Source of the DNA: a virus | IMG/VR virus record: IMGVR_UViG_3300009285_002342 | Coordinates: 51,126 to 115,125 of that record | DNA length: 64,000 bases | Direction: 5' to 3' (one strand) | Shown: piece after piece, positions 1-64,000 of the stretch | Layout of the letters: the number at the start of each line of letters is the position of its first letter | Position numbering within the stretch: the first letter of the stretch is position 1 | Position numbers and translations under genes: made by a program | Notes under the pieces: generated by a model | What the model was told of the DNA's origin: nothing | The model's database searches: none | What the model saw: the letters and a program-made list of their open reading frames with translations, nothing else

Positions 1-2151
1 CTTACAGCCTTCAAAAAAGGAAATTCTATATGGTTCAAATTCTTTCGGATCGCGCTTCTTGCCGATAACCTTTAAAACATTATAACCATCGGTAGCAGAA
101 AAACCCGCTAAGTCAATCATAGACCGCATCATTTGTTCCTGATAGGCCATTACGCCATAGGTTGATTTTGTAATTTCTTCGTACTTCGGATGTAGCGGAA
201 TCCATTCCTCGCCATGTTTTCGCTTAACATATAAATCGGCCATTCCCGATTCTAACGGCCCGGGCCTAGCTAAAGCGCCGATAGCTACAATATCGTTAAA
301 TTCATCGGGTTTCATTTCTTTACATAATTTTTTACAGGCATAACCAGACATTTGAAATATTCCGGCGGTATCGCCTTCCGAAAGCATTTTATAAACCTTC
401 GGATCGTCTAACGGAATATTCTCAATATCCAAATTATCTATTATCTTAACCGCTTCGTCTATAACGACTACGGTACTTAGTTTTAAAACGTCAATTTTTA
501 CCAGTCCCGCGTGTTCATCGCAATCCACCATATCCCAGTTTATTACAATATTATCGCTACGGCGAACTAAATTGCCCCTCGTCCCGTCCCTTAGATCTTC
601 TCCGGAAATTATCAATCCTGCTGGATGTCTTCCACTCGAACGGCATTGTCCTTCTAATTCGCAAGCTAAACGGAGTTGATCTGGATATCGTACTGCAAAC
701 TTTCGCCCCTCTCTTGTACTCTCTGCTGCCGCTTTTATAAGTCCGGTAGCATGTCCTTTCCCCTCTATGTTTTTAGCAAATTCGTCTATATCATTTTCAT
801 CTAACTCAAAGACACGGCCTACGTCTCTAACAGAAGAACGACTTTTCATCCTCATAAACGTACTAATTCCTACGACATTATATTCCCCATATTCTTCTAC
901 AAGATGTTGTTGTATTTTATCGGTTTGAGTATTATCAAAATCAAGATCAATATCCGGAAGTGATTTTCTATCTTCGGAAATAAAACGCTCAAATAAAAGA
1001 TTATATTTTATCGGGTCTATCACTCTTGTTATTCCGGCGAGCATCGAAGTAAGTGAACCTGCAACCGATCCTCTTCCAGGCCCAACAGGTATCTTCGCTT
1101 CCTTACAGTATTGAATCAATTCATAGATAATAAGAAAATAACGAGAAAAGTTTTTATGCTGAATAACTTGCATTTCCCTCTTGTATCTTTCTCTATATCC
1201 TTCGGGCCATCTTTTTCCGAAAATCTCTTCGCCGCCTTTTTCGCATATTTCAGCTAAAATATCTTCGGCGGTTAAATCCGGATTCGCCTTTTCGTATCGG
1301 GTAAGCGGAAGGGAAGGAATCATTTTAGGAACTCTAAAATCCCAACACTTCTCCGCTATTTCTACTGTTTTCGTTAAGGCTTCGTAATACTGTTTTCGAT
1401 TTAAGATATTTTGTGCTTTAAATTCAGAGACCATTTCGTCTGCGGTTCTTAGATGTAAACCTTTAAAACCGAATTTCCACCTATCCGGATCTTTCCATTT
1501 CGCTTGTCTTTGCACAGCTAAAAGAACTTCTTGAGCTTCCCATTGATTTTCGTACACGTAATGGCAGTCGTTCGTCGCTATAAGCGGAATATTGTATTTT
1601 TCTGAAAGTTGTAGACAAAGGTTATTTATCTTAACTTGTGAGGCAATTTGATGTGGCATTACCTCTAAGTATATTTCTGTTTTTTCGATTAGATCTTTAA
1701 AAAGTTCTTCGCCATTAGGCAGATTAAGAAACGAAGACGAACATCCCGTAAGTAAAATTAAACCGGAAAGATCGGCGCTTCTTAGCAAGGGAAAATCTAT
1801 TCTCGGTCTACGGTTAAAACCTTCTAAGTTCGCTACGGTTAGCATCCGATTAAGTTCTTGCCAGCCTTGTAGATTTTTTACTAAAACAGTAATATGTCCC
1901 CTAGATTCTTTTCCAGTAGACTTCATATCGGGTACACAATATAGCTCAGTCCCGAGAATTGGCTTTATTCCTACTTTATCGAAAGCTTTCTGCCATTTTA
2001 TATGTGTATCTATATTGGAATGATCAGTGATAGCACAGGCTTTAAACCCTAATTCTACATTTCTTTTTGCGTATTGTTCCGGTTTGCCGATCCCGTCAAG
2101 GAGGCTGTATTCCCCGTGCACGTGCAAATGTATAAAATCGGAATTATTCAT
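1..2151 (-). CDS. dnaE: DNA polymerase III alpha subunit (family C), runs off the window edge
   Basis: Not in the ORF track. Manual translation from ATG at 2151 gives MNNSDFIHLHVHGEYSLLDG (PHP domain), then VGPGRGSVAGSL and FERFISEDRKSLPDIDLDF. Confidence 0.95.
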   Translation of the reverse strand, partial: MNNSDFIHLHVHGEYSLLDGIGKPEQYAKRNVELGFKACAITDHSNIDTHIKWQKAFDKVGIKPILGTELYCVPDMKSTGKESRGHITVLVKNLQGWQELNRMLTVANLEGFNRRPRIDFPLLRSADLSGLILLTGCSSSFLNLPNGEELFKDLIEKTEIYLEVMPHQIASQVKINNLCLQLSEKYNIPLIATNDCHYVYENQWEAQEVLLAVQRQAKWKDPDRWKFGFKGLHLRTADEMVSEFKAQNILNRKQYYEALTKTVEIAEKCWDFRVPKMIPSLPLTRYEKANPDLTAEDILAEICEKGGEEIFGKRWPEGYRERYKREMQVIQHKNFSRYFLIIYELIQYCKEAKIPVGPGRGSVAGSLTSMLAGITRVIDPIKYNLLFERFISEDRKSLPDIDLDFDNTQTDKIQQHLVEEYGEYNVVGISTFMRMKSRSSVRDVGRVFELDENDIDEFAKNIEGKGHATGLIKAAAESTREGRKFAVRYPDQLRLACELEGQCRSSGRHPAGLIISGEDLRDGTRGNLVRRSDNIVINWDMVDCDEHAGLVKIDVLKLSTVVVIDEAVKIIDNLDIENIPLDDPKVYKMLSEGDTAGIFQMSGYACKKLCKEMKPDEFNDIVAIGALARPGPLESGMADLYVKRKHGEEWIPLHPKYEEITKSTYGVMAYQEQMMRSMIDLAGFSATDGYNVLKVIGKKRDPKEFEPYRISFFEGCK

Positions 2152-2946
2152 TATCGGAAAAATCCTTTGGCTGGTATTTTATGATTTTTAATTCTTTCAG
2201 AAGCCTTTTTGTACATCTCTTCGTCTTTTTCGATTAGGATATAGTTTCTTTTTGTATTAAGACAAGCAATACCGCTAGTACCGCTTCCTGCGCAGTTATC
2301 AAGAACCAAATCACCTTCAATCGTATATGTTTTAATTAGATATTCAAATAACGGTACTGGTTTTTGGGTAGGGTGAATGCCTCTTTCCCTAGGATATAAT
2401 AAAATACTTTCTGGATATTTTGTATCGTATGTTTTTTTTAAAATCTTCTTTTCTACTATTTCCGCTAAATTTAGCACTTTCCGAAGAACATTTGTTTGCC
2501 CCGTTTTTAATTTTTTTATATCTCGGTATCATTTTTGGAAAATAATTTATGCTCCCAAAACAAAAAACCAAAACATCCTCGTGAACTTTCATAGGAGCGT
2601 ATTTAGCAGTAACAAAATTCCCTGCAAATTTCTTATTCCAAACCCAAGAATGTTTGTAATTGTTAATATTACTCATTACTAGCGCTGAAGTAAAAGGTTG
2701 AGATGACGTAAGGATTATCGCACCATTATCTTTAATAATTCTCCTATACTGTTTCCATAACGATTCAAAAGGAATAATCACATCCCATTTACAGGCGGTA
2801 GTGCCGTAAGGTGGATCGCACAAAACCATATCAATACTCTTATCTTCAATATATTTCATCGCTTGAAGACAATCGGCATTAATAAGGCTGTTTACTGGCA
2901 ATCGCCCTACGGATATAACCTCTTTAATATTATTAAAAATATTCAT
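2151..2946 (-). pseudogene. Beta-class amino (N6A/N4C) DNA methyltransferase split by a frameshift in an A8 tract
   Basis: ORF 2389-2946 has DMVLCDPPYGTTACKWD. ORF 2151-2477 has HPTQKP and VLDNCAGSGT. Removing one A from the run at 2432-2439 joins them (..EDFKKTYDTKYP..). Confidence 0.85.
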
Positions 2947-3553
2947 TAATTTTCGCTTTTATCAGTTCCCATTCACTTTGATTAATATCTACTTTTGTTC
3001 TATTTTCTAACCATGAGACAAATTGTAAATTATCTAATAATAACGCCCCTCCGTTACACTTTGCTTTTATATGATCTAAAGACGGTTTAATCCATTTATC
3101 TCTCGAAACTCGCCATTTTTCTAAAAGGGTATTAAATTTTTTGTCATTATAAAACTTTTCAATAAACTGCTTATATATTTCCGTTGTAAATCCGTTACAA
3201 TCTCGTTTTCTAGAAAGTGAACGATTAAGATATTTTAATTTTTCAATATCTTCAAAACTATTAAGCCATTCAAGCGATACATCATATTTTAAATGAGATT
3301 TCATATTTTTTAATTTAAAATCCCTTGTCATTTTTTTACCCTTTGACCACGCTTCTCTCCCTTTACAAGCTCTACTAATATTGTTTTTATGTTCCTGCGT
3401 AAATTCTTTAAGAGTGTTCCTTCTTGTTATTTTAATCCCTTCTTTTTCTAATTTTCTTCTAATTAAATGATGATTTGTATTAAACTTCTCCGCTATCATC
3501 CTTAACGTCCATCTTTCTATTTCGTATAATCGAATTATCTCTTTGGTATTCAT
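2933..3553 (-). CDS. HNH homing-endonuclease-like protein with N-terminal HTH/NUMOD3-like region
   Basis: C-terminal PSLDHIKAKCNGG..DNLQFVSWLENRTK HNH signature; AT-rich. Confidence 0.75.
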   Translation of the reverse strand: MNTKEIIRLYEIERWTLRMIAEKFNTNHHLIRRKLEKEGIKITRRNTLKEFTQEHKNNISRACKGREAWSKGKKMTRDFKLKNMKSHLKYDVSLEWLNSFEDIEKLKYLNRSLSRKRDCNGFTTEIYKQFIEKFYNDKKFNTLLEKWRVSRDKWIKPSLDHIKAKCNGGALLLDNLQFVSWLENRTKVDINQSEWELIKAKINEYF

Positions 3554-3595
3554 AATAATTATTCCCCCTATTAATATAATATCCGTACCTTATAA

Positions 3596-3700
3596 CTAAA
3601 ATAGAAAGTTATATGGCAGATCACAAAGGATCATATCAATAGTCCGGTCAGGAATATTATCCATAAGTTTTAGGCAATCACCTAACCAAAATTCACTCAA
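3596..3700 (-). pseudogene. N-terminal stub of a DNA amino-methyltransferase, ending just after DLPY
   Basis: Manual translation from TTG 3700: (M)SEFWLGDCLKLMDNIPDRTIDMILCDLPYNFLF*. Confidence 0.8.
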
Positions 3701-4230
3701 AATTCATTTCTCCAAATTTCCTGAAATCTACCGATAAACATGTTATTCGCTTCTTTCGAAGGAACTCCGAAATTCCAACTTAACCTTAATCTTGCTCCGC
3801 TAATATTCCAAGGCGCAGGTGGTTTCAGCATTAAAGCGTCCATTTCATTTCCTAAGATAACCGTATCCGCAAATTTTACTTCTTCGGAAAACGGATAGGT
3901 AATACCGAACCGATTAGCAATAACGATATTTAACTTTTCTTCAATCTTAGCGTATCCCTTTAGAAAATGTTTAATCGGCTTAGGTACATCCAAAAGATAC
4001 GCTTCCGAGGCATCGTGCAAAAGTCCTTGTAAAGCATATCTTTCGGGAACGTGAAAGGAGACTAAGACAGAATGCTCAGCGACCGAATAAAACTTACGGC
4101 AATGCCCATTATACCTACACTGATTCGACAAGGACCAAGCGATATCCAAAATATCTATTTCTTCTGAACTAGGATCTAAAGGGTAGAATTGCTTGCCTGT
4201 ATAAGTTTGAATCCAGTCGCCTTTTCTCAT
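3697..4230 (-). CDS. HD-domain 5'-deoxynucleotidase (YfbR/YfdR-like)
   Basis: CRYNGH..YSVAEHS..LLHDASEAYL.D.P.P.K motifs. Confidence 0.85.
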   Translation of the reverse strand: MRKGDWIQTYTGKQFYPLDPSSEEIDILDIAWSLSNQCRYNGHCRKFYSVAEHSVLVSFHVPERYALQGLLHDASEAYLLDVPKPIKHFLKGYAKIEEKLNIVIANRFGITYPFSEEVKFADTVILGNEMDALMLKPPAPWNISGARLRLSWNFGVPSKEANNMFIGRFQEIWRNEF

Positions 4231-4718
4231 TTTCGTCTCTCCAAATACATAGAATGGGTTGAGCGAAATTCGCCGGATTCTATGCTTTCTTTAACAGATT
4301 TTTGAAACTTTCTTATTGCGTCCATATTACTCTCGCAATTAATGGTTAATTTCGGTTCTACAATATTATTCCAATAAAGCCACCAAGTTGGAGATATATA
4401 CCAAGAATACTTATCCGCCTTATATAGCATACGCAAACCACAATATCCAGAATGTGAACAATGAGCGGCTGTAAAAATATAAGCTTTTCTTCCAAAAAAC
4501 CGACCTGCTACTTTAGCTCCTAATTCCCAATGCTTTTTCTTTTGTTCATAATCGCTTAAATAATCTTTACCTATATGCCCGATATCGTGGAGAAAGATAC
4601 AGATAATTTGCCAAAATTTAGGCCAACTCCCGTAAAGTTTTCTCCACGATATTAGGACTAGGAAAGAATGGAAAACAGAATGGCATCCAATTAGGATACT
4701 TACCGTTCCTTCCTTCAC
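4227..4718 (-). CDS. HD-superfamily protein of unknown function
   Basis: H..H, FLHDIGH, H, H and ADK metal-ligand pattern. Confidence 0.55.
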   Translation of the reverse strand: MKEGTVSILIGCHSVFHSFLVLISWRKLYGSWPKFWQIICIFLHDIGHIGKDYLSDYEQKKKHWELGAKVAGRFFGRKAYIFTAAHCSHSGYCGLRMLYKADKYSWYISPTWWLYWNNIVEPKLTINCESNMDAIRKFQKSVKESIESGEFRSTHSMYLERRK

Positions 4719-4722
4719 GATC

Positions 4723-5793
4723 TTATCCCCTTCCCCTTTTCTTCGGTTCGGGTTTTACTTCGGTTTCCACGGGTTCTTCGGTCGTCGGAGCTTCTTCCTC
4801 GTCTGCAATAAGACAGACGGCGTGTCTGAAATTGTCCCCTTCGAAAAGCAAAGCACCGTCAGATACCGTCGCTTTATTCGCCTTCGGAATAATCGAAGAG
4901 AGATGTTCAGGGGAAGCGACAAATTCAATCTTTTTCCCTTTGTACTTTATCGGGACCGGTTCTATAGCTTTTCCTTTTATGTTTTCGCACTTCGCAATGA
5001 TTTCCCAGTTATCTACCGTAATCGTTACCCGCTTCAACTTATTCGATTCTTCGGCTAAAACCTGTACCCTGGACAAGGCTGCACAAAGTTCTACCGGAAA
5101 ATCAATCTTCTTTCCTTCTACGTTCAGATATTCGTCTACGTCTTCAAAGTTATCGTCTATCAGCGTATGCGCAAAGATAGCCCCGTCGTGATTTCGGTAG
5201 ACGGCTTGCGAATCCGTAATCAGAATTTCCTTTAGCCCGAAGGTAGAAAGAAAGTGTGCGATTTTTGAGGGAATAAGAATCGGTTTTTCTAAATCGATTT
5301 CTTCGGAAAGAATCCTTTCGGTAATACGGAAGTTATCGGAAGACAAAATCCTTTTTCCATCTACGGAAAGACATGTTAAAACGCCCATAGACGCTTGATC
5401 ACTCGCGGAGAAGGTACAAAAACCTAATGCTTCGTCGAAATCCTCCGGTAACGGTCGCCAATCCTCCTCTTCAAAATCGAAAGAAGGTATATCTTTCGCT
5501 TCTACCATCTTCAACCATACTTCCGTCTTTCCTGCCTTAACGTGTAACTCCTTTTCGTCCGCGTCAATTTCCATGTCTTCCTGGCTGAATTTGTTAAGCA
5601 ATCTCGTAAATTCATCCGCAGGAATCACCGCCTTTAGATCGGTATCCAAAGGTACGCAAATCGTGATTTCTTCGCCAGCTCCGATAAGTTTATCATTATC
5701 GAAGATTAGCATTCCTGAAAGTTCGGAAATTTTACCGTCGCTTAAAGCCGGTTTTACCTTTTCAATCGCACTTAAAAGTTCTTTTCGTTTCAT
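4723..5793 (-). CDS. Sliding clamp (DNA Pol III beta-like)
   Basis: 356 aa, acidic, N-terminal RKELLSAIEKV, SSDNFRI resembling the clamp ATDGxRL motif; lies near dnaE. Confidence 0.7.
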   Translation of the reverse strand: MKRKELLSAIEKVKPALSDGKISELSGMLIFDNDKLIGAGEEITICVPLDTDLKAVIPADEFTRLLNKFSQEDMEIDADEKELHVKAGKTEVWLKMVEAKDIPSFDFEEEDWRPLPEDFDEALGFCTFSASDQASMGVLTCLSVDGKRILSSDNFRITERILSEEIDLEKPILIPSKIAHFLSTFGLKEILITDSQAVYRNHDGAIFAHTLIDDNFEDVDEYLNVEGKKIDFPVELCAALSRVQVLAEESNKLKRVTITVDNWEIIAKCENIKGKAIEPVPIKYKGKKIEFVASPEHLSSIIPKANKATVSDGALLFEGDNFRHAVCLIADEEEAPTTEEPVETEVKPEPKKRGRG

Positions 5794-6518
5794 TCTTTCT
5801 CCTTCCGTTTAAGTTTTCTCTCCTTTAGTGGTCTTACTGGAATTATTCCGAATCCTAGATTTATTTGTTTTACTTTAGTCAAATCTTCATATCTCTTAGA
5901 TTCACCTTTAGGATAATGTAAAATCGGAAATCTAAGATGTTTCCTTGCTTCCTTTGCCCATCTTTTATCGCCATGAAAATAAATATATCTATGTTTAGGT
6001 TTTTGAGGAATTCTTTCTTCTATTTTTCCTTCGTATCTTTCACCGCGAATTTTTCCAGTACAAGATCTTCGATGAATTATTTTCCCTTCAGTAGTAAGAT
6101 ATTTCCCTTCGTTAAAAGATCCTTCTCCGGTATAAATCCAATTTAGAGCTTGATAAACATAACCTACATGCCCTTGATTTTGGTCTGCGTAACTCACAAG
6201 GATAAGAGGTTTAGGTAGCAATTTTATTGCATTAGCAGCAAAAAAGGTGGCAAGATTTTTTCTTTCTGAATAATCAATACAAAGCCGGTTAAATTCTAAA
6301 ACAGTATCTTTATAATCTTTTCCGCAAACAGAAGCCCCTAAATTCCTATTAGGGCAATATCCAAAAGTCGCTACACCTATCGTTCTATTTTTTTCTTTTT
6401 CGACCAACGCAAATCCATAAATATTCACTGTAGGCGCTCTACCTGCATAATGCTTTTTTAAAAGCCATTCTTTTGCTGCCAAACATGGAATCGAAACTAT
6501 CCGGAATTTATCTTTCAT
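5790..6518 (-). CDS. Mom-like GNAT adenine-modification protein
   Basis: KHYAGR, GVATFG, LEFNRL, LVSYADQNQGHVGYVYQALNWIYTG, KHRYIYF. Start set at MKDKF (SD AGGAAGG); the longer track ORF reads through a repeat element. Confidence 0.8.
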   Translation of the reverse strand: MKDKFRIVSIPCLAAKEWLLKKHYAGRAPTVNIYGFALVEKEKNRTIGVATFGYCPNRNLGASVCGKDYKDTVLEFNRLCIDYSERKNLATFFAANAIKLLPKPLILVSYADQNQGHVGYVYQALNWIYTGEGSFNEGKYLTTEGKIIHRRSCTGKIRGERYEGKIEERIPQKPKHRYIYFHGDKRWAKEARKHLRFPILHYPKGESKRYEDLTKVKQINLGFGIIPVRPLKERKLKRKEKE

Positions 6519-6520
6519 AT

Positions 6521-6615
6521 CCTTCCTACGCTTCGTAGAATCGCTTAGGTTAAACGATCTATCGCTAACCCATAATACCCTACGGGTAAAATATTTGAAC
6601 GCCTTAAAAACGATT
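6521..6615 (+). repeat. Dispersed ~95-bp intergenic element, copy A
   Basis: Core CTTCGTAGAATCGCTTAGGTTAAACGATCTA...TACCCTAC...TTAAAAACGATT. Confidence 0.9.
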
Positions 6616-6648
6616 AAGCGAAGAATCCGCTTCGTTTCCCTTTTTTCT

Positions 6649-6831
6649 TCAATTCTGACATTTGGTAAGTTTTCCTTGACAACCTTTAGCACCGCATACA
6701 TTAGGCAAGACCCAACGAAACTTTTTATTTTTCGCTACCCAAAAACCTTGCTTCGAACCGCATATTTCACATTCATACCAAGTAGTCTGTTTCTTCTCTT
6801 CTTCAGTTTCTTCGTCCCTACACATTTGCAT
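6649..6831 (-). CDS. Small Zn-ribbon protein
   Basis: CEIC...C.AKGC; AGGAG SD upstream of ATG 6831. Confidence 0.55.
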   Translation of the reverse strand: MQMCRDEETEEEKKQTTWYECEICGSKQGFWVAKNKKFRWVLPNVCGAKGCQGKLTKCQN

Positions 6832-6842
6832 TTTTAACTCCT

Positions 6843-6968
6843 TTACATACCCCAATATGCCGGCGAAGTCACGCACATATCAGCTATTCCGGAAGGTAGG
6901 GATTTTAAGACATCTATATTGTGCCCTAAATATATTTTAGAATCACCGAATTCACGATAAGGTTTCAT
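6843..6968 (-). pseudogene. Second amino-MTase N-terminal stub (frameshifted, ends after an SPPY-like motif)
   Basis: MKPYREFGDSKIYLGHNIDV, frameshift at GTCTTTAAAA, then LKSLPSGIADMCVTSPAYWGM*. Confidence 0.7.
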
Positions 6969-7726
6969 ATTTTTGATCTTACCTTCCGAATAGCAATAGG
7001 ATTCATTTTTTTCTTAAACGCACGTAAAGACTCGTTCCCTAAATCCCCACAATCATTTACGTATTTTCCGTTTCCGTATTCTGCCACTTCCCGATAAAAC
7101 AGCAACCTCATATATTCAGCTAAGTACGGTTCCGCTAAACAAATTGAATAGCGGAAAATTAGATATTTGAAATTCTCATCCCAAACATTTAAGCCGACAA
7201 CTTTCTTCCTCTCCATGTCTATCAGAACTTTTCGATTTTTACCGTTTAGACAAAAATCTAACAATACTTCCGCATCTTCAATTTGTCTAAAACGCAAAGT
7301 CCATTCCGTTAGAAGATCGATAATCGGCGTTACAGGATGCCCCACTACGGCACGAAGATAAGTTAATTTCGGATTTCGGGCAACGAACTTCCGACTATTT
7401 TTACGAAACACTGCCCACTCCCCTCCTTTCATAGTGAGAAAATCGGCAGGATCGTAAATATACTCATAGTCAAGAAATTCGTTGCCCAACGGGCATTCCG
7501 GAAAGTCAGCCCAAAAAGGAGAGTCTTTCCAAAGTGGATTGCCCATTTTTCGGATAACCGGAAACAGTATTTGTTTTCCCTTATCTTCAACCCAAACTTC
7601 GCTTCCGGTATCGTAAACACGAAATTCGGCCCTATCGAAATATTCCTCCGAGCACCAGCAATTCGGCGTTATTCCGTTAAGGCGAAGAATTTCTAAATAT
7701 TCTTTCGGACTAATCAGTTTTTTCAT
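6965..7726 (-). CDS. DUF2156-like GNAT-fold protein (aminoacyl-transferase-like)
   Basis: DYEYIYDPADFLTMKGGEW..FRKN.RKF and YVNDCGDLGNESLRAFKKKMNP resemble the DUF2156 motifs (DYIY..DL..L.G; YINREEDLG..GLR..K.S..P). Confidence 0.6.
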   Translation of the reverse strand: MKKLISPKEYLEILRLNGITPNCWCSEEYFDRAEFRVYDTGSEVWVEDKGKQILFPVIRKMGNPLWKDSPFWADFPECPLGNEFLDYEYIYDPADFLTMKGGEWAVFRKNSRKFVARNPKLTYLRAVVGHPVTPIIDLLTEWTLRFRQIEDAEVLLDFCLNGKNRKVLIDMERKKVVGLNVWDENFKYLIFRYSICLAEPYLAEYMRLLFYREVAEYGNGKYVNDCGDLGNESLRAFKKKMNPIAIRKVRSKI

Positions 7727-8574
7727 TATCTTCGAAGAAACCCCGTTCCTTTTTGCCTTTTAACGGTTTCTTTTCTTTCTTCGCCTTCTCTGCTATCAGC
7801 CGTTGAATCAGCTTCTTCGACACCCCGCCCGATTTCCTCGATTTCCCGCCCATTTTCTTCCTCCTGTATTGATTCTAAGAAACATCCTTCGTCATACAGA
7901 CAACCCGCGACAATTCCTTTCATTCCAAACTTATCCCCTTCGATTACTGCAAAATCATTCTTCTTACCGAAGAAAAACTTTACAGTATTCGAAAATGTAA
8001 AAAGGGCTAAAAGATCGGCGGTCCTTAATCCTATCGGCCCGAAGTCTTCTTTTATCGTCTTCCCCCATGATACCCCGAAACCCTCTTTCACTTGCGTTAA
8101 TTCTACGGTAGAACCGGAATAGATGTCCCTTTGTAGAAGAAGCGGTTTCCGATTCTTAGCTGAAACCTCAATATGACTAAGGCTTTCTTCTAAAAGAGAA
8201 AGAACTTCGGTATGCAAATCCAAACGGTTATCGCCTTTTTTCTTATAAAGTTTCCGAAAAGAATCATCTATTTCGTCAAAAGTCCGCTTAGAAGTAGCAC
8301 AAGATTTTTTTCTTACGAAACCAGCGGCGTTTTGCGTAAATACAATTTTCCCGTCTATTAACTTAAAATCCGGCGAATCGTACTGATTAGATTCCATACC
8401 GATCTTTTCAGGAAATTCTTCTTTCGAATCAAAATGCAGAATAACTGTATTGTCGAAGTTGGCTATGTAGATAGACTTATTTCCTAAGAAGACTTCGTTT
8501 CTTAAATGCCCATTTTGAGTTAAGACTACTGCTATAGAAAGTATTTTTTCGGTCATTTGATTAATCATAAACAA
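7726..8574 (-). CDS. Hypothetical protein in the modification operon
   Basis: 282 aa, overlaps both neighbours; acidic/basic tail. Confidence 0.5.
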   Translation of the reverse strand: MFMINQMTEKILSIAVVLTQNGHLRNEVFLGNKSIYIANFDNTVILHFDSKEEFPEKIGMESNQYDSPDFKLIDGKIVFTQNAAGFVRKKSCATSKRTFDEIDDSFRKLYKKKGDNRLDLHTEVLSLLEESLSHIEVSAKNRKPLLLQRDIYSGSTVELTQVKEGFGVSWGKTIKEDFGPIGLRTADLLALFTFSNTVKFFFGKKNDFAVIEGDKFGMKGIVAGCLYDEGCFLESIQEEENGREIEEIGRGVEEADSTADSREGEERKETVKRQKGTGFLRR

Positions 8575-9974
8575 TCCTCCAAAATTCTTATTCTAAAATC
8601 GTCTTCCTTTTCATATTTCCAGATTATCCTTCCTTCGGAATCATTCCCCACCGGTACTATCCCCCTTCCCCAATCCAGCGAATAAGAAGGATTTCCGCTA
8701 AGGTTCCACAATCCAAAAAATTCCTGCTTAAGATTTTCAGAAAGGAAACCCCCGTTTTCTTCTACATACTTTTCGTATTCATCCCAAGTTACCGCCCGTC
8801 CTTTCTGGTTTTTTATGTACCAGATCGCAGACACAGAACTTCCGCGATTAAATTTTGAATCCGGAAAGAAATCCCCCACTTCGCAACATATCTCGTTTCC
8901 GTTTTCCGCTACATTCCCTAAGTCGAAAGTAGAACAACGGAATCCCTTTTCTCTAAAAAGGTCCATAAACTTTCCTAGAAGAAGGGAACCAAGGGCTTGA
9001 CTATCGGAAGTAAGCAGATACATCCGGTTAAAATCATATCCTAAATTCGTAAAGTTATTACGGATACCTGGATTGTTGGCGGAATAGGAATATGTATCGA
9101 AGGTAATGTGTCGAACGCCGGCCGCATAAACTTCTTCAATATATTTTTCGACGAATTCCTTTTCGTCATTTATGAAAACCATCCACGGCTCTATCCTAGC
9201 CACAACCCTTATCCCAGCAGAAGATAAAATGCGCATCGCCTCTAACCGCTTTTTGTAAGAAGGCGCTCCCGGCTCTATCGCTTTTAAGATCCGGTTGTCT
9301 GCGGAAATCAAAGTAACGTGTACTGCAGCTTTAGAAGGATTATCCGCTAAAGCGGAAAGGTAAGGTTCTTCGGCAGGTAAATCCGATTTAGTATTTATCA
9401 TTATCGGATAATTTCTGTCTTTTAGATGATTCAAAAACGCTAACGCTATTCCGTTCTTCCTTTCTGCGTAAATAAAATCTTCGAATCGAATTCCTAACCG
9501 AATCGGAATACGGTTTTTTATCGCTCTTTGAATATCGGAAGCATTTAACGGAAGTCCCTTAGCGACAACCTCAAAATGCCTATCCAGTTCCGCACGAAAA
9601 TAATCAGGCGGGCAAGATCGTATTCCCATTTCCTCAGTTCTATCCCAAAAGGAAGTGTACAATGTCGCTTTTAGTATATCCGCGAAGCAATATTGGCAAC
9701 GGAAAGGGCACGCCTTTGCGTCATAGCAATCCGCATTGAGGGGCATCGGGCAAGCGGCTGCCCGAAGACTAACCTCAATAAAATGTTTAATCCTTTCCGT
9801 GTTAAATATCTTCTCTTTGTTTTGCCACTTTTGCCTTATCAGATTAAATTCATGATAATTTGTTTTTCTGCCTTTAATCTTAACTTCGGATTTCAATTTG
9901 TCTTTAACGGAAGTTAGAATCTTCTGTCTGGGAATCAGTTTAGAAACTAAAGATCGCAATTCGTAATAATTCAT
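8565..9974 (-). CDS. Radical SAM protein (SPL-like family), paralog 1
   Basis: CPFRCQYC, INTKS, IEPGAPSYKKRLEAM..L..AGI, RIEP. Confidence 0.85.
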   Translation of the reverse strand: MNYYELRSLVSKLIPRQKILTSVKDKLKSEVKIKGRKTNYHEFNLIRQKWQNKEKIFNTERIKHFIEVSLRAAACPMPLNADCYDAKACPFRCQYCFADILKATLYTSFWDRTEEMGIRSCPPDYFRAELDRHFEVVAKGLPLNASDIQRAIKNRIPIRLGIRFEDFIYAERKNGIALAFLNHLKDRNYPIMINTKSDLPAEEPYLSALADNPSKAAVHVTLISADNRILKAIEPGAPSYKKRLEAMRILSSAGIRVVARIEPWMVFINDEKEFVEKYIEEVYAAGVRHITFDTYSYSANNPGIRNNFTNLGYDFNRMYLLTSDSQALGSLLLGKFMDLFREKGFRCSTFDLGNVAENGNEICCEVGDFFPDSKFNRGSSVSAIWYIKNQKGRAVTWDEYEKYVEENGGFLSENLKQEFFGLWNLSGNPSYSLDWGRGIVPVGNDSEGRIIWKYEKEDDFRIRILEDCL

Positions 9975-10954
9975 AATGGATAGTTACTTTCTATTTCGGC
10001 AATTTCGTCATCGGCAAGTTCTATTTTTACGGATTTAAGATTGTCTTTTAGATGCTCTAAATTATTTGTAGCTGGAATTGGAAGGACACCTTTCTTGCTT
10101 AAAAGCCAAGATAATGCAATTTGTGGCGATTTGCCTCCCTTTGATTTTGCTATTTTGTCTAAAATTGGTTTGTGTAATTTCTTATATGATTGCCCCAAAG
10201 GGCTATAGGCAATAACCAATATCCCCCTTTCTTGACAATACGGCAATAAAAATTCTTCTATACGCCTATCAATAAGCGAATAACTGACTTGAACGGAACG
10301 TATAACGTCACCAGAAAAATCAGAAAGAAATCTTTGCATTGATTCAATCATATCTACCGAACAATTACTAAGACCTATAGAAAGAATCTTGCCCTTTTTA
10401 CGCAATCCAACTAAAGTTTTACCTAAAACCTCGTCCGAATACTTATCGTTAGGAAAGTGAATTTGCAAATGGCTAACCCTTCCTAACTTTTCTAAAGATC
10501 TTGAAACGGTAGAAGTAAGTGCAGAAGATGACATATGATCCCTTCGAACTTTTGTAGCTACGGGAATTGAAATGTTTTTTAGTGCTTTCCCCAATTCTGT
10601 TTCTACCTTACCGTATCCGTATCCTTCTGCGGTATCTATCAATACAGCGCCGAAATTTACCGCTTCTTCTATAAGACTATAATCATATTTCCAACCATAT
10701 GTCCCGAAACCAATACCGCATTTACATTCGATTTCCATTGGTTTAAAAGAAATATCCTGGTGGTCTAAAAGTTTTTCTAAACGCCTAACCGAATATTGAA
10801 GTAATTCTTTTCTTTTAATCAAAAGCGCAGAAGATAAAGACATATAGCGTAGATTAAGTCCCCACATCGATCCGTGCAAAACATCTGAAGCCCCTGCGCT
10901 TAATTTCTTATCAAAAGAAAAGTTTTTTATTTCGTCAAGTATTTTTAACCACAC
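9971..10954 (-). CDS. Aldo/keto reductase with N-terminal extension
   Basis: IGFGT, IDTAEGYG, ATK, QIHFP, IGLSN, AYSPLG, PIP motifs; D/Y/K/H tetrad present. Confidence 0.9.
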   Translation of the reverse strand: MWLKILDEIKNFSFDKKLSAGASDVLHGSMWGLNLRYMSLSSALLIKRKELLQYSVRRLEKLLDHQDISFKPMEIECKCGIGFGTYGWKYDYSLIEEAVNFGAVLIDTAEGYGYGKVETELGKALKNISIPVATKVRRDHMSSSALTSTVSRSLEKLGRVSHLQIHFPNDKYSDEVLGKTLVGLRKKGKILSIGLSNCSVDMIESMQRFLSDFSGDVIRSVQVSYSLIDRRIEEFLLPYCQERGILVIAYSPLGQSYKKLHKPILDKIAKSKGGKSPQIALSWLLSKKGVLPIPATNNLEHLKDNLKSVKIELADDEIAEIESNYPL

Positions 10955-11664
10955 AATCCAAAACCTTTCAATTTTGCTTTCTTTGGTTTGAATTCTTCAT
11001 GCCCCCTAGAAACAAACAAATCGGAAGGTTGAATATGCGTAATCTTTCCTTTTTCATTTCCATACAAAACCATAGCGGCATTCATAAAAGCGGAAACAGC
11101 TATGAGATTTTTCCCAACAATCGGTTTTGTTTCCTTAGCCAACAATTCGTAGTATTCCTCTTCGGTTTTAACGCCATAATGACGGAGATTCCCGAACTTA
11201 AAACCAAAACAAGTGCTATCGGCTATTATAACCCATTTTGCTGTTTTCGCTACTCTTGACAATACTTCGCTATGTCCAGGCAACTTACGCAAAGTAAAGG
11301 CGTCAAAATCCAAAATTAGAATGTCCGATTCCGGCGGCGTCCAAGAATAAACATCGTTATTCAATACAGTGTGGTTTGGAAAATTACTTTTCAAAAAACC
11401 ACAACAATTTTCGTCCTTATCGTTAATAATCAATTCACAATCAGTCCATCTTGTTAACGAAACAGCGCACCAAAAACCAGATCTAGCTATAGCGTCTACG
11501 ATTTTTGGTTTCTTTCCACAATTTATTACAGACAAAACTGCATCAAGCGTTCTACAAGTTTCCGCTACATCACGGTACGGAACAACTTGGCTAGGTGTCC
11601 TTATCTTTCTTTCTGTCCCTGATTCGGGAATGTCAAGTTTTATTTTTCCTACGGAATAAATCAT
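10945..11664 (-). CDS. Possible SAM-dependent methyltransferase-fold protein
   Basis: IVDAIARSG, LIINDKD, NNDVY and DILILDF match the Rossmann MTase strand pattern (degenerate). Confidence 0.4.
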   Translation of the reverse strand: MIYSVGKIKLDIPESGTERKIRTPSQVVPYRDVAETCRTLDAVLSVINCGKKPKIVDAIARSGFWCAVSLTRWTDCELIINDKDENCCGFLKSNFPNHTVLNNDVYSWTPPESDILILDFDAFTLRKLPGHSEVLSRVAKTAKWVIIADSTCFGFKFGNLRHYGVKTEEEYYELLAKETKPIVGKNLIAVSAFMNAAMVLYGNEKGKITHIQPSDLFVSRGHEEFKPKKAKLKGFGLCG

Positions 11665-12731
11665 AGCCCACTATCCTTCATTGTGTAATGATTTTTTGAT
11701 TTACCGCACATAATCAATTCTGCGTTTTTTAAATCTTCTTTTGTCCCAATTCCTTCCCAGGTAGTTTCTAAAATAGTTTTTCTATCTAAACCTTCTTGCA
11801 GCAATTTTCTCCAATTGTGAGTGTTAAATTTGAAAGCATTTTTTATGTCTATTCCGCAACAAGTGTTAAGATTAGATACCCAATTTTTCGGAAGGTTGAC
11901 AAAATCCGGACATCCAAGATTTATATTTTCCTTGTCTGCAATTTCGCACAATTCCTTCTGAACAGGTTTCCATTTTTTATCCTGATTAGCGTCCCATATT
12001 TTTTCAATATCTAAACCTATATCCAAAAGACGTTTTGCAGTATAAGGATTCAAATGTAAATTGTAGATATTGTAAGACATAAAACCATAAGACTTGATAA
12101 GTTTAAGAATATCTTTAAATTGCGAAACAGTATGATACCCAGGAATAAAAGGTTCCCCCCTTATTCCAACATTTAACCCCAATCTCAACCATTCTTTTCC
12201 TATCATTAAACGATCTTTAATCGGAGAGGTTCTTTTCCTTTCGAATATTTCCCAATCAGATTCACAGCCAGCAGTTATTTCGATTAAAAAACAGAAGCAA
12301 TCTTTTTTTGTCTTAACAAATAAACCCGTATCCCTTAAAGCATTAGAAATGTATCTTGAACAAATTACGAAAGGCCAAGATAAATCTATCAGAACCTTAA
12401 CGCTGTTTCTAGTTACTTTGTGCTGATTTTCTATCGATTGATAAGGATCAGCTTTCCTTCCTAAAAATATTGCCTTTTTCTTTTTTAACGCAATAGCTAA
12501 GGGAGATTTTGGATCTTTTGATCTTTGAGAATCTGTTAATTTTTTACAGATTTGTTCTGGATTTGCTATCCGTTGTTCTTCGCCCCAAATCTTGTTAAGG
12601 TTTCTGCCTAAGCAGTGAAAACAATCTGCTTCACAAGCCCAATAAGATTCAAGAGTCAACGGAAGTGGACAATTTAGATGGGTTTTTCTAATACAGAAAG
12701 GATTTTTATATTCTTTCAAGTTATTCACCAA
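11661..12731 (-). CDS. Radical SAM protein, paralog 2
   Basis: CPLPLTLESYWACEADCFHC, ADPYQ.IE....VTR, RGEPFIPG, CCG. Confidence 0.85.
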   Translation of the reverse strand: MVNNLKEYKNPFCIRKTHLNCPLPLTLESYWACEADCFHCLGRNLNKIWGEEQRIANPEQICKKLTDSQRSKDPKSPLAIALKKKKAIFLGRKADPYQSIENQHKVTRNSVKVLIDLSWPFVICSRYISNALRDTGLFVKTKKDCFCFLIEITAGCESDWEIFERKRTSPIKDRLMIGKEWLRLGLNVGIRGEPFIPGYHTVSQFKDILKLIKSYGFMSYNIYNLHLNPYTAKRLLDIGLDIEKIWDANQDKKWKPVQKELCEIADKENINLGCPDFVNLPKNWVSNLNTCCGIDIKNAFKFNTHNWRKLLQEGLDRKTILETTWEGIGTKEDLKNAELIMCGKSKNHYTMKDSGL

Positions 12732-12736
12732 GAATT

Positions 12737-12772
12737 AATTAGGGACTCGGTGAATTTTCCGAGTCCCTAATT
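12737..12772 (-). terminator. Perfect 14-bp hairpin, probable terminator
   Basis: AATTAGGGACTCGG-N8-CCGAGTCCCTAATT. Confidence 0.65.
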
Positions 12773-12786
12773 TCAGAAGGGATTTG

Positions 12787-13461
12787 TTAGACAGGGGCTA
12801 CAGTCTTGGGATCAATCTTGGATACCTTACCGAATCCTATTGCACAAGGCATCATTACATCGACAAGATGTTTCGACTGTTTAAGGTTATCCTTACCGCC
12901 GCCAGAAACATAATCGTTATTGGCGAGTTCGGCCAAATCATCAATGGAAATTTGACACTTGAGATTATTGACGACATCAATGAACGATTCGGTTCTTGTC
13001 TTCTTGGAAGACGTTGCCTTCGGTGCTTTCGGTTCCTTCGGCGGCTTAGGCGGTTTTTCAGCCTTTGCCAGTTTTTCTACCTTTTCGGTTTTCGCGGGTC
13101 TACCACGTTTTCCCTTTTGAACAGGCGGATCTTTCGGAAGCTTCTCTCTGGCCAAAAGGATTGCTGTCTTTGCATCGTCCAGTCCCAACTCCCCGAGCAG
13201 CTCAACGGTTTCGTCGCTCAGATTCGCATCCCCCGGCGTCTTCTCCGGATCGATTAGTTCCGCTGCTTCCGTAACCAAAGCGGTCAACTTCTCGATCAGC
13301 GCATCTTCGCCTTCCGCCTCTGCCTTCGCGATTGCTTCCTTTCGCGCCTTTCCCTTTACCCCGTCCTCTACCAAACACCCGTAGGTAATGTCGATAGGCG
13401 GTTTAAGAACAAGAATCCGATTCATGTCCTCTGCGGCGTTTTGCAATACTTTAAGTTCCAT
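12787..13461 (-). CDS. Hypothetical protein with Lys/Pro/Ala-rich linker (AT-hook-like KRGRP)
   Basis: Has its own promoter, strong SD (AGGAGG) and terminator. Confidence 0.55.
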   Translation of the reverse strand: MELKVLQNAAEDMNRILVLKPPIDITYGCLVEDGVKGKARKEAIAKAEAEGEDALIEKLTALVTEAAELIDPEKTPGDANLSDETVELLGELGLDDAKTAILLAREKLPKDPPVQKGKRGRPAKTEKVEKLAKAEKPPKPPKEPKAPKATSSKKTRTESFIDVVNNLKCQISIDDLAELANNDYVSGGGKDNLKQSKHLVDVMMPCAIGFGKVSKIDPKTVAPV

Positions 13462-13523
13462 ACCGTTTCCTCCTTTTTCCGTTAAAGTTTTTTATCGGTA
13501 AAAAATTTACCCTATCCAATGAT

Positions 13524-13552
13524 ATTATAACGAAAAAATTAAATATTTTAAA
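13524..13552 (-). promoter_or_regulatory. Sigma70-like promoter TTTAAA-17-TATAAT
   Basis: Same architecture as 63869-63897. Confidence 0.5.
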
Positions 13553-13609
13553 GGCGCACGGCGATTTTTTTATAAAAAAATTAAATAAAAAATTCCGGGA
13601 GGTTACGCC

Positions 13610-14415
13610 TTATTTTCCCCAATGCTTGCTTTCAACCCCCCCAATAATATCAAATCCTTCCTTCGTATTATAAACTCCCTTCGCATCATACCAATTTTGC
13701 AAAAATTCTTCAAACGTATTTTCTATCGCCCTACCTTTTAATTTCCCGTTCCAAAGTTCTAACATTGCTCTTTCAAACGCTCTGTAAATTCCGGGCCATC
13801 TATCCATATGTTTTTTAATAACTTTGGGTCTTCCACATATAAACGGACAAACAACACAACCAACTCTATCGAAACCCTGATCGTAAAGTTCGCAATAAGG
13901 TAAATTATATTTTTCAATATATTCCCAAATTGCCCATTCTCCCCAATTAAAAATTGGTTTATATAGAGTCTGTTTTTTAAAATACCGGTCTATTCTTGGT
14001 CTATTCGCTCTTTTGGCAGATTCTTCTTTTCTAATACCCATCAATCTTCTCTCAAGAGAAACCTCTTTAGTTGGTTTTTTCTTTAACTCGTCACAACACC
14101 ACCTTGAAAACTTTGTAGGAAATCCTCTTATCGGAATCAATTCATAAAATGATTTTTCAGGTTTTTCCATATTACATCGGAATGATTCCTTTTTATAAAC
14201 TTTACAACTTCCGGCGGATCTATTCCGGTAACGGAATAATAAGTCTGAAATTTTACGCCTGAACGTTTAGTTAAATCTTTTAAGACGCAAGAATCCTTTC
14301 CACCGGAAAATCCTAAAAAATAACCTTCCAGAGGTTCATTTTTTTGGATAAAGGTTATCGCTTCCTCTTCGTATTTTTCCAGAAAATCTATAAACCCTTT
14401 AGTTGTTTTTCTCAT
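13610..14415 (-). pseudogene. PAPS-reductase-family protein split by a frameshift
   Basis: 14137-14415 has FSGGKDS. 13610-14170 has RWCC..LKK, GIRKEES.KR and RVGCVVCP. A one-base shift near 14165 (ATATGGAAAAAC) joins them. Confidence 0.8.
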
Positions 14416-15989
14416 TACGCTTCCTTTTTAGCGGTCATTAGGTAACTGTCTAAATATGGCCTTCCGGTACGCAAAGACTGTAAGATCATAATTTCCGAAG
14501 AAGATACGGTTTCGCCGTGTCGCCGTTTAGAAATCGAAGCCCGAATTATTCCGGCGTCTTTTTCCCAAGAAGACTGATTAAAAGAAGCCCCATCGTCTAA
14601 TTCGTGAATCTTATCTATCGCTTCCCCCCACGTTCCTCTTCCTACCTGTTTTCCGCTACGCATTGTATTAGATTGCGAAGCGGAAGCCACTAAGCAGTTT
14701 AATTCTTGCGCTACTGCTTTATGTTCCCTCCATATCTTTCCGATAGAAACCCTAGGGTCTTTCGGAATTGCCCATTTGAATTTATCCGCATAATCCGTTA
14801 CGATTAATCCCGGTACTATCCCTTCGTAGTAAACCAGATTCTTTACCGCAGCTACCATATCTTCGGTTGTATATTTCCCGTTCGGAAATTCGATTAAACA
14901 GAACTTACCGGCTTTACGTAGCATCCCGCTTCGATCCAATACCGCTTGTTTCCGTAAGGCTACGTTCGGATCTAATAAACCTGGATCTTCGGTTTCCGTC
15001 CACCACGCAGTCGGTTCGAATTCATTCCTGCCTTTACAGGCTGTGCAAACTTTATATCCCCTAGGCATATCTTTAAAAGACGGACGAAGTTTGTCTTTAA
15101 GTAACGCTACGCCACATCCATTCGCACACGTCCCGAGTTGATTTTTCTTACAATCCCAAATCGGTATTAAAAGTTTACCGTGTCTTTCGATAGGCGCGGA
15201 AGTAAGGGATTGCCATATTCTTTTTACCATCTTCTTCGTAGACATTTCCATAGAAAAGAATACAACGTTGTGCCCCGAGAAGACGGCTAACTGCGCCATA
15301 TACGTTAACCACCAAGTCTTTCCTACTCCGGATTCGGCTTGTACCGCGAAAAGGAAACCCCTTTCTAACGGCCCTAAAGCATTTCCTAAAGCACCCGGAA
15401 GCCTCATAATAATATCCGGATTTTCGTCTTCCGGCGTTAAGGATTCTACAATACAATCAATATCCCGTAAAGGATCTACGGAAAGGATTAACGGCTTCGC
15501 TGGTTTCTCGTATTCTTTAACGCAGTTTTCCCCTTCGTCCAACTTCCCGGCAATAATCGCTGCGGTAAGTTTATCGCGAAGGTTCTTTAGACCGGCAGCT
15601 CGGAAGTGTTTTTCTGCTTCTGATATTATGTAATCCACATTAAAGGTTTCCGAAAGTTCGTATTCATCCGAAATCGAAGCTAAAAAATCCTCTAATAATT
15701 CCGCGTCTTCTTCGGGAACAGAAGCTTTGTGCGTAAGGTAGATATCTTCAATATGTCTAACCGGCGCTTTATTGAACTTTTCGAAATACTCTAAGCACCA
15801 TTGCGCTATTTTCCGTGCATAGTTAGACTGAAAATATTCCAGTTTACAAAGTGGTTTTACGCCTTTCGCGAATCGGTCAGAAGTTACTAAGCCGATACAA
15901 ATCATTCTTTCGATTTTCGCGTCTACTTCGGTCGGCCTGCGCCGGATACCCGTACCGTCCGGACCGGCTAAAATCATCGCTCCGCTCAT
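14415..15989 (-). CDS. DnaB-like replicative helicase with Cys-rich insertion
   Basis: AESGVGKT, FFSMEM, IVTDYAD, SASQSN. Confidence 0.85.
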   Translation of the reverse strand: MSGAMILAGPDGTGIRRRPTEVDAKIERMICIGLVTSDRFAKGVKPLCKLEYFQSNYARKIAQWCLEYFEKFNKAPVRHIEDIYLTHKASVPEEDAELLEDFLASISDEYELSETFNVDYIISEAEKHFRAAGLKNLRDKLTAAIIAGKLDEGENCVKEYEKPAKPLILSVDPLRDIDCIVESLTPEDENPDIIMRLPGALGNALGPLERGFLFAVQAESGVGKTWWLTYMAQLAVFSGHNVVFFSMEMSTKKMVKRIWQSLTSAPIERHGKLLIPIWDCKKNQLGTCANGCGVALLKDKLRPSFKDMPRGYKVCTACKGRNEFEPTAWWTETEDPGLLDPNVALRKQAVLDRSGMLRKAGKFCLIEFPNGKYTTEDMVAAVKNLVYYEGIVPGLIVTDYADKFKWAIPKDPRVSIGKIWREHKAVAQELNCLVASASQSNTMRSGKQVGRGTWGEAIDKIHELDDGASFNQSSWEKDAGIIRASISKRRHGETVSSSEIMILQSLRTGRPYLDSYLMTAKKEA

Positions 15990-16023
15990 ATATGGGAAAC
16001 TTTCTTTAAAGGTTTCTGCATCC

Positions 16024-16293
16024 TTATCCCCTTTCGAATCTTCGTTTTTTCGGTAGAAGCGAACAACCTTTATCGCACTCTAAGGAAATCCAAGATTGCG
16101 CTACTGACCAAGTATAATTAACCAAAGCACCGCAAAGCGGACATTTATCCTGTCCTTGAATATAGTCCGCAGTATTATCTCGGAAATGTTTAAGTTTACG
16201 GGAAAGAAAAGTCGGTATAGATTCCGTTTGTACTGCGGACTTTTTGAGTAAGCCGAATCCGGTCATAGTTATTTTCCTACGAAGAAAATACAT
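16024..16293 (-). CDS. Small Zn-finger protein
   Basis: CPLC..C..GC; likely start at MTGFGLL. Confidence 0.5.
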   Translation of the reverse strand: MYFLRRKITMTGFGLLKKSAVQTESIPTFLSRKLKHFRDNTADYIQGQDKCPLCGALVNYTWSVAQSWISLECDKGCSLLPKKRRFERG

Positions 16294-16514
16294 TTTTGCG
16301 GATAAAGCCCGTCTTCGCTCATCGGAATCATCTTATGAAGAACGGAACCTTTCTTATTCGCTTCTTCATAGTTCCAAAGCATATGCGCCGTTAGACAGGG
16401 GCAACAGAAGTCTTCAAGGTTATGAACACATTTATCACAATATATTTCTTCGTAACGCATACCGATTGTACCATTAGCAAAATAAGCCATTGTTATTTCT
16501 CCTTTTCCCACCAT
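16269..16514 (-). CDS. Small Cys-rich phage protein
   Basis: AYFANGT.G..Y...YCDKCVH pattern. Confidence 0.5.
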   Translation of the reverse strand: MVGKGEITMAYFANGTIGMRYEEIYCDKCVHNLEDFCCPCLTAHMLWNYEEANKKGSVLHKMIPMSEDGLYPQKCIFFVGK

Positions 16515-16708
16515 CTATTTCTATTCGGAAGACAACCAGAGTTAATATAAAGAACGGCATCGTATAAAGCGTCCCGATATCCACCGTTATATCCTTCGCC
16601 GGATAAACCACGAGAATATAAATCACCGCCTCTAATAGATTTTGAAATATCTTCTTGTACATTTTCTGCTACTTTGGAAAGTTTGCAGACGATTTGTTTT
16701 TTAGTCAT
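16493..16708 (-). CDS. Hypothetical protein
   Basis: Overlaps both neighbours in the operon. Confidence 0.45.
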   Translation of the reverse strand: MTKKQIVCKLSKVAENVQEDISKSIRGGDLYSRGLSGEGYNGGYRDALYDAVLYINSGCLPNRNRWWEKEK

Positions 16709-18263
16709 CGTATTCCCTTCCTTTTATGCAACCTGGACATCGAAAAGATAAATTTTCAACAAATTCTCTAAAATAGTTATTATCCATTCCTATCATCCAA
16801 TACTCTAATTCTTGCGGAATTGTTCTAGGCCCGGTAAAGTTATTACCTGTTGGATCTTTTCCTAAAATCCAAAAAGCGTACATCCTTAAAACTATTTCGG
16901 AGTCTTGAAATGTATTACTGGCGAAGTAACTTTTATAGTTGATATTTTCTTCAAACCAATTCATTATTTCGGAAATATTTTTTTGATATGCTTTCCATTG
17001 ACCGTTAAGTAAATCTTCGGAAGGCAAAAAACCTTTCTCTATTAAAAATTCTGTAATCTTTGGAAACTTATCGGGAGTCTTTTCTATTTGAAGTGGTTTA
17101 GGTGGATTGTAATAACACATGACAAAAAAACTTGTTTTCCTTAATGGATTGTATAAAAGATCAGAAAGTTTTGTCGGAAGGTTTTCTTTTTTTACAGGCC
17201 AATTACCATGGATATACATTTGTGTTACCGGACCTTCTATTGTTTTAATTATTTCTCTAAAAGTCCATTTCTTTTCAGAAAATAATTTAAAGTCTATTTT
17301 ATGTTTATCTAGAAAATCATGGTTCCAATTTCTAACGGAAGGTGAACCAAAAATTCCGTTTTTCATTTCTCTTAATATTGTTGCTGTTTTTTTAATTGTA
17401 TCTGTATTTAATTTTGAATGCTTTCCCGCAGGATGCGGAAGTTTGTTCCATGCATTTAAAACTGCATATTCGCCTGTACCTATTTTGATCCAATCATTTT
17501 GGTTGCTATTTTTTTTATGTATTTTTTTATCTTCTTCTTGAGAAATATTACCTCGAATAAAACTAGGTTTTTTTTCATCTGGTTTCGCTACGGTTTTTTC
17601 CGTAGCGTTACCTTCGTAAGAAGGTTCTTTTTCTTTATGAATTTCTATATCCTTATTCTCTTCCCGTTTCCGAGAAGGGGGGTTCCCGTTTCCGAGAAGG
17701 GGGGTTCCCGTTTCCGAGAAGGGGGTAGCGTCATCTTTTATCTTTTTTAATTTATTGTAAAGTTCTAAATCTATCCAATCCGGTTTAGTTTTACCTAATC
17801 CTAGATCAACATCGGTAATTTTTAATTTATATGTTTTTATAATTTTTATTACTGATTTTTTTAAAAAAATATCTAGATCTTCATTATTTTCTGGTTCTTT
17901 AGAATAATCATGAAAATCCCTAACCATATCTTCGTATAGGACACTATATCCTTTTTTATTCTCAAAAATTCTTCTTTCTTTAGAACTATCAGTTAAAGTT
18001 TTTTCTTGTATTTTAATATATCCGAAACGTTCTAAAGAATTAATCATCTCGGATATTTTGCTCTTACTTCTATTAATTAAATTGCCAAGCGTCCTATTAG
18101 TTGCCCAACACCCTCTAGTGGTTTTTGAAAGATTTCTAATAATACCAAACAAGTTTTTTTGGACGTGAGAGATGAAAGGATTGAAGAAAATTTCGCCGGG
18201 GATTAATACTGAAGGGATTCCGTATTGTAGTTCTGTTTCTTTGGATTTAGTTTCTTCAGACAT
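16701..18263 (-). CDS. Replication initiator (N-terminal winged HTH, lambda O-like architecture)
   Basis: GCWATNRTLG.LI.RS...IS.MI..LE..GYI HTH; internal iterons; upstream of the DnaB-like gene. Confidence 0.7.
   Translation of the reverse strand: MSEETKSKETELQYGIPSVLIPGEIFFNPFISHVQKNLFGIIRNLSKTTRGCWATNRTLGNLINRSKSKISEMINSLERFGYIKIQEKTLTDSSKERRIFENKKGYSVLYEDMVRDFHDYSKEPENNEDLDIFLKKSVIKIIKTYKLKITDVDLGLGKTKPDWIDLELYNKLKKIKDDATPFSETGTPLLGNGNPPSRKREENKDIEIHKEKEPSYEGNATEKTVAKPDEKKPSFIRGNISQEEDKKIHKKNSNQNDWIKIGTGEYAVLNAWNKLPHPAGKHSKLNTDTIKKTATILREMKNGIFGSPSVRNWNHDFLDKHKIDFKLFSEKKWTFREIIKTIEGPVTQMYIHGNWPVKKENLPTKLSDLLYNPLRKTSFFVMCYYNPPKPLQIEKTPDKFPKITEFLIEKGFLPSEDLLNGQWKAYQKNISEIMNWFEENINYKSYFASNTFQDSEIVLRMYAFWILGKDPTGNNFTGPRTIPQELEYWMIGMDNNYFREFVENLSFRCPGCIKGREYDD
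17661..17725 (+). repeat. 3 x 22-bp tandem iterons (putative origin)
   Basis: TTCCCGTTTCCGAGAAGGGGGG x3 (third copy lacks the last G) inside the initiator gene, flanked by AT-rich DNA. Confidence 0.85.
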
Positions 18264-18603
18264 TTTTCCGTTATCCTCCGTAATTTTATAATGGAGGCCG
18301 GAAAAACTGGTGGAGTGTTTCCGTGCAATCCTTCAACCTCCTGCTATAAGGTCAAAAGTTAGGGGGAGATAGCAGCTCCCCCTCTAGTTGAAACGCCTTC
18401 ACGGATGATCAGTCCGCGAAGAAAAAGAAGGGAAATCTTCCGTTTCCGGAATTATCTATAAATACTACGGGAAAAATAAAAAGTAAAGAAAAATCTTTTC
18501 TAATTACTTCCGATAGTTACCGTTTAGAACGGAATTTAGAAGTATGCAGTCAGAATAAAAAGAATTCCGATAAGTCCTAATAGGAATACCTTCCATCTTT
18601 CCG

Positions 18604-18864
18604 TTATTCCTCCAATATTTGAACGGAAACAATTTTAACTATCGTTTTTCTTTTTTCTATTGTGTCAAGAATTTTTAATATTCTATCTCCAATAGGGTTG
18701 GGATCAAAGTTTTCAACGTTTATCCCGTAAGTTTTTAGAACTCTTTCTATAGTAGAACAAATTCCAGATTTCCCAGAACCCGCAGAACCGGTAACGGTAA
18801 TGATTATCTCGTTTTTATTTTTCATTATTCTTTTCCTTTCTAAAGAATTTTCCGCACGTTCCAC
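18604..18864 (-). CDS. Small P-loop-containing phage protein
   Basis: ITVTGSAGSGKS. Confidence 0.45.
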   Translation of the reverse strand: MERAENSLERKRIMKNKNEIIITVTGSAGSGKSGICSTIERVLKTYGINVENFDPNPIGDRILKILDTIEKRKTIVKIVSVQILEE

Positions 18865-19866
18865 ACTTCGGCGTTAAAGTCCGATAACCGCTATGTATTG
18901 GGCACTTTTCGTTTGGTTCGTCCGCTAAAGCGTAACAAGTACAATAAATCGTTTCTTTGCAAATATGGTTTTTCATTATCCTCCCAATGCTTTTTCGCAA
19001 AGTTCTACGATTTTATTAGCCGCGACTTTTCGTTCTAATAAATTACCGGAACACCAATCTCGATAATAAGATATCTGACAAGGAAGTTGATCGTAGCTAT
19101 TTTGAAGAGAATATACGCAATTTTCCGGCTCTGGTTGTTTAGGCCATACTAAGGGGCAAAATTCTAAACATCGATCTTTTCTTGGAAATTCTTCTGTCTT
19201 TTGATACAGATATTCACAGCAAGGACAATAACTTAAATAGTTTTCTGATTCTTTTATTAAAGATTTGTAAACACTACCTGTTTCCGCCAATTCCGCCCAA
19301 ATTCTTTTTGTTTCTTCTAACGCCTTTGTTTTTGTAAGTTTCATATTTCCGCCCTTTCTGGATGAATTGAATGTTCGGTTTCGAAGAAGGAAAAACCCTC
19401 CGCTATATCCAAACAGTTACTGCAATATTTACGGCAAATTCCTCTCCCGGTCCATTTAAATTTCAAGTAGTGGAATTTGCCGCACCTCGGGCAAAGGCAC
19501 TTTACCGAACCCTTACCTTTCTTGCTCATTGCCGTTTTCCTTTAAACGATTGATTTCTTTCAGAAGAACTCGTAGAATATCTTCGAATTCAAGATTTGAT
19601 CCACAAGGGCATATCATATCTTCGTGAAAACGGTATCCTATCTCTAAAAGAAGCAACGTACAGTCCATGTGAAACCATTGACAATCACAAAAATCGCCAT
19701 TGAAATTTTCTATTAATTCATCGTATTCATTTATGTGAGAATGATTTTTACATAAATTAAGTTCCTGTTCTATTTCTCTAGGACAAGTTCTAAAACTATT
19801 TGAACATTTCCCGTCCAGCCTTTCTACCAGCGTTTCCAGAATTTTTAACCTTAATGAATTTTTCAT
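18815..19866 (-). other. Four small Cys-rich hypothetical ORFs (18815-19000, 18976-19344, 19341-19529, 19513-19866)
   Basis: Overlapping start/stop codons; CxxC motifs. Confidence 0.55.
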
Positions 19867-20768
19867 TTTCTCCTCACTTCCTTCATTATTTCATTAGCCC
19901 ATTCATCCGGTATCGAACCGGAATCCAAACCTTCTCCTACCGGCCCTAACTTTACAATTTCTTTACCGAAAGCGCTTAATTCTGCTTCCATTCTGTCTCC
20001 CATTCTTTCTCCAGCAGGATCTCCGTCTCCGAATAGAAAAAACCGTTCAAAATTATTAATTAGCAATTTTAATTGTTCCGGTCGAAATTTAACTCCGAAC
20101 GTAGCTACCGCACCTTCCCCTAAACGCCACACTCCAGTTATTCCTTCGACTACCGCTACGGATTTCCATTTAGCTCTATCGAAACCATATAAAACGTGTT
20201 TATGATGTCTAACTTCCCAATCTTCCGGACAGCCAATATATTTATGTTCGTCTAAATCGGTAATGTCCCGCGCTTGCCATGATACCGTTCGGTTCCGGAA
20301 ATTTATCGGCGCTACGATTCGATTTGGATATTCGCCCCATTCTGCTGTTCCCGATAATCCGTATTCCTTTTCTAATTTTTCGGGATCGAATTTTCTTCTT
20401 TCTAAATAGCGTTTATGCTGGGTATTCATAGAAATTAGCGAAGACGGAAATTTTAAACGTTCGCGTTTCGTCCGTAGGGAGATAGGGGGAAGGTAAAGAT
20501 CGTTCGTGTATCGGGCTATTAAACCCCTTAGAATCGATATTTCTTTAGGGTCCGTTCCCGATAAGGCGGAAAATACTTCATACAATGATTTTTTTTGACA
20601 CCGATAACAGGTAGCGAAACCTTTTTCAATGTTTAACCCAAGATGAAAACCTGGGCTTCCGGTACAAAAGGGGCAAGGCACTCCTACCCATCCTTTACGG
20701 TAGTGTTTGTTTCCGGGCGGAGCAGTCGGAATTCGATAGTCAAGACAAAATTGCCGGAAGTCAATCAT
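19863..20768 (-). CDS. DNA primase (Zn finger + TOPRIM)
   Basis: CPFC..HL...CYRC, SWQAR, VVEGITG, DGDPAG. Confidence 0.85.
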   Translation of the reverse strand: MIDFRQFCLDYRIPTAPPGNKHYRKGWVGVPCPFCTGSPGFHLGLNIEKGFATCYRCQKKSLYEVFSALSGTDPKEISILRGLIARYTNDLYLPPISLRTKRERLKFPSSLISMNTQHKRYLERRKFDPEKLEKEYGLSGTAEWGEYPNRIVAPINFRNRTVSWQARDITDLDEHKYIGCPEDWEVRHHKHVLYGFDRAKWKSVAVVEGITGVWRLGEGAVATFGVKFRPEQLKLLINNFERFFLFGDGDPAGERMGDRMEAELSAFGKEIVKLGPVGEGLDSGSIPDEWANEIMKEVRRK

Positions 20769-20795
20769 CGCTTTTCCGATATAGGTTAAAAGACG

Positions 20796-20892
20796 TTCCT
20801 AGGCTTCGTAGAATCGCTTAGGTTAAACGATCTAAATTTTTCCGATAAAGGGTACGGATAAAATTTTTAAATCGATTCTAGGGGATTCTACG
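20796..20892 (+). repeat. Dispersed ~95-bp element, copy B
   Basis: 49 bp identical (inverted) to copy F. Confidence 0.9.
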
Positions 20893-21256
20893 TAGATTTC
20901 TTAAAAATCGGTTCGTACCATTCCGGTTTCTTCGTGATTAAAACCATACGATAAAACCAGTGAGTTGCTTCGTCTAAGACCCAAGGCGGGTTAATTGGTG
21001 AATTAGGAATTTTGTAAGGTAGAAGTTTCGTTCGTATTCCATCAGCTAAGACTGCTCTAAGGCCGACATTGTAATAATCTTTTAGGGAATCTACGTATCC
21101 TGCCCATCGCTTTACGTTCGGATGCCTAGACCATCCCGTAGTTCCTTCTAAGGCGCTTACGGATTGCATCGCCTCTAAGACCTGTTTCCATTTCCGCTTT
21201 GGATCTAAGACGGCATAACATTGTTCATAATCTTCGTATGGAATAAAATGTTGCAT
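20888..21256 (-). CDS. Pyrimidine-dimer DNA glycosylase-like protein
   Basis: MQ.F.PY.D.....VLD.KR..KQ.LE..Q and GW..HP.V..W.GY. Confidence 0.7.
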   Translation of the reverse strand: MQHFIPYEDYEQCYAVLDPKRKWKQVLEAMQSVSALEGTTGWSRHPNVKRWAGYVDSLKDYYNVGLRAVLADGIRTKLLPYKIPNSPINPPWVLDEATHWFYRMVLITKKPEWYEPIFKKST

Positions 21257-21257
21257 A

Positions 21258-22832
21258 TTAATTCATACTCCTTTTCCTACGCATTTCGCGGGCCATTTCC
21301 ATTGCTTCTTCATTAATTTTAATAGCAACATCTCTTTGAATCAGTAATTCGGCAGCGGTCTTCTTCCTGTTTTCTTTTAATATTTTAATTTGAGATTTAA
21401 TCGCAGAAAGATCGCCGTCAGTAAAGTCTGAATTATCGCAAGTCGTAACATAAACCAATAATTTAAATTCCTTATCGCATTTTTTACAATATTTTACTCT
21501 TATATTTAACTCCGAACCAAAACCAGATATCGCTACAACTTGATGATTCCCGCAGAAAGGACATTTTATATTTGGGCAAAAGTTAGTATCGTTGCTCATT
21601 ATTTTCTCCTTAGTAATCCAAATCCCTTTTCGGGAATAGAGTTTAAACAGGATTCGCCTTTACGATGCACATAGCGCAAACCTTTATCGGGAATTCTACG
21701 AAGAAAAAGCAACCTTCCGCATCTTGGGCATCTTACTGATTTTGGTTTCATAAGATTTTAAGATATTTGCATTTTACACATTCTTGCTCATGCTTTCGGA
21801 TCTTACACAAAGAAGGGCTCGTCCAATAACCTTTCGCAGGGCAATTAAACGCAGAAGATAAAGTATATTTATAACAAGAATCATTAGAAGGTTTTATGGT
21901 TTTACCATTACAAATTCCTGTAACTGCCGGAATATCCCCGCTTCGGTCCGCTTCGTAGTATCGCGCACACATTCCGCAAAAACCTTCGGCAGGGATATTC
22001 CGGGTAAATCGGCTACGGGTAAATCGACTCATTACAATGTTTCCTGTAATTTAAGAAGACATGATTCGCAGACATTCTTAGTAGTCGAAACCCGGACAAA
22101 ATTTGGATAGGAAATTACCGTAATACGATAGGTAGCAATCTCTTTATGGCAGACCATACACGGAAAATCTTTCGGTTCTGTAGGCGTCCAAGTTTCCCAA
22201 GTAATCGGTTCTATCTGCATGCTTCCTCCTCGAAAGATTTAAAAAGAAGACGTTTGCGCTGGTAAGTTTCGAAATCGGGAAAGATTTCAAAGAAAAGCAT
22301 AACCATTTCTGGTTTAACTTGGCGTGTTACTTCAAGAGTCATATAGAGAATTTCAAAAAAATCTTTCTTAGGTTCAGATAAGGCGCATAAAACTTCCGTT
22401 TGAACTTCTGGTTGAATAAAACGTCTGAAAAGGATTTCTCTACGTTTTGAAAGATTTTTTTCTTCATTACGCTTATGTGCGATTTTCTGTTTTTCCTGAA
22501 TTTCCCGTTTCCGTTTTTTATCTACCTTTCTCATTTTTCCCCTCCTCTCTATATTTTTCGGCTTCTTTCTTGATATATTTCTCGGTCGTATCCCCGGAAT
22601 CGGTCCATTCGACGGCCCGCCAAACTTCCGAAAGTTTATTTTTCCTTTCCGTCAATTCATTAATTTTTTCTTTAATAAATTGAACGTCGTTAAGGATTGA
22701 TTTAGTATCCAAAGCAATATCCGGATATCCTCTATGTTCTAAAGACAGCGCCATCCGTTCTAGGTCTTCTTCTGAATTTAGAAGATCTTCGCCGTCTTTA
22801 CAGTAAAGATAGTTAAAAGATCCACCGCTCAT
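21258..22832 (-). other. Run of small hypothetical early genes (21258-21599, 21599-21751, 21748-22032, 22032-22220, 22211-22534, 22518-22832)
   Basis: Tightly packed ORFs. 21599-21751 (MKPKSVRCPRCG..EKGFGLLRRK) is below the track cutoff. 22518-22832 begins MSGGSFNYL, a common phage N-terminus. Confidence 0.6.
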
Positions 22833-22874
22833 TTTTCCCCTCCTTTTTCCGCCGGTTAAAAAATCTTTACAGCG

Positions 22875-22903
22875 TTTATAATCAAGAAAATAAAGAAAGT
22901 CAA
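22875..22903 (-). promoter_or_regulatory. Sigma70 promoter TTGACT-17-TATAAA
   Basis: Near-identical to 27338-27366. Confidence 0.75.
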
Positions 22904-22920
22904 GAAAATAAATAAAAAAA

Positions 22921-23490
22921 TTATGCCTGTCTTAACTCGTAGGCTTCCCGAAGCATCCCCATATCCAGCTCTCCGACATGCTTCGCAAGTTCCTCTTCGT
23001 ATTTTTTAATCCGATTCGCTTTTTCGAAAATTTGCCTTCGAAGTGAATTATTTTCTTCAACTAGTTGCTGTATCTTTTCTTGCATTGAACAGTTTCGTTT
23101 AATTTGTTCGTCTAACTCAACAGTCGGTTTTTCTATTAACGCTCTTACCGCTTCGATAATATAAAAGCCTACTTCGGCAGCTTTCATTTTACCTATGGAA
23201 ATTACAGGTTTCGGTTTTTCTTCTATCGTAACTGCTGGTTCTTCGGTAACTCGTTCAAGGATTTTTTCGATATTTCGACGATAATAACCGCGTTCGCCCT
23301 TTGCGATAAATCCGTTATTTTGAAGTTTGCGAATTGCGCTATGAAGCGAAGAATCGGAAACCGCTTTCTTTGTTTCAGCCATTAATCCACGTTTAATATC
23401 GTTCGGCGAAAATTCTTCAATACTCATCGGCATTACCGCTAATTTATTTAAAATTGCAGTTTCCATTTCCCCGTTTTTCCATTGTTTCAT
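22921..23490 (-). CDS. wHTH + coiled-coil protein
   Basis: SSLHSAIRKLQNNGFIAKGERGYY wHTH-like segment; C-terminal heptads. Confidence 0.5.
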   Translation of the reverse strand: MKQWKNGEMETAILNKLAVMPMSIEEFSPNDIKRGLMAETKKAVSDSSLHSAIRKLQNNGFIAKGERGYYRRNIEKILERVTEEPAVTIEEKPKPVISIGKMKAAEVGFYIIEAVRALIEKPTVELDEQIKRNCSMQEKIQQLVEENNSLRRQIFEKANRIKKYEEELAKHVGELDMGMLREAYELRQA

Positions 23491-23502
23491 TTTCTTTCCT
23501 TT

Positions 23503-24870
23503 CTAAGATAAAGTTTTATAAACCCGTTGGCGAGAATAGTAAGATCCGTAAAGGCATCTTACATTATAATCCAGGTAATCGTAAATCTTCGCATTTCCTT
23601 TACCTTCTTTCGGACGTAAAACGCGGCCCAGATATTGTGTTATCCTACCGGAAAATCTAATCGGCATTGTTAAAAACAAAGCGGAAAGATTTTTACAATC
23701 AAAACCTTCTCCGATTAGTTGCCCGGTAGCTACTAAGACTTGGATTTTTCCGGCGTTTACCCGTTTTACAATATCCTCTCTTAAAACCTTTTTTGTATCG
23801 CCGGTTAGCATTTCCGTTTTGTTTAATCCGGAATCTTTGAATAGTTCTAAAAGCGTATCGCAATGTGTCTTCCTATCCGATAGAACTAAACAGGTTTCTC
23901 CGTTTCGTACTTCTTTTATTACATCCGAAACGATCATTTGATTCCGGTCCCTATCGCCGGCAATTTCCGTAAGAAGTTTAGAATATTCTTCCGATGGATT
24001 TCCTAATCTTGTACGGAAATTCGTCGAACGAACAATAGGTTCAATCCCGACGATATGACCTTCTTCAATTAATTCGCTCGAATTGACTTTATGTCGTATC
24101 GGACCACAAAACCATCCGATCACCTTATCTAATTTATCGTTACGGTAAGGAGTAGCACTTAGCCCGGTAATGTATTTCCCTTTAAAGTATTGTACAACGT
24201 CGGAAAAAAGACTAGCTGCCACTCTATGTGCTTCATCCACAATCAGATATCCGTAATCGTGGATAATGTCCGGATGTTTTCGCAAAGTTTGAATCAAAGC
24301 TACTGTAATTTTTGGTTTGGGATTTACCTTACCGTCACCGATAGTCCCGATTTCTTTTTTATCAATATCAAGAAATGAACTTATCCGATCTATCCATTGA
24401 TTTAGCAGTTCTTTTGTATGAACGATTATTATTGTTGGTTGTTTTCTTTCGGCGATCATCTTAATTCCCATTACGGTTTTTCCCGAGCCGGTTGCAGCGC
24501 AAAGAGTTCCTTCCTCGTACCGTAACATTTCGAAAATCGCTTCTTCTTGATATGGACGAAGATCGCCGGTGAATTTAAAGTTGATCGGTTTTTTCTCGTC
24601 GGTCTTTCTGACTATCTTAGTTTCTATCTTTTCCCGCATACAAATTTCTAACAACTCACTTAAAAATCCTCTAGGAGCAAATAAAGTTCCGCTCCATGCA
24701 TGCCCTTCATAGAATTCTAAATATTCAGGAGTCTTATACTGCGAACGGTTCATCCGTTCATTTTCTACGAATTGCGGATTCTGAAGCGTTAATGGTTTAA
24801 CGATTAATTCCGTTAATTTTTCTGAGATATACGGAATTTCGATTTTATCTTTAACGATGATAGTATTCAT
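23503..24870 (-). CDS. SF2 DEAH helicase
   Basis: LRPYQ, ATGSGKT, IVDEAH, GLSATP, EGFD, QYLGRVLR. Confidence 0.9.
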   Translation of the reverse strand: MNTIIVKDKIEIPYISEKLTELIVKPLTLQNPQFVENERMNRSQYKTPEYLEFYEGHAWSGTLFAPRGFLSELLEICMREKIETKIVRKTDEKKPINFKFTGDLRPYQEEAIFEMLRYEEGTLCAATGSGKTVMGIKMIAERKQPTIIIVHTKELLNQWIDRISSFLDIDKKEIGTIGDGKVNPKPKITVALIQTLRKHPDIIHDYGYLIVDEAHRVAASLFSDVVQYFKGKYITGLSATPYRNDKLDKVIGWFCGPIRHKVNSSELIEEGHIVGIEPIVRSTNFRTRLGNPSEEYSKLLTEIAGDRDRNQMIVSDVIKEVRNGETCLVLSDRKTHCDTLLELFKDSGLNKTEMLTGDTKKVLREDIVKRVNAGKIQVLVATGQLIGEGFDCKNLSALFLTMPIRFSGRITQYLGRVLRPKEGKGNAKIYDYLDYNVRCLYGSYYSRQRVYKTLS

Positions 24871-24875
24871 GAATT

Positions 24876-25617
24876 TTACCTTATCAGATTAATTTCGTTA
24901 TCTTCGGATTGTTCAATATTCAAGATATTTAAAATTTCATCCAAGTCCAATATTTTTCTATCCGTTAGAACGTCAATTAAATTACCAAGAACTTTACAAA
25001 GGTTTTGTTTATCCTCTCCTATAGAATTTTCTACAAAAGTATTTAAACGAGGATAATCGTTCATTAAACCTTCTTTATAGTTGTATTTTTTAATTTCTAA
25101 TGTTGCCATAATAAACTCCATGATATGCGGTTAACCGCCACCGCAAGGCCAAAAAGGTTTTACATTTCGCAATGATCGGCCAAGGTAGCGACAAGATGAT
25201 CGTAGTCTTTGGATCGGGCTTCGTTAACGACATCATCAACTTCTTTCAAGGTCCATTTTTCTCTCATCGCTTGGCTTACGAAAGCCCCGATTAACGCGAA
25301 GGCATTTCCGTCGAGCCCAACAAGGTTCAATTTTACCTTTTTCTTTTCTTGATTAATTGAATTCATTTTTCCTCCAAAGAAAATTGATTAAGTTTGTCGC
25401 AGACTTTCTTTGCAGATTCATAGGATTCAAACCTTCTGATTCTACCATTTCTAGACCTTAGAATTAATCCGGAACCACTTCCTGATAAATTTTTGAAAAT
25501 AAACCAGTGTCTTTTTTTGCTTCCGTTGCTAACTGGTTCCCATTTCATTTTTCTTCCTTTTCTACGCAGCCATTTTGATTGCGGTATCCAGCGCCCGTTT
25601 GTTGAGCGAATATCCAT
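24876..25617 (-). other. Three small hypothetical ORFs (24876-25121, 25160-25366, 25363-~25548)
   Basis: 25160-25366 has LVGLDGNAFAL..A.S.DYDHL, a recurrent phage family. Confidence 0.5.
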
Positions 25618-26545
25618 CCGCGAACCATGCGCTGTTCAGCCGGTTATCCGCGTTTTGTCCGCGATGGTACATCAGGAATTCATTGAAGGCATTATATGCT
25701 CCCCACCACGTTCTTGCCTTCGGAAGATCGGAACCGATCCCGTTTTCGAAAAGTTCGATGATTTTGTTTTCGGTAGGTTTCGGCTTTTCTTCTTCCTTCT
25801 TCCCGCCATTCGGCCCACCTTCCGGTCCTTCCAACTTCGGATCGAAAACGATTCGGATATAACGCATAAGATCAGTTTCGTTTACATCACGGGAAGCTAA
25901 GAATCGATATTGTTCTATCGTCGCTTCGAAAGACACCTTAGACAGATTGAGCATATCCCGAAGTGCCACGATGTTTTCGTGAAGTCTCGGTGTATGGATA
26001 ATTCGGATAAGGCGGGAATTTCCGTCTTTTTCCGCTGCCGAAAGGGTATTGTTACATACTACCCGGATAGGCGTAAAACCAAACCGAACAGCCATCGTTC
26101 CGTCATGCGCATTACTCAAAAGAACGTAAGGCCGGATTTCATCGCCTTTCCCGATTTCCGCACTATCGGAATTTATACGGGCTAAGATCCATACCCTACG
26201 CCCGTTTTTCAACGATCCTGCGGTTTCTAGAAGAAGCGATTTGTCTTTGACTAAAGGGGCGAAGATTCCGAAGGCTTCTGCATTTTGAAGCGGCGTCCAA
26301 TTCGCGCCTACGGTCCCTAGAATTTCTTCGGTATCTACGCGCATAATCGCCCTTGGTTCGACTTCTTCGAAAACGTCATTAGGTTTTACCGCATATAGCG
26401 GAAGCGGGATAACTGTCCAGTCCAGATTCGCCTTCGTTAATGCTTCTTCTACGGAAGGGGGATTGTCTAAAACTATCCCTAATCCGTGCCAAGGGGTAGC
26501 GCCTACCGAAAACATATTATCGCGTTCCATAATCATATGTGCCAT
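25562..26545 (-). CDS. DUF932-family phage/plasmid protein
   Basis: PWHGLG, LQN.EAF, ETAGSL..GRRVW, SNAHDG, TPIRVVCNNT, TWWGAYNA. Confidence 0.85.
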   Translation of the reverse strand: MAHMIMERDNMFSVGATPWHGLGIVLDNPPSVEEALTKANLDWTVIPLPLYAVKPNDVFEEVEPRAIMRVDTEEILGTVGANWTPLQNAEAFGIFAPLVKDKSLLLETAGSLKNGRRVWILARINSDSAEIGKGDEIRPYVLLSNAHDGTMAVRFGFTPIRVVCNNTLSAAEKDGNSRLIRIIHTPRLHENIVALRDMLNLSKVSFEATIEQYRFLASRDVNETDLMRYIRIVFDPKLEGPEGGPNGGKKEEEKPKPTENKIIELFENGIGSDLPKARTWWGAYNAFNEFLMYHRGQNADNRLNSAWFADGYSLNKRALDTAIKMAA

Positions 26546-26547
26546 TG

Positions 26548-26775
26548 TTAGTTTCCCTCCTTAATCCTTAGTTTGATTTCGATATGTCCCGGAATATTTC
26601 GTAGGTCGTATCCAATTCCTGCAACTTCTAAAAGAAGAGAAATAAATCCAGCAGGAAGATTGTTGGAAATAAAATGTTCATCATATTCCGGATAACCATA
26701 CATTTCGGCAATTATTGACGCTATCGCGACTTTTCTTGCCCAGAATTTTTCGCCGGTTAGTTCTTCTTTGTTCAT
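26548..26775 (-). CDS. Hypothetical protein
   Basis: Coupled to the sigma gene. Confidence 0.45.
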   Translation of the reverse strand: MNKEELTGEKFWARKVAIASIIAEMYGYPEYDEHFISNNLPAGFISLLLEVAGIGYDLRNIPGHIEIKLRIKEGN

Positions 26776-27284
26776 AACTCCTCCTTTATTGCTTCTCGGA
26801 TTTCTTTAAACGATTCCCAACATCGGTTAATATTCCACCCCTCCTTTTTAACCAGATATTTTTGTAGAACATGTTTAGACATCTTCGTACTTCCGTTCCG
26901 CCTCATTTCCCAGATTAACTGCGTAGGCGGATTTATAACATAATTAACCATTTCTTTTGATCTACCGGAAAGCCCATCGACCATCCCTTTTAACGCCGCA
27001 GCCTTTAAGGGGCAACCATCCGGATGCGCTATGGTTTCGATATCGGTATCGCAGAAAACAGCGGAAGGAAAAGATTGAATGAATTTACGGAAATGAAGAT
27101 TAAGGGAATGATAAAAGAAGGTAGAAAATTTTGATTTTGAAGGATCGTATTTTTCTTTAGTTTTAAGAAAACATAAATATCCTTCTGAAATTAATTCGTC
27201 GTAATAATTGTTACCAGAAGACCACGCTCTAGCTCTTGAGCAGACTAAGCTATGGAAATCTTCGTATTTGATTTCTTCCCCCAT
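26772..27284 (-). CDS. Phage sigma70-family factor
   Basis: Region-2-like YDELISEGYLCFLKTKEKYDPSKSKFSTF. Confidence 0.7.
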   Translation of the reverse strand: MGEEIKYEDFHSLVCSRARAWSSGNNYYDELISEGYLCFLKTKEKYDPSKSKFSTFFYHSLNLHFRKFIQSFPSAVFCDTDIETIAHPDGCPLKAAALKGMVDGLSGRSKEMVNYVINPPTQLIWEMRRNGSTKMSKHVLQKYLVKKEGWNINRCWESFKEIREAIKEEL

Positions 27285-27337
27285 TCTTCTCCTTTCATAG
27301 AAAAGCGTAAAGGGTTTAAAAATACAGCGTTTTCCTA

Positions 27338-27421
27338 CCTATAACCAAGAAAATAAAGAAAGTCAAGAAAATAATTTATTTATTTGAAAATCTTTATATT
27401 CCTGTTTTTAAAGGAAGTCAA
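27338..27421 (-). promoter_or_regulatory. Two tandem sigma70 promoters (27338-27366 and 27393-27421)
   Basis: TTGACT-17-TATAGG and TTGACT-17-TATAAA. Confidence 0.7.
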
Positions 27422-27492
27422 GAAAATTTTTAAAATATTTTAATTAATAAAAACAGATAGTTATAAAAATACTTCGGTAGAATAACCTAAGC

Positions 27493-27583
27493 CCCTTCCT
27501 AGGCGTTTTCCCTAAAAACCATATAGGGATACGCCTTACGGGTAGATCGTTTAACGTAGGGGATTCTACGAAGACGTAGAAGG
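27493..27583 (-). repeat. Dispersed ~95-bp element, copy C (inverted)
   Basis: Reverse complement contains CTTCGTAGAATCCCCTACGTTAAACGATCTA. Confidence 0.85.
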
Positions 27584-27741
27584 GGAATAAAGTGAGACAG
27601 GATAGTAACGGGAACAGCGGGGATTATCCTTCGGATTATAAACACAAATCCGGCAATCCCCGCATCCTTCTATAACGGTAAATACAGAAGGACGAAAAAG
27701 TTGAAAAAGACATCTTACCATAACAAGCCGAATGCAAGTTA

Positions 27742-28134
27742 TCAGATATTTTTATTACCGCAAAGATCGTTTAGTTTTTTTAATAGATATTCTTTAACTT
27801 CTTCGCTAGGTGGATCTTTTCTAACATATCCATCTTGCGTTTCGTTAAGAATAAAATGTTGAAGTTTACATTCTTTACTTAAATAACAATAAGCAAGAAT
27901 ATATCCAGGCGGAATAACCAACAACATTGCAAATTTAATATCTTCGTTTTGATTCGGGTTTTTAACCGAAACAGATAAAACCGTCCCGTCTGTTTCGGTA
28001 TTAACCATTTCCCATTCAGAAATTACCCTTGGATCTATTTCTGATTCAAAGGTATAAGAATAAGAAGAACCCGTTAGAAACCCAACAAAAAGAATAAGGA
28101 ATAATACGATTTTCTTCATCTTTTTTCTCCTCAC
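27742..28134 (-). CDS. Secreted hypothetical protein
   Basis: Signal peptide MKKIVLFLILFVGFLTGSSYS. Confidence 0.55.
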   Translation of the reverse strand: MRRKKMKKIVLFLILFVGFLTGSSYSYTFESEIDPRVISEWEMVNTETDGTVLSVSVKNPNQNEDIKFAMLLVIPPGYILAYCYLSKECKLQHFILNETQDGYVRKDPPSEEVKEYLLKKLNDLCGNKNI

Positions 28135-28135
28135 T

Positions 28136-28810
28136 TTAAAATGGAGGTTCTAATTCCTCCGTTTTAGGTTTTATGGCGCATTCGGCTTGCGCTAATTTAA
28201 GTTTATTTCTTCCTAATGCAGAAACGCCTAAGATCGCACAAGGAACGCTAAAGAGCGCGACTAGAGCGCCGATAATGACAGGAAGTTGAGTTATAAAGGC
28301 TATATCTTTATCGCCTATAGCTTTCATAATAGCGTCACATAAACGCCAAGCCGTAAATCCAAAAGAAGTCCCGGTAATAAACCCGATGTATGGCCGCCAA
28401 GACCACTGCATCCAATGTTCGGACTTTGTTTCTTCCCGCATTGTAGCGTTTACTTCGGAAATCTGTTTGATTGCTTCTTCCGTTGCTAACCTTTCTTTAT
28501 CGACTAACAACCTTTCTTTTTCTATATCCAATTTTGAATGCTCTAATACAAGTTCCTCAATACGGATCTTATATTGAGCGTCTATTTCCTTAGCCTTTAA
28601 AAGTTTTTCGGGGTCTTGAAAGGCGGAAAAGATTTCTTCCGGTAAAGGTTCTGCTTTATCTAAACCTAAAGCCCCGGAAACTATAGAAACCAATCCCTTT
28701 CCCGCCATTCCTCCGGCCGGCCCTAGAAAAAAACTTCCTAAAGTCGGTAATCCTAATTCGAAAGCTTTTTGCCCTAATGATTTCCAGTCCATTAGTCCTC
28801 CTTCTCCCAT
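28136..28810 (-). CDS. Holin (3TM type)
   Basis: WMQWSWRPYIG motif plus TM helices, next to the endolysin. Confidence 0.7.
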   Translation of the reverse strand: MGEGGLMDWKSLGQKAFELGLPTLGSFFLGPAGGMAGKGLVSIVSGALGLDKAEPLPEEIFSAFQDPEKLLKAKEIDAQYKIRIEELVLEHSKLDIEKERLLVDKERLATEEAIKQISEVNATMREETKSEHWMQWSWRPYIGFITGTSFGFTAWRLCDAIMKAIGDKDIAFITQLPVIIGALVALFSVPCAILGVSALGRNKLKLAQAECAIKPKTEELEPPF

Positions 28811-29004
28811 CCATGTTCTCCGATTAAAACTAAATCGGAAAATGTCGTAGAAAAATCTTCCGCATCTTTTTTCCTAGCGAAACGTAATGCTTTATATGGA
28901 TCGTTAGCCCATATTATTTCTGCATTTTCTACCGAAACAAATAAAAGTGTAGTCGGATCTTCGTCACTATATCTTTCTACAACCCATCCGAATTCAGTTT
29001 TCAT
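28792..29004 (-). CDS. Hypothetical protein
   Basis: Lies between endolysin and holin. Confidence 0.45.
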   Translation of the reverse strand: MKTEFGWVVERYSDEDPTTLLFVSVENAEIIWANDPYKALRFARKKDAEDFSTTFSDLVLIGEHGWEKED

Positions 29005-29461
29005 CTTTCTCCTTTTTTGTTTTCTTCGGAATTTCTACATCTTTGTCAAGATTATAGAATTTAATCTTTCCGATTTGTTTTACGAAAGTTTCTTCAGTAG
29101 CCCACTTCGGCGCTTTGCCAATTTTATCTAAAGAAATGTCATAATACGAATCAGCGCCGACTACCGGATTTTTTAACGCTCTGTCGAAAGCGCGGCAAGC
29201 TATCGCTAAACACTTCGTCCAAGACTCATCACTGCTTTGCGGCCAAGTTATGAGTTGCGGATCTTTCGGATCGGTAAGGGAAGAAAATTGCCATTTTTTA
29301 AAGACAACGGACATTATATCCTTCCCCCACCATGTCGGGCTATCTACCCGGTTAAGTACGCAATACGCTACAGCCGTTTTTGCTTCATCCGGTTCGCCCC
29401 TAGCCTCTCGCCAAATCGTTAAAGCTAAAAAGGTTTTATCTGCGTGTTCTTGCTGATTCAT
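28994..29461 (-). CDS. Endolysin, SleB/Hydrolase_2 family
   Basis: LALTIWREARGE, VLNRV, KWQFS, GA..YY, P.WA, IG...FY. Confidence 0.85.
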   Translation of the reverse strand: MNQQEHADKTFLALTIWREARGEPDEAKTAVAYCVLNRVDSPTWWGKDIMSVVFKKWQFSSLTDPKDPQLITWPQSSDESWTKCLAIACRAFDRALKNPVVGADSYYDISLDKIGKAPKWATEETFVKQIGKIKFYNLDKDVEIPKKTKKEKDEN

Positions 29462-29462
29462 T

Positions 29463-30130
29463 TTAAATCTCCTCTAAGATTGGTATTTGTAAAAATTTGC
29501 TTGCCGTTTTCATTAAAGAAACTCTATCGCTATCTTTCGTCAGTTTTTCGAATCCTTCTCTACACGCGCAACACAATCCATCCGCTTTCGTTCGATTCCA
29601 AGAATTCAAGGAATGCCCACATTTTTTACATTTATTACGAACCTTGTTTTCTCTGAATTGGCCAATATGAATTATCTGTTGACTTTTTATTTTCTGTTTT
29701 AACTCCAATTTTCTCATAATACAACTCCATGCAGTCGCACTGATGAGGTTCTTCAAGATTATAATAAATACATTTTTCTCCAGGTTTCGTATTTCTAGCG
29801 GTAAAACATCGGCAAGCAGACTGCTTAACGAAGTTTGTTTCATTGCATGTATTTATAACTCCGAATTCGCAAAGGGATTCTTTCATTGATTCCCTTCCTA
29901 TATAATTAAATTCTACCGCGTATCTTCCGGAAAAAATGCCATGGAGAACAATTAAAAATATTACAAGCTTTTTTATTTTCGCAAAGACCCGTTCCTTCTT
30001 TAAAATCTGGGCAAGGTCTTATCGGATCACCGAAAGCAAAAGTTCGCCATTCTTTTTCTTCAAAATTATCCCTGTCTTTTTTATAAATTTCTGCATTTCC
30101 TTCTTTGACTAAGGTAGGCCCAGCGCTCAT
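29463..30130 (-). other. Small Cys-rich ORFs (29463-~29716, 29635-29886, 29906-30130)
   Basis: CxxC motifs; starts uncertain. Confidence 0.4.
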
Positions 30131-30155
30131 TTTTTCTTCCTTAATAAAAGAATAT

Positions 30156-30665
30156 TTATTCTTGTTTACCGTCCTTTACCTGTTGGATAAAGGCATTTAT
30201 GCACTCTCTAACTGTCTTCTCAGTTCTATCCCCGTTATGGTCTTTCATATACCTTTGAACGTCCCCCATAAACCCGGAGATTTCCCTTAAAATGATCTGT
30301 TTCTGATCATGTTTTTCGTATAGGTCTGCGACAAGTTTTTCTATTCTTGCCATAGTTTTCTCATTAGATTCCATCTTTTTGTCTATTTCATTAAGCACCT
30401 TATTAGCACATATACCTTGCTTATCTCCGCAGACTGTTAATGAAACAAGAGTTGGAATTACTTTTTCAATAGCCTTGATTTCTATTTTGGCTGTAGATAT
30501 TTGTTTTTGAAGTATTTCATCTGATTCTTTCGAAGATTTCTTATGAGCTTCTAAATCCTCCCTATTTCGTTTTGTTGTTATCTGAGTACCGACGAAAGCC
30601 CCGGTGATTGAAACAAGCGCTGTTGCCGTAAGAAAAATAACCTGGGGGGACATCCAAGCGTCCAT
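30156..30665 (-). CDS. Membrane-anchored coiled-coil protein (lysis region)
   Basis: N-terminal TM helix followed by heptads. Confidence 0.5.
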   Translation of the reverse strand: MDAWMSPQVIFLTATALVSITGAFVGTQITTKRNREDLEAHKKSSKESDEILQKQISTAKIEIKAIEKVIPTLVSLTVCGDKQGICANKVLNEIDKKMESNEKTMARIEKLVADLYEKHDQKQIILREISGFMGDVQRYMKDHNGDRTEKTVRECINAFIQQVKDGKQE

Positions 30666-30666
30666 T

Positions 30667-31449
30667 TTACGCCCTCACTTCCCGAATCCGATATTGAGGA
30701 AATAGTTGAACAAAAGCGGGAGCTGGATAAATAGAACTATTTTGCGGTTCAGAAATACAGATAGTACCGTCCGCTAATACCCAAAGATTCATTGCGTGCG
30801 CAGACATAGGATTGCTATAAATATTAAAATGAGCATCTAAACAGACGGTAGCGTCGCCGCAATACGCTAACCATCCACGGAAAAGTCTTTGCGCAAAATC
30901 GTCGCAATCGACTCGTTCCGGTATATACGGAAGAAAACGTACTGGTGATTTTACGATTATCTTATCTAACATGCTTCTTGAGATTAGTGAATAAGAAGAA
31001 TCGTCCGGAGAAGCCCAAACACAATTCGGTTCTAATGGAATTCCGCATGTAAGAATTTGCGATTGAAGATAGGAATAGGGAACGGTTTTTTCCGTTTCTA
31101 TTTTTATAGCAGGATCAATTATCGCTAAATATTTATCAATATCTACCGGATACCTAGGATCGCTCATCCACGCCAAAAGATTTTCGGGATTATGAATTCC
31201 ATAATAATCCCTTACGAATACAGAAAACGTAATCGGAAAAAGACATTGTCTTAGATCTGTATACCATCTCATCGCATGTAATAATATACGCATCGGCCTT
31301 CTTTCCGGTCTTCCTTCTTCAGCCATCACTTTAAAAACTTGTAAAAGCGAAGCCCCGCCTTCTGCTGTATCCGAAAAACCGGCATTTAGAATCCATTGAT
31401 GCAACGGAGTAATAGCCATCAGTTTCCTCCGAAATCTACTTGTCTGCAA
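30667..31449 (-). CDS. Protein with C-terminal transglutaminase/papain-like domain
   Basis: DCDDFA...HAMN...EPQ. Confidence 0.55.
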   Translation of the reverse strand: MQTSRFRRKLMAITPLHQWILNAGFSDTAEGGASLLQVFKVMAEEGRPERRPMRILLHAMRWYTDLRQCLFPITFSVFVRDYYGIHNPENLLAWMSDPRYPVDIDKYLAIIDPAIKIETEKTVPYSYLQSQILTCGIPLEPNCVWASPDDSSYSLISRSMLDKIIVKSPVRFLPYIPERVDCDDFAQRLFRGWLAYCGDATVCLDAHFNIYSNPMSAHAMNLWVLADGTICISEPQNSSIYPAPAFVQLFPQYRIREVRA

Positions 31450-32133
31450 AGCGCTAATAAGGCTTTGCCGAAAGTTTTTAAAACTTTCTTTGGATCGTTC
31501 ACGTCTACATAAGCATCTATTTGTGCGTAGGTTAGTTTATCTAATTGCCGCCTTATCCTTAGTGCATTTATATACTCTTGTCTTGAAGGTTTAACTGTTT
31601 CGTCGATTTCCGGAAGTTGAACCTGATTCATTTCCGAAGCCTTTTTTGACCATTTTGTTTGTTTTGTTTCCTTGTCGATAATAATTTCGGTTTTGTCTTC
31701 AGTCCAAATTAAATCATAAAGGTTTTCCTTTAATCCGTCAGCTTTCCCGTTAGAACCTCGATAATTTTTTCCTTGCTTTACGCAATCACGAATGAATTGT
31801 AGGATTTCATCGGAACCTTTATTTTTAATTATTAAGTTCATTTTTCCATATTCTCATTTGTTTTTCGAAGATTTCAATTTCTTCCCAAAAAGGAATTTGC
31901 CTTTTTGAAGTTTTATCTCCATAATTTTTTATTGCTTCTCGGAAAATAGAAAGACGATTTTTCTTTATCTTCAATTCTTTTGTTAAACCGTATTTTTTAA
32001 TATTATTTTCCAAGCTTTTATAATAGTAATTATATAATTTTTGCGCTTCTATAGTTCTTTTGTGAAAAAACCATTTATCTTCATTGTGAGCGCAAGATAT
32101 AAAAAGAAAGATTATTAGAATGTACCATTTCAT
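31419..32133 (-). other. Two hypothetical ORFs (31419-31841; 31825-32133 putative lipoprotein)
   Basis: FISC lipobox-like sequence in the second ORF. Confidence 0.45.
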
Positions 32134-35100
32134 TATACATCCTGCGCAGTTACTACGTTACCGGTTCCTGCGTCAGAGATTGAAGTACCTACTCGATATG
32201 TAATATTATCCCCGCCTTGGTTATTATCACAAGTTCCATCCAAGGCGATTCCTATATCCTTTGCATTGTTATTCACCATATCTATATTGTTTCCTTGGAT
32301 AATGTTCCTATCGGAACCTTGAAATCTTATACCGTACCGATTATAAGTGGCATCCGCGTTATCGACCACAATATTGTTCTGAGATATAATGCTATCATTA
32401 AGACCGGGTATCGATATTCCTTCGCAAAGCTGAACGGCCATATTAATATCGATAAATATATCATTTTTAGTTACTTTGCCCGTAGAGAGATTAAGGATTA
32501 TCCCATACTGCAAATAATCCCCTGTCCGGGTATGAATGATGCTCACCTGGTTTTCTGAACAAATAACACCCCTCCCATTTTGCGTTATAATTCCATATAT
32601 ATAATAAGATGCGCTGTCATTGATTGACTTTAATGTATTATTAATTATTAGGGACTGAGGATCAACGTAAGTTTCCTGATAAGACTTGATACCTATATAC
32701 TTGAAATTCTTAACTGTATTGCCAATAATTTTAGACGAAATTGTACTCGCGTCAAGGCGAATATCAACGCCTTTGTTTTCTGGAGAGTCTACGGTATTTG
32801 CAAAAATATTTATTTCGCTAATTTTATAGATGTAAATCGGGATACTGCCATCTATAAAGCTACAGTCACTTACTCTAATTATAGAGTTACCTAAATACCC
32901 ATATACGCCATAATCTCCACTTGACGAAGCGCCTATTACTCCATCATCTACAAGATTAAAGGTTATTTGCCGAACCAAAATTAATGCCGTATTTTGATTT
33001 GCTGTATCGCCATAGATATAGATCATTTTAGAATAAGCAGATGTATTCTGACTTTCAAAAGTAAAGTCTGAAAATGAAAGCCGTTTTGTTAAATTATGTA
33101 AAGTAAAACCGTCGCTTCCGGCAGTATTTTTTAGAATTACCCCCCCTTGCGATTCACCGATAATCTCGATATCTCGATCTACAAGAAATATCCCACCAGA
33201 AGGTAAGGTATATTCACCATTCAAAAGGTAAATTCCGTTATGCCTACTTTCAGATAAAGCATTAATAGCAGTTTGAATGGAAGTGTATTGCCCCTGATTT
33301 GTATTTGGCCCGACAATTAGATTCGGTCTTCCCCATACATCAAATCCCGAAGACGCTAAAGACTCGGAAGATAAAGGTCCGCTTAACGGTGGTTCCCACA
33401 TTTTTATATTTGTATCTTCTTCGTTTACGGTCAAGGCGGAAGGATCTAAATCTGCCCAATTATCTAACGAATCAGAGAGCCGAGTACAAGAAAACCCGAT
33501 AGAAGCATCCCGATTAATTCGCATAGAATCAATTAAAATATCGTAAGATCCACCATAATCGGCATGATTTAATGTTATAACATCATTCGGTTGTAACGCT
33601 AACAAGGTAGACTTCCCGTTAAACCTAATCGTAGCGTCCGGAAGTAGTTTCCGTTGATAATGTAGAGTTCCTAATTTTTGTGCATGAATTGAATTTTGTA
33701 CGAACGGAAGTTCTAAAACTTCGTTACTAATTTTGGTTCTTGCTGTTTTAGCAGGGACTAAAATTTGAAGAAATTTATCTTGCGGTTCATCCGTTTCTTG
33801 CCAAGTAACATAACCACTATCCGAATTTTCTTCGTCGAATATTTCCGAATATTCAAAACTACTTTCCGCTGTTTCGCCACCTTGCGTTAAAACATCGGCC
33901 TTAGTCAAGGTTTTTTTAGATGTAGAAGAAAGGGGATAAAGCCCTAAAGTATTTTCAGAAATCAGAACGGAATTACACATACTTTGTAACCTAGCGATTA
34001 TCTTTTCCCTAGGTTCTTTATACCAGAACGCCCCGTTCCACGTTAACCCCCATCCCGAATATACCGTTTCTGCGTCTGTAAAGATTGTCGAACCAATAAT
34101 AGATGTAGAAACCCCTAAGTTTTTTACAACATTCTTAATCACGTTAGCAGGATTAGTCATAGACGAAGTATCTGAACGCATAAACTTCGTAGGTATATCC
34201 AGAAAATAATCCCCTTGTTTCCAAACTCCCGGTGCATCCGCAGTACCGTCATTATCTACGTCCATAATCATAGGATGCATTACCCGCCAATTTACCGAAG
34301 TCGATTCCGCTTTAGTGTATTGCGAAAATGTATACCCGGTAGAAGTCCAAATACTTTTTCGTCCCCATTCCCTCGGGGATCGAACTTTTTGTAAAGTATA
34401 GGTTAAAGACGTACTTCCTAAAACATACGCTCGACTGCCTTGCGTTACCGTTACGGAATCACCTACTGCTTCCGCTACGAAACCAGCATTTTCGGCGTAT
34501 TCCATTTCCGTAGAAGATCTAGCTAAAACAATAGCGCTTTGATTATTCGCCGTAGACGTAAAACCGGAAATAGGCGTAGTCCGTCCAACTTCAAAATTAT
34601 CGAAAGCGGAAGAAGCCGTTCTGAGTTTACATCGACTCCCGTTACTAGAAGCTACGGCGGAAATAGCGGTAGAAGTTAATGAGGTAAACGTAGGAATATA
34701 AACGCTTCTTAAAGGAACGTAAGCTACCCCATAAGGTTCCGGAACACAAACATTATCGTCTTTAACTTGCGCAGAATTCGGAAAAATATCTTTAACTAAA
34801 CGAGTATTCGGATAATCGCCTTTAAGGTATCTTTGTAAATAATCTACGCAATGAAACCTTAAAGCTTGCATCTGTGGTTCCGCCCTACGAACAATAAAAC
34901 GGAATTGTCTTATAACTGCTTCGTTCGTATAATCGCTCATTACGAGTTGTAGCAATAAATCTGCGTCGGTAAAATCAGTAGCGGTTAAAGTATTCGCAGG
35001 ATTCGTTACAAGAAAGGTAAGTTCGTTAGGCGCTTGTAGCCCCATTTCGGATTGATTACGATTTAATTCTACTCCGTTAAACGAATCGGGAATAATCCGG

Positions 35101-35246
35101 AAGGTATAGGCGTTTCCTCCGTAACTTCTAGTCACCGTAGACCACCGATACGTCGTCGCCCCGGTAGTAACTACAGTAAATCCCCAAAAGATTTTTTTGG
35201 ATACAGCGGAAACTATCGTTTGTTGGGTTGCGTCAAATGTTATCAT
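32133..35246 (-). CDS. Tail tip/central spike protein with C-terminal parallel beta-helix
   Basis: Follows TMP and Dit; YTSIQTAIN..IYLLNGEY..IIGES, then Asn/Ile-rich beta-helix repeats. Confidence 0.75.
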   Translation of the reverse strand: MITFDATQQTIVSAVSKKIFWGFTVVTTGATTYRWSTVTRSYGGNAYTFRIIPDSFNGVELNRNQSEMGLQAPNELTFLVTNPANTLTATDFTDADLLLQLVMSDYTNEAVIRQFRFIVRRAEPQMQALRFHCVDYLQRYLKGDYPNTRLVKDIFPNSAQVKDDNVCVPEPYGVAYVPLRSVYIPTFTSLTSTAISAVASSNGSRCKLRTASSAFDNFEVGRTTPISGFTSTANNQSAIVLARSSTEMEYAENAGFVAEAVGDSVTVTQGSRAYVLGSTSLTYTLQKVRSPREWGRKSIWTSTGYTFSQYTKAESTSVNWRVMHPMIMDVDNDGTADAPGVWKQGDYFLDIPTKFMRSDTSSMTNPANVIKNVVKNLGVSTSIIGSTIFTDAETVYSGWGLTWNGAFWYKEPREKIIARLQSMCNSVLISENTLGLYPLSSTSKKTLTKADVLTQGGETAESSFEYSEIFDEENSDSGYVTWQETDEPQDKFLQILVPAKTARTKISNEVLELPFVQNSIHAQKLGTLHYQRKLLPDATIRFNGKSTLLALQPNDVITLNHADYGGSYDILIDSMRINRDASIGFSCTRLSDSLDNWADLDPSALTVNEEDTNIKMWEPPLSGPLSSESLASSGFDVWGRPNLIVGPNTNQGQYTSIQTAINALSESRHNGIYLLNGEYTLPSGGIFLVDRDIEIIGESQGGVILKNTAGSDGFTLHNLTKRLSFSDFTFESQNTSAYSKMIYIYGDTANQNTALILVRQITFNLVDDGVIGASSSGDYGVYGYLGNSIIRVSDCSFIDGSIPIYIYKISEINIFANTVDSPENKGVDIRLDASTISSKIIGNTVKNFKYIGIKSYQETYVDPQSLIINNTLKSINDSASYYIYGIITQNGRGVICSENQVSIIHTRTGDYLQYGIILNLSTGKVTKNDIFIDINMAVQLCEGISIPGLNDSIISQNNIVVDNADATYNRYGIRFQGSDRNIIQGNNIDMVNNNAKDIGIALDGTCDNNQGGDNITYRVGTSISDAGTGNVVTAQDV

Positions 35247-35247
35247 A

Positions 35248-35347
35248 CCTTCCTACGCTTCGTAGAATCCCCTACGTTAAACGATCTATTCTTAACCCTA
35301 GTTACCCTACGTTCGAAAAATTTAAACGCCTTAAAAACGATTCTACG
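35248..35347 (+). repeat. Dispersed ~95-bp element, copy D
   Basis: Bounded by the inverted pair CGTAGAATC / GATTCTACG. Confidence 0.9.
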
Positions 35348-35759
35348 TCGTTCCTAAGATTTTAAGTTTCATTTGCGGGACGCCTTGTATTCCTAAAGCG
35401 TAAGGTCCGGGCCTCATCGTTCGGGTAACATCGTCGGCGAACCTAGCACAATATGTATGCCCGTCGCCATAATTTAATTTAAAACTTCGGGCGATTCCGT
35501 TACCTTTTCCGGTAGACATCCAATAATCGAAAATTGTACCAATATTAGCAGCCATCTCGGTAGGCCATCTTAGGTTAACATACGCTATCGGAGAATTAGA
35601 AAAACTAATTCTTTCTTCGCTTCCGTCGTCCCCATAACGAACCATTTGGTTTTTTGTAACCATTTCTTCTATGACTTCCTGCGGACTTAATTGTAAAGCC
35701 GAAGAAGTAAAGTTTACGGTAGCTGCGGAAAGATAGTCGAACAGCTCTTTTGACGCCAA
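35343..35759 (-). CDS. Distal tail (Dit)-like protein
   Basis: Size and position immediately after TMP. Confidence 0.5.
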   Translation of the reverse strand: MASKELFDYLSAATVNFTSSALQLSPQEVIEEMVTKNQMVRYGDDGSEERISFSNSPIAYVNLRWPTEMAANIGTIFDYWMSTGKGNGIARSFKLNYGDGHTYCARFADDVTRTMRPGPYALGIQGVPQMKLKILGTT

Positions 35760-35760
35760 T

Positions 35761-38700
35761 TTATTGCTCCATTATTCTACGCATTTTTTTAATGGTTTGT
35801 GGATTCTTCGAAGCTTTGTCCATAACTATAGAAGCAATAACCTGTCCGTCTATAGCGATTTGAACTGGTTGATTGCTATTTTGCGGTAAGGCTTGTAGAA
35901 TATATTTAGCTATGGATTTTCCGATTTCGTCCGGATCAATACCGATAGATTTGAGGAAATTTTCGTTTCTAGGATTACTGGATGCAGGGATTGCCCATTC
36001 CGATCCGTTTTCTCCGAAGATAGCGGGAACACCAGGATTGAAACCACCTAAATCGTATCCACGCATTTGCCGAAGTTGCTCTATCGTATAATTAACCCCT
36101 TGAGCGTGAGTCATCCCTAGGTCAAACAAGATGTCGCTACGCCTATTTCCCGCAGATTGATCTTGAGGGGTTATAACTGGGGTATAGGTTGAAGTGAAAT
36201 TCCATCCAGAATCACCAGTAGCACTTACATTATTTACAGGAGGAGAATAAGGAACAGTCACGGTAACTGGATCGGTATAGGTCGGTGTAAAATCCCATCC
36301 AGAATCACCAGTAGCCCCTACTACATTAATTGGGGCAGGAACATACCCGACTGTGGTTCCGGAATCCGTAGTCATACTTCCTGGCAAAATAGGGCTAACG
36401 GGCTGCCCCGTAAGATTTAAAAGCGAAGTATTAATCAAAGAAAGATAATTAACCATATCTGTTGTATTATCTGCGATTTGTTGCTGAAGAAGATCCTGTG
36501 TATCTTCTGCTAATCCCCTTACGTCCATTACGTCGTTAATTATTGCTCTCGCTACTTCTTTGTAATCTTCGGAATATCCACCCATAAAACCAGCATATTC
36601 TCTAGCGAAAGATTCAAATTTCGATATCGCCCCAGGTAAATCTTCTGGCGCTGCATTCCTAGCTGCATTTAACAGGTCTGTATATTTCGTCCCGTAATAT
36701 TCCGCGCTTTGTACCGGAGACAAACTTCCTCCGGTTAATTCGTCGATTAAAGCAGTTAGAGATTCTTTGCTTTGTTCAAGAGAATTAATGATTTGTTCAT
36801 TTTGCTGATTTTGTTTTTCTGTAAGACTTTGGATTTCGCCCATTACCGAATAAATTTCGTTCGAAATATCTAGCGAATCTGCCCAATATGTAAGGGAATT
36901 TTTATCCAAATTCAAAAGTTGAGTTGCTAATCCGCCGGCGTATCCTAAATATTCTTCGGTCCCCCAGTCTTTTCTTTGATAACCTTGAATATCCGCCTTT
37001 ACTGCGCCCGCCAACTCAATCATTCCGAACATTCCGCCTAATAGCGTTTGCCCTAAAGAGGCTAATTGTTGCAATAATTCGGAAGGTTCCATTCCGATAG
37101 ATCCAGCGTAAGCGGTAAATTGTTCACGATTAGCCGGATTTAAAGCTGCTGTTAACCAGGAAGCGGTATTAGAAGGCGTAATTTGCTCCATACCGATTCC
37201 GGTTTGTGCCGAAAAAAGACTAGCTTGAATAGCAGCTGAATATTGAGGCAGGAAACCTTCTAAAATAGAAGCTTGCGTTTTTAGAAGATCGTTAAGTTTT
37301 TTAACAGACTCTTCTTCCGCAGTAGTTATGTTTGCTATTGCTACGGCCCTACGCTCCTCGACCCATGTAATGTATTCTTCCGCCGCACCCATTTTGCGAA
37401 GTTGTTCAATATAACCATCAAATTGTTGATTGACATTGTAAACTTCTTGGTCATACTTTGTTAAAGCCCCAGTAGCCACCATAATTGAATGATAAATACT
37501 CTCTACAGTTGTTATCGCATCTTGTGTTGTCGTGTTAAATACCGCTAAAGCATTAGAAAGAGCGATAATTTCTTCTGCGGTAAAACCTCCTTCTTCGTAT
37601 TGATGAAATAAACCGCCCAAAGCTTCATATCCGCCGGAAACAGTACGGGTGTCACGGACAAAATCTGGAGCGTTTTGCAAAGCGTCAAAAGCGCCTTGTC
37701 CTAAAGCAAGGGCCATTTGTTGAGAAGCAGCATCCCAATACGCAGTACCAATTTGCGCTACAATCTCTTCTATACTTCTTCCACTAGCCCCACCTTCGAA
37801 AAGTGTAACGTTGAGACCTTCTAAACGATCTTTAAAATCATCGAAAATATCATAAGGAAGGGCAGCTTCCGCCCAGTCCTCTATACTGCTTCTTACCGTT
37901 GTAGCGAAATCGTCTATAGCGGTTTCTAATTCTAAATAGAAACCCTCCTGATCATCTGTGCCTGTTCGATAAAAATCCCAAGATTCAGGAGTACTTCGAA
38001 AACCTTCTACGCCAGCATCCGGATTACCGATACCGGACCCGCCATATTGATATGCATCCGGAACAAAGTCAGGAAAACGTGCACTATCGCCATAACCAAG
38101 GGAAAGTTCGGGAATATAACGGAATTTATCTTTATTAAAATGTTCAAGAATTCCAGCAAAAACCGCAACGGCACCGGCAGCCATAAGGAACGGACCGGCA
38201 ACCGCTCCGATAGAAGTTGCGCTATATCCACCGGCCGCACTCGCTCCCGCGCCTTCGCCTAGTCCTCCGGCCATAGCGGAAGTATTATAACCAACGCCAG
38301 CACCCGTACCGCCAAACATCTTTTTAACCCAAGCCCCAACGCTTGCTGCTGCGCTAATGTTCCCTACAGCATTCCCAACCGCTCCTCCGGTTAATCCTCC
38401 TAAAAAGTCATAAACAATCGGGACAATAATCTTTTCTGCTGCTGCCTTAGCTGCCATTTCGGCTAACGCTTTAGCGAAAAGATCGGTCATCTTTTCAAGC
38501 ATATCGGTCCAACCATCAATATTCCCTTTATAAATATCGAAGAAAAAATCAGCGGTAAAATCCGTTACCCTTTTTGTAAAATGTCGATTTTCTTCTTCCT
38601 GTTTTTTTAATGCCTTTTTCTCAGCTTCCACCCTTTCGTCGATAAACTCAAATTCTTCTTTTAATGCTTTTTCTAATCTGTCTTGCCTATATTTTTCTTC

Positions 38701-40683
38701 TTCTGCGTTAATTATTGCTAATGCGTCTTTATGATATTGAACGATAAGTTTTTGTGTTTCTTCGTTCGCACCGGCTAATATTTTAAATCCTTCAACTTCT
38801 TTTTCTAAAGTTTCTCTACGACGATTAAATTGGTTCACGTCTAACTTAATCATCATTTTTTCGTAATTATCGTAAGACTTTTTCTCTGCTTCCGCTCTTT
38901 CATCGATAAACTCAAATTCTTTCTTTAAAGCCTTTTCAAGTCGCTCATTAAGTGACTTCTCAAAATCTTGATTCATTAAAGCTAAGGCGGCTTTATGCGC
39001 TTCTTTAACTTTGTCTCCTAATAACGGATATTGTTCTTTATATTTTTCCGCCATTTTATATGCTTCTTCAAACGAAGCGTTTACCTCCGATTCTTCGAAA
39101 GCGAACGGATCAAGTTTAAATTTATTAACTATGCTTTGTAATTCACGCATCTTTCGTTCAAGACGCTGTTGCTCTTCCCAGTCTAGTTTAGGCGTTCTTA
39201 AAGGATTAATATAAGTTTCTTCTTGCCCGGCACCGGCCATCGCTTCTATTTGTTCGTAAAGTTCTTTTCTTTCTTCGGCAACTTTTACTTCCTCGTTTTC
39301 TAAACGATAGATCGTCCGTTTAGCTCGTTCAATTTCATTTTCTAAACGAAGTAATTCTTGCAGATCTTTTTTTAAAGTATCATTAATATGAATACTTTTT
39401 AATCCATCCATTTTTGGTTCTAATGCATTTTCTCTATACCATTTTATGCTTTCGTTAAGACGTTTATGTGCCATTTCTAAATCTAAAAGATCGTTTTTTA
39501 CAATTTGGATTTGATTAGGAGGATAATAATATGTTTCCCAATCCTTTTCTACCTTTCCGGGTTTTGTAAGCGCATCTAAAGAATCTTGCCATTTTGGGTA
39601 CATTCCCTTAGCGGTCATATCCGCCCAGTTTTGTAAATGAACACCAAAATCATGCGCTTCTTTAGCGATGGCGGTAAAAATCGCTGTGTAACCAGCGCCT
39701 TTTAGCCCAGCCTTACCGAAAAGGACTACCCCTACTATCCCTCCTTTTAAAATCCACGGATAATCATCTAGGAATTTTACCGAAGACCGAACCGCATTTT
39801 CTGTTTTTTCTACCCATTCGGTAATATTTTCTTTCATTAACTCATTATTTGCTTCCCTCCACTCTTTCGTCGCTTTTACAATTTCCTTTACAGCGGTAAC
39901 GAAAAGTTTCATCCCCCCCGAATCCATAAAGGCTAGGCGAAGGTAATCCATTTCGTTTTTCAAACGATTTATTTCTGCATACGCTGCCTTAGCCGCTTCC
40001 GGAACGGCTTCCCCGTAAGCCCTAGTAAACTCACGAGCTAAACGGGGGAGCATATCTTCGGAAAGAATTTTACCTTGCCGAACTTGTTCAATCATTTGTT
40101 CCGTAGTTAGCCCCATCGCCTTCGCGGCTCTAGCGAAAGCGCCTGGAATATGATCGCCTAACTGTCGCCGTAATTCTTCCATAGCCACTACGCCCTTAGA
40201 CATCATCTGCTCAAGTGCGTATAAGGCCATTTTAGTTTTTTCTTGTGTAAGACCGAGAACAACGGAAGCTTCGTTAACCGAAGTGAAAATCTTTCTAGTT
40301 TGTTCCATCGTAAGATTAGTAACGCGGGCAGCGGCGGCGAAGGTTTGAAAGGATTTGACTTGATCTCGGTAAACTAATCCTAATCTATCGGATTCTTGAC
40401 GGAGCCATTTAATCTGCTGTTGACCTTCGACGGCAGATTCAAAAACAGCATTCATACTTCTCGACATTCGGTCGAAAGTAACGCCGGTTTCTATAAGACT
40501 TTTCCCCAATTCACGTAACCCCCATCCTCCAAAGGCGGTTACTGCTAAACGTTTTAAATTAGTAAAACCGGCGGAAAGATCTTCTGTAGATTTACGAAGG
40601 GCCGCTAAATCCTTTCGCGCTTGCTGCATTCCTGCGGTAAATTCAGCCGAATGAATACCGATTCTTAATAATAATGGATTCAT
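35761..40683 (-). CDS. Tape measure protein
   Basis: 1640 aa; ALEQMMSKGVVAMEELRRQLGDHIPGA tape-measure motif; C-terminal GENG.EWAIP, IDG..IA. Confidence 0.93.
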   Translation of the reverse strand: MNPLLLRIGIHSAEFTAGMQQARKDLAALRKSTEDLSAGFTNLKRLAVTAFGGWGLRELGKSLIETGVTFDRMSRSMNAVFESAVEGQQQIKWLRQESDRLGLVYRDQVKSFQTFAAAARVTNLTMEQTRKIFTSVNEASVVLGLTQEKTKMALYALEQMMSKGVVAMEELRRQLGDHIPGAFARAAKAMGLTTEQMIEQVRQGKILSEDMLPRLAREFTRAYGEAVPEAAKAAYAEINRLKNEMDYLRLAFMDSGGMKLFVTAVKEIVKATKEWREANNELMKENITEWVEKTENAVRSSVKFLDDYPWILKGGIVGVVLFGKAGLKGAGYTAIFTAIAKEAHDFGVHLQNWADMTAKGMYPKWQDSLDALTKPGKVEKDWETYYYPPNQIQIVKNDLLDLEMAHKRLNESIKWYRENALEPKMDGLKSIHINDTLKKDLQELLRLENEIERAKRTIYRLENEEVKVAEERKELYEQIEAMAGAGQEETYINPLRTPKLDWEEQQRLERKMRELQSIVNKFKLDPFAFEESEVNASFEEAYKMAEKYKEQYPLLGDKVKEAHKAALALMNQDFEKSLNERLEKALKKEFEFIDERAEAEKKSYDNYEKMMIKLDVNQFNRRRETLEKEVEGFKILAGANEETQKLIVQYHKDALAIINAEEEKYRQDRLEKALKEEFEFIDERVEAEKKALKKQEEENRHFTKRVTDFTADFFFDIYKGNIDGWTDMLEKMTDLFAKALAEMAAKAAAEKIIVPIVYDFLGGLTGGAVGNAVGNISAAASVGAWVKKMFGGTGAGVGYNTSAMAGGLGEGAGASAAGGYSATSIGAVAGPFLMAAGAVAVFAGILEHFNKDKFRYIPELSLGYGDSARFPDFVPDAYQYGGSGIGNPDAGVEGFRSTPESWDFYRTGTDDQEGFYLELETAIDDFATTVRSSIEDWAEAALPYDIFDDFKDRLEGLNVTLFEGGASGRSIEEIVAQIGTAYWDAASQQMALALGQGAFDALQNAPDFVRDTRTVSGGYEALGGLFHQYEEGGFTAEEIIALSNALAVFNTTTQDAITTVESIYHSIMVATGALTKYDQEVYNVNQQFDGYIEQLRKMGAAEEYITWVEERRAVAIANITTAEEESVKKLNDLLKTQASILEGFLPQYSAAIQASLFSAQTGIGMEQITPSNTASWLTAALNPANREQFTAYAGSIGMEPSELLQQLASLGQTLLGGMFGMIELAGAVKADIQGYQRKDWGTEEYLGYAGGLATQLLNLDKNSLTYWADSLDISNEIYSVMGEIQSLTEKQNQQNEQIINSLEQSKESLTALIDELTGGSLSPVQSAEYYGTKYTDLLNAARNAAPEDLPGAISKFESFAREYAGFMGGYSEDYKEVARAIINDVMDVRGLAEDTQDLLQQQIADNTTDMVNYLSLINTSLLNLTGQPVSPILPGSMTTDSGTTVGYVPAPINVVGATGDSGWDFTPTYTDPVTVTVPYSPPVNNVSATGDSGWNFTSTYTPVITPQDQSAGNRRSDILFDLGMTHAQGVNYTIEQLRQMRGYDLGGFNPGVPAIFGENGSEWAIPASSNPRNENFLKSIGIDPDEIGKSIAKYILQALPQNSNQPVQIAIDGQVIASIVMDKASKNPQTIKKMRRIMEQ

Positions 40684-40898
40684 CGCGCCCTTCGTCCCTT
40701 TTTGCCCGCTAAACGGTTAGCCATATTCTTCTGGATACGTTTATCGGCTTCGGTTTCGGAATCGATCTTAAAGAATGCCCTCCACTTCGGAATCTCAGTA
40801 GAGGGCATTGAATCAAGCATTTCATCAACGGTCATCCCAAGTTCCCTAGCTAAGAAGAAATAAAATCGTTCTTCGGGATGACCAAACCTCAGTCCTTT
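40680..40898 (-). CDS. Tail assembly chaperone -1 frameshift extension (gpT-like)
   Basis: -1 frame after GAA AAG reads LRFGHPEERFYFFLARELGMTVDEML..W.AFFK; its TGA overlaps the TMP ATG. Confidence 0.7.
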   Translation of the reverse strand, partial: KGLRFGHPEERFYFFLARELGMTVDEMLDSMPSTEIPKWRAFFKIDSETEADKRIQKNMANRLAGKKGRRAR

Positions 40899-41236
40899 TC
40901 GGCCTGTTCAGTAGCGTCTTTCGTAAGACCGGAAATACGCATCGCCTTCGACACAAGAAGTTCTACCGGTCCCGAAGATTTTTCCATAAGCCATTCGGAA
41001 TCGTCTTGCGAAAAGATTCTTTCCTGGGTTTCCGGATCGAAACAACAAGCGATAAGCATTTGCGCGTGTAACTTATCGTGTTGAATCTTACCGTCATCGT
41101 TCATTGATTCGTTCAACACAAAAGCCCGCTGTTTCGCGGTCATCGTTCTAAGCTCAATAGAACAATCCCACACAGCAATCTTAACGATTTCCTTCTTAAT
41201 GTCGTCTGCGCTTCTAATCTTGTCTCTTAAACTCAT
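40889..41236 (-). CDS. Tail assembly chaperone (gpG-like)
   Basis: Lies between tail tube and TMP; W...I.LR.MT..QR pattern. Confidence 0.75.
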   Translation of the reverse strand: MSLRDKIRSADDIKKEIVKIAVWDCSIELRTMTAKQRAFVLNESMNDDGKIQHDKLHAQMLIACCFDPETQERIFSQDDSEWLMEKSSGPVELLVSKAMRISGLTKDATEQAEKD

Positions 41237-41262
41237 TTTCTTTCCTCCTTTTCGATTTTTGA

Positions 41263-41691
41263 TTAAGTCGCGGAAGTCCTACGGGTTAAAACTCCATCGC
41301 CTTGGAACGTAACAGACAACGTGGCCAAACTTCCTACAGCCCCCGCAATCGGCGTATAGGAAGGAAGCAGAACGTTTCCTGTCCATCGTGGATTAACAGC
41401 AGTAGAAGCGGAAGATTTAGCTCTAGTTGTAATCCACTTAGCAGTAGACCCGATATAAGGCCAAAGTGTAGCATCTACCTTTGAGGCTGCAAGATCCTGG
41501 TTAAATTCTACTGTTACGGAAAAATCTTTAAGCCCGGAAATTCTTCGTCTGCCCGAAGAACCCATAGCGGTTTTGTCCAGCATTTCCGCATTCGCCGTTA
41601 CCGTTACTGACCGTACATAGGAACTGAGATTTACAACAGCTGCCGTAGTTCCGATCTTAAAGACGCCTTTGTTAAACATGAATTCTGCCAT
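41263..41691 (-). CDS. Major tail tube protein
   Basis: LDKTAMGS..RRRISGLKD.SVTVEF.QD, NPRWTG.VL..SY.P..G.VG.LAT.SVT..G.G. Confidence 0.8.
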   Translation of the reverse strand: MAEFMFNKGVFKIGTTAAVVNLSSYVRSVTVTANAEMLDKTAMGSSGRRRISGLKDFSVTVEFNQDLAASKVDATLWPYIGSTAKWITTRAKSSASTAVNPRWTGNVLLPSYTPIAGAVGSLATLSVTFQGDGVLTRRTSAT

Positions 41692-41707
41692 TTTCTTTTC
41701 TCCTTAG

Positions 41708-42451
41708 TTATTGGATTGCTAATGCCAAAACAGCGGTCATTTTACTATTTGTAGACCCGGTAGAATCAATTCTCCACCGATACCAAGTATGGACAGTACT
41801 TCCGTTCGTAGACTTAAATTGGGCACTTACCCTCGTAGACCATCCTACGGCGTCCATATTAATTGCCGTAGTTAGGGAACCAAAGCCGGATGAACTGGAA
41901 GTTTGAACCTTAGCTCGAATCGTATGGGTTCCACCGGAAGACGAAATTCCCCTTACGTGCATTATTCCGTAAAGCTTTTTCGTAGTTCCTTTTACGCCTA
42001 GATTTTGCGGTGTTGCGGAAAGGGCGGTGGAAAGTCCTGTGCCGGCTTGCGCTATTACGCCTCTTACAGCTTCGTCGTCTCCGTAACAGGCGAAGTTAAA
42101 GCGCATCATTTCCCCTATTCTACCGGCCGGCGAATATTCGGAAAGAACATCTTGCCCCGAATAGCAGATCGCACCTAGCGAAGAACCGTGCGCTACCGTA
42201 ATTACCGAAGCGGTAGAACCAAGTTTAGAGAAAATATGCGGATCGTTTTTTTGCGTAGTGGCAGCGTTATAAAAACCGCCGCCGGTGACTTGAAAATCCT
42301 TTAACCCGGCCATTCTACGTCTGCCCGAAGATCCGAAGACAGTTTTATCTAATACGTCTGCGGATTGAGTTACCGTCACTTCGTTCATATCTCCAGAAAG
42401 GTCCGCACCGCCGAAAAGGATTTTTGCGTTTTTTAAGGCAAATTCACCCAT
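41708..42451 (-). CDS. Tail-tube paralog with C-terminal S/T-rich domain
   Basis: LDKTVFGSSGRRRMAGLKDF. Confidence 0.65.
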   Translation of the reverse strand: MGEFALKNAKILFGGADLSGDMNEVTVTQSADVLDKTVFGSSGRRRMAGLKDFQVTGGGFYNAATTQKNDPHIFSKLGSTASVITVAHGSSLGAICYSGQDVLSEYSPAGRIGEMMRFNFACYGDDEAVRGVIAQAGTGLSTALSATPQNLGVKGTTKKLYGIMHVRGISSSGGTHTIRAKVQTSSSSGFGSLTTAINMDAVGWSTRVSAQFKSTNGSTVHTWYRWRIDSTGSTNSKMTAVLALAIQ

Positions 42452-42463
42452 TTTCTTTTTCCT

Positions 42464-43183
42464 TTACTGACTTAATCTTACGTTAGCATACCCTGCGGTA
42501 TAATTGCCTGTTTTTATTCCAATTCTATAATAAGTTCCGTCTTCTGGTTCAATTCCTACGGTTTCGGTATTCGTCGAGAAAGAAGAAACATCATTTTCGC
42601 TTCCGGTAGAACCAAATTTTCTTTGCACAGTAACACTTCCTTCCCAAGTGGTAGATACAGCAACAGAAGCGTTAAATAGATCGTAAAGTTTACCCCATCT
42701 TGTCCAAGAATCCCCTTCCGTACATCTAGCGGTTAACGACGTTCCTTCATATGCAATCGGCGTAGAAGATCTTATTAAAACCCCATCACCAATAATTTCC
42801 GCATTACTTATTGCTAAAGTCCCTATAGAACCAGAAATAGGAACGTATGAACGAAGTAAGAATTTACCGTAATATCTTGGATTCCCATCATTAACCTGAC
42901 TAGAGTTTAATTTAACCGAAAGCCAATTTGCCGTACTACCTAACATATTCCAAAGTGAAATATCGGGACCGCTTAATGCAAAAGATTGGTTTAATATAAG
43001 TTTAGAATTCCAATCTTTCAATCCTGAAATTCTTTTTCTTCCAAAACTACCGCAAGCAGTTTTATCTAAAGATTCTGAACGATAAGTTAACGTTATTTCT
43101 TTAACAAAATTTGAAATATTAGCAGGATGAACAGACGAACCTAATTTAATTTCTGCATTTTTTAAAGTGAATTTTCCACCCAT
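42464..43183 (-). CDS. Tail-tube paralog fused to a copy of the 47376-47663 domain
   Basis: LDKTACGSFGRKRISGLKDW; C-terminus matches the 95-aa ORF. Confidence 0.7.
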   Translation of the reverse strand: MGGKFTLKNAEIKLGSSVHPANISNFVKEITLTYRSESLDKTACGSFGRKRISGLKDWNSKLILNQSFALSGPDISLWNMLGSTANWLSVKLNSSQVNDGNPRYYGKFLLRSYVPISGSIGTLAISNAEIIGDGVLIRSSTPIAYEGTSLTARCTEGDSWTRWGKLYDLFNASVAVSTTWEGSVTVQRKFGSTGSENDVSSFSTNTETVGIEPEDGTYYRIGIKTGNYTAGYANVRLSQ

Positions 43184-43184
43184 A

Positions 43185-43592
43185 TTAACACGTAGTCCAA
43201 ACTATGAAATCTTGTGCGCGATGATAAGTTATTTTATCGGTTTCCGGATTAATATCGGGAACGTCATATTTACCGTCGAAAAATATCCTTTGTACTTTAA
43301 AATTGCTGCTTCCTAACGTTCCTGTTTTGTCTCTTAAAATTGTTTTTATTTGCGTAGAAACCGATACAACATTAGAATACGAAGTTGACCAAGAACTGAT
43401 TTGCATTCGAAACATTCGTATTTTCGGATCGGCAATCATCGTATGCACCGGGACTTCGCTTATTTCCTGATAAGTGATAAACGGTTTCCTAGCACCTTGC
43501 GGCGCTACTATCGGATAAATCCGATTACTGGTTAAAGCGGTAATAGCGGTAGTTGCTTTAATTTGCGAATATATAGCTTCGGATAGATCCAA
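43185..43592 (-). CDS. Tail terminator (DUF3168/gp17-like)
   Basis: RIYP.VAPQ....PFITYQ.IS, MQI..W. Confidence 0.8.
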   Translation of the reverse strand: MDLSEAIYSQIKATTAITALTSNRIYPIVAPQGARKPFITYQEISEVPVHTMIADPKIRMFRMQISSWSTSYSNVVSVSTQIKTILRDKTGTLGSSNFKVQRIFFDGKYDVPDINPETDKITYHRAQDFIVWTTC

Positions 43593-43598
43593 GGATTA

Positions 43599-43642
43599 CC
43601 TTCTACGCTTCGCAGAACCGTTTTTAAGACGTTTAAATTTCG
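43599..43642 (+). repeat. Half copy (E) of the dispersed element
   Basis: CCTTCTACGCTTCGCAGAACCGTTTTTAAGACGTTTAAATTTCG. Confidence 0.6.
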
Positions 43643-44205
43643 AAGGCATGCCTCCCCTTCCTATTCCATTTTTCTTCGACTAAAGTTACTACGGTGTCTT
43701 TAATTAATACTTCTATCATATTCCGATTACTATCTACAGTAGAACGGAAAAATGGTTGCGCAGGCATGGGCCCTATTCCGTATATTCCACCGCCTAAATT
43801 CTTAGCGGAATAAAATCTTCCGTTACTAAGCCAAACCCATCTTGCCCCTGGCGCTGTCTTCTTCGCTTTATCCGTAGCAATACGATAACCTTGCGTACCG
43901 AATTCTACCCAGTGCCAATGCGGTGCCTTTCTTCTATCTACCGCTACAAAAACCGAAGGGGAACCTTTTACCTTAGAACGAAATTTTTTAGCGACGATTG
44001 ATTTATTTAACTTGTTATCGTGCGCTAAACCACTATCAGGAGTATTACTGCGTATTTCGTCGCGTAGATATTTACCTATTAGGAGCAATGATTCTTCTGT
44101 TACTCTGTCGTCAGCGAAAGTCATTATTTCATGAAAAGCGGCTAAAACCTCGTCCAATCCTTGAATCGATACGTCTGCCCCGCCGCCCCTTAACGTAGTC
44201 GCCAT
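43633..44205 (-). CDS. HK97 gp10-like tail component
   Basis: IQGLDE, HWVEFGT, MPAQPFFR. Confidence 0.85.
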   Translation of the reverse strand: MATTLRGGGADVSIQGLDEVLAAFHEIMTFADDRVTEESLLLIGKYLRDEIRSNTPDSGLAHDNKLNKSIVAKKFRSKVKGSPSVFVAVDRRKAPHWHWVEFGTQGYRIATDKAKKTAPGARWVWLSNGRFYSAKNLGGGIYGIGPMPAQPFFRSTVDSNRNMIEVLIKDTVVTLVEEKWNRKGRHAFEI

Positions 44206-44538
44206 TTACGTACTTTCCGTAACGTAGATATCCAGCATTTTATTTCGTTCTTCTACGTTTATTGCATCTTTAATATTAAAATATCGCGTACCAAAACGGA
44301 TTCGCCACTTCGGCCCGATTTCCGCCCCGGTAGAACTTTTTCGATATCGAATTTGTACCCTATCTATCGTAACAGATTGAACCTGTTGATTTGCAAAATA
44401 TTCTTTTCCCCTAGTCCGGTAAATCGCTCCCATCGTATTAAAATCGGTAGTCCACGTAACTACTTCTTCACCGTAGGTATTAGCGGAAGTTCCGGGTTTT
44501 TGAAAAAACAACTTGTGTCTTAATTCGCCAGCTCTCAA
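44206..44538 (-). CDS. Head closure protein (SPP1 gp16-like)
   Basis: MRAGELRH, IRYR, WRI....YFNI. Confidence 0.85.
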   Translation of the reverse strand: MRAGELRHKLFFQKPGTSANTYGEEVVTWTTDFNTMGAIYRTRGKEYFANQQVQSVTIDRVQIRYRKSSTGAEIGPKWRIRFGTRYFNIKDAINVEERNKMLDIYVTEST

Positions 44539-45143
44539 AACGTTTTTATCCTATACGAAGAAAGAAGTCTTTTAGCCGGAGTGGGGATTGAGTTAATAGG
44601 TTGTCCTACTATGAAATTTTCCCTTTGCTCATAAAGATCGGAAACGATTAATTTTATCGCGTGTCTTATTAGCGCAGGTACGAATCTTCCACCCGAAGAA
44701 GCGCCGGAAGTCGGATAACCACAACGAAATTCTATAGAAATCGGGTTACTTTGCGCTAATGTATCGGTAGGCCAATCGTCGTTATAATCCAAAACTAATC
44801 TTCCCGGCTCGCTTACCGTATCGGAATCCCATTTCGTAGAAGAAAGAGTTTGAGTTGACTGCGTACTATTTGTGTATCTTAAACCGGTAGACGGAATAGA
44901 CCTTAAGGGCGGATAAGGTATTTCAAAAGATTCGCCTGAAGGAAATTCATCGAAATAAACTTTCCATCTTTGGTACATTAACTTACGGTTTGTATAATTT
45001 TCAACTTCTTGCCGTGCCGCAGTAATTAGCGAATTAATGTAACTATCGTCATCCGTAAAACTTGTAGAAACACGGAGATGTCTTTTAGCATCGCTTAAAA
45101 GAATTGGTTCGGCAGTTGCGCTAGTTACTATCGCTGTCTTCAT
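44535..45143 (-). CDS. Head-tail connector (HK97 gp6 / phiE125 gp8-like)
   Basis: EPI.L.DAK.HLRV, DD.YI..LI.AAR..VE.YT.R, AIKLIV..LYEQRE. Confidence 0.88.
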   Translation of the reverse strand: MKTAIVTSATAEPILLSDAKRHLRVSTSFTDDDSYINSLITAARQEVENYTNRKLMYQRWKVYFDEFPSGESFEIPYPPLRSIPSTGLRYTNSTQSTQTLSSTKWDSDTVSEPGRLVLDYNDDWPTDTLAQSNPISIEFRCGYPTSGASSGGRFVPALIRHAIKLIVSDLYEQRENFIVGQPINSIPTPAKRLLSSYRIKTF

Positions 45144-45237
45144 CTAATTCTCTCAAAACTTTGCTTTTCTAGTTAGAAGTTTTTTAAAATTGGTTTATTT
45201 ACTAATAACTAATGGTAAATAAGTAATGCTTATCCAG

Positions 45238-45263
45238 GGTCCGTATTCCAATCAATACGGACC
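45238..45263 (-). terminator. Hairpin downstream of the fibre module
   Basis: GGTCCGTATT-N6-AATACGGACC. Confidence 0.45.
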
Positions 45264-45517
45264 TATTTTATTTCCGGTTCTGTGGTGACTATGATCGGTC
45301 CTGAAGCATTTAAAATGACGCTGGCATTCTCAACCCCGGTCATCGCCTCCAAAATCGATTCATTTGTAGGCTTTTCAGCCTCAACATACTCGTATGCGTA
45401 TGCGGTCCTTGTGCCCAAGTCTGTCTCGACCTGGATTTCCCGGACATTGAACCGGAACTGAATTTTTCCCCGCGATTCTACAAATTTTGTCGGAACTTGA
45501 TCGCATTGCCCCTGCAT
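45263..45517 (-). CDS. Small protein following the fibre (chaperone-like)
   Basis: AGGAGG SD; same composition as the fibre module. Confidence 0.5.
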   Translation of the reverse strand: MQGQCDQVPTKFVESRGKIQFRFNVREIQVETDLGTRTAYAYEYVEAEKPTNESILEAMTGVENASVILNASGPIIVTTEPEIK

Positions 45518-45538
45518 CAGCCACCTCCTATTCCTGCT

Positions 45539-47266
45539 TTAGTATGCCAGCCGACCGCCGATAATCCGAAACGCATAGCCCGACGCGTTATACGCATTCA
45601 CGTAGAACGCCCCAGCGTTCCCACCGTCATCCGCATAACTGCCCACGAGCACCACCCGCCAGCCCGAGGCCTGCCAGTAGTAATCTGTGATTTTTGTGGA
45701 TGACGAGGCACCAACGCTCGCTGGCAAAAATCCACGACTGATCTGTTGCAGGGCATTCTGCCAGCCATCCGATGCCGTCAAAGTAATCCCAAGCGCTGTA
45801 TAATTGGTGCTCGTATCATCGGCATAATTTGCCGAATTATTGGTTACATATGGTACGTTGGCATTGACGTTAATCCCGTCGCACCACTTCCAAGTATGCC
45901 CCCACCAATTCTCGATCCCACGATAGGATAGATATTTGGTGGTCTCTGTCGCAGCCGAGGTCGATCCGGCATTGTTTCCGGTCGCGCTTCCAGCCGCATT
46001 GGAATTGCCGGTTTTCGCGATTGGATTGTAGTCGTTATAAACGTCCCACCCAGAGACATTGGTTATCCCTGCGCCGATTACCGACTGGCTGTAAAAGGAT
46101 GCATATTCGACCAAATAAAGAATTTGAATCGCCGAATGCAGGTCGTAATCAAGCTGCCTCCACCCACTCCCCCGATTTGCGGCCACGGCACGAAACTGCG
46201 CTCTCGTACCGTATGTGATCGGAGCCTTACCGGAAATCGAGCAGAGCTTGTCCCCGCTGGTGGCCGTCCAATCTTTTTGAGTTTGGACAACCGTACTTGC
46301 AGCCGTCTCGTCGGCAATGGCTTCTGTGGTTGTGATTTTTGTATCTGAAACGATGGAAGCGACTGTAAAGGTAGCGTTATTACTCGCTGTTCCGGAAATG
46401 GTGATTTTATCTCCGGCCACGAGATTAGCGAACGGGGCAGTCCTGGCATTAGCAGTAATGCTCGAATCGGCATTGGCAAACGTGCAGGAAAACGCGGTCT
46501 GATAAATTCCATTGGCATAAATAGAGGCGCTTACATCGTAAAGCGTCCCCTCATAAGCTCCGATATACCGATTATCTACCCATGCCCCGTTTTTAAAAAA
46601 CGCTGGATGGGGCTGCATACCTGGCTGCGGACGTAGCGAAATCAGCCACGTGTGGACCGGGGCAGCGTAAGAGTATGAATAATAAAATTTTGGGGTCTCG
46701 ACCATCACCTGACCATCGGCACCAGTCAACACAGCAGTCGAGCCGTCCCACTTTTTCGTGGAATCCGTAGGCAGCAAGTAATATTGGAGAAGCCCTGCAT
46801 CGCTTAAAACAGCACGCTGCATTCGGCGCTGAACCGGGAGCAGATTATTCCCTGGCGAAACATTGTTTGCTATCCCGGCCAGCGAACCCAGCCGGGTATA
46901 ACTGTCGGTCGTCTCGTTCCACGACACCCCATAAATTGCATCATCGAGAGATGCAGCCAGACCCGCAGGAGTAACGATCCTGGAGGTGTCGGTCTTTGCC
47001 GCAGCTTCTGCCAGTGTTGCAAGCTCGGCAACACCCGTTGCACTTTCGGTTGCGGCTTGTTTAAGCGCTGTAAAAGCATCGGCGGCAGATTTGCTTTCTA
47101 ATTTTTTATTGACATCTGTAAAAACTGGAAGGGATGCCGTTAACGCCGTGTCTGTGAGGCCGACTACTGAGGCCGTATTCCCTATGGTTACGGCCCTATC
47201 TGTCACTAAATTTCCTGCTACTAAACGCCAAAAACTAGCGAAAGGACCGCCTCTAAAAATCCCCAT
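45539..47266 (-). CDS. Fibre/receptor-binding protein with Mtd-like C-terminal DGR variable region
   Basis: GQVMVE.PKFYY, HPAF, YIGAYE, YRGIENWWG..WKW.DG, C-terminal G...NAG.F.....S......IGGRL. Confidence 0.8.
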   Translation of the reverse strand: MGIFRGGPFASFWRLVAGNLVTDRAVTIGNTASVVGLTDTALTASLPVFTDVNKKLESKSAADAFTALKQAATESATGVAELATLAEAAAKTDTSRIVTPAGLAASLDDAIYGVSWNETTDSYTRLGSLAGIANNVSPGNNLLPVQRRMQRAVLSDAGLLQYYLLPTDSTKKWDGSTAVLTGADGQVMVETPKFYYSYSYAAPVHTWLISLRPQPGMQPHPAFFKNGAWVDNRYIGAYEGTLYDVSASIYANGIYQTAFSCTFANADSSITANARTAPFANLVAGDKITISGTASNNATFTVASIVSDTKITTTEAIADETAASTVVQTQKDWTATSGDKLCSISGKAPITYGTRAQFRAVAANRGSGWRQLDYDLHSAIQILYLVEYASFYSQSVIGAGITNVSGWDVYNDYNPIAKTGNSNAAGSATGNNAGSTSAATETTKYLSYRGIENWWGHTWKWCDGINVNANVPYVTNNSANYADDTSTNYTALGITLTASDGWQNALQQISRGFLPASVGASSSTKITDYYWQASGWRVVLVGSYADDGGNAGAFYVNAYNASGYAFRIIGGRLAY

Positions 47267-47375
47267 TTTTAACTCCTATCTAGTAAAATTGCCGATCCCC
47301 AAAAATACCTGGCGAAAGGAGGTTGAAATTCCAGGAAATTCGGAAACCGGCAATCTGTTTGCCTAAGTTCCGTCA

Positions 47376-47663
47376 TTATTGACTAAGGCGAATAGTAGCG
47401 GTCCCCGCCGTGTAACCACCGGTCTTAACTCCTGCTCTGTAATAAACATCGTCTTCCGGTTCAATACCCACATCTTCTTCAGCGGTCGAATACGAAATAA
47501 CGTCTTTCTCTGTACCGGTAGAACCGAATTTACGTTGTACCGTAATGGTTCCTATCCAAGTAGTAGATACGGCCACGGAAAGATTAAAGTTATTCCGGAT
47601 TAAACCCCAATCGGTCCAAGTATTTTGAGCTGTACTTAATTTGGTTAAAACCTGAATCGACAT
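47376..47663 (-). CDS. Small S/T-rich virion protein
   Basis: Paralog of the C-terminal domain of 42464-43183. Confidence 0.6.
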   Translation of the reverse strand: MSIQVLTKLSTAQNTWTDWGLIRNNFNLSVAVSTTWIGTITVQRKFGSTGTEKDVISYSTAEEDVGIEPEDDVYYRAGVKTGGYTAGTATIRLSQ

Positions 47664-47665
47664 TA

Positions 47666-48628
47666 TTATTTCCCTTTACAAGACGTTATACGGTAATCGT
47701 GATTCCCTTGACAATACGGACAACGGGTAATCCGGTTTTCCCTAGAAACTAATTCCCTCCCACTTTGTTCCCAGGTCTTCATGATATAGGCCATATTATC
47801 TCTAGCGCCTAAAAGTTGATTCTTAACGTCCCGGTTTTCCGATTCCGCTTGTGCGTGCATTTGTAAAGACCGAGTAAGTTCATTTTGCCGAGCGATACAT
47901 TTAGCCCGGAAAGGTGCGGAATCATCGTAGGGATAAATCCAAAGGGTTTTCAAAAGATCGGATTTCTCCGGAATTACGATTCGATTCTTATCCCCGGTAG
48001 CCCCACAAGCCCAACCTAGGAAGAATTCGACTGAAGGTCGTTCAAACTGGTATTCCGAATCCTGTGCCATATCCACTCCGAAGAGATAGATTTTCTCAAA
48101 ACCCTCGTAGACAGCCAATGCTATTTCCCAAGAAATGCTATTTGTCCAGTAATTTCCGAAAACAGACATTAACATTTCTTTCGGAAATCGTACCGAACAA
48201 GGCACATCCGCGTTTTCTTCCTGCATATAAATCGGGAAATCTTTTTGCTTCGTAAGCCATTCGTGGTGCGAGTGGTCCCGACCTACGGTTTGATCATACG
48301 AAGTGCGGTGATGAATTTGGAACCATCGGGTCGTCTTAGGCGTAATGTCCGGAAAGGCCATATAAAGCTGGTTCAAAGACCAGATTTCCAAATCCGGATC
48401 GTCAAACATCGTCCTTACATCTTCCATAGATGAAGGCGCAAATCCTACGATAGCTACTTTGTTTCGGGTACGAGGAGCTTGAGTGCCGGTAATATATCCT
48501 AAAGGTGCGTTTACGTCCCTAGGCCCGTAACCAAGATAACGGATTTGATCCAAATTTACAGCGATTTTTTCGCCTTCGGCAGTCGCGCAATTTACAATCG
48601 GGCCGGGATCTTCCTTAATCTGTTCCAT
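47666..48628 (-). CDS. Maf/GT29(CstII)-like glycosyltransferase-fold protein
   Basis: KVAIVGFAPS, IWSLN, NS...IALAVYEGFEKIYLFGVDM motif order. Confidence 0.55.
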   Translation of the reverse strand: MEQIKEDPGPIVNCATAEGEKIAVNLDQIRYLGYGPRDVNAPLGYITGTQAPRTRNKVAIVGFAPSSMEDVRTMFDDPDLEIWSLNQLYMAFPDITPKTTRWFQIHHRTSYDQTVGRDHSHHEWLTKQKDFPIYMQEENADVPCSVRFPKEMLMSVFGNYWTNSISWEIALAVYEGFEKIYLFGVDMAQDSEYQFERPSVEFFLGWACGATGDKNRIVIPEKSDLLKTLWIYPYDDSAPFRAKCIARQNELTRSLQMHAQAESENRDVKNQLLGARDNMAYIMKTWEQSGRELVSRENRITRCPYCQGNHDYRITSCKGK

Positions 48629-48676
48629 CGTTAATGTTCCTCCTTTTCTGTTTTTTCCTTGTCGGGGAAATTGAAA

Positions 48677-49258
48677 CTAGGTGCAAGCCGTAGTCAAAGA
48701 GACATAGGCAGTTGATCGGCAATTGAAATGCCAACGCTTAGTCGAATGCCCGATCAATTCTATAAACGCTCCCATCTTAGCTTGCTTAGATGTAGGAGCA
48801 ATAAGCAAACTATAGGTTTTTGTCGCGGTAGTACCGAAAATTGGTGCGGTAGCCACGGCCGAAGCGCCACGAACAGTTTGCACCAAAGTCGTGTACGTAA
48901 CGATAGTTTTTCGAATACCGGCCATCGGTAGTGCGCTAATCGTAATCTTATTAGCCGCAGCAACTGCCGTCGAAAACACAGAAATTCCAGTTCTGGTCAT
49001 AGACAAGGCACCGGACGATTGCGCAACAACTGCGTCTTTTACCAGCCCGCCAGAATTAATGTTAATAGAAGCCCCAGATTCTACGTTTACCGTAGAGCCG
49101 GATTTAAGTTCCATTTCTCCGCCACTTTGGATCTTTTGAACAGCTCCACCTTGGACGTTAAGCGTACATCCACTAGTAAAGCTCATCACCTGACCCGAAG
49201 AGGAAGGTTGCTCCCTAGAAATAATCGATCTTGCGTATCCCGTACTCGTAGAAGCCAT
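48677..49258 (-). CDS. S/T-rich head fibre/decoration protein
   Basis: SGG/SGA repeats; follows the capsid genes. Confidence 0.55.
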   Translation of the reverse strand: MASTSTGYARSIISREQPSSSGQVMSFTSGCTLNVQGGAVQKIQSGGEMELKSGSTVNVESGASININSGGLVKDAVVAQSSGALSMTRTGISVFSTAVAAANKITISALPMAGIRKTIVTYTTLVQTVRGASAVATAPIFGTTATKTYSLLIAPTSKQAKMGAFIELIGHSTKRWHFNCRSTAYVSLTTACT

Positions 49259-49274
49259 ATTAATCCTCCGTTAG

Positions 49275-49300
49275 AAGGGGAAGGACTTTACCTTCCCCTT
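49275..49300 (-). terminator. Hairpin after the capsid operon
   Basis: AAGGGGAAGG-N6-CCTTCCCCTT. Confidence 0.5.
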
Positions 49301-49320
49301 TTCTTAGGTCGAAAGTGAAA

Positions 49321-49827
49321 TTAACCCGTAGTCTTCGTAGTAGCGGCCGGGGAAATTGCTATAACCTGATTTGCGATCCTATCGGATTGCCACAACGTAG
49401 AACCGGCGCGAGTCGAAGCCTTCCACATATTCGAACTACCGGGTTTACGACTGTTATACTGGATAGCCAGCATACAGCTAATTTCCCCAGTACAACTTCC
49501 TACAACCATCGGGCGCATAAACCGAACCGTAGAAAGTGGGCGAACCATATCAATAGCCATTACCTTACGGGTAAGACTTCCGGTAGTCCAAGGCCCGGTA
49601 GAAGAAGTCCCAGCCAACTTCTTAAAAGTCCCACCAGTAGCCGAAGCCCCTTGAATAACGGTGTATACCGTAGTTCCGCCGGCATTCGAAGACCCTACGA
49701 CGATAAACAGAGTCCCTTCGAAACCAGCAGTGTCGATAGCCCGGCCGGTTTGGAAGGAGCTGGCCTTTAGACCGCTCTTCTCCCCGGACACTCGGACAAC
49801 CCTTACGTTCGTGAGCATGTTGTTCAT
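49321..49827 (-). CDS. Capsid decoration protein (putative)
   Basis: G.AIDTAGFEG.LF.V pattern typical of post-MCP genes. Confidence 0.6.
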   Translation of the reverse strand: MNNMLTNVRVVRVSGEKSGLKASSFQTGRAIDTAGFEGTLFIVVGSSNAGGTTVYTVIQGASATGGTFKKLAGTSSTGPWTTGSLTRKVMAIDMVRPLSTVRFMRPMVVGSCTGEISCMLAIQYNSRKPGSSNMWKASTRAGSTLWQSDRIANQVIAISPAATTKTTG

Positions 49828-50921
49828 ACTATTTTCTCCTTCTGCAAACGTTTATGTGAAACTTCAAGTTCCCTTATTCGTTCAAATTTAAATTCAGGGT
49901 AAAACTCCTGAATTTCCTTCTGTCTCATTGCGTCTTTCTCTGACAATTTGCCGTTAATATAATGATGCTCTTCATCCCATTCCATAATTAGTTTTAATTT
50001 CGGATTGAAATAATCAACCCAATATCCTAATTCTGGAATATGATATTCCCCACCATTAGTAGCATATTGCCCTTTAGTTTGATATTCTTTATCGAATTCA
50101 GCAAACCATTCGCAAGATTTAAGATTAAAAGAAGGAAACGGAGGAGCTTTTAAACCGAGTTGTCTTTGAACCCGATCTATAGCTTTAAGTCTTAAAACTC
50201 TTTTCGTTTCCTGTTTGTGTTTTTGACCGTACCAAGGATGTTTTTCTCCCGTCCTTTGCTGTGACCATTTTCTTTTTTGTTCATCGCTTGCTGTTTTACC
50301 GTACCATGGATTATTAGAACCTTTCATAACGCCAGATTTACTCATCCATTCATTATGGCATTTTTTATCGCAAAAATTATAGTTCGAAATACTACAAGGG
50401 GGTTTTAGAAAAGTCATTCCGCAATTATCACAAAAAACCTCAACCTTTTTCCATTGATATGCGTCAACTCCCCTTTTTCGATTAGTTTCTCTTTTTACGG
50501 CCTGTTCTGGCGTAATTTTGAAACCTAATAATTTTGCTCTAATTTTTCCCTTAACCTCTTCGGACAACTTTTTGCCATAACGATAATGATTTTCTCCTGC
50601 CGATATTCCGGTTTCTTTTCTCCATTCGTACCAACAGGACCTAGAACAAAATTTACGATCTTCCAATTTATTTTCTGGAATTTGGTAAATTTTTCCGCAT
50701 TTTTTGCAACTTTGATCTACTTTTTTGATATATAAAGCATTCTTTTCGCCCTTCAGAGTTTTCTTAAACTCTGAATAACAACGATGATTGCAAAAATTAC
50801 GGTCCCTAACTTCGCTAGGATATTTTTTCAGATCCTGTCCGCAGCTATGACATTTAACCGTTAATTTCTTATTAGAAGAAAGTTTACGGTTATTTGTATT
50901 ATTTAGATGTTTGAAAAACAT
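49824..50921 (-). CDS. Free-standing homing-endonuclease-like protein (Zn fingers, NUMOD3, PD-(D/E)xK Vsr-like)
   Basis: Repeated CxxC..FC..C, HPWYGQKH, C-terminal YWVDYF....IMEWDEEHH...D..RQ..I. Confidence 0.75.
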   Translation of the reverse strand: MFFKHLNNTNNRKLSSNKKLTVKCHSCGQDLKKYPSEVRDRNFCNHRCYSEFKKTLKGEKNALYIKKVDQSCKKCGKIYQIPENKLEDRKFCSRSCWYEWRKETGISAGENHYRYGKKLSEEVKGKIRAKLLGFKITPEQAVKRETNRKRGVDAYQWKKVEVFCDNCGMTFLKPPCSISNYNFCDKKCHNEWMSKSGVMKGSNNPWYGKTASDEQKRKWSQQRTGEKHPWYGQKHKQETKRVLRLKAIDRVQRQLGLKAPPFPSFNLKSCEWFAEFDKEYQTKGQYATNGGEYHIPELGYWVDYFNPKLKLIMEWDEEHHYINGKLSEKDAMRQKEIQEFYPEFKFERIRELEVSHKRLQKEKIV

Positions 50922-50934
50922 CCTTGGCTCCTAG

Positions 50935-52323
50935 TTATGCCAATTTAACTCTTGCGAATGCGGTTTCAAGAACCGGCGCACCATCTGTCTCTTTCCTACA
51001 AAAGTATCCGTTTTGATTTGTGGCGCTATAAAGTTCTGTTACAACCTGAATTTCCATATTCAGGGCATCTGCAATCCAATATTCAGACCAGTCACCAAGA
51101 ATGCCAACATACTTTCCAGTCGTAAAGGTATTCGGCGCATATTCGGATTCCTCGTAAGGATGCCCAAGAATAGAATCATCTTCCTTATCGGAGATTCCCA
51201 TTCTCCAAAGATAATTCCCTTCGCCGTCTTTCAGCTTACGAATCATCTTTATTGCGTCCCGATGGAAACACCACCGATTAGACGGTTTAGACCGATACTG
51301 TTTCTTCAAAGACATTTCACAGTTAATCAGGCCATCTGCTGTAATCGCGGTAGTCGTATTCCCGGTAGAAACATCGCGAGCAGTAGAAATCCCCAGATCA
51401 GAAGCGGTAAAAACACCAAGCGGCTGATTCGAACCGTTTCCATTCAAGAAGGTATTTTCCTCAACGTAACCCATCTTCCTTGCGAAAGCTTTGGAAATAT
51501 AGGCAGCGATGTCGATAACCGCTACTCGAAGAAGTTTCTTGCTAACCTTAATGGATTTCGCAAGAGGATGAGGGGTCAAGGATCTCTTATCAAAGTTGAG
51601 ACTGGTATCTACACCACCGGTTAGAATTTCCGAAGTCCAGTTCAAATCCGAAAGATCGGTATCGCGGGCAGGAGCACCGAGGGAAACTGCGCTAGGAAGC
51701 GGGATAACATTCGCGTACTGTCGAACAAAAACAATGTTATCCAGTTCCTCAATAATCTGATAGACCATCTGCTCAGGCACTACAAGATAACCTCCGGATT
51801 TATCCGAGTCAACCTGAAGCGCACGAATATGCCTATCGGCATTAGCCAAAATATCTCTTGCTTCCGAACCACAAGCCGACAAACCTTCCGCTAGATAACG
51901 TTTATAGGAATCCAGATAGGGTTTTGCCGAAAAGATATTCATGTGGGACTGCCGATACCCGTCGATCATTGGTTGATACGTAGGGTTAATCCGGTATTCA
52001 ACGAAATTGCCCTTATTCCTTTGATCGGGATCGGCAGGATTCGGATCGGGCCGCGTAGGCGGAACGGTAGACTGATTGAGCAGTTTTTGCCGATCAGCCA
52101 ATTTCTGCCTACGAGTCTCAGCGTCTAGTAGGGAATCCTGCTCCCTCTTCAATGCTGTGATTTCGTCGGTGTATTTATCAAAATCCTTATCGAGATTTTG
52201 ATAAATCGTTTCCTCATCAGCGGTCAATCCCCGCTTCTCGGTGCCAGCCTTATCAAGCAGAGCCTGCTGATCGGCGACGACCTTTGCCCTTTTGTCTTTC
52301 AGTTCTTGAATCTTGTCGGCCAT
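50935..52323 (-). CDS. Major capsid protein (HK97 fold)
   Basis: GGYLVVPE, KVSKKLL, FLNGNG..QPLG, IRKLKDGEGNYLW, ILG.P; start set at MADK (AGGAG SD). Confidence 0.95.
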   Translation of the reverse strand: MADKIQELKDKRAKVVADQQALLDKAGTEKRGLTADEETIYQNLDKDFDKYTDEITALKREQDSLLDAETRRQKLADRQKLLNQSTVPPTRPDPNPADPDQRNKGNFVEYRINPTYQPMIDGYRQSHMNIFSAKPYLDSYKRYLAEGLSACGSEARDILANADRHIRALQVDSDKSGGYLVVPEQMVYQIIEELDNIVFVRQYANVIPLPSAVSLGAPARDTDLSDLNWTSEILTGGVDTSLNFDKRSLTPHPLAKSIKVSKKLLRVAVIDIAAYISKAFARKMGYVEENTFLNGNGSNQPLGVFTASDLGISTARDVSTGNTTTAITADGLINCEMSLKKQYRSKPSNRWCFHRDAIKMIRKLKDGEGNYLWRMGISDKEDDSILGHPYEESEYAPNTFTTGKYVGILGDWSEYWIADALNMEIQVVTELYSATNQNGYFCRKETDGAPVLETAFARVKLA

Positions 52324-52417
52324 TTTCTGTATTCTCCTTAATGGGTTAAAGTTTTTTTTCACATTTTGTTTCGGGCGGGTCGCCGCCTCATCTTTGATTT
52401 CCGTTTCTAAGCGTTGC

Positions 52418-52461
52418 TTTTGACGGAAAATATGTTTTCGAAAAGTAGAAGGGAATTATAA
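52418..52461 (-). promoter_or_regulatory. Candidate late promoter motif upstream of MCP
   Basis: Plus-strand TTTGA..AAAATATG.TTTCGAAAAG.A.A.GGGAATTATAA, shared with 56849-56891 and 59365-59410. Confidence 0.55.
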
Positions 52462-52463
52462 CG

Positions 52464-53372
52464 TTATCCAGTAATTTCCTTTTTCTTTAATGCTAGTTTC
52501 TTTTTCTTTAAATCGGTTTCCCAATTTCTTCCTTCCAGTTCCGCCCTTTTTGCTGCTTCCTCTTCCCGCTTCGCTTTTTCGATATCTGCCATCCGTTTTT
52601 CTTCCAACTCATCCTTCCATCCATCCATAGACCTCAATGCCACCTTCGTATCCGGGTAGGCAGGGAAGGTAACTTGGCTTCCGTCGATCAACTCCCGACA
52701 TCCACCCTTCTTTAAGGTTCTCGTAATCATTCCTTCTTCGTCTTCTTCCCAGTAATCCCCGTCACCGTTTAAACGGAAACCGAAAGAATTCCCTTTTATA
52801 TCACCACGCTCAATCGGGGATATAACCAAGTCACGAATAAGTTGCGTATCCGGAGCGATACATTCGTATCTAAGTCCCGTATCATCTTCGGAAAGTTTCA
52901 GCGTTTTCGCAGAAACCCTTCCCAAGACATAATTCGGATCATGATTAAAAAGGTCTACGGTATCGCTGGTTTTCAAGGCTTCCGCAAAAAAACCTCGTTC
53001 AATCTTTTCTCGAAATCCGCCAAGGTTCTCGGAAAGTTTACCGAACTTAGCGAAGTAACCTACGATTCGGGTAGGTTCGCCTTCTTTCTTGTCCACCCGT
53101 ACCTCGGCATCATCAAACTGAATAAACCTTCGTTCAATTTCCTCCGTAGATTCCGATTTCTTCTCTTTCTTCGTCCACTGTTTTTCGCAAACAGCATAGC
53201 ATTGATCCGAATCAGGAAATTCCTTCTGCATCGTTTCGTCGGACATGCATCGGTCAATAAACTTTTTTTTAGATTCGTCTTTCTTCGGTTTTAGCATTGG
53301 CATTTCACTACCTCTTTCCTCAATTATTTCGTGAATAATTTTTTCTTTATTTTTCATATGAATAATTTTCAT
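52464..53372 (-). CDS. HK97 prohead protease (probable start 53303)
   Basis: GYFAKF, FREKI, LFNHD...VLGR, ED..GL, SFGF, VTFPAYPDT. Confidence 0.92.
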   Translation of the reverse strand: MKIIHMKNKEKIIHEIIEERGSEMPMLKPKKDESKKKFIDRCMSDETMQKEFPDSDQCYAVCEKQWTKKEKKSESTEEIERRFIQFDDAEVRVDKKEGEPTRIVGYFAKFGKLSENLGGFREKIERGFFAEALKTSDTVDLFNHDPNYVLGRVSAKTLKLSEDDTGLRYECIAPDTQLIRDLVISPIERGDIKGNSFGFRLNGDGDYWEEDEEGMITRTLKKGGCRELIDGSQVTFPAYPDTKVALRSMDGWKDELEEKRMADIEKAKREEEAAKRAELEGRNWETDLKKKKLALKKKEITG

Positions 53373-54088
53373 CTTTTTGATTCCTTTATTTTCATAGCAT
53401 CAATAAACCCATATTTATGCCGGGTAATAATTTCTTCTGGAACACCATTATTTCTAGCAAGACAATTCATAATTTTCTTTCGTTCAAAATTATCAAACTT
53501 TTCTGAATATGGAATTTGAGAAAAAAGCAAAATTACATCCCTATCAATATATGGGAGCAAAACTTTAACATTACCAGAATTCTTATGAAGAGGTTCAAGT
53601 TGTTCCTTCTGAAGTCTCCGCATATAATCATAATAGACTTCTTCGGTTGGGTTTTTCATGTGATCGTAGTATCCGCCCATAAATTCATCTACGCCATCAC
53701 AACAAATTATTCTATCGATTCCCTTCCTGCTCAAACATCGGAAAAATTCTCTGACGTTTTCGTCCCCTTCAAAATCACATTCTTCTTTTTTTAACGGTCG
53801 ATTTGGAACCCAATGAAGTAAATCAACTTTAAAATGGTCAGCGGCCATCTGTGAATAAATATAATCAGGATGACTTGCGTTTAATGCAATATTAAAGCAA
53901 TGAATATCCTCCTTACGGAAAACTTTTAGCATCAAAGCGAGCATTGTTGTAGAATCGACTCCGCCAGATAAGGCAAGATTCCGACATTTCAATCTATAAA
54001 GAACGGCCAGAATAGAATCTTCTATCTGTTCAATTGATATAGCGCAACCGATTTCCGGCCAATATGACGGATAGATAATCATTACCAT
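53369..54088 (-). CDS. Asparagine-synthase-like ATP pyrophosphatase domain (no glutaminase domain)
   Basis: LALSGGVDST, DGVDEFMGGY, PYID, VPEEIITRHKYGF. Confidence 0.75.
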   Translation of the reverse strand: MVMIIYPSYWPEIGCAISIEQIEDSILAVLYRLKCRNLALSGGVDSTTMLALMLKVFRKEDIHCFNIALNASHPDYIYSQMAADHFKVDLLHWVPNRPLKKEECDFEGDENVREFFRCLSRKGIDRIICCDGVDEFMGGYYDHMKNPTEEVYYDYMRRLQKEQLEPLHKNSGNVKVLLPYIDRDVILLFSQIPYSEKFDNFERKKIMNCLARNNGVPEEIITRHKYGFIDAMKIKESKR

Positions 54089-54607
54089 TCCTTAGATTTT
54101 TGTTTATAAGTCATTCCAGCAGACATTTTCTTCGGAACAATATCGTTTTCTTTTGCCTGTTCATCGCTCCAACAAATTTCTTGCGTTTCTTCTAAACCAC
54201 TAATAATATGAAAAATTCCTTCTTTTACTTTTTTATTGCCTATTTGCACTACTCCGTTTTTTACCAAAATATGTTCTTGTTTGAACAAATTTCCTAAATG
54301 GTCATACACAAAACAATGGTGTATTGTTTCATTACCTTTTTCGTCAATTTCAATATGATGGAGAAGATATTCAAAATCTTCAATTGGTTTTGAATCCATC
54401 GGCATCGTCTTATCCCCTTTTGCGGCTTATTTTTATTGGTTTATCTTTTATTCGCAGCTCAACCGGTGAATCCGACATAGGCGGTAACGAAGGTTTAAAA
54501 ATCATATCTTTCGGATGAGCAATTGTGTTTTTCGCTAAAAGTTGTTTCAGCAAATTTTCAATAGAAGTTAATTTTTCTATCATTTCTATAAAATATTGAT
54601 CGTTCAT
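54082..54607 (-). other. Two small hypothetical ORFs (54082-54405, 54410-54607)
   Basis: Lie between portal and the Asn-synthase-like gene. Confidence 0.45.
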
Positions 54608-54617
54608 ATTTCCTCCT

Positions 54618-56606
54618 TTAGACTATCGACACGATACAGTTACAACCACGATGTAGTGGGGGATGTTGCATATTGCCTTGAATTTTTAAAATTCCATGTT
54701 TTTCGGAATTTATTTCATCCCCCTTTTCCAGAAAATATTCCCCTTTACGGAGTTTCTTCCCGTTCATAGATTGACAATACTCACACGAACCTTTCGGTGT
54801 CCGCCACACTATTTCGTACCCATTATCGAAAAATACCGTAGACGCTATCGCGTTACCTAACCTTACGGTTTCTTCGTTTGCTATTTTATTCGGCCGTTTC
54901 TTTTCCCATTCGTCTACCCGTTTCGTTATCGCTTCCGCCGGATTATCGGTTTTTACTAAGGCGTTAATTTGTCCCAAACTTCTTCCGATATGCCTTTTTA
55001 CATACGTTTCTAAATATTCCGTTAGAAATCTTTCATTCTCTTTGACTTCTTCTAATCCGATTTCGGCAGAAGCCTGAAAAGACATTTGTTCCACGTAGCT
55101 GCGGACTACCGGAGAGATTTTTTCTTTTACGAAATCACCTAAATTTTCATAAAAGTCTTCAAGCCAAATCCGGAATTCGTTAATCGTTCGTTTCTTTAAT
55201 GCCTTCTTTATAGATAGACCTTCACGATTCACGATTTTTTGCGCTGCGTCTACAAACAACGGGCGATAGGCTTTAAACAGACGTTCGCGGGAAATAAAAA
55301 CCTTAGAAGTCCGCATTTCAATACTTTTTTCTTCATCTTCGGCTGGTTCCGGTTCTTTCTTTTTATCTTGCTGAAGTTTATTCGCTTCTTCGGCTTGATC
55401 CGCCGGAATCATATTTAAAGGGATAAGGTAAATGTCGCCTTGCGGTCCTATAGAATTTTTATTTTCCATCTCCCTTACGTCATTCGCGCTATAATAGCCC
55501 CACTGTCTCCCTACAGCGTAAGCTGCATGTCTCGTCTTTGTATCGCCCCTTAGTAATCCATCAACTAAATGTTCAAAAAAATATTTTTTCTGTTCTTTTT
55601 CGGAAAGAAGTTGTAGCGTGTAATTTTGTTCTAATCGTACTAACCACGCCATTAATGTGTAAGTTACAAACTCATGCCCTTGAAATTCTATGTTGTTGTT
55701 CGTCGCACGATCAAGGTTCTTTAGCATATGAACAGGCATGTTAAAGATACGGGCGACTTCTTCTACCTGAAATTTACGGGTTTCTAAAGATTGCGCCTTT
55801 TGTGGATTAGATTCAAATTCGTGAAGTTTCATTCCTTCTTCAAGAATCGCAATTCTATGCGAACGCTCTAATCCTTCGTGAATTTTATTCCAATTTTCCC
55901 GTAAACGGTCTTGTGCTTCTTGGCTAAGTTGTTCCGGATGTTCTAATACTCCTCCCGGTAAAGCACCATTACCGAAAAATCTTGCCCCGTATTCTTCTAC
56001 CGCTAAAGTTAAAGCGATGGGTTCTTGCCCGATCTTTACGGCGTTATAACCGGTAAGCCCGTTAGGTGAAAATCCAGGGACACGTAAAATCCGGCTTCCG
56101 TCTAGTGTTTTCTGTTTCCCGCTAGGAAGAGTTAAAACATAAACTAATTGATCTAGCATCCTTGTCGGATAAACATCTTTAGATAGTAAGGGCCATAATC
56201 CTATTATCCTTCCGTTACCGTCTATTTCTTTTTCTGCATAGCATGTCCCAAAACGAAGAACCTGACCCATCTGCTGCTCCCGAAAAGCCATAGAAGTCAT
56301 CTCAGGATTCGGAGAAATATGTAGAAGGCGATAAACAGGATGATTAGAAGCGCGGACCTTACCTCGATCCTGGCGCTTATAAAGATGTAACGGAAGAGAA
56401 GCGACGGCTTGCGAAAGCTGAAGAACAGCGGACCAAACAGCAGAAGCGGCTAAGGCGCTTTCTTCGTCAATTATCTTCCCAGTGTAAGAAATATTTCCGC
56501 CCAACCAATGTTTCGTATCTGGATCTTTCGCTAATTCAGAAGGCCACTTCGCCGGGTGCCACCGTGTTTCTGCGATATTTTGTGCTGCTCTCGCTAGATA
56601 GCCCAT
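54618..56606 (-). CDS. HK97 portal protein with C-terminal MuF-like domain
   Basis: SLPLHLY, PNPEMT, FFGNGA.PGGVL, ILEEGM, VARIF; C-terminal CEYC..HPPLHRGCNC. Confidence 0.93.
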   Translation of the reverse strand: MGYLARAAQNIAETRWHPAKWPSELAKDPDTKHWLGGNISYTGKIIDEESALAASAVWSAVLQLSQAVASLPLHLYKRQDRGKVRASNHPVYRLLHISPNPEMTSMAFREQQMGQVLRFGTCYAEKEIDGNGRIIGLWPLLSKDVYPTRMLDQLVYVLTLPSGKQKTLDGSRILRVPGFSPNGLTGYNAVKIGQEPIALTLAVEEYGARFFGNGALPGGVLEHPEQLSQEAQDRLRENWNKIHEGLERSHRIAILEEGMKLHEFESNPQKAQSLETRKFQVEEVARIFNMPVHMLKNLDRATNNNIEFQGHEFVTYTLMAWLVRLEQNYTLQLLSEKEQKKYFFEHLVDGLLRGDTKTRHAAYAVGRQWGYYSANDVREMENKNSIGPQGDIYLIPLNMIPADQAEEANKLQQDKKKEPEPAEDEEKSIEMRTSKVFISRERLFKAYRPLFVDAAQKIVNREGLSIKKALKKRTINEFRIWLEDFYENLGDFVKEKISPVVRSYVEQMSFQASAEIGLEEVKENERFLTEYLETYVKRHIGRSLGQINALVKTDNPAEAITKRVDEWEKKRPNKIANEETVRLGNAIASTVFFDNGYEIVWRTPKGSCEYCQSMNGKKLRKGEYFLEKGDEINSEKHGILKIQGNMQHPPLHRGCNCIVSIV

Positions 56607-56609
56607 TGA

Positions 56610-56819
56610 TTATCCGATCCGTTGCTTTGGTTTCGCTCCGGCTAAAGCGGAAATTACAAAAATTACCGAACCAACAACGATATAGGCCAGAAATGGTCGC
56701 CACTGATACAGACCGTAGAAAACCATTCCTAATCCAAATAGCCCAACGATATCGGATAGATCAAATGTTCTTCCGCACCAATTAAATAGCGAAAGTACGG
56801 CGTTACCGAACGCTTTCAT
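56610..56819 (-). CDS. Small membrane protein preceding the portal
   Basis: Two TM helices. Confidence 0.6.
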   Translation of the reverse strand: MKAFGNAVLSLFNWCGRTFDLSDIVGLFGLGMVFYGLYQWRPFLAYIVVGSVIFVISALAGAKPKQRIG

Positions 56820-56848
56820 ATAAGTCTCCTTTGCGCAAAGGAAAATGC

Positions 56849-56891
56849 CTTTGATAAAAATATGATTTCGAAAAGAATAGGGGAATTATAA
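56849..56891 (-). promoter_or_regulatory. Candidate late promoter motif upstream of the portal operon
   Basis: Matches 52418-52461. Confidence 0.55.
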
Positions 56892-56910
56892 TAGAAAGGC
56901 GATTTGAGGA

Positions 56911-56945
56911 AATAAAAACCCGTATCGGAATTAACTGATACGGGT
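56911..56945 (-). terminator. Rho-independent terminator after terL
   Basis: ACCCGTATCAG-TTAATT-CCGATACGGGT-TTTTATTT on the minus strand. Confidence 0.75.
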
Positions 56946-56970
56946 AAATTAAATAATATGTTTTGATTTT

Positions 56971-58806
56971 TTACACCGATGCAAATCCCCGCGTTTCATA
57001 AACCGATTTAGGTTTTACGGGTTCGGTAGGTCGCAAGATTCGATCTAATGATAATAGTAAAGCGATGATTCCATCAATTTTTCCTTGGGATGTGCTCTTG
57101 TCAGGTTTTTTACCGCCGGAAGGATCAACCTTAACCGAAACATTATCTGCCATCCACCTCAGTACAGGATTTGCTCCATGATTTATCTGTTTCTGTTTCA
57201 GTCGCCTTTCTAACTCAAGAGTTAACGGAGTCATCGATTTAAATCCCATTCCACAAGGCGCTACTTTAGGTTTATCTTCCGTACCTCCTAATTGTGAATC
57301 TAATTTGGATGCAAATTCATAACCTTGGAAAAGTCGGTCAATCGCAATCGAATCTATTTTGAACTTCTTTGCATCCTCGTAGATTTGTTCCCTAATAAAA
57401 TCGTAATCAACGACATTGCCAGGAGTTGTTTTAAGAAATCCTTGCCGGACCCAGGCTTGATAAAATTCTTTGTATCGATTTTCCTTTTCGTACAATCTTG
57501 CTTCAGGACACCAACATCTCATTATTACGTCTAACTTTTGAGAACCATCGTCCCTAGGAAAGACCATAACCCAAGGCGTTAAATCTAAAGTCGCGGCAAT
57601 ATCTATTCCGCCATAACAAACCCTTCCTTTCAATTTTTCTTCGTCAATCTCATTAGAATAATTCCCGTCCCAAAGATCCAAGGAAATCCATCGGGAAAAC
57701 TGTCCAGTCCAAACCGACATTTTCTTAGTGAGAAAATTGTTTAAAGCCGCCGGCGTTTCTTTTGCGTAAGCGGCCTCTTCCCTAATTTTCTCAATCTTCG
57801 TCATGTATCCCGGTAATGGATTTCCTTCGGCGTCTATTCCGTACCTTTCGCCGCTTTTAGAAATGCCCAATATTCCAGGATTCGCCTTTACCCAATTATC
57901 CTCATCCTCCCAATCATCCTCCAACTTTCCGGAAGTATCATTTTTATGTTCTTCGGGAGTTTGCAGTTCCGGCCAATCCGCCTTCCGATCTAAGGTGTAA
58001 ACGATTCCAAAAAAGCTATCGTCCTCTATTACCTTTTTCAGAATTCTCGTAAGATAATCACGGCGCTGAAAACAAACTCCGGTTTGATTAAATCCAGCGG
58101 TAGTGATAATGAGAATTAACGGTTCCAATCTAGCGCCAGTAGAATCGCAAAGTAAATCGTGAACTTCGGGGGTAGGATGAGCGTGCAGTTCGTCTAAGAC
58201 GCCGAAGTACGTATCTAAACCGTCCATCGATTTTGTATCCGCAGATAACGGTTCGCACTTACTCCATGTCTGCTCTATCGAAAGATTATGACGATGATAA
58301 GTGATGTGTTCCGCGAAAGGGGTATTCTTCGTGAGGTTTTGGATATTAGTCCAAACGATTTTCGCTTGTTCGCTTTTTACTGCTGCGCAATATATTTCGG
58401 CTCCATGCTCATTCGTACCCAAAAACATAAAAGCGCCGCAACCACCGGCTATCGTGGACTTTGAAGATTTTCTCGCGACTTCTACATACCCTATCCGAAA
58501 CCGTCTAGTTCCGTCCTTCCGTTTCCACCCGAATAGGGAAGAAACAATAAATTGAAAATGCGGAGCAAGAGAAAAAGGTTTCCCTTGATACTCCTTACCT
58601 TTCCACAGCCGAAGTTGACCGAAAAATTGTAGTACACGGTCAGCCTCGGCGTAATCGAACCATAATCCCCTTTTCCCGCCTTCTTTAAGGTCATCCTTAT
58701 GACGCTGACAAGCCAGTTTTACCCAACGACAAGCGGTTATCTCTCCGTTTAAAACTTGCTCTACATATTCGTCTGCGGGATGAAGGGGTTTATCCCCCCG
58801 TCTCAC
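56971..58806 (-). CDS. terL: Terminase large subunit
   Basis: RRFR..YVEVARKSSKS, LDELH, ITTAG, GGID, KIDGI.ALL. Confidence 0.95.
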   Translation of the reverse strand: MRRGDKPLHPADEYVEQVLNGEITACRWVKLACQRHKDDLKEGGKRGLWFDYAEADRVLQFFGQLRLWKGKEYQGKPFSLAPHFQFIVSSLFGWKRKDGTRRFRIGYVEVARKSSKSTIAGGCGAFMFLGTNEHGAEIYCAAVKSEQAKIVWTNIQNLTKNTPFAEHITYHRHNLSIEQTWSKCEPLSADTKSMDGLDTYFGVLDELHAHPTPEVHDLLCDSTGARLEPLILIITTAGFNQTGVCFQRRDYLTRILKKVIEDDSFFGIVYTLDRKADWPELQTPEEHKNDTSGKLEDDWEDEDNWVKANPGILGISKSGERYGIDAEGNPLPGYMTKIEKIREEAAYAKETPAALNNFLTKKMSVWTGQFSRWISLDLWDGNYSNEIDEEKLKGRVCYGGIDIAATLDLTPWVMVFPRDDGSQKLDVIMRCWCPEARLYEKENRYKEFYQAWVRQGFLKTTPGNVVDYDFIREQIYEDAKKFKIDSIAIDRLFQGYEFASKLDSQLGGTEDKPKVAPCGMGFKSMTPLTLELERRLKQKQINHGANPVLRWMADNVSVKVDPSGGKKPDKSTSQGKIDGIIALLLSLDRILRPTEPVKPKSVYETRGFASV

Positions 58807-59342
58807 TTAATCCTCCTCAATCCCGGCATTAGATTGTCTAAATCTGTTTCTTTCGGTTTATCCGGCTGTTTCGTTTTAACACGGGTAGCGGAAGCGGGAG
58901 TCATTCCGAATTCGATCATAAATTGTCGCATAACAGCGGAAGATTCCAATTGTATTTTCCACCACGGCGACTGAATCGGAAAACCTTTCGCTCCGATCAT
59001 AACCGGGCCGTCTTCCTTCATTTTGTCTGCCGCATGTACCCAACTCGCATACGCCATACAATACACTTCGAAAGCGGCTAAGGCGGCATTATCCAAAAGG
59101 CCTTGCTCAATGAGTTGCGGAACCATTCTATTCCATTCTGCCCTTCCTACTTCGTTTAATGTCTTAGGCGCGGGAACCATTCCTTTAGGTTTAGCGAAGT
59201 GCGCACCTTCCGCTTCTTCCTTTTTGTAATCTTTGCCGTGCGATGGATAACCTTTGAGTTTATGCAAACCCGCCGGAAGTCTCGGTCTACCTGCGCCTTT
59301 ACCTCTCGCTGCACTTTTACCGCCGCCTCTTGAAAAACTCAT
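58803..59342 (-). CDS. terS: Terminase small subunit, P27 family
   Basis: P..L....EW.R....L, YC..Y, QSP, EFGMTPAS. Confidence 0.9.
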   Translation of the reverse strand: MSFSRGGGKSAARGKGAGRPRLPAGLHKLKGYPSHGKDYKKEEAEGAHFAKPKGMVPAPKTLNEVGRAEWNRMVPQLIEQGLLDNAALAAFEVYCMAYASWVHAADKMKEDGPVMIGAKGFPIQSPWWKIQLESSAVMRQFMIEFGMTPASATRVKTKQPDKPKETDLDNLMPGLRRIK

Positions 59343-59364
59343 GATAATTCTCCTTTCGATTAAT

Positions 59365-59410
59365 TTTGATAAAAAATAAAGGTTTTACGTAAATTAAGAG
59401 GGGAATATAA
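59365..59410 (-). promoter_or_regulatory. Candidate late promoter motif upstream of terS
   Basis: Degenerate third copy of the motif. Confidence 0.45.
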
Positions 59411-59519
59411 CCGATTTTTATTAAATTAGGGGGATTTTTGAAAGAAATTTTTCTTTAACTTTTTCGTTGCGGCGTCTATAATATATAAGTAACTTATTTT
59501 AAAACTTTTTAGGAAAAAT

Positions 59520-60671
59520 ATGAGAAAGACATTCAAATACAAGGTAAAGATCAATGAAAAAACAGAGGCAAATTGTCTTGATTGGTTAGATAAATGCCGT
59601 ACTCTTTACAATCTTTGTCTTGAACAACGTATAATTTATTGGAATCAATGGAAGAAAAATATTTCTTATTACGAGCAAAAAAGAGAACTCCCGTTTTTTA
59701 AAAAGGAATTTCCAGAATATAAAAATATAAGTGCGCAAACTCTTCAAAGCGTTATAGAAAGATTAGATAAAACGTATCAAAATTTTTTTCGCAAAATCAA
59801 AAAAAGCGAAAAAACAGGTTTCCCAAGATTTAAAGGTAAAGATAGATATGATTCTTTTATATTACAACAAACTGGTTGGAAATTAGAAGGTAGATATCTT
59901 TATATTAAAAATGTTGGAAGGTTTAAACTTTTTCTTTCTAGACCGATTGAGGGAAAAATAAAGACCGTTACAATAAAGAAAACAAATACAAATCAATGGT
60001 TTGTTAGTTTTTCTTGCGATGAAGTTGTTCCAAATCATTTTTGGAAACCTAAAAAAGAAGATGTGGGAATTGATGTAGGCTTAAAAGTCTTTTTAGCTGA
60101 TTCCGAAGGAAATAAAGTTAAAAATCCTAGATTTTTTAAAAAATCAGAAAGGGAATTAAGAGTAAAACAAAGATCATTAAGCAGGAAAAAGAAAGGTTCT
60201 ATTCGAAGGCGAAAAAACAGGTTATCAGTAGCAAAAACTCATGAAAAAATATCTAATCAAAGAATCGATTTTGTCAATAAATTAGTCTTTGATTATGTCT
60301 CAAGGTATAAAAATATTTTTATAGAAGATCTAAATATCAAGAAGATGGTTTCCGAAAAACAATTCAGTAAGTCAATTTCTGATGTTTCTTGGGGTTTATT
60401 TTTTAATAAGTTACAAGTCAAAGCGGCAGAAGCTGGACGTGTAGTTATTAAAGTTAATCCTAAGAATACAAGTCAAAGATGTTCAAGTTGCGACTGTATC
60501 GTACCGAAAGATTTATCCGTAAGGATACATAAATGTGATTGCGGTTTGGTTTTGGACAGAGACGTTAATGCCGCAATCAATATATTGAAGTTAGGTCGGG
60601 CAGACCTATCGGGCGTTAAGTCGGCGGGTACGTCGATTAGCCCGAAGATATCCAGATTCACTAGAGGATAA
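59520..60671 (+). mobile_element. tnpB: IS200/IS605-family TnpB RNA-guided nuclease, no TnpA
   Basis: GFPRFK, GIDVG, IEDL, TSQRCSSC, DRDVNAAINI; RuvC D/E/D intact. Confidence 0.93.
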
Positions 60672-60677
60672 TGCCAA
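60594..60677 (+). ncRNA. Putative 3' part of the omegaRNA scaffold / right end
   Basis: Hairpins AGGTC..GACCT, TCGGGC..GCCCGA and TATCC..GGATA overlap the tnpB 3' end, ending ..TGCCAA. Confidence 0.5.
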
Positions 60678-60752
60678 ACCTATAAAACAGAAACCCTTCC
60701 GATAGCGACTTCTGTACCGGAAGGGGATTTAAAAAAACCGATTTACCTGATG

Positions 60753-61055
60753 TCAACCCAAAGCCTTCTCCAACTGCTCGATTTCAGATTCCAAACTCCT
60801 CCGTTTCTCATCCGGTGTAGCGATAGCCTCTCTCCGTGCCTTCGCGGTTTTCAGCCTTCGCTGCAATTCGACTCGGTTCCGTTTCGTGATTTCCGCCGAA
60901 ACCAACGACAGCTTATCGATCACCCAATCGGGCGTTTGGATACTGATCGCCTGGCATTCCGCATCAATAGCTTTAAGGTTAATCTTCGCCAGAATCAAAT
61001 CCTCCATAATGTCCACGTCTTCCGTTAAAAGTGATTTCAACTGTTTTGCGTTCAT
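60753..61055 (-). CDS. Coiled-coil protein in the Ro60 operon
   Basis: P.W motif and LK.AKARREA..T.DEKR heptads. Confidence 0.6.
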   Translation of the reverse strand: MNAKQLKSLLTEDVDIMEDLILAKINLKAIDAECQAISIQTPDWVIDKLSLVSAEITKRNRVELQRRLKTAKARREAIATPDEKRRSLESEIEQLEKALG

Positions 61056-61348
61056 CTTTTTTCCTCCTTTTTGTCAATACGTCTTAGAATGTTTATTTTA
61101 TCGTCAGTTTCCATTGGCAATCTTTTTGTACTTAACCACGTAAGCAAGAGGATTACCAATTGCCCAACCTCCTCTCGGTTAAGGTGAAAATCCCGGCCGA
61201 CGAAAAGAAAGCTGCTACCTGGATTTTCTAAAGAATCTTTGTCTTCGCCTATAGCGGAAGATTCCTGAACAAGTTTTTCTATATTTCCGTTCGGATAAGC
61301 CGGATGCTCAATTACGATAAAACCTCTATCTGTTTTTCTCGCTTCCAT
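61052..61348 (-). CDS. Hypothetical phage protein
   Basis: KTDRGF..VQESSA..HLNREEV..L. Confidence 0.55.
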   Translation of the reverse strand: MEARKTDRGFIVIEHPAYPNGNIEKLVQESSAIGEDKDSLENPGSSFLFVGRDFHLNREEVGQLVILLLTWLSTKRLPMETDDKINILRRIDKKEEKR

Positions 61349-61359
61349 ATCTTCTCCCT

Positions 61360-61450
61360 AATCGTTTTTAAGACGCTTTCCGGTTTTACCCGTAGGGTAT
61401 ATCGGAAAAATTTAGATCGTTTAACCTAAGCGATTCTACGAAGCCTAGAA
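61360..61450 (-). repeat. Dispersed ~95-bp element, copy F (inverted)
   Basis: 49 bp identical to copy B. Confidence 0.9.
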
Positions 61451-61456
61451 GCCTAT

Positions 61457-62995
61457 TTATTCCCGCTTCCGTAGTATCTCCTCTATGGTTAGAAGTTTCG
61501 TAGCCATAATTTCATCAAGCAGTGTGAAGCGAGAAGTTCTCATCGTCTTAACTAAATTCGGCAGCGCATAATAATCCATCCGCGAAACATCTCTCTTTTC
61601 GAACGGAATATTTGCCTTAATGCACCTTTCAGAAAATACATCCGTTTCACCGGGAACCCAATAATGATAAACCGTAGGTTCTACGCCGAATTTTGCGGAA
61701 TATTTTCGGTAGACATCGGAAAAAAACGGGAAATCATTTTCACCGCCATCCGAACATACCGCAATTCCGTTTACGATGATTCCCTTTTCGGCAATCAGGT
61801 CTAAACCGCAACCGATATTCGTTCCGCCGGAAGCGTTAATTCTTCGCGTTTCATTTTTGATTTCCTCTAACGTCTTCCCGGTAACGTCATACGCCAGAGG
61901 TTCGTTATTAAAGAATACAAGATAAATTTTACCTTTAACTTGTTGTGCAATCAGGGCTGCGATATTTTTGGCTAATTCTACCGACCGTTCCATAGATCCG
62001 GATCGATCCCCTAGCACCAACCAATCCCCTTCGATACCGCCTAACTGTTCTAATTTTTCTTCCTGTACCCTTTGCATTTTTTGCGCAACTTTAACGCTTA
62101 CCTTTTCCGCAGCCTTTCCGGTCTTTAAGGTAGAAACCTTTTTATCAGCGGCCACCTTCCGAAGCGCAGCATCATAACCGGATTTCAAAATCGGATTATC
62201 CATTACCCCCATTCTCTCGAAAGCAGCGGTATTCGTTAAAACTTCATTTCCGCTCATTCTTTCGAGTAGCGCAAGAATAATATCCGGTTTATCTTTTATT
62301 CCGCCTACGGCACCTACAGCGATAAGAAACGGAATTTTATGATTCAGGATCGTTCCGGCAGCTTCCGTAGGATTCATATTTCGCAAATTTTTAATCGCTT
62401 CGAAAACAGATCCGTTCGGATATTCGTTTTCGAAAAGGATTTTTTGTGCGAAAGGCGCAGGTCTAACGTGAAACTTAGCATAAAGTTCCTTTAATGCTTT
62501 TCGATGTTGTACTGCCGTCTTATTCCACCATCTCCTGTTTTCTTCCATTGCCCGAAGGTATCTTTCGCCGGCCGAATACAGTAAAGCGCGGGAAGCCTTA
62601 GCGGGATGAGAAACGGAAACGTTAACCTTCGCTTTTTTCTTAACGGTTTTTCCTTTAACGGAAGTCTTTTGGAAAATTTCTAATTCGCCTTTGGCTAAAC
62701 CTTGCGAAAATTTAAGAGCCTTCGTAAAGGAGATAGGGTCTAAAGAAATGATATGCGCGATTGCGTTTTCGTGTAACTCCAGATCCCATTCCCCTCTTAA
62801 CGCTAAGACAGGAAATGCAATTTTCGAATCGCGAATTTCACCCTTCTTTGCATTCCAGGCGATAAGATGAGCGAAAATTTCCGGCTCTTCCATTGCTGCT
62901 CTTAAACCGGTTTTCGCATAGACGGAAAGATCGCCGTGCCCGATGGAGATTAAAGATTGGATAAGCTGTTGCTTGGAGATAGTCGATTTTTCCAT
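61457..62995 (-). CDS. Ro60/TROVE-like protein with C-terminal vWA domain
   Basis: Helical N-terminal region (EP.IFAHL..W....GEIRD) plus MIDAS DRSGSM, GGT, SDGGEN; lies directly downstream of Y-like RNAs. Confidence 0.75.
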   Translation of the reverse strand: MEKSTISKQQLIQSLISIGHGDLSVYAKTGLRAAMEEPEIFAHLIAWNAKKGEIRDSKIAFPVLALRGEWDLELHENAIAHIISLDPISFTKALKFSQGLAKGELEIFQKTSVKGKTVKKKAKVNVSVSHPAKASRALLYSAGERYLRAMEENRRWWNKTAVQHRKALKELYAKFHVRPAPFAQKILFENEYPNGSVFEAIKNLRNMNPTEAAGTILNHKIPFLIAVGAVGGIKDKPDIILALLERMSGNEVLTNTAAFERMGVMDNPILKSGYDAALRKVAADKKVSTLKTGKAAEKVSVKVAQKMQRVQEEKLEQLGGIEGDWLVLGDRSGSMERSVELAKNIAALIAQQVKGKIYLVFFNNEPLAYDVTGKTLEEIKNETRRINASGGTNIGCGLDLIAEKGIIVNGIAVCSDGGENDFPFFSDVYRKYSAKFGVEPTVYHYWVPGETDVFSERCIKANIPFEKRDVSRMDYYALPNLVKTMRTSRFTLLDEIMATKLLTIEEILRKRE

Positions 62996-63026
62996 TTTAA
63001 TCTGTTCTCCTTTCTAAAAGTTTAAA

Positions 63027-63103
63027 TGGCAGGCCATGAAGGATTCGAACCTCCAACCTACGGAATCAAAGTCCGATGCTCTACCGGATTGAGCTAATGG
63101 CCT
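63027..63103 (-). tRNA. tRNA-Gln(TTG)
   Basis: Full cloverleaf, anticodon loop CTTTGAT, encoded CCA. Confidence 0.92.
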
Positions 63104-63109
63104 AAAAAG

Positions 63110-63195
63110 TGGTGGGCGGGGAAGGAGTTGAACCTTCGTTGTTTCCCCGTCACGGATTTACAGTCCGCTGCAATCGCCACTATGCGCACCCGCCC
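63110..63195 (-). tRNA. tRNA-Tyr(GTA)
   Basis: Loop CTGTAAA, long variable arm, encoded CCA. Confidence 0.92.
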
Positions 63196-63210
63196 GTTAA
63201 AAACAAAAAA

Positions 63211-63276
63211 TCGGGATAAGTCACCTGAGCATTAATTGTATTTCCAATATACATGTAGGCTCAAGCAGTATCCCGA
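63211..63276 (-). ncRNA. Minimal Y-like RNA (conserved stem, no tRNA domain)
   Basis: TCGGGATA..TGAGC-CTACATG-[GTAT hairpin]-TTAAT-GCTCA-GGTGACT-TATCCCGA. Confidence 0.7.
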
Positions 63277-63291
63277 TTTTTTAAAAGTTTT

Positions 63292-63434
63292 TTGGGGATG
63301 AGTCAAAAGCGCTAACTTTTTCTGTGCTCTAACCGGGCTGAGCTACCGCTGTCATTTTTTATTGGGACAGCGGGAAGGATTTGAACCTTCGACCCCAGGC
63401 TCCTATAGCATGTATGCGCTTTAGGTATCCCCAA
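63292..63434 (-). ncRNA. YrlA-type RNA (permuted T-arm / closed acceptor / D-arm on the conserved stem)
   Basis: GGGGAT..AAAGCGC-ATACATG..GAAGG TTCAAAT CCTTC, CCGCTGTC-loop-GACAGCGG, TA GCTC..GAGC..GCGCTTT-TGACTC-ATCCCC. Confidence 0.85.
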
Positions 63435-63437
63435 AAT

Positions 63438-63545
63438 TGGGTTGGGCCGGGTAGGATTGATTACCTGCACGATAGCCTTTATTTGAGGCCGATGCTGCAA
63501 CGCTCTGCGTCCGCTGAATCCTCGTCTTGACTACGCCCCGGCCCA
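63438..63545 (-). ncRNA. Unclassified tRNA-like structured RNA
   Basis: 8-bp terminal stem TGGGCCGG/CCGGCCCA + ACCCA tail, degenerate T-arm GCAGG-TAATCAAT-CCTAC, no canonical anticodon arm. Confidence 0.55.
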
Positions 63546-63553
63546 TAAACGAT

Positions 63554-63700
63554 TACGGGAATAAGTTAATCAGGCTTAATGTTTTACATAATACTGATTT
63601 CAAGTCAGTCGCCTTTAGCCACTAGGCAATATTCCCCGAAGGAAATAGAAGGAATCGAACCTTCGATTATTTGCATGTATGCCCGAAAGGTATTCCCGTA
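63554..63700 (-). ncRNA. Y-like RNA carrying a circularly permuted tRNA-Ser(TGA) opened in the variable arm
   Basis: T-arm GAAGG TTCGATT CCTTC; acceptor TATTTCC-TTCG-GGGAATA; D-arm GCCT..AGGC; anticodon arm ACTGA CTTGAAA TCAGT; all inside the TACGGGAATA/TATTCCCGTA stem. Confidence 0.85.
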
Positions 63701-63708
63701 AAATTCGG

Positions 63709-63835
63709 TATCGGCAGTGAGTCGGAAGCGGTTATTGGATTTGCTTGCTGGATTTGAACCAGCGACACACGGTTTATGAGACCGATGCTCAACCAACTGA
63801 GCTAAAGCATGTATCCGCTACCATTACCGCCGATA
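63709..63835 (-). ncRNA. Y-like RNA carrying an unpermuted tRNA(CAT) whose acceptor stem continues into the conserved stem
   Basis: TATCGGCGGT..AGCGG-ATACA-TGCTT TA GCTC..GAGC A TCGGT CTCATAA ACCGT..GCTGG TTCAAAT CCAGC AAGCA..TAA CCGCT..GACTC ACTGCCGATA; no free CCA end. Confidence 0.82.
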
Positions 63836-63868
63836 TTTTTTAAAAGAGCGTTTGATTTTTCTTGACTG

Positions 63869-63897
63869 ATTATATCCAAAAAATTCAGATTTTTAAA
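63869..63897 (-). promoter_or_regulatory. Promoter for the RNA cluster, TTTAAA-17-TATAAT
   Basis: Lies about 30 nt upstream of the first Y-like RNA. Confidence 0.55.
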
Positions 63898-64000
63898 GAA
63901 AAAAATAAAAATTTTTTGACCCTAATTTTAAGGGGTAGCGAAATGTCCTATAAAATCAAGGGGTAACGTCGATATAAAAATAGGGACGTATGCGCAAGGC

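Follow-up and report, generated by a model that had tools for sequence, protein, structure and literature searches.

The 5-(2-aminoethyl)-2'-deoxyuridine (5-NedU) pathway of the Yuavirus M6 consists of ADDT (gp51), a PLP decarboxylase (gp52), a radical SAM (rSAM) isomerase (gp53) and a 5-hmdU DNA kinase (gp54). DNA polymers are the substrates of gp52, which removes the carboxyl group from a thymine-bound amino acid in the DNA, as well as of gp53, the one rSAM enzyme known to introduce a DNA modification, and the host of M6 is an aerobic Pseudomonas (PMC8989533). Mom of phage Mu is a tRNA-dependent GNAT, which uses Gly-tRNA(Gly) as the donor and glycylates N6 of dA in dsDNA (PMC13219725).

Our analysis of a window of 64,000 nucleotides (the whole stretch of DNA that was analysed) from an uncultured 115-kb phage revealed a gene module whose architecture differs from every characterised pathway. 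Like in M6, rSAM and PLP genes adjoin each other in the relatives of this phage, where a variable slot holds a gp52 homologue, and both rSAM proteins share with gp53 the layout of an upstream cysteine and CxxxCxxC. In contrast to M6, the module is devoid of ADDT and the 5-hmdU DNA kinase (HMUDK), encodes two to three paralogous rSAMs where M6 has one, is extended by genes for a PCNA-like clamp, a tiny peptide and a DUF2156-fold transferase and, in the window, contains an aldo-keto reductase (AKR) and an MTase-fold protein where the PLP enzyme would sit. The preliminary description of this DNA had seen no match to the 5hmU-kinase pathways; however, the back half does match that of M6 (gp52 at 47% identity in the relatives, gp53 remotely), and only the front end of hydroxymethylase, kinase and ADDT is missing. 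As for Mom of Mu, it provides a precedent for a charged tRNA donor combined with a DNA acceptor, and the window has a true Mom-family gene (PF25680), but the transferase of the module possesses a tandem-GNAT DUF2156 fold outside the Mom family and is embedded in a multi-enzyme cassette, whereas Mom acts alone.

Gene order and conservation

The module genes lie within the replication genes, all on the minus strand (Table 1). The run of overlapping genes from 12731 to 6965, as well as the helicase and clamp/DnaE flanks, had been described correctly: it consists of six ORFs with overlaps of 1 to 10 nt. The cassette order is rSAM-A, tailoring slot, rSAM-B, PCNA-like clamp, tiny peptide and DUF2156-fold transferase, and its position is fixed between DnaB, which is syntenic in the relatives, and the beta clamp/DnaE. 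The match of the beta clamp to solved beta clamps spans approximately 230 residues, that to PF00712 being weak. The product of orf224, present in 34 of the 49 fully flanked loci, had no significant family match.

Table 1. Features of the module and its surroundings (positions in the window)
Feature	Coordinates	Strand	Basis or remark
DnaE	1-2151		flank of the module
N6/N4 amino-MTase	2151-2946	-	frameshifted (split)
Two HD-domain ORFs (177 and 163 aa)	3697..4718	-	HD motifs visible
Beta sliding clamp (three-domain type)	4723..5793	-	solved beta clamps, E 1.6e-6; replisome gene bounding the module
Mom-like GNAT, accessory	5790..6701	-	PF25680 E 6e-33; phrog_1384 E 2e-50
Cys-rich ORF (75 aa, CxxC...CxxC)	6649..6876	-	unique to this phage
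DUF2156-fold tandem-GNAT protein (253 aa), putative aminoacyl-tRNA-dependent transferase	6965..7726	-	fold
Tiny peptide (47 aa), core	7710..7853	-	conserved motif, AGGAGG
PCNA/gp45-like two-domain sliding-clamp protein	7726..8574	-	AF2 model, Foldseek, VIA-align
rSAM-B (469 aa), most conserved core gene	8565..9974	-	PF04055
Aldo-keto reductase (327 aa), optional tailoring gene	9971..10954	-	PF00248 E 1e-42
MTase-fold protein (239 aa), optional tailoring gene	10945..11664	-	ESM Atlas structure neighbours
rSAM-A (356 aa), core, PA0069/'DNA repair photolyase' type	11661..12731	-	CxxxCxxC, NCBIfam PA0069, paralogy
orf224, conserved unknown	12787..13461	-	DnaB/rSAM-A interval
PAPS-reductase-like gene, accessory	13610..14415	-	PF01507 E 3e-21; frameshifted
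DnaB-like helicase, upstream module boundary	14415..15989	-	PF03796 E 1.3e-10

More than 80 related viral contigs show this same gene order, which is therefore far beyond chance; 80 loci were recovered by the transferase profile alone, nearly all with this order. Core order and co-occurrence hold at only 30-50% sequence identity. Over the 49 fully flanked loci, the linkage of the rSAM pair proposed for checking turned out to be conserved (rSAM-B in 46, rSAM-A in 41, with rSAM-A2 and DUF362 as substitutes in 5). As to the entry enzymes, HMUDK (PF18748) and ADDT (PF18724) were not found in this genome or in 5 relatives, four near-complete ones included, nor was a hydroxymethylase found in the relatives or ThyA/ThyX homologues in the four near-complete ones. 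The genome itself carries a divergent thymidylate-synthase-like gene; its CheckV completeness is 84%, so the absence of the entry enzymes from this phage alone is provisional.

Core proteins

The rSAM pair and its motifs, as quoted in the preliminary description, were borne out: CP.PL...CxxxCxxC, R.EP and CC are invariant in 21-sequence alignments, including C33, C37 and C40 of rSAM-A and C89, C93 and C96 of rSAM-B, and the two families are paralogs (hhalign 98.8%, E 1e-16, 283 columns). rSAM-A, which has no Pfam match, reaches NCBIfam PA0069 with E 9e-12, yet far under the cut-off (51 vs 430 bits); rSAM-B, whose identity between loci is about 50%, exceeds the cut-off of PF04055 with 34.2 bits. 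Both are remote homologues of M6 gp53 in hhalign comparisons against the single gp53 sequence (96.4%, E 1e-9, 254 columns for rSAM-A; 87.8%, E 3e-6 for rSAM-B). They share the broad rSAM subgroup of spore photoproduct lyase (SPL) and PA0069/Rv2578c (COG1533), judging from partial NCBIfam matches and ESM Atlas neighbours, but differ from them in gene context and in scores, which are at least 8-fold under the equivalog cut-offs, and profile searches from the rSAMs did not reach the solved SPL. No SPASM or RRE-type features were found in them with Pfam.

The ORF that had been left as 'unknown' encodes, by its fold, a PCNA-like clamp. Its AF2 model (pLDDT 89.4) matches PCNA in Foldseek (E 5e-9), and VIA-align superposes the whole protomer on PCNA (Z 15.8) and T4 gp45 (Z 15.2), with rmsd 3.2 over 198 residues; the 9-1-1 checkpoint clamp is matched too. 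The fold covers residues 1-228, and the tail of the ORF overlaps the peptide gene in a different frame. For the family, which has 214 representatives and no named relatives, no named family of similar sequence was found among Pfam, PHROG and family representatives. While the full two-domain protomer fold (Z 15-16) and acidic pI resemble those of PCNA and gp45, this is a second clamp beside a replicative clamp of the beta type, and one complete relative has lost it along with the rSAMs. The gene accompanies rSAM-B in 46 of 46 loci, and the relative in question (64 kb, 100% complete) still possesses DnaB, the transferase and the beta clamp although both the PCNA-like clamp and the rSAMs are gone, which indicates that the PCNA-like clamp is dispensable for replication.

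The peptide gene, overlooked previously, is preceded by AGGAGG 6 nt 5' of its ATG. Its product has the N-terminus MGGKSRK.G..S..L, a K-rich linker and the C-terminal RGFFED, and belongs to no Pfam or PHROG family. The motif was found in 79 of 85 loci, being missing only where the locus is truncated and in 3 loci that possess neither the rSAMs nor the PCNA-like gene; among 42 unique sequences, residues 1-7, 9, 12 and 15 never vary. In 32 of these 42, the C-terminus carries a motif of the G[LF][FLGD] type (4.7 +/- 1.9 in shuffles), and orthologues of the MTase-fold protein end in G/P-[FL][FL][FD]-like motifs in 8 of 11 tails (background 1.9%). This enrichment suggests that the C-termini of both proteins are clamp-binding-like; genome-wide, such motifs are not significant in this phage (4 observed vs ~2-2.6 expected).

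The claimed DUF2156 affinity of the last ORF is weak by sequence (18.6 bits against PF09924, with a cut-off of 27.5) and clear by fold. The AF2 model (pLDDT 95.5) has 2hqy as its top Foldseek match (E 5e-10, TM 0.73), followed by MprF C-domains, the peptide synthases Sbb17/Sba18, which use aminoacyl-tRNA, and FemX. The top 24 rows comprise only chains of DUF2156, MprF, Sbb17/Sba18 and FemX, which are aminoacyl-tRNA-dependent throughout, apart from the uncharacterised 2hqy. The latter was matched by the family profile with E 0.0066 and shares with the transferase the motif D-Y-(E/I)-Y...G.K....R.N. Despite the fold common with MprF/DUF2156, FemX and Sbb17 (TM 0.56-0.73), the transferase is a soluble, phage-specific protein, its gene is always linked to a clamp gene, and its Pfam score is below the cut-off. 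The family consists of 109 members, all unnamed metagenomic proteins. The gene is always located upstream of the beta clamp gene, either next to it or with nothing but slot genes in between. It is kept in 3 loci without rSAMs, so the transferase may have a separate job.

Tailoring slot and neighbouring genes

In 25 of 49 loci the slot is occupied by a PLP decarboxylase, 47% identical to M6 gp52 over the full length, whose homologues in cultured phages belong almost exclusively to Yua/M6-like phages. In this phage, the slot contains the AKR and the MTase-fold protein, whose family assignments given earlier hold (PF00248 and ESM Atlas structure neighbours, respectively), as does that of the Mom-like protein (PF25680). 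The AKR and MTase-fold genes are optional and not part of the conserved core: the AKR gene occurs in 8 of 49 loci, the MTase-fold gene in 11, both together in 7 of the 8, and the AKR never in the same locus with the PLP enzyme. The D-Y-K-H tetrad of the AKR is visible in its sequence. The MTase-fold protein, without a Pfam or PHROG family, has MTS/N6-adenine-type methylases as ESM Atlas neighbours (TM 0.63-0.68), DF(D/N)xF instead of NPPY as motif IV and, in this phage, a degenerate motif I (ARSG). Homing endonucleases, inteins and methylases likewise gather in this variable slot. Since the window itself has no gp52-type PLP gene, the strongest tie of the module to DNA chemistry comes from the relatives.

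The Mom-like, PAPS-reductase-like, HD and amino-MTase genes had been counted with the pathway; they are not conserved with the module. The last three are indeed present, but the PAPS-reductase-like and amino-MTase genes are frameshifted, and both HD ORFs match Pfam under the cut-offs. In the PAPS-reductase-like gene, split at an A-run near 14160, the SGGKDS loop lies in the N-terminal part and the PF01507 match in the C-terminal part. Among the relatives, a Mom-like gene was found only in L064, an intact 292-aa PAPS-reductase homologue only in L063 and an HD homologue only in L006; over the fully flanked loci, the count is 2 of 49 for Mom and likewise for PAPS reductase. Known DNA modifiers occupy, in various relatives, the interval from the transferase to the beta clamp, namely N6/N4 DNA methylases, Mom or PAPS reductase. 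The Cys-rich ORF has no family and no homologue among 84 loci. The Mom-like GNAT is probably an independent adenine modifier and would thus form a second modification system of its own, with N6 as the target.

Possible function of the module

A modification pathway had been proposed in the preliminary description. What stands of it is a conserved, probably DNA-directed module with two rSAMs and an aminoacyl-tRNA-type transferase; the gene set has changed, and the anaerobic host assumed there finds no support, an rSAM enzyme being operational in the aerobic host of M6 (PMC8989533). We consider it rather probable that the module performs a clamp-tethered, post-replicative hypermodification of DNA bases fed by charged tRNA, with a chemistry that we infer as follows. 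The private PCNA-like clamp, loaded on the phage DNA, would serve as a platform, on which the peptide and the MTase-fold enzyme may dock via their C-terminal G-[FL]-[FL] tails. Like Mom of Mu, the DUF2156-fold enzyme would draw on a charged tRNA for an aminoacyl group and pass this group to a base, or to the peptide first. The SPL/gp53-like rSAMs could then activate a C-H bond via 5'-deoxyadenosyl radicals, so that the link between the amino acid and the base is rearranged or forged, the thymine C5-methyl group being the best precedent. In most relatives the gp52-type PLP enzyme would finish the side chain by decarboxylation, and in this phage the AKR might reduce a carbonyl, to which the MTase-fold protein could add an amine-directed step; the product should therefore differ from that of the PLP-type relatives.

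It is unlikely, though deserving consideration, that the 47-aa peptide is the true substrate or scaffold, RiPP- or pearlin-like, to which the DUF2156-fold enzyme adds an amino acid from aminoacyl-tRNA. The rSAM, PLP and AKR enzymes would then tailor the added residue, also an unlikely course, and the equally doubtful outcome would be a modified clamp-binding peptide or a released small molecule targeting the replisome or a host clamp instead of marking DNA. The invariant 7-residue N-terminus with a variable remainder, the strict co-occurrence with the rSAMs, the overlapping position directly upstream of the transferase gene and the activity of known DUF2156, FemX and Sbb17 enzymes, whose acceptors are amines of peptides or of small molecules, are consistent with this; however, the rSAMs, in which Pfam shows neither SPASM nor RRE-type features, fall into the DNA-linked SPL/gp53 group, the PLP enzyme is 47% identical to a DNA-acting one, and the transferase is kept where the peptide is missing.

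Pre-replicative action on free nucleotides (an unusual dNTP) or on RNA/tRNA, such as the phage's own tRNA-like RNAs, is quite improbable. The module does lie among nucleotide and replication genes, in a genome with the thymidylate-synthase-like and HD nucleotidase-like genes, and the MTase-fold protein resembles tRNA A37-N6 methylases, but free nucleotides would hardly call for a sliding clamp of their own, ThyA/ThyX homologues are missing from the near-complete relatives, and gp52 and gp53 of M6 act on DNA polymers (PMC8989533).

SPL-type DNA repair by the rSAM pair on a repair clamp, with the other genes as unrelated neighbours, could be suggested by the placement of the rSAMs among 'DNA repair photolyase' (COG1533-type) proteins in ESM Atlas and NCBIfam and by the 9-1-1 match, but is very improbable: repair needs none of the PLP decarboxylase/AKR, transferase and peptide, to which the two or three paralogs are strictly linked, and the NCBIfam score and the unmatched solved SPL speak against it as well. 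That auxiliary metabolic genes piled up by chance at a permissive site of the genome, as the varied content of the slot might suggest, is scarcely credible, being already contradicted by the co-occurrence statistics, the core order kept at low identity and the gene overlaps.

Returning to the clamp-tethered modification of DNA, the module, which sits in the replication operon, is widespread, conserved and undescribed in the literature, as we found no publication on it. It belongs to a large clade of uncultured DnaE-type phages and most likely puts an amino-acid-derived group on DNA bases without the entry enzymes of the known pathways.

Organization and conservation of the module

The window comprises the final 64 kb of a single-contig virus record of 115,125 bp, whose completeness was estimated by CheckV at 84%. 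Every gene within positions 1-20,000 lies on the minus strand. The run of genes outlined for this region in the preliminary description exists as described there, and searches of Pfam, PHROGs and NCBIfam backed the families of the 469-aa radical SAM (rSAM) protein, the aldo-keto reductase (AKR), Mom, the PAPS-reductase domain, DnaB and DnaE; the two HD proteins gave weak matches in these searches.

Features of the replication region and of related loci (window coordinates unless marked L085, a compared locus mapping to the source record, or genome)
Feature	Coordinates	Strand	Remarks
N6/N4 DNA methylase, beta-class	2151-2946	-	split over two overlapping frames
206-aa ORF	2933-3553	-	weak NUMOD3 match; between methylase and HD genes
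Beta sliding clamp	4723-5793	-	identified in the follow-up of the gene
Mom-like protein	5790-6701	-	
75-aa Cys-rich ORF, zinc-ribbon-like	6649-6876	-	overlaps called start of Mom-like ORF
DUF2156-fold transferase	6965-7726	-	
Tiny peptide gene, 47 aa	7710-7853	-	found by small-ORF search; perfect AGGAGG 6 nt upstream of ATG
PCNA-like protein	7726-8574	-	
rSAM-B (469 aa)	8565-9974	-	
AKR	9971-10954	-	
MTase-fold protein	10945-11664	-	
rSAM-A (356 aa)	11661-12731	-	
orf224	12787-13461	-	
PAPS-reductase-like protein	13610-14415	-	
Conserved protein, 190 aa	L085:13369-13941	-	after clamp loader, before RecA
Conserved protein, 394 aa	L085:12184-13368	-	after clamp loader, before RecA
Thymidylate-synthase-like ORF, 258 aa	L085:3312-4088 = genome 36311-37087	-	PF00303 25.7 bits, very divergent

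A profile of the transferase family retrieved 80 further viral contigs, to which four contigs from rSAM queries were added, and all of them were mapped together by tblastn and de novo clustering. The common gene order is DnaB, orf224, rSAM-A, a variable slot, rSAM-B, the PCNA-like gene, the transferase, a second variable slot and the beta clamp, followed by DnaE, the clamp loader, two unknowns and RecA. Co-occurrence was counted in the 49 loci (the window included) that have both the DnaB and the beta clamp flanks. The conserved neighbourhood that had been expected for the rSAM pair held for the PCNA-like gene, which accompanies rSAM-B in 46 cases out of 46, and for a first rSAM, found in 46 of the 49 loci (rSAM-A in 41; in 5, a divergent rSAM-A2 together with a DUF362 protein); it did not hold for the AKR (8/49) or for the MTase-fold gene (11/49, including 7 of the 8 loci with the AKR). 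The remaining 3 flanked loci lack the rSAMs and the PCNA-like gene and retain the transferase. The first variable slot is occupied by a PLP enzyme in 25 loci, by the AKR in 8 and by neither in 16, and the PLP enzyme and the AKR never occur in one locus. In the second slot there are, depending on the locus, DNA methylases, a third rSAM accompanied by a small partner, Mom (2 loci) or PAPS reductase (2 loci). The Mom, PAPS reductase, HD and amino-MTase genes, earlier named as members or flanks of the set, are therefore not conserved parts of the module. The phage of the window carries the AKR/MTase-fold variant of the module, with Mom.

More than 100 viral contigs carry the module, and each of the two unnamed protein families has 100-200 or more members. 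Neither cultured phages nor PHROGs contain it; a DNA search of cultured phages with positions 5700-13500 of the window gave no match, and a full-text search of one literature library found no description of the cassette. The 190-aa and 394-aa proteins encoded after the clamp loader recur in over 60 loci; no Pfam family matches them, and they may be additional subunits of the clamp loader or of the replisome.

Several genes around the module deserve a separate remark. The methylase has its DPPY motif in the N-terminal part and its SAM motif in the C-terminal part, and the split between them comes from a frameshift or from an error of assembly. Counting this gene, two modification genes inside 12 kb are frameshifted. 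The 206-aa ORF is probably a homing-endonuclease-like gene, and the 75-aa Cys-rich ORF has no homologue among the 84 related loci.

The PCNA-like protein, the tiny peptide and the transferase

The protein that the preliminary description left as unknown (7726-8574) is predicted to have the fold of a sliding clamp of the PCNA/gp45 type. Its AF2 model, built with a 74-sequence alignment (pLDDT 89), is a complete protomer with two DNA-clamp domains; Foldseek matched it to PCNA at E 5e-9, and VIA-align of residues 1-228 gave Z 15.8 to PCNA and 15.2 to T4 gp45. It has no PHROG family and no cultured-phage homologue. Longer, fused forms from the representative library were considered and set aside, as their extensions carry nothing informative. 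One of the three rSAM-less loci lies in a genome of 64,357 bp that bears terminal repeats and is 100% complete, and neither the PCNA-like nor the rSAM-B gene was found anywhere in it; the putative second clamp is therefore dispensable for replication and goes together with the rSAMs.

In a different frame, the tiny peptide gene runs through the disordered tail encoded by the PCNA-like ORF, and it also overlaps the beginning of the transferase gene. Of the 85 loci, 79 have its motif, the only exceptions being 3 truncated and the 3 rSAM-less ones, and among 42 unique sequences residues 1-7 (MGGKSRK), G9, S12 and L15 are invariant; neither Pfam nor PHROGs gave a match. After a Lys-rich linker, 32 of the 42 peptides have a hydrophobic motif of the G[LF][FLGD] type (4.7 +/- 1.9 in shuffles), which we take to resemble clamp-binding tails. 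A similar C-terminal motif is found in 8 of 11 MTase-fold orthologues against a background of 1.9%. In the source phage, K-G-F-(G/F/L)-type tails occur in ORFs 2151-2477, 7726-8574, 10945-11664 and 21599-21751 (minus strand), all in the replication region. A genome-wide enrichment of GF-hydrophobic tails was considered and rejected (4 against about 2-2.6 expected, not significant), the signal being confined to the peptide and MTase-fold families across loci. The main rival of a DNA-modifying function takes the invariant tiny peptide, not DNA, to be the substrate of the module; in the tentative scheme of direct modification given below, the peptide would possibly act as a clamp-tethered carrier arm for an amino acid.

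The DUF2156-like assignment of the transferase (6965-7726) agrees with its predicted fold: the AF2 model (pLDDT 95.5) has the tandem-GNAT arrangement of DUF2156 and matched in Foldseek 2hqy (DUF2156; E 5e-10, TM 0.73), followed by MprF C-domains, the peptide synthases Sbb17/Sba18, which depend on aa-tRNA, and FemX, with a Pfam score below the cut-off (18.6 vs 27.5). This structural kinship suggests aminoacyl-tRNA as the donor. The protein has no PHROG family, and a protein search of cultured phages gave no match. In L080, L082 and L083 the transferase is retained beside the beta clamp in loci devoid of the rSAMs, the PCNA-like gene and the tiny peptide, so it may have a stand-alone role.

Radical SAM and putative tailoring enzymes

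The motifs reported earlier as common to the two rSAM proteins, including the CxxxCxxC cluster motif, do not vary in alignments of 21 sequences made for each of the two families. rSAM-B passes PF04055 (34.2 bits vs the cut-off of 29.5); rSAM-A has no Pfam match and is placed among radical SAM proteins by its CxxxCxxC motif and by its alignment to the rSAM-B family (hhalign 98.8%, E 1e-16, 283 columns). Judged by these alignments, the two are paralogs. They are related to the SPL, PA0069 and Rv2578c proteins and fall outside those equivalogs, the best score being 51.3 bits against NCBIfam cut-offs of 360-430. Profile searches of PDB sequences with both families returned nothing significant, SPL not being among the matches, which argues against plain photoproduct lyases. 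Kinship with gp53, the rSAM of Pseudomonas phage M6, was detected by hhalign (rSAM-A 96.4%, E 1e-9; rSAM-B 87.8%, E 3e-6) and is visible by profiles only, since pairwise BLAST of the two proteins against gp53 and against each other was not significant. The resemblance to a gp53-type glycinyl-thymine isomerase is one of remote homology, a homologue of M6 gp52 being adjacent in 25 of the 49 loci, not in the window.

Among cultured phages rSAM-B has a single partial match. Its five close matches in "genomes" lie in MAG bins of five different phyla, and at least one of these contigs is 27,227 bp long, as is one viral contig of our set; they therefore look like mis-binned phage contigs, and the assignment of a host from the bins was rejected. 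In L011, L015, L022, L055, L058, L074 and L075, the stretch between the transferase and the beta clamp encodes a third rSAM paralog of about 484-520 aa with 21-25% identity to rSAM-B, and in every case a gene for a conserved 85-118-aa protein with the motif G.F.FP...FYFD precedes it. rSAM-A2 (377-409 aa), always paired with the DUF362 protein, replaces rSAM-A in L013, L017, L023, L025, L047 and L070. Oversized or split forms of rSAM-B (566-615 aa; L016, L029, L039, L040) and of the AAA+ clamp loader (657-738 aa; L028, L031, L048) are probably due to inteins or homing endonucleases. After DnaE, the first clustering showed what seemed to be a third rSAM (about 310 aa), which is actually the AAA+ clamp loader; we suspect that single-linkage clustering merged it with the rSAMs via shared intein or endonuclease inserts.

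The AKR is a clear family member (PF00248 146.6 bits, E 1e-42), with the D-Y-K-H tetrad visible in the translation and generic matches only in cultured phages (identity up to 29%). The MTase-fold protein has MTS/N6-adenine methylases as its ESM Atlas neighbours (TM 0.63-0.68), DF(D/N)xF in place of NPPY as motif IV, and a degenerate motif I in the AKR-linked subgroup; it has no Pfam match, no PHROG family and no match in a protein search of cultured phages. In the relatives, the PLP enzyme shares 47% identity with M6 gp52 over its full length, and its 67 cultured-phage homologues are almost all from Yua/M6-like, Bordetella and similar phages. As for the neighbours of the module, the Mom-like protein covers the full profile PF25680 (114.6 bits vs the cut-off of 27.1, E 6e-33) and is probably an adenine modifier independent of the module; its domain begins only at residue 66 of the called ORF, so the true start may be internal. 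The PAPS-reductase-like gene is frameshifted at an A-run, and its PF01507 domain (76.6 bits) is split over two frames.

A possible route to modified DNA

By hypermodifying their DNA, phages overcome restriction and other nuclease-based defences, and such modifications offer new enzymes and new chemistry of nucleic acids. To our knowledge, all characterised amino-acid-type pathways begin with 5-hydroxymethyl-dU (5-hmdU), a DNA kinase and an amino acid:DNA transferase. In phage M6, glycine is attached to 5-hmdU by gp51 (ADDT) and gp54 (5-hmdU DNA kinase); gp53, an SPL-like rSAM, converts the N-linked adduct into its C-linked isomer, from which gp52 forms 5-aminoethyl-dU by decarboxylation (PMC8989533). 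Our domain search confirmed the families of these proteins, with gp51 as the positive example for ADDT, and found no match to the 5-hmdU DNA kinase (PF18748) or to ADDT (aGPT-Pplase2, PF18724) in the source genome or in five relatives, of which four have a completeness of 94% or more. Nor was any gene of the dUMP hydroxymethylase, ThyA or ThyX families found in the five relatives. The sequence of the thymidylate-synthase-like ORF of the source genome did not place it clearly with either synthases or hydroxymethylases; it may be a pyrimidine hydroxymethylase, and neither cultured phages nor the five related genomes gave a homologue. Compared with the M6 pathway, the module retains the back-end enzymes or exchanges them for the AKR and the MTase-fold protein, but its whole front end is different, with a charged-tRNA-type transferase, two or three rSAMs, a second sliding clamp and the tiny invariant peptide in its place. 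With Gly-tRNA(Gly) as its donor, Mu Mom modifies the adenine of duplex DNA (PMC13219725), which makes it a direct precedent for DNA as the target of a tRNA-dependent GNAT.

From the cassette, its co-occurrence structure and the folds and homologies of its products we infer a substrate, a base, an order of steps and a product. The best-supported reading is a clamp-tethered, post-replicative hypermodification of DNA bases with charged tRNA as the amino-acid donor, in which the rSAMs would stand in for the enzymes that start the known pathways (hydroxymethylase, kinase and transferase); repair, modification of nucleotides or RNA, and chance clustering fit the data worse. Within this DNA-modification reading, a more specific scheme, which we offer tentatively and consider rather unlikely, is that canonical bases are modified directly in new DNA, without a hydroxymethylated precursor. 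In this case, the rSAMs, riding on their private PCNA-like clamp, would activate a C-H bond of the base, e.g., of the thymine methyl, and couple it to an amino acid brought from charged tRNA by the DUF2156-fold enzyme. Under the best-supported reading, the AKR and MTase-fold tailoring variant of the window phage should give a product unlike that of relatives with the PLP enzyme: 5-NedU or a similar decarboxylated adduct would be expected in the latter, and a non-decarboxylated or reduced one here.

If confirmed, the module would show that DNA can be modified by a new route and that sliding clamps can be put to a new use, and the phage of the window would exemplify two different tRNA-type DNA-modifying GNATs, one Mom-like and one DUF2156-like. 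Should the direct route be true, the biochemical logic of this DNA hypermodification would be new, and its sliding clamp would be the first one devoted to modifying bases.

What the first reader, a model, noticed from the sequence alone, without database searches (positions are those of the whole stretch)
63709..63835. tRNA(CAU) cloverleaf caged inside a Y-like stem
Seen: normal-order D, anticodon (CAT) and T arms, but only a 5-bp acceptor (TGCTT/AAGCA). This runs into the conserved ATACATG junction and the long closing stem. An ATCCA follows 1 nt after the acceptor 3' strand. tRNA finders would probably call it Met/Ile2 or a pseudo-tRNA. Inference: a Met/Ile2 anticodon decoy, or a tRNA reserve released by processing.
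Basis: partly seen in the sequence, partly recalled or inferred. Interest (0 to 1): 0.7.

Follow-up and report, generated by a model that had tools for sequence, protein, structure and literature searches.

The report
Phage Y RNA carrying a whole tRNA
This is a real small-RNA gene in a groundwater phage: an almost complete tRNA (anticodon CAU, built-in CCA) held inside a conserved two-helix "handle" that nearly always lies just upstream of a hidden relative of the RNA-binding ring protein Ro60, so it is most likely a new kind of Y RNA and not an ordinary tRNA gene.

Summary
A tRNA(CAU) cloverleaf has a 5-bp acceptor (UGCUU/AAGCA), mismatched 1-72 and 2-71, and an encoded UCCA. It sits inside two closing helices separated by a UAA/ACUCA internal loop and joined through AUACAUG.

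The gene 714 nt downstream (61457-62995, minus strand) has no TROVE hit. Its predicted structure matches Ro60/Rsr over its full length.

In 107 distinct related phage loci the same handle recurs on the gene's strand. A covariance model finds 90 distinct tRNA-in-handle RNAs. They occur in 56 of the 67 loci that have enough upstream DNA, at a median of 725 nt upstream. Both handle helices covary strongly.

Anticodon-loop shape is conserved in these RNAs, but positions 34-36 are near random. CAU is therefore not a conserved identity. CCA sits at exactly positions 74-76 in 23 of the 48 members that have an open acceptor.

Best reading: a Ro60-partner Y RNA of an undescribed subfamily that displays a full tRNA mimic. 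RNase P nicking or release of the tRNA is not excluded. Binding, processing and charging were not tested.

This scan has reported similar handle-tagged tRNA-mimic arrays beside Ro60-like genes on other DNA (for example e1-5618276, e1-5935525).

The parts
63827..63835 (-). Handle stem 1, 5' strand (UAUCGGCGG)
   Evidence: Pairs with 63709-63717. The helix covaries in relatives: 7 of 7 pairs have changes on both sides, and 94.6% of cells are paired. On the unfitted MAFFT alignment 71.6% are paired.
63824..63826 (-). 5' side of the handle internal loop (UAA; family consensus YAC), followed by a U that forms the conserved U.G closing pair
   Evidence: Most common 5' loops are TAC and CAC. U.G is the commonest pair at this column, 40 of 90.
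63815..63823 (-). Handle stem 2, 5' strand (UGGUAGCGG), 9 positions
   Evidence: Pairs with 63723-63731. RNAalifold recovers this helix from a plain MAFFT alignment. 9 of 9 pairs have changes on both sides.
63808..63814 (-). Conserved junction motif AUACAUG. Its last UG opens the acceptor helix.
   Evidence: [ACT]TACATG occurs 375 times on the gene strand and 116 times on the other strand, where chance gives about 127, in 692 kb of related loci. It is invariant in alignment A2.
63736..63811 (-). tRNA-like module, 76 nt. It has a 5-bp acceptor (63805-63809 with 63742-63746), C1.A72 and A2.A71 mismatches, a D arm, an anticodon arm (anticodon CAU at 63776-63778), a 5-nt variable region, a T arm, and U73-CCA (63736-63739).
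   Evidence: ARAGORN calls tRNA-Met. Rfam tRNA gives 52.8 bits on model positions 3-68. Coordinates were checked by script.
63732..63735 (-). A/U-rich linker (AUAA) between CCA and the handle
   Evidence: Read directly. Relatives have A-rich linkers of 2-10 nt at this place.
63723..63731 (-). Handle stem 2, 3' strand (CCGCUUCCG)
63718..63722 (-). 3' side of the handle internal loop (ACUCA; family consensus ACUY after a G)
   Evidence: ACTT and ACTC are the commonest 3' loops.
63709..63717 (-). Handle stem 1, 3' strand (CUGCCGAUA)
63869..63897 (-). Sigma-70-like promoter (TTTAAA, 17-nt spacer, TATAAT) about 30 nt upstream of the handle. It is a candidate start of the RNA/Ro60 operon.
   Evidence: Consensus scan, 10 of 12 matches. 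This is a pattern match only.
63211..63700 (-). Three further RNAs on the same handle (AUACAUG/CUACAUG at 63674-63680, 63409-63415 and 63252-63258) with other payloads: a permuted tRNA-like module, a YrlA-like module and a short hairpin. One handle-less tRNA-like RNA lies at 63438-63545.
   Evidence: Rfam YrlA scores 36.5 bits at 63303-63422, and Rfam tRNA scores 37.5 bits at 63556-63636.
63027..63195 (-). Ordinary tRNA-Tyr(GUA) and tRNA-Gln(UUG) genes with 7-bp acceptors, encoded CCA and no handle
   Evidence: Model R1 gives only 50.8 bits here.
61457..62995 (-). Gene for a 512-aa divergent Ro60/Rsr-like protein (helical ring plus vWA domain with a DxSxS MIDAS motif), 714 nt downstream of the element
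   Evidence: AF2 model with pLDDT 85. Foldseek gives full-length matches to Ro60 of Thermus phage phiLo, Xenopus, human and D. radiodurans (E 3e-10 to 2e-7, TM about 0.6). phrog_850 'RNA-binding protein' scores 9e-5. D330, S332 and S334 are invariant.

Best explanation
The element is one gene of a phage operon of Ro60-partner small RNAs (Y RNAs) of an undescribed subfamily.

Its two closing helices, the YAC/ACUY internal loop with a U.G pair, and the AUACAUG junction form a conserved 'handle'. The handle most likely docks onto the phage's divergent Ro60 ring protein, which is encoded just downstream. Docking is inferred and was not tested.

Where other Y RNAs carry their variable module, this one displays a nearly complete tRNA joined through its acceptor end. 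The module has D, anticodon and T arms in normal order, an anticodon loop of canonical shape, and an internal N73-CCA.

The RNA most likely acts as a tRNA-shaped adaptor or bait that brings a tRNA-recognising factor to Ro60, or keeps one away from real tRNAs. Candidate factors are RNase P, a nuclease or a modification enzyme. This step is inferred.

The CAU triplet is one draw from a freely varying position and not a conserved Met/Ile identity. The CCA stays at positions 74-76 in about half of the open-acceptor relatives. The acceptor end is therefore probably read by something. RNase P nicking at position +1, as shown for M. smegmatis YrlA, is the simplest candidate.
For: 1. Protein context. 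The next protein-coding gene downstream (61457-62995) folds as Ro60 over its full length, although Pfam TROVE and PDB sequence and profile searches see nothing.

2. Association. 62 of 67 distinct related loci with at least 1.5 kb of upstream DNA carry the handle on the gene's strand, and 56 carry at least one tRNA-in-handle RNA. The usual number is exactly one, at a median of 725 nt upstream. The window's copy is 714 nt upstream. The motif is enriched only on the gene strand, 375 against 116.

3. Handle structure.
- On a plain MAFFT alignment of 32 members, 87.3% of cells pair, against 61.3% in shuffles and 35-47% when partners are slid.
- On 90 distinct members aligned to the model, 93.7% pair, and all 16 handle pairs have changes on both sides.
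- A handle's own 3' arm pairs at -19.4 kcal/mol on average, against -7.8 for foreign arms.

4. The handle is not a general tRNA flank. The same handle carries non-tRNA payloads, including short hairpins and permuted tRNA-like modules. Ordinary tRNAs in the same arrays lack it: they score at most 57 bits and match only locally, against 60-114 bits for members.

5. The module is a mimic, not a decoder.
- 42 of 90 members replace the acceptor end by a GNRA- or UUCG-capped hairpin.
- Positions 34-36 are near random while U33, R37 and A38 are kept. A34 occurs in 28%.
- This copy has C1.A72, A2.A71 and U73.

6. Precedent. YrlA Y RNAs mimic tRNA, and M. smegmatis YrlA is cut by RNase P and receives CCA while still bound to Rsr. 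D. radiodurans Yrn1 has the T arm and an 'anticodon' arm in the opposite orientation to YrlA (PMC4201824).
Against: - There is no RNA-level or binding datum. No RNA run holds the locus, so transcription, ends and Ro60 binding are all inferred.
- The handle lacks the published Ro60-contact motifs, GGUCCGA and GNCGAAN0-1G.
- The tRNA module is very good. It scores 52.8 bits, has G18G19, U54U55C56, the G15-C48 Levitt pair and a canonical CUCAUAA loop, and carries UCCA in the right register.
- CCA at 74-76 recurs in 23 of 48 open-acceptor relatives. This is what one expects if a real tRNA 3' end is made.
- CAU is the commonest triplet among the CCA-bearing members, 4 of 23.
- The alignment behind one search was fitted to the model's structure, which favours pairing. 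The unfitted searches agree but are weaker for stem 1.
Confidence: 0.66

Rival explanations
1. It is a working tRNA gene (Met, or Ile2 after lysidine formation) stored in a processing stalk. The handle pairs leader with trailer. RNase P cuts at C1, and an endonuclease plus 3' exonucleases trim to the encoded CCA, possibly with help or gating from Ro60. This would release a chargeable 76-nt tRNA.
For: - ARAGORN and Rfam both call a tRNA.
- All the main tertiary-contact bases are present, and the anticodon loop is canonical.
- UCCA sits at positions 73-76.
- CCA is at exactly 74-76 in 23 of 48 open-acceptor relatives, with an A or G discriminator in 21, and occurs at most twice at any other offset.
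- A/U-rich single-stranded linkers follow the CCA, as they do downstream of bacterial tRNAs.
- It is the only CAU tRNA call on the 115-kb contig.
- M. smegmatis YrlA is cut by RNase P in vivo (PMC4201824).
Against: - The acceptor has only 5 pairs, with C1.A72 and A2.A71. The discriminator is U73, whereas from general knowledge bacterial tRNA-Met and tRNA-Ile2 carry A73.
- There is a U27.U43 mismatch.
- The first four acceptor positions are dictated by the handle motif, which is also conserved in non-tRNA members.
- Relatives on the same body carry any triplet, many of them implausible for decoding (28% A34, UGA on bodies without a long variable arm), or have no anticodon arm at all.
- 42 of 90 relatives have no acceptor end.
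- The real tRNAs next door need no handle.
Confidence: 0.22
2. It is an anticodon-specific bait. The displayed CAU loop mimics tRNA-Met, fMet or Ile2 to soak up or mislead a host enzyme that attacks or modifies that tRNA, such as an anticodon nuclease or TilS. Relatives carry other triplets because their hosts carry other attackers.
For: - Anticodon-loop shape is conserved (U33 in 70 of 76, R37 in 70 of 76, A38 in 69 of 76) while positions 34-36 vary freely.
- Two relatives with identical handles and 95% identical bodies differ at the anticodon (UGA against AAA) and at the adjoining stem pair.
- A preprint reports that a Ro60-like phage protein encoded next to tRNA genes counters a defence system (PMC11482910).
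Against: - Free variation of the triplet is equally what neutral drift gives. Handle-stem sequences differ just as much, 0.60 against 0.68-0.71 differences per site.
- Some members have 4- to 6-nt or 8-nt loops, or no anticodon arm.
- No nuclease, host or target is known for this phage.
- The single closely related pair gives small numbers (4 changes in 17 nt against 4 in 66).
Confidence: 0.1
3. It is a decaying tRNA pseudogene whose flanks pair by chance.
For: The top of the acceptor is mismatched, there is one U.U in the anticodon stem, and A21 is missing from the D loop.
Against: - The flanks pair better than all 200 shuffles and all 131 foreign arms.
- 90 distinct relatives keep the same architecture with compensatory changes.
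- The element stands at a fixed position next to a conserved gene.
Confidence: 0.02

Closest known systems
YrlA-type bacterial and phage Y RNAs with Rsr/Ro60 (Rfam RF02553; Chen et al. 2014, PMC4201824)
   Same: A small RNA encoded just upstream of a Ro60 gene on the same strand. A terminal stem is formed by the 5' and 3' ends. The variable module mimics tRNA (D and T arms, acceptor-like stem). Several different Y RNAs occur per locus.
   Different: YrlA is permuted (T arm, acceptor hairpin, D arm), has no anticodon arm, and the stem joins where the anticodon stem would be. Here the order is normal, the anticodon arm is complete, and the stem joins at the acceptor end, next to an internal NCCA. 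This element gives no RF02553 match at E <= 1. The GNCGAAN0-1G motif is absent. The handle motifs (YAC/ACUY loop, AUACAUG) are different.
M. smegmatis YrlA, cut by RNase P and given CCA while bound to Rsr (PMC4201824)
   Same: A Y RNA whose tRNA-like acceptor end is recognised by tRNA-processing enzymes. This suggests what the conserved CCA at 74-76 could be for.
   Different: In M. smegmatis the CCA is added after the cut, at a hairpin-derived end. Here NCCA is encoded and internal. Cleavage has not been tested.
Deinococcus radiodurans Yrn1 (PMC4201824)
   Same: According to the paper, its T arm and a possible 5-bp 'anticodon' arm lie in the opposite orientation to YrlA, so the Ro60-binding stem takes the acceptor position as it does here.
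   Different: Yrn1 is a poor mimic, with no clear D arm, a 6-nt loop and no variable region, and it keeps the metazoan-type Ro60-binding helix. I had no Yrn1 sequence or model to compare directly.
Thermus phage phiLo Ro60 with Yrl1/Yrl2 (PMC12135203; PDB 9KOP, 9L5Y)
   Same: A phage-encoded divergent Ro60 with phage-encoded partner RNAs upstream of the gene. It is the best structural match of the window's protein.
   Different: The phiLo RNAs were identified by a CGAA motif and are not described as complete tRNAs. The two proteins share only about 14% identity.
Phage Bas63 gp130 (PhageMaP preprint, PMC11482910)
   Same: A Ro60-like fold encoded next to genes annotated as tRNAs. The authors suggest that some of those 'tRNA genes' may be Y RNAs.
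   Different: That is a suggestion without RNA analysis. tblastn with the window's protein finds no cultured phage, only one uncultured 595-kb phage, so the two proteins are not detectably related by sequence.
Ordinary phage tRNA genes and pre-tRNA leader-trailer pairing
   Same: A cloverleaf that tRNA finders call, with encoded CCA, inside a tRNA cluster.
   Different: There is a conserved covarying 18-bp handle with fixed motifs, a shortened and mismatched acceptor, and an unconstrained anticodon among relatives. Neighbouring true tRNAs lack the handle.

Membership tests
Y RNA (Ro60-partner non-coding RNA, general) | Encoded next to a Ro60 ortholog, on the same strand | tested here: met
   The gene 714 nt downstream folds as Ro60. 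56 of 67 related loci carry a tRNA-in-handle RNA on the gene's strand.
Y RNA (Ro60-partner non-coding RNA, general) | A long stem formed by the 5' and 3' ends, interrupted by an internal loop or bulge, with a variable module at the far end | tested here: met
   Two helices of 9 positions each around a 3 x 5 nt loop, with covariation in all 16 handle pairs.
Y RNA (Ro60-partner non-coding RNA, general) | Published Ro60-contact motif on the 5' strand (GGUCCGA in animals and D. radiodurans; GNCGAAN0-1G in YrlA) | tested here: not met
   The 5' strand UAUCGGCGGUAAUGGUAGCGGAUACAUG contains neither motif. Other motifs are conserved instead.
Y RNA (Ro60-partner non-coding RNA, general) | Physical binding to Ro60 | not testable with these tools
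   No RNA-protein predictor or RNA data were available. No RNA run is listed.
YrlA (Rfam RF02553) | Match to the family covariance model at the gathering score (69 bits) | tested here: not met
   This element gives no match at E <= 1. A neighbouring element (63303-63422) reaches 36.5 bits.
YrlA (Rfam RF02553) | Permuted order T arm, acceptor hairpin, D arm, with the Ro60 stem in place of the anticodon stem | tested here: not met
   The order is D, anticodon, T, and the stem joins at the acceptor end.
Functional tRNA (Rfam RF00005; tRNA-Met or tRNA-Ile2) | Cloverleaf with conserved tertiary-contact bases, scoring above the family threshold | tested here: met
   52.8 bits against a gathering score of 29. 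ARAGORN calls tRNA-Met.
Functional tRNA (Rfam RF00005; tRNA-Met or tRNA-Ile2) | Seven-pair acceptor stem ending in N73-CCA at a free 3' end | tested here: not met
   There are 5 pairs plus C1.A72 and A2.A71. The Rfam match covers only model positions 3-68. UCCA is present but internal, followed by 35 more nt of the handle.
Functional tRNA (Rfam RF00005; tRNA-Met or tRNA-Ile2) | Anticodon kept among orthologs | tested here: not met
   There are 34 triplets among 76 seven-nt loops. Pairs with at least 70% identical bodies share the triplet in 11 of 143 cases.
Functional tRNA (Rfam RF00005; tRNA-Met or tRNA-Ile2) | Processing to about 76 nt, aminoacylation, and lysidine or other anticodon modification | not testable with these tools
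   This needs northern, acid-gel and modification mapping.
Ro60/Rsr (TROVE plus vWA) for the neighbouring protein | Ring of helical repeats followed by a vWA domain with a MIDAS motif | tested here: met
   Full-length Foldseek matches to 9kop, 9l5y, 1yvp, 2nvo and 9nen. DxSxS, T392 and D416 are invariant.
Ro60/Rsr (TROVE plus vWA) for the neighbouring protein | Match to Pfam TROVE (PF05731) | tested here: not met
   No match in the whole contig or in the protein at E <= 0.01. A profile search against PDB finds only a vWA domain at E 0.067.

The most novel reading that the evidence does not exclude
Phages of this group use one Ro60 ring and a standard RNA handle to display interchangeable, complete tRNAs whose anticodons are free to change. 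Two uses are conceivable. The RNP could be a programmable tRNA bait that captures or misdirects host tRNA-targeting defence or processing enzymes. Alternatively it could be a caged tRNA whose release (RNase P cut plus Ro60-assisted 3' trimming to the conserved CCA) is switched on during infection. Either would be a new job for Ro60/Y RNA and a new way of regulating or protecting tRNA function.
Probability: 0.25. Interest if true: 0.85.

Novelty: new variant of a known kind. Interest (0 to 1): 0.62.

Why it matters
What bacterial Ro60 and its tRNA-like Y RNAs do remains largely open. In this family the mimic is as complete as it can be: it has an anticodon arm and a positionally conserved CCA. 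It is tied to a Ro60 so divergent that sequence searches miss it. The family is large: 230 metagenome hits, 45 IMG/VR hits, and only 3 in 185,579 species genomes.

This gives a clean, testable system for three questions:
- What does the tRNA module recruit?
- Does RNase P or a CCA-reading enzyme act on Y RNAs?
- Do phages use Ro60 particles against tRNA-directed host defences?

There is also a practical consequence. tRNA finders count these RNAs as tRNA genes, including apparent suppressor tRNAs (UCA, UUA, CUA). That can mislead tRNA censuses and genetic-code inference in phage genomes.

Tried and rejected
- No RNA holder is listed for the locus. The only holders are four DNA runs of one groundwater study. 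Read laying was therefore not used, because DNA contigs cannot show RNA ends.
- blastn of the RNA region against GenBank phages gave only generic tRNA matches.
- tblastn of the Ro60-like protein found one uncultured 595-kb phage and no cultured phage.
- phmmer and profile searches against PDB sequences found no Ro60. Pfam TROVE found nothing. Only the fold comparison identified the protein.
- I guessed accession MZ501111 for phage Bas63. It is Bas51, and I dropped the comparison.
- Two review articles on bacterial Y RNAs (PMC10870794, PMC6047535) are not held.
- I tried to show that the anticodon evolves faster than the rest of the RNA and rejected the test as inconclusive. Most pairs are saturated, and handle-stem sequences differ as much as the triplet. 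Only 'unconstrained' can be claimed.
- Earlier notes of this scan link such handles to Dictyostelium Class I RNAs. I read the paper (PMC7919456), but it does not print the motif. By my recollection of it, only 'UACA' would be shared with AUACAUG. I leave this untested.
- My first duplex criterion was loose: 49 of 116 minus-strand motif sites also passed it. Counts of 'handles' from that criterion are upper bounds. The covariance-model counts are the ones I rely on.

Full report
**Where it is.** The window is the last 64 kb of a 115,125-bp linear IMG/VR phage contig, estimated 84% complete, from groundwater. All RNA genes at 63000-64000 lie on the minus strand. ARAGORN finds tRNA-Gln, tRNA-Tyr and a tRNA-Met(CAU) at 63736-63811. 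Rfam confirms the tRNA-Met at 52.8 bits but matches only model positions 3-68, so the top of the acceptor stem does not fit. Rfam also gives a sub-threshold YrlA (Y RNA-like) match of 36.5 bits at 63303-63422 and a weak tRNA match at 63556-63636.

**Checking the observation.** In 5' to 3' order on the minus strand:
- Stem 1: UAUCGGCGG (63835-63827).
- Internal loop, 5' side: UAA.
- Stem 2: UGGUAGCGG (63823-63815).
- Junction: AUACAUG (63814-63808). Its last UG opens a 5-bp acceptor, UGCUU/AAGCA.
- tRNA body: U8 A9, D arm, anticodon arm with loop CUCAUAA, variable region GUGUC, T arm.
- 3' side: AAGCA, then AA, then U73-CCA (63739-63736).
- Linker AUAA, then stem 2' CCGCUUCCG, loop ACUCA, and stem 1' CUGCCGAUA (63717-63709).

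Counted as a 7-position acceptor, positions 1-72 are C.A and 2-71 are A.A. The whole element folds at -44.6 kcal/mol against -31.0 +/- 3.5 for shuffles (z = -3.95). The cloverleaf-in-handle structure evaluates to -40.7 kcal/mol, against a minimum of -44.0 for the 127-nt element, and that minimum keeps both handle helices.

**The neighbouring gene.** The gene 714 nt downstream (61457-62995, minus strand, 512 aa) follows the two ordinary tRNA genes.
- Sequence searches give little: a weak vWA hit and phrog_850 'RNA-binding protein' at 9e-5.
- Pfam TROVE finds nothing in the contig. PDB sequence and profile searches find no Ro60.
- An AlphaFold model built on 33 homologs (pLDDT 85) matches Ro60 over its full length. 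The matches are Thermus phage phiLo Ro60, Xenopus and human Ro60, and D. radiodurans Rsr (E 3e-10 to 2e-7, TM about 0.6).
- The vWA MIDAS residues (DxSxS, T, D) are invariant.

It is therefore a Ro60 relative that only structure reveals. Homologs are abundant in metagenomes (more than 560 protein clusters; 230 metagenome stretches; 45 IMG/VR stretches). They are almost absent from 185,579 species genomes, with 3 hits, all in metagenome-assembled genomes (MAGs).

**The handle is a family feature.** In 126 fetched loci (107 distinct), the motif [A/C/U]UACAUG occurs 375 times on the gene's strand. It occurs 116 times on the other strand, where chance gives about 127. Each copy is preceded by a 9-position helix, a YAC loop and a further helix. 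After a payload of variable size, the complementary strands follow, separated by G-ACUY. A handle's own 3' arm pairs at -19.4 kcal/mol on average, against -7.8 for arms of other handles. For the window's element, none of 131 foreign arms does as well as its own.

Payloads differ:
- short hairpins;
- permuted tRNA-like modules, some YrlA-like;
- normal-order tRNAs like this one.

The window itself holds four handles, at 63835-63709, about 63700-63554, about 63436-63303 and 63276-63211.

**The tRNA-in-handle class.** I aligned 32 normal-order members with MAFFT (alignment A2).
- Without any structural fitting, RNAalifold recovers stem 2 and the D, anticodon and T stems.
- My full structure pairs 87.3% of cells, against 61.3% in shuffles and 35-47% when partners are slid. 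Both handle helices covary.
- A covariance model built from this alignment (R1) finds 94 matches of 60-114 bits, 90 of them distinct and all on the gene strand. The window's element scores 100.3 bits at 63712-63832.
- Ordinary tRNAs reach at most 57 bits, and only locally.
- On the model-fitted alignment A4, 93.7% of cells pair, and all 16 handle pairs show changes on both sides. That alignment leans towards the structure, but searches do not.

Of 67 distinct loci with at least 1.5 kb of upstream DNA, 56 carry at least one such RNA (41 carry exactly one). The median distance upstream of the start codon is 725 nt, and the window's copy is 714 nt upstream. In loci with long tRNA arrays only the elements nearest the gene carry a handle, so the handle is not a general tRNA flank.

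**What is and is not conserved in the tRNA module.** Among 76 members with 7-nt anticodon loops:
- U33 (70 of 76), purine 37 (70 of 76) and A38 (69 of 76) are kept.
- Positions 34, 35 and 36 have entropies of 1.65, 1.99 and 1.90 bits.
- 34 different triplets occur. A34 is present in 28%, and stop-codon readers appear (UCA four times, UUA twice, CUA once).
- Only 4 of 76 are CAU.

Fourteen further members have loops of other lengths or no anticodon arm. Pairs whose bodies are at least 70% identical share the triplet in 11 of 143 cases. This is not proof of accelerated change, because handle-stem sequences differ as much. It does show that the triplet is unconstrained.

The acceptor end splits the class in two:
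- 42 members have 0-5 acceptor pairs followed by a GNRA- or UUCG-capped hairpin and can never be charged.
- 48 members, including the window's, have an open acceptor helix.

In the 48 open-acceptor members CCA stands at exactly positions 74-76 in 23 cases, and at any other offset in at most 2. The discriminator is A in 16, G in 5 and U in 2. In the window's copy the paired part has shrunk to 5 bp, but the 3' strand still places UCCA in register. The position of CCA relative to the T arm therefore seems to matter more than the pairing. This last point is my inference.

**How it most likely works.**
- Shown: the architecture, its covariation, its fixed association with a Ro60-fold gene, and the pattern of constraint.
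- Inferred: the handle is the docking site for the phage Ro60, and the tRNA module is displayed as the variable effector end, as in other Y RNAs. In those, the stem binds Ro60 and the distal module binds a partner such as PNPase (PMC4201824; PMC12135203).

The conserved elbow, anticodon-loop shape and CCA register point to recognition by proteins or RNAs that read tRNA shape. RNase P is the simplest candidate, because M. smegmatis YrlA is cut by RNase P and carries CCA while bound to Rsr. A cut here would fall at 63811/63812 and leave a nicked particle held together by 18 handle pairs.

Release of a chargeable tRNA is possible for members with a full 7-bp acceptor. It is less likely for this copy, which has C1.A72, A2.A71 and U73. 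I put about 0.66 on the Y-RNA adaptor or bait reading, 0.22 on a releasable working tRNA, 0.10 on an anticodon-specific decoy and 0.02 on a pseudogene.

**Comparison with what is known.** The element works like a YrlA/Yrn1-type Y RNA but fails the YrlA membership tests:
- it gives no RF02553 match;
- its arms are in normal, not permuted, order;
- it lacks the GNCGAA motif.

D. radiodurans Yrn1 is described as having the opposite arm orientation to YrlA, with a possible anticodon arm. That makes it the nearest topological precedent, though it is a much poorer mimic.

A 2024 preprint noted a Ro60-like protein next to tRNA genes in phage Bas63. It suggested that some of those genes are Y RNAs and reported that the protein counters a defence system. 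That is a hypothesis, and it concerns a different protein family.

I found no paper or Rfam family describing this handle or a complete tRNA with anticodon and CCA inside a Y stem. This scan has reported comparable handle-tagged tRNA-mimic arrays beside Ro60-like genes on other DNA. I did not rely on those notes as evidence.

**Verdict.** I class the element as a new variant of a known kind (Y RNA with Ro60). The main gaps are experimental: transcription, RNA ends, Ro60 binding and charging are all untested.

Noticed in passing
L113:808-936 and L117:2163-2291: These two tRNA-in-handle RNAs have identical handles and 95% identical bodies. They differ at the anticodon (UGA against AAA) and show a compensatory change in the adjoining stem pair. 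That is 4 changes in the 17-nt arm against 4 in about 66 nt elsewhere. This hints that the tip of the anticodon arm is a hot spot, but the numbers are small.
   Followed up: partly
Loci L014, L028, L096, L113 (UCA), L005, L064 (UUA), L049 (CUA); alignment A4: Handle-caged tRNA-like RNAs carry anticodons that would read stop codons, and 28% have A34. tRNA finders report them as suppressor or odd tRNAs (for example 'tRNA-Stop' and 'tRNA-SeC'). This could mislead genetic-code calls for these phages.
   Followed up: partly
window 63438-63545 (minus strand): A further tRNA-like RNA lies between two handle RNAs. It has an 8-bp acceptor-like stem (GGGCCGGG/CCCGGCCC) followed by ACCCA, and has no AUACAUG handle. 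No tRNA finder or Rfam family calls it.
   Followed up: no
window 63554-63700 (minus strand): The neighbouring handle RNA carries a permuted tRNA-like module: T arm, then a UUCG-capped 7-bp acceptor hairpin, D arm, and an anticodon arm with loop CUUGAAA. Rfam tRNA gives 37.5 bits for part of it.
   Followed up: partly
window 59520-60671 (plus strand): A TnpB-like gene (OrfB_IS605 3.9e-26, Cas12f1-like TNB domain 4.8e-22) sits between the terminase genes and the Ro60-like operon of the phage.
   Followed up: no
window 63869-63897 (minus strand): The best sigma-70-like promoter match of the region (TTTAAA, 17-nt spacer, TATAAT) lies about 30 nt upstream of the first handle. No terminator-like site separates the RNAs from the Ro60-like gene. 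This is consistent with a single operon.
   Followed up: partly
window 60753-61055 (minus strand): A 100-aa ORF downstream of the Ro60-like gene gives a weak sub-threshold hit to the protelomerase 'muzzle' domain (E 8.7e-4, 19.8 bits against a cut-off of 27). This is probably not meaningful.
   Followed up: no
window 61457-62995 and protein alignment A1: The Ro60-like family is seen by fold only, not by Pfam TROVE or by PDB sequence or profile searches. It has 230 metagenome and 45 IMG/VR stretches but only 3 hits among 185,579 species genomes, so it appears to be essentially phage-borne.
   Followed up: yes
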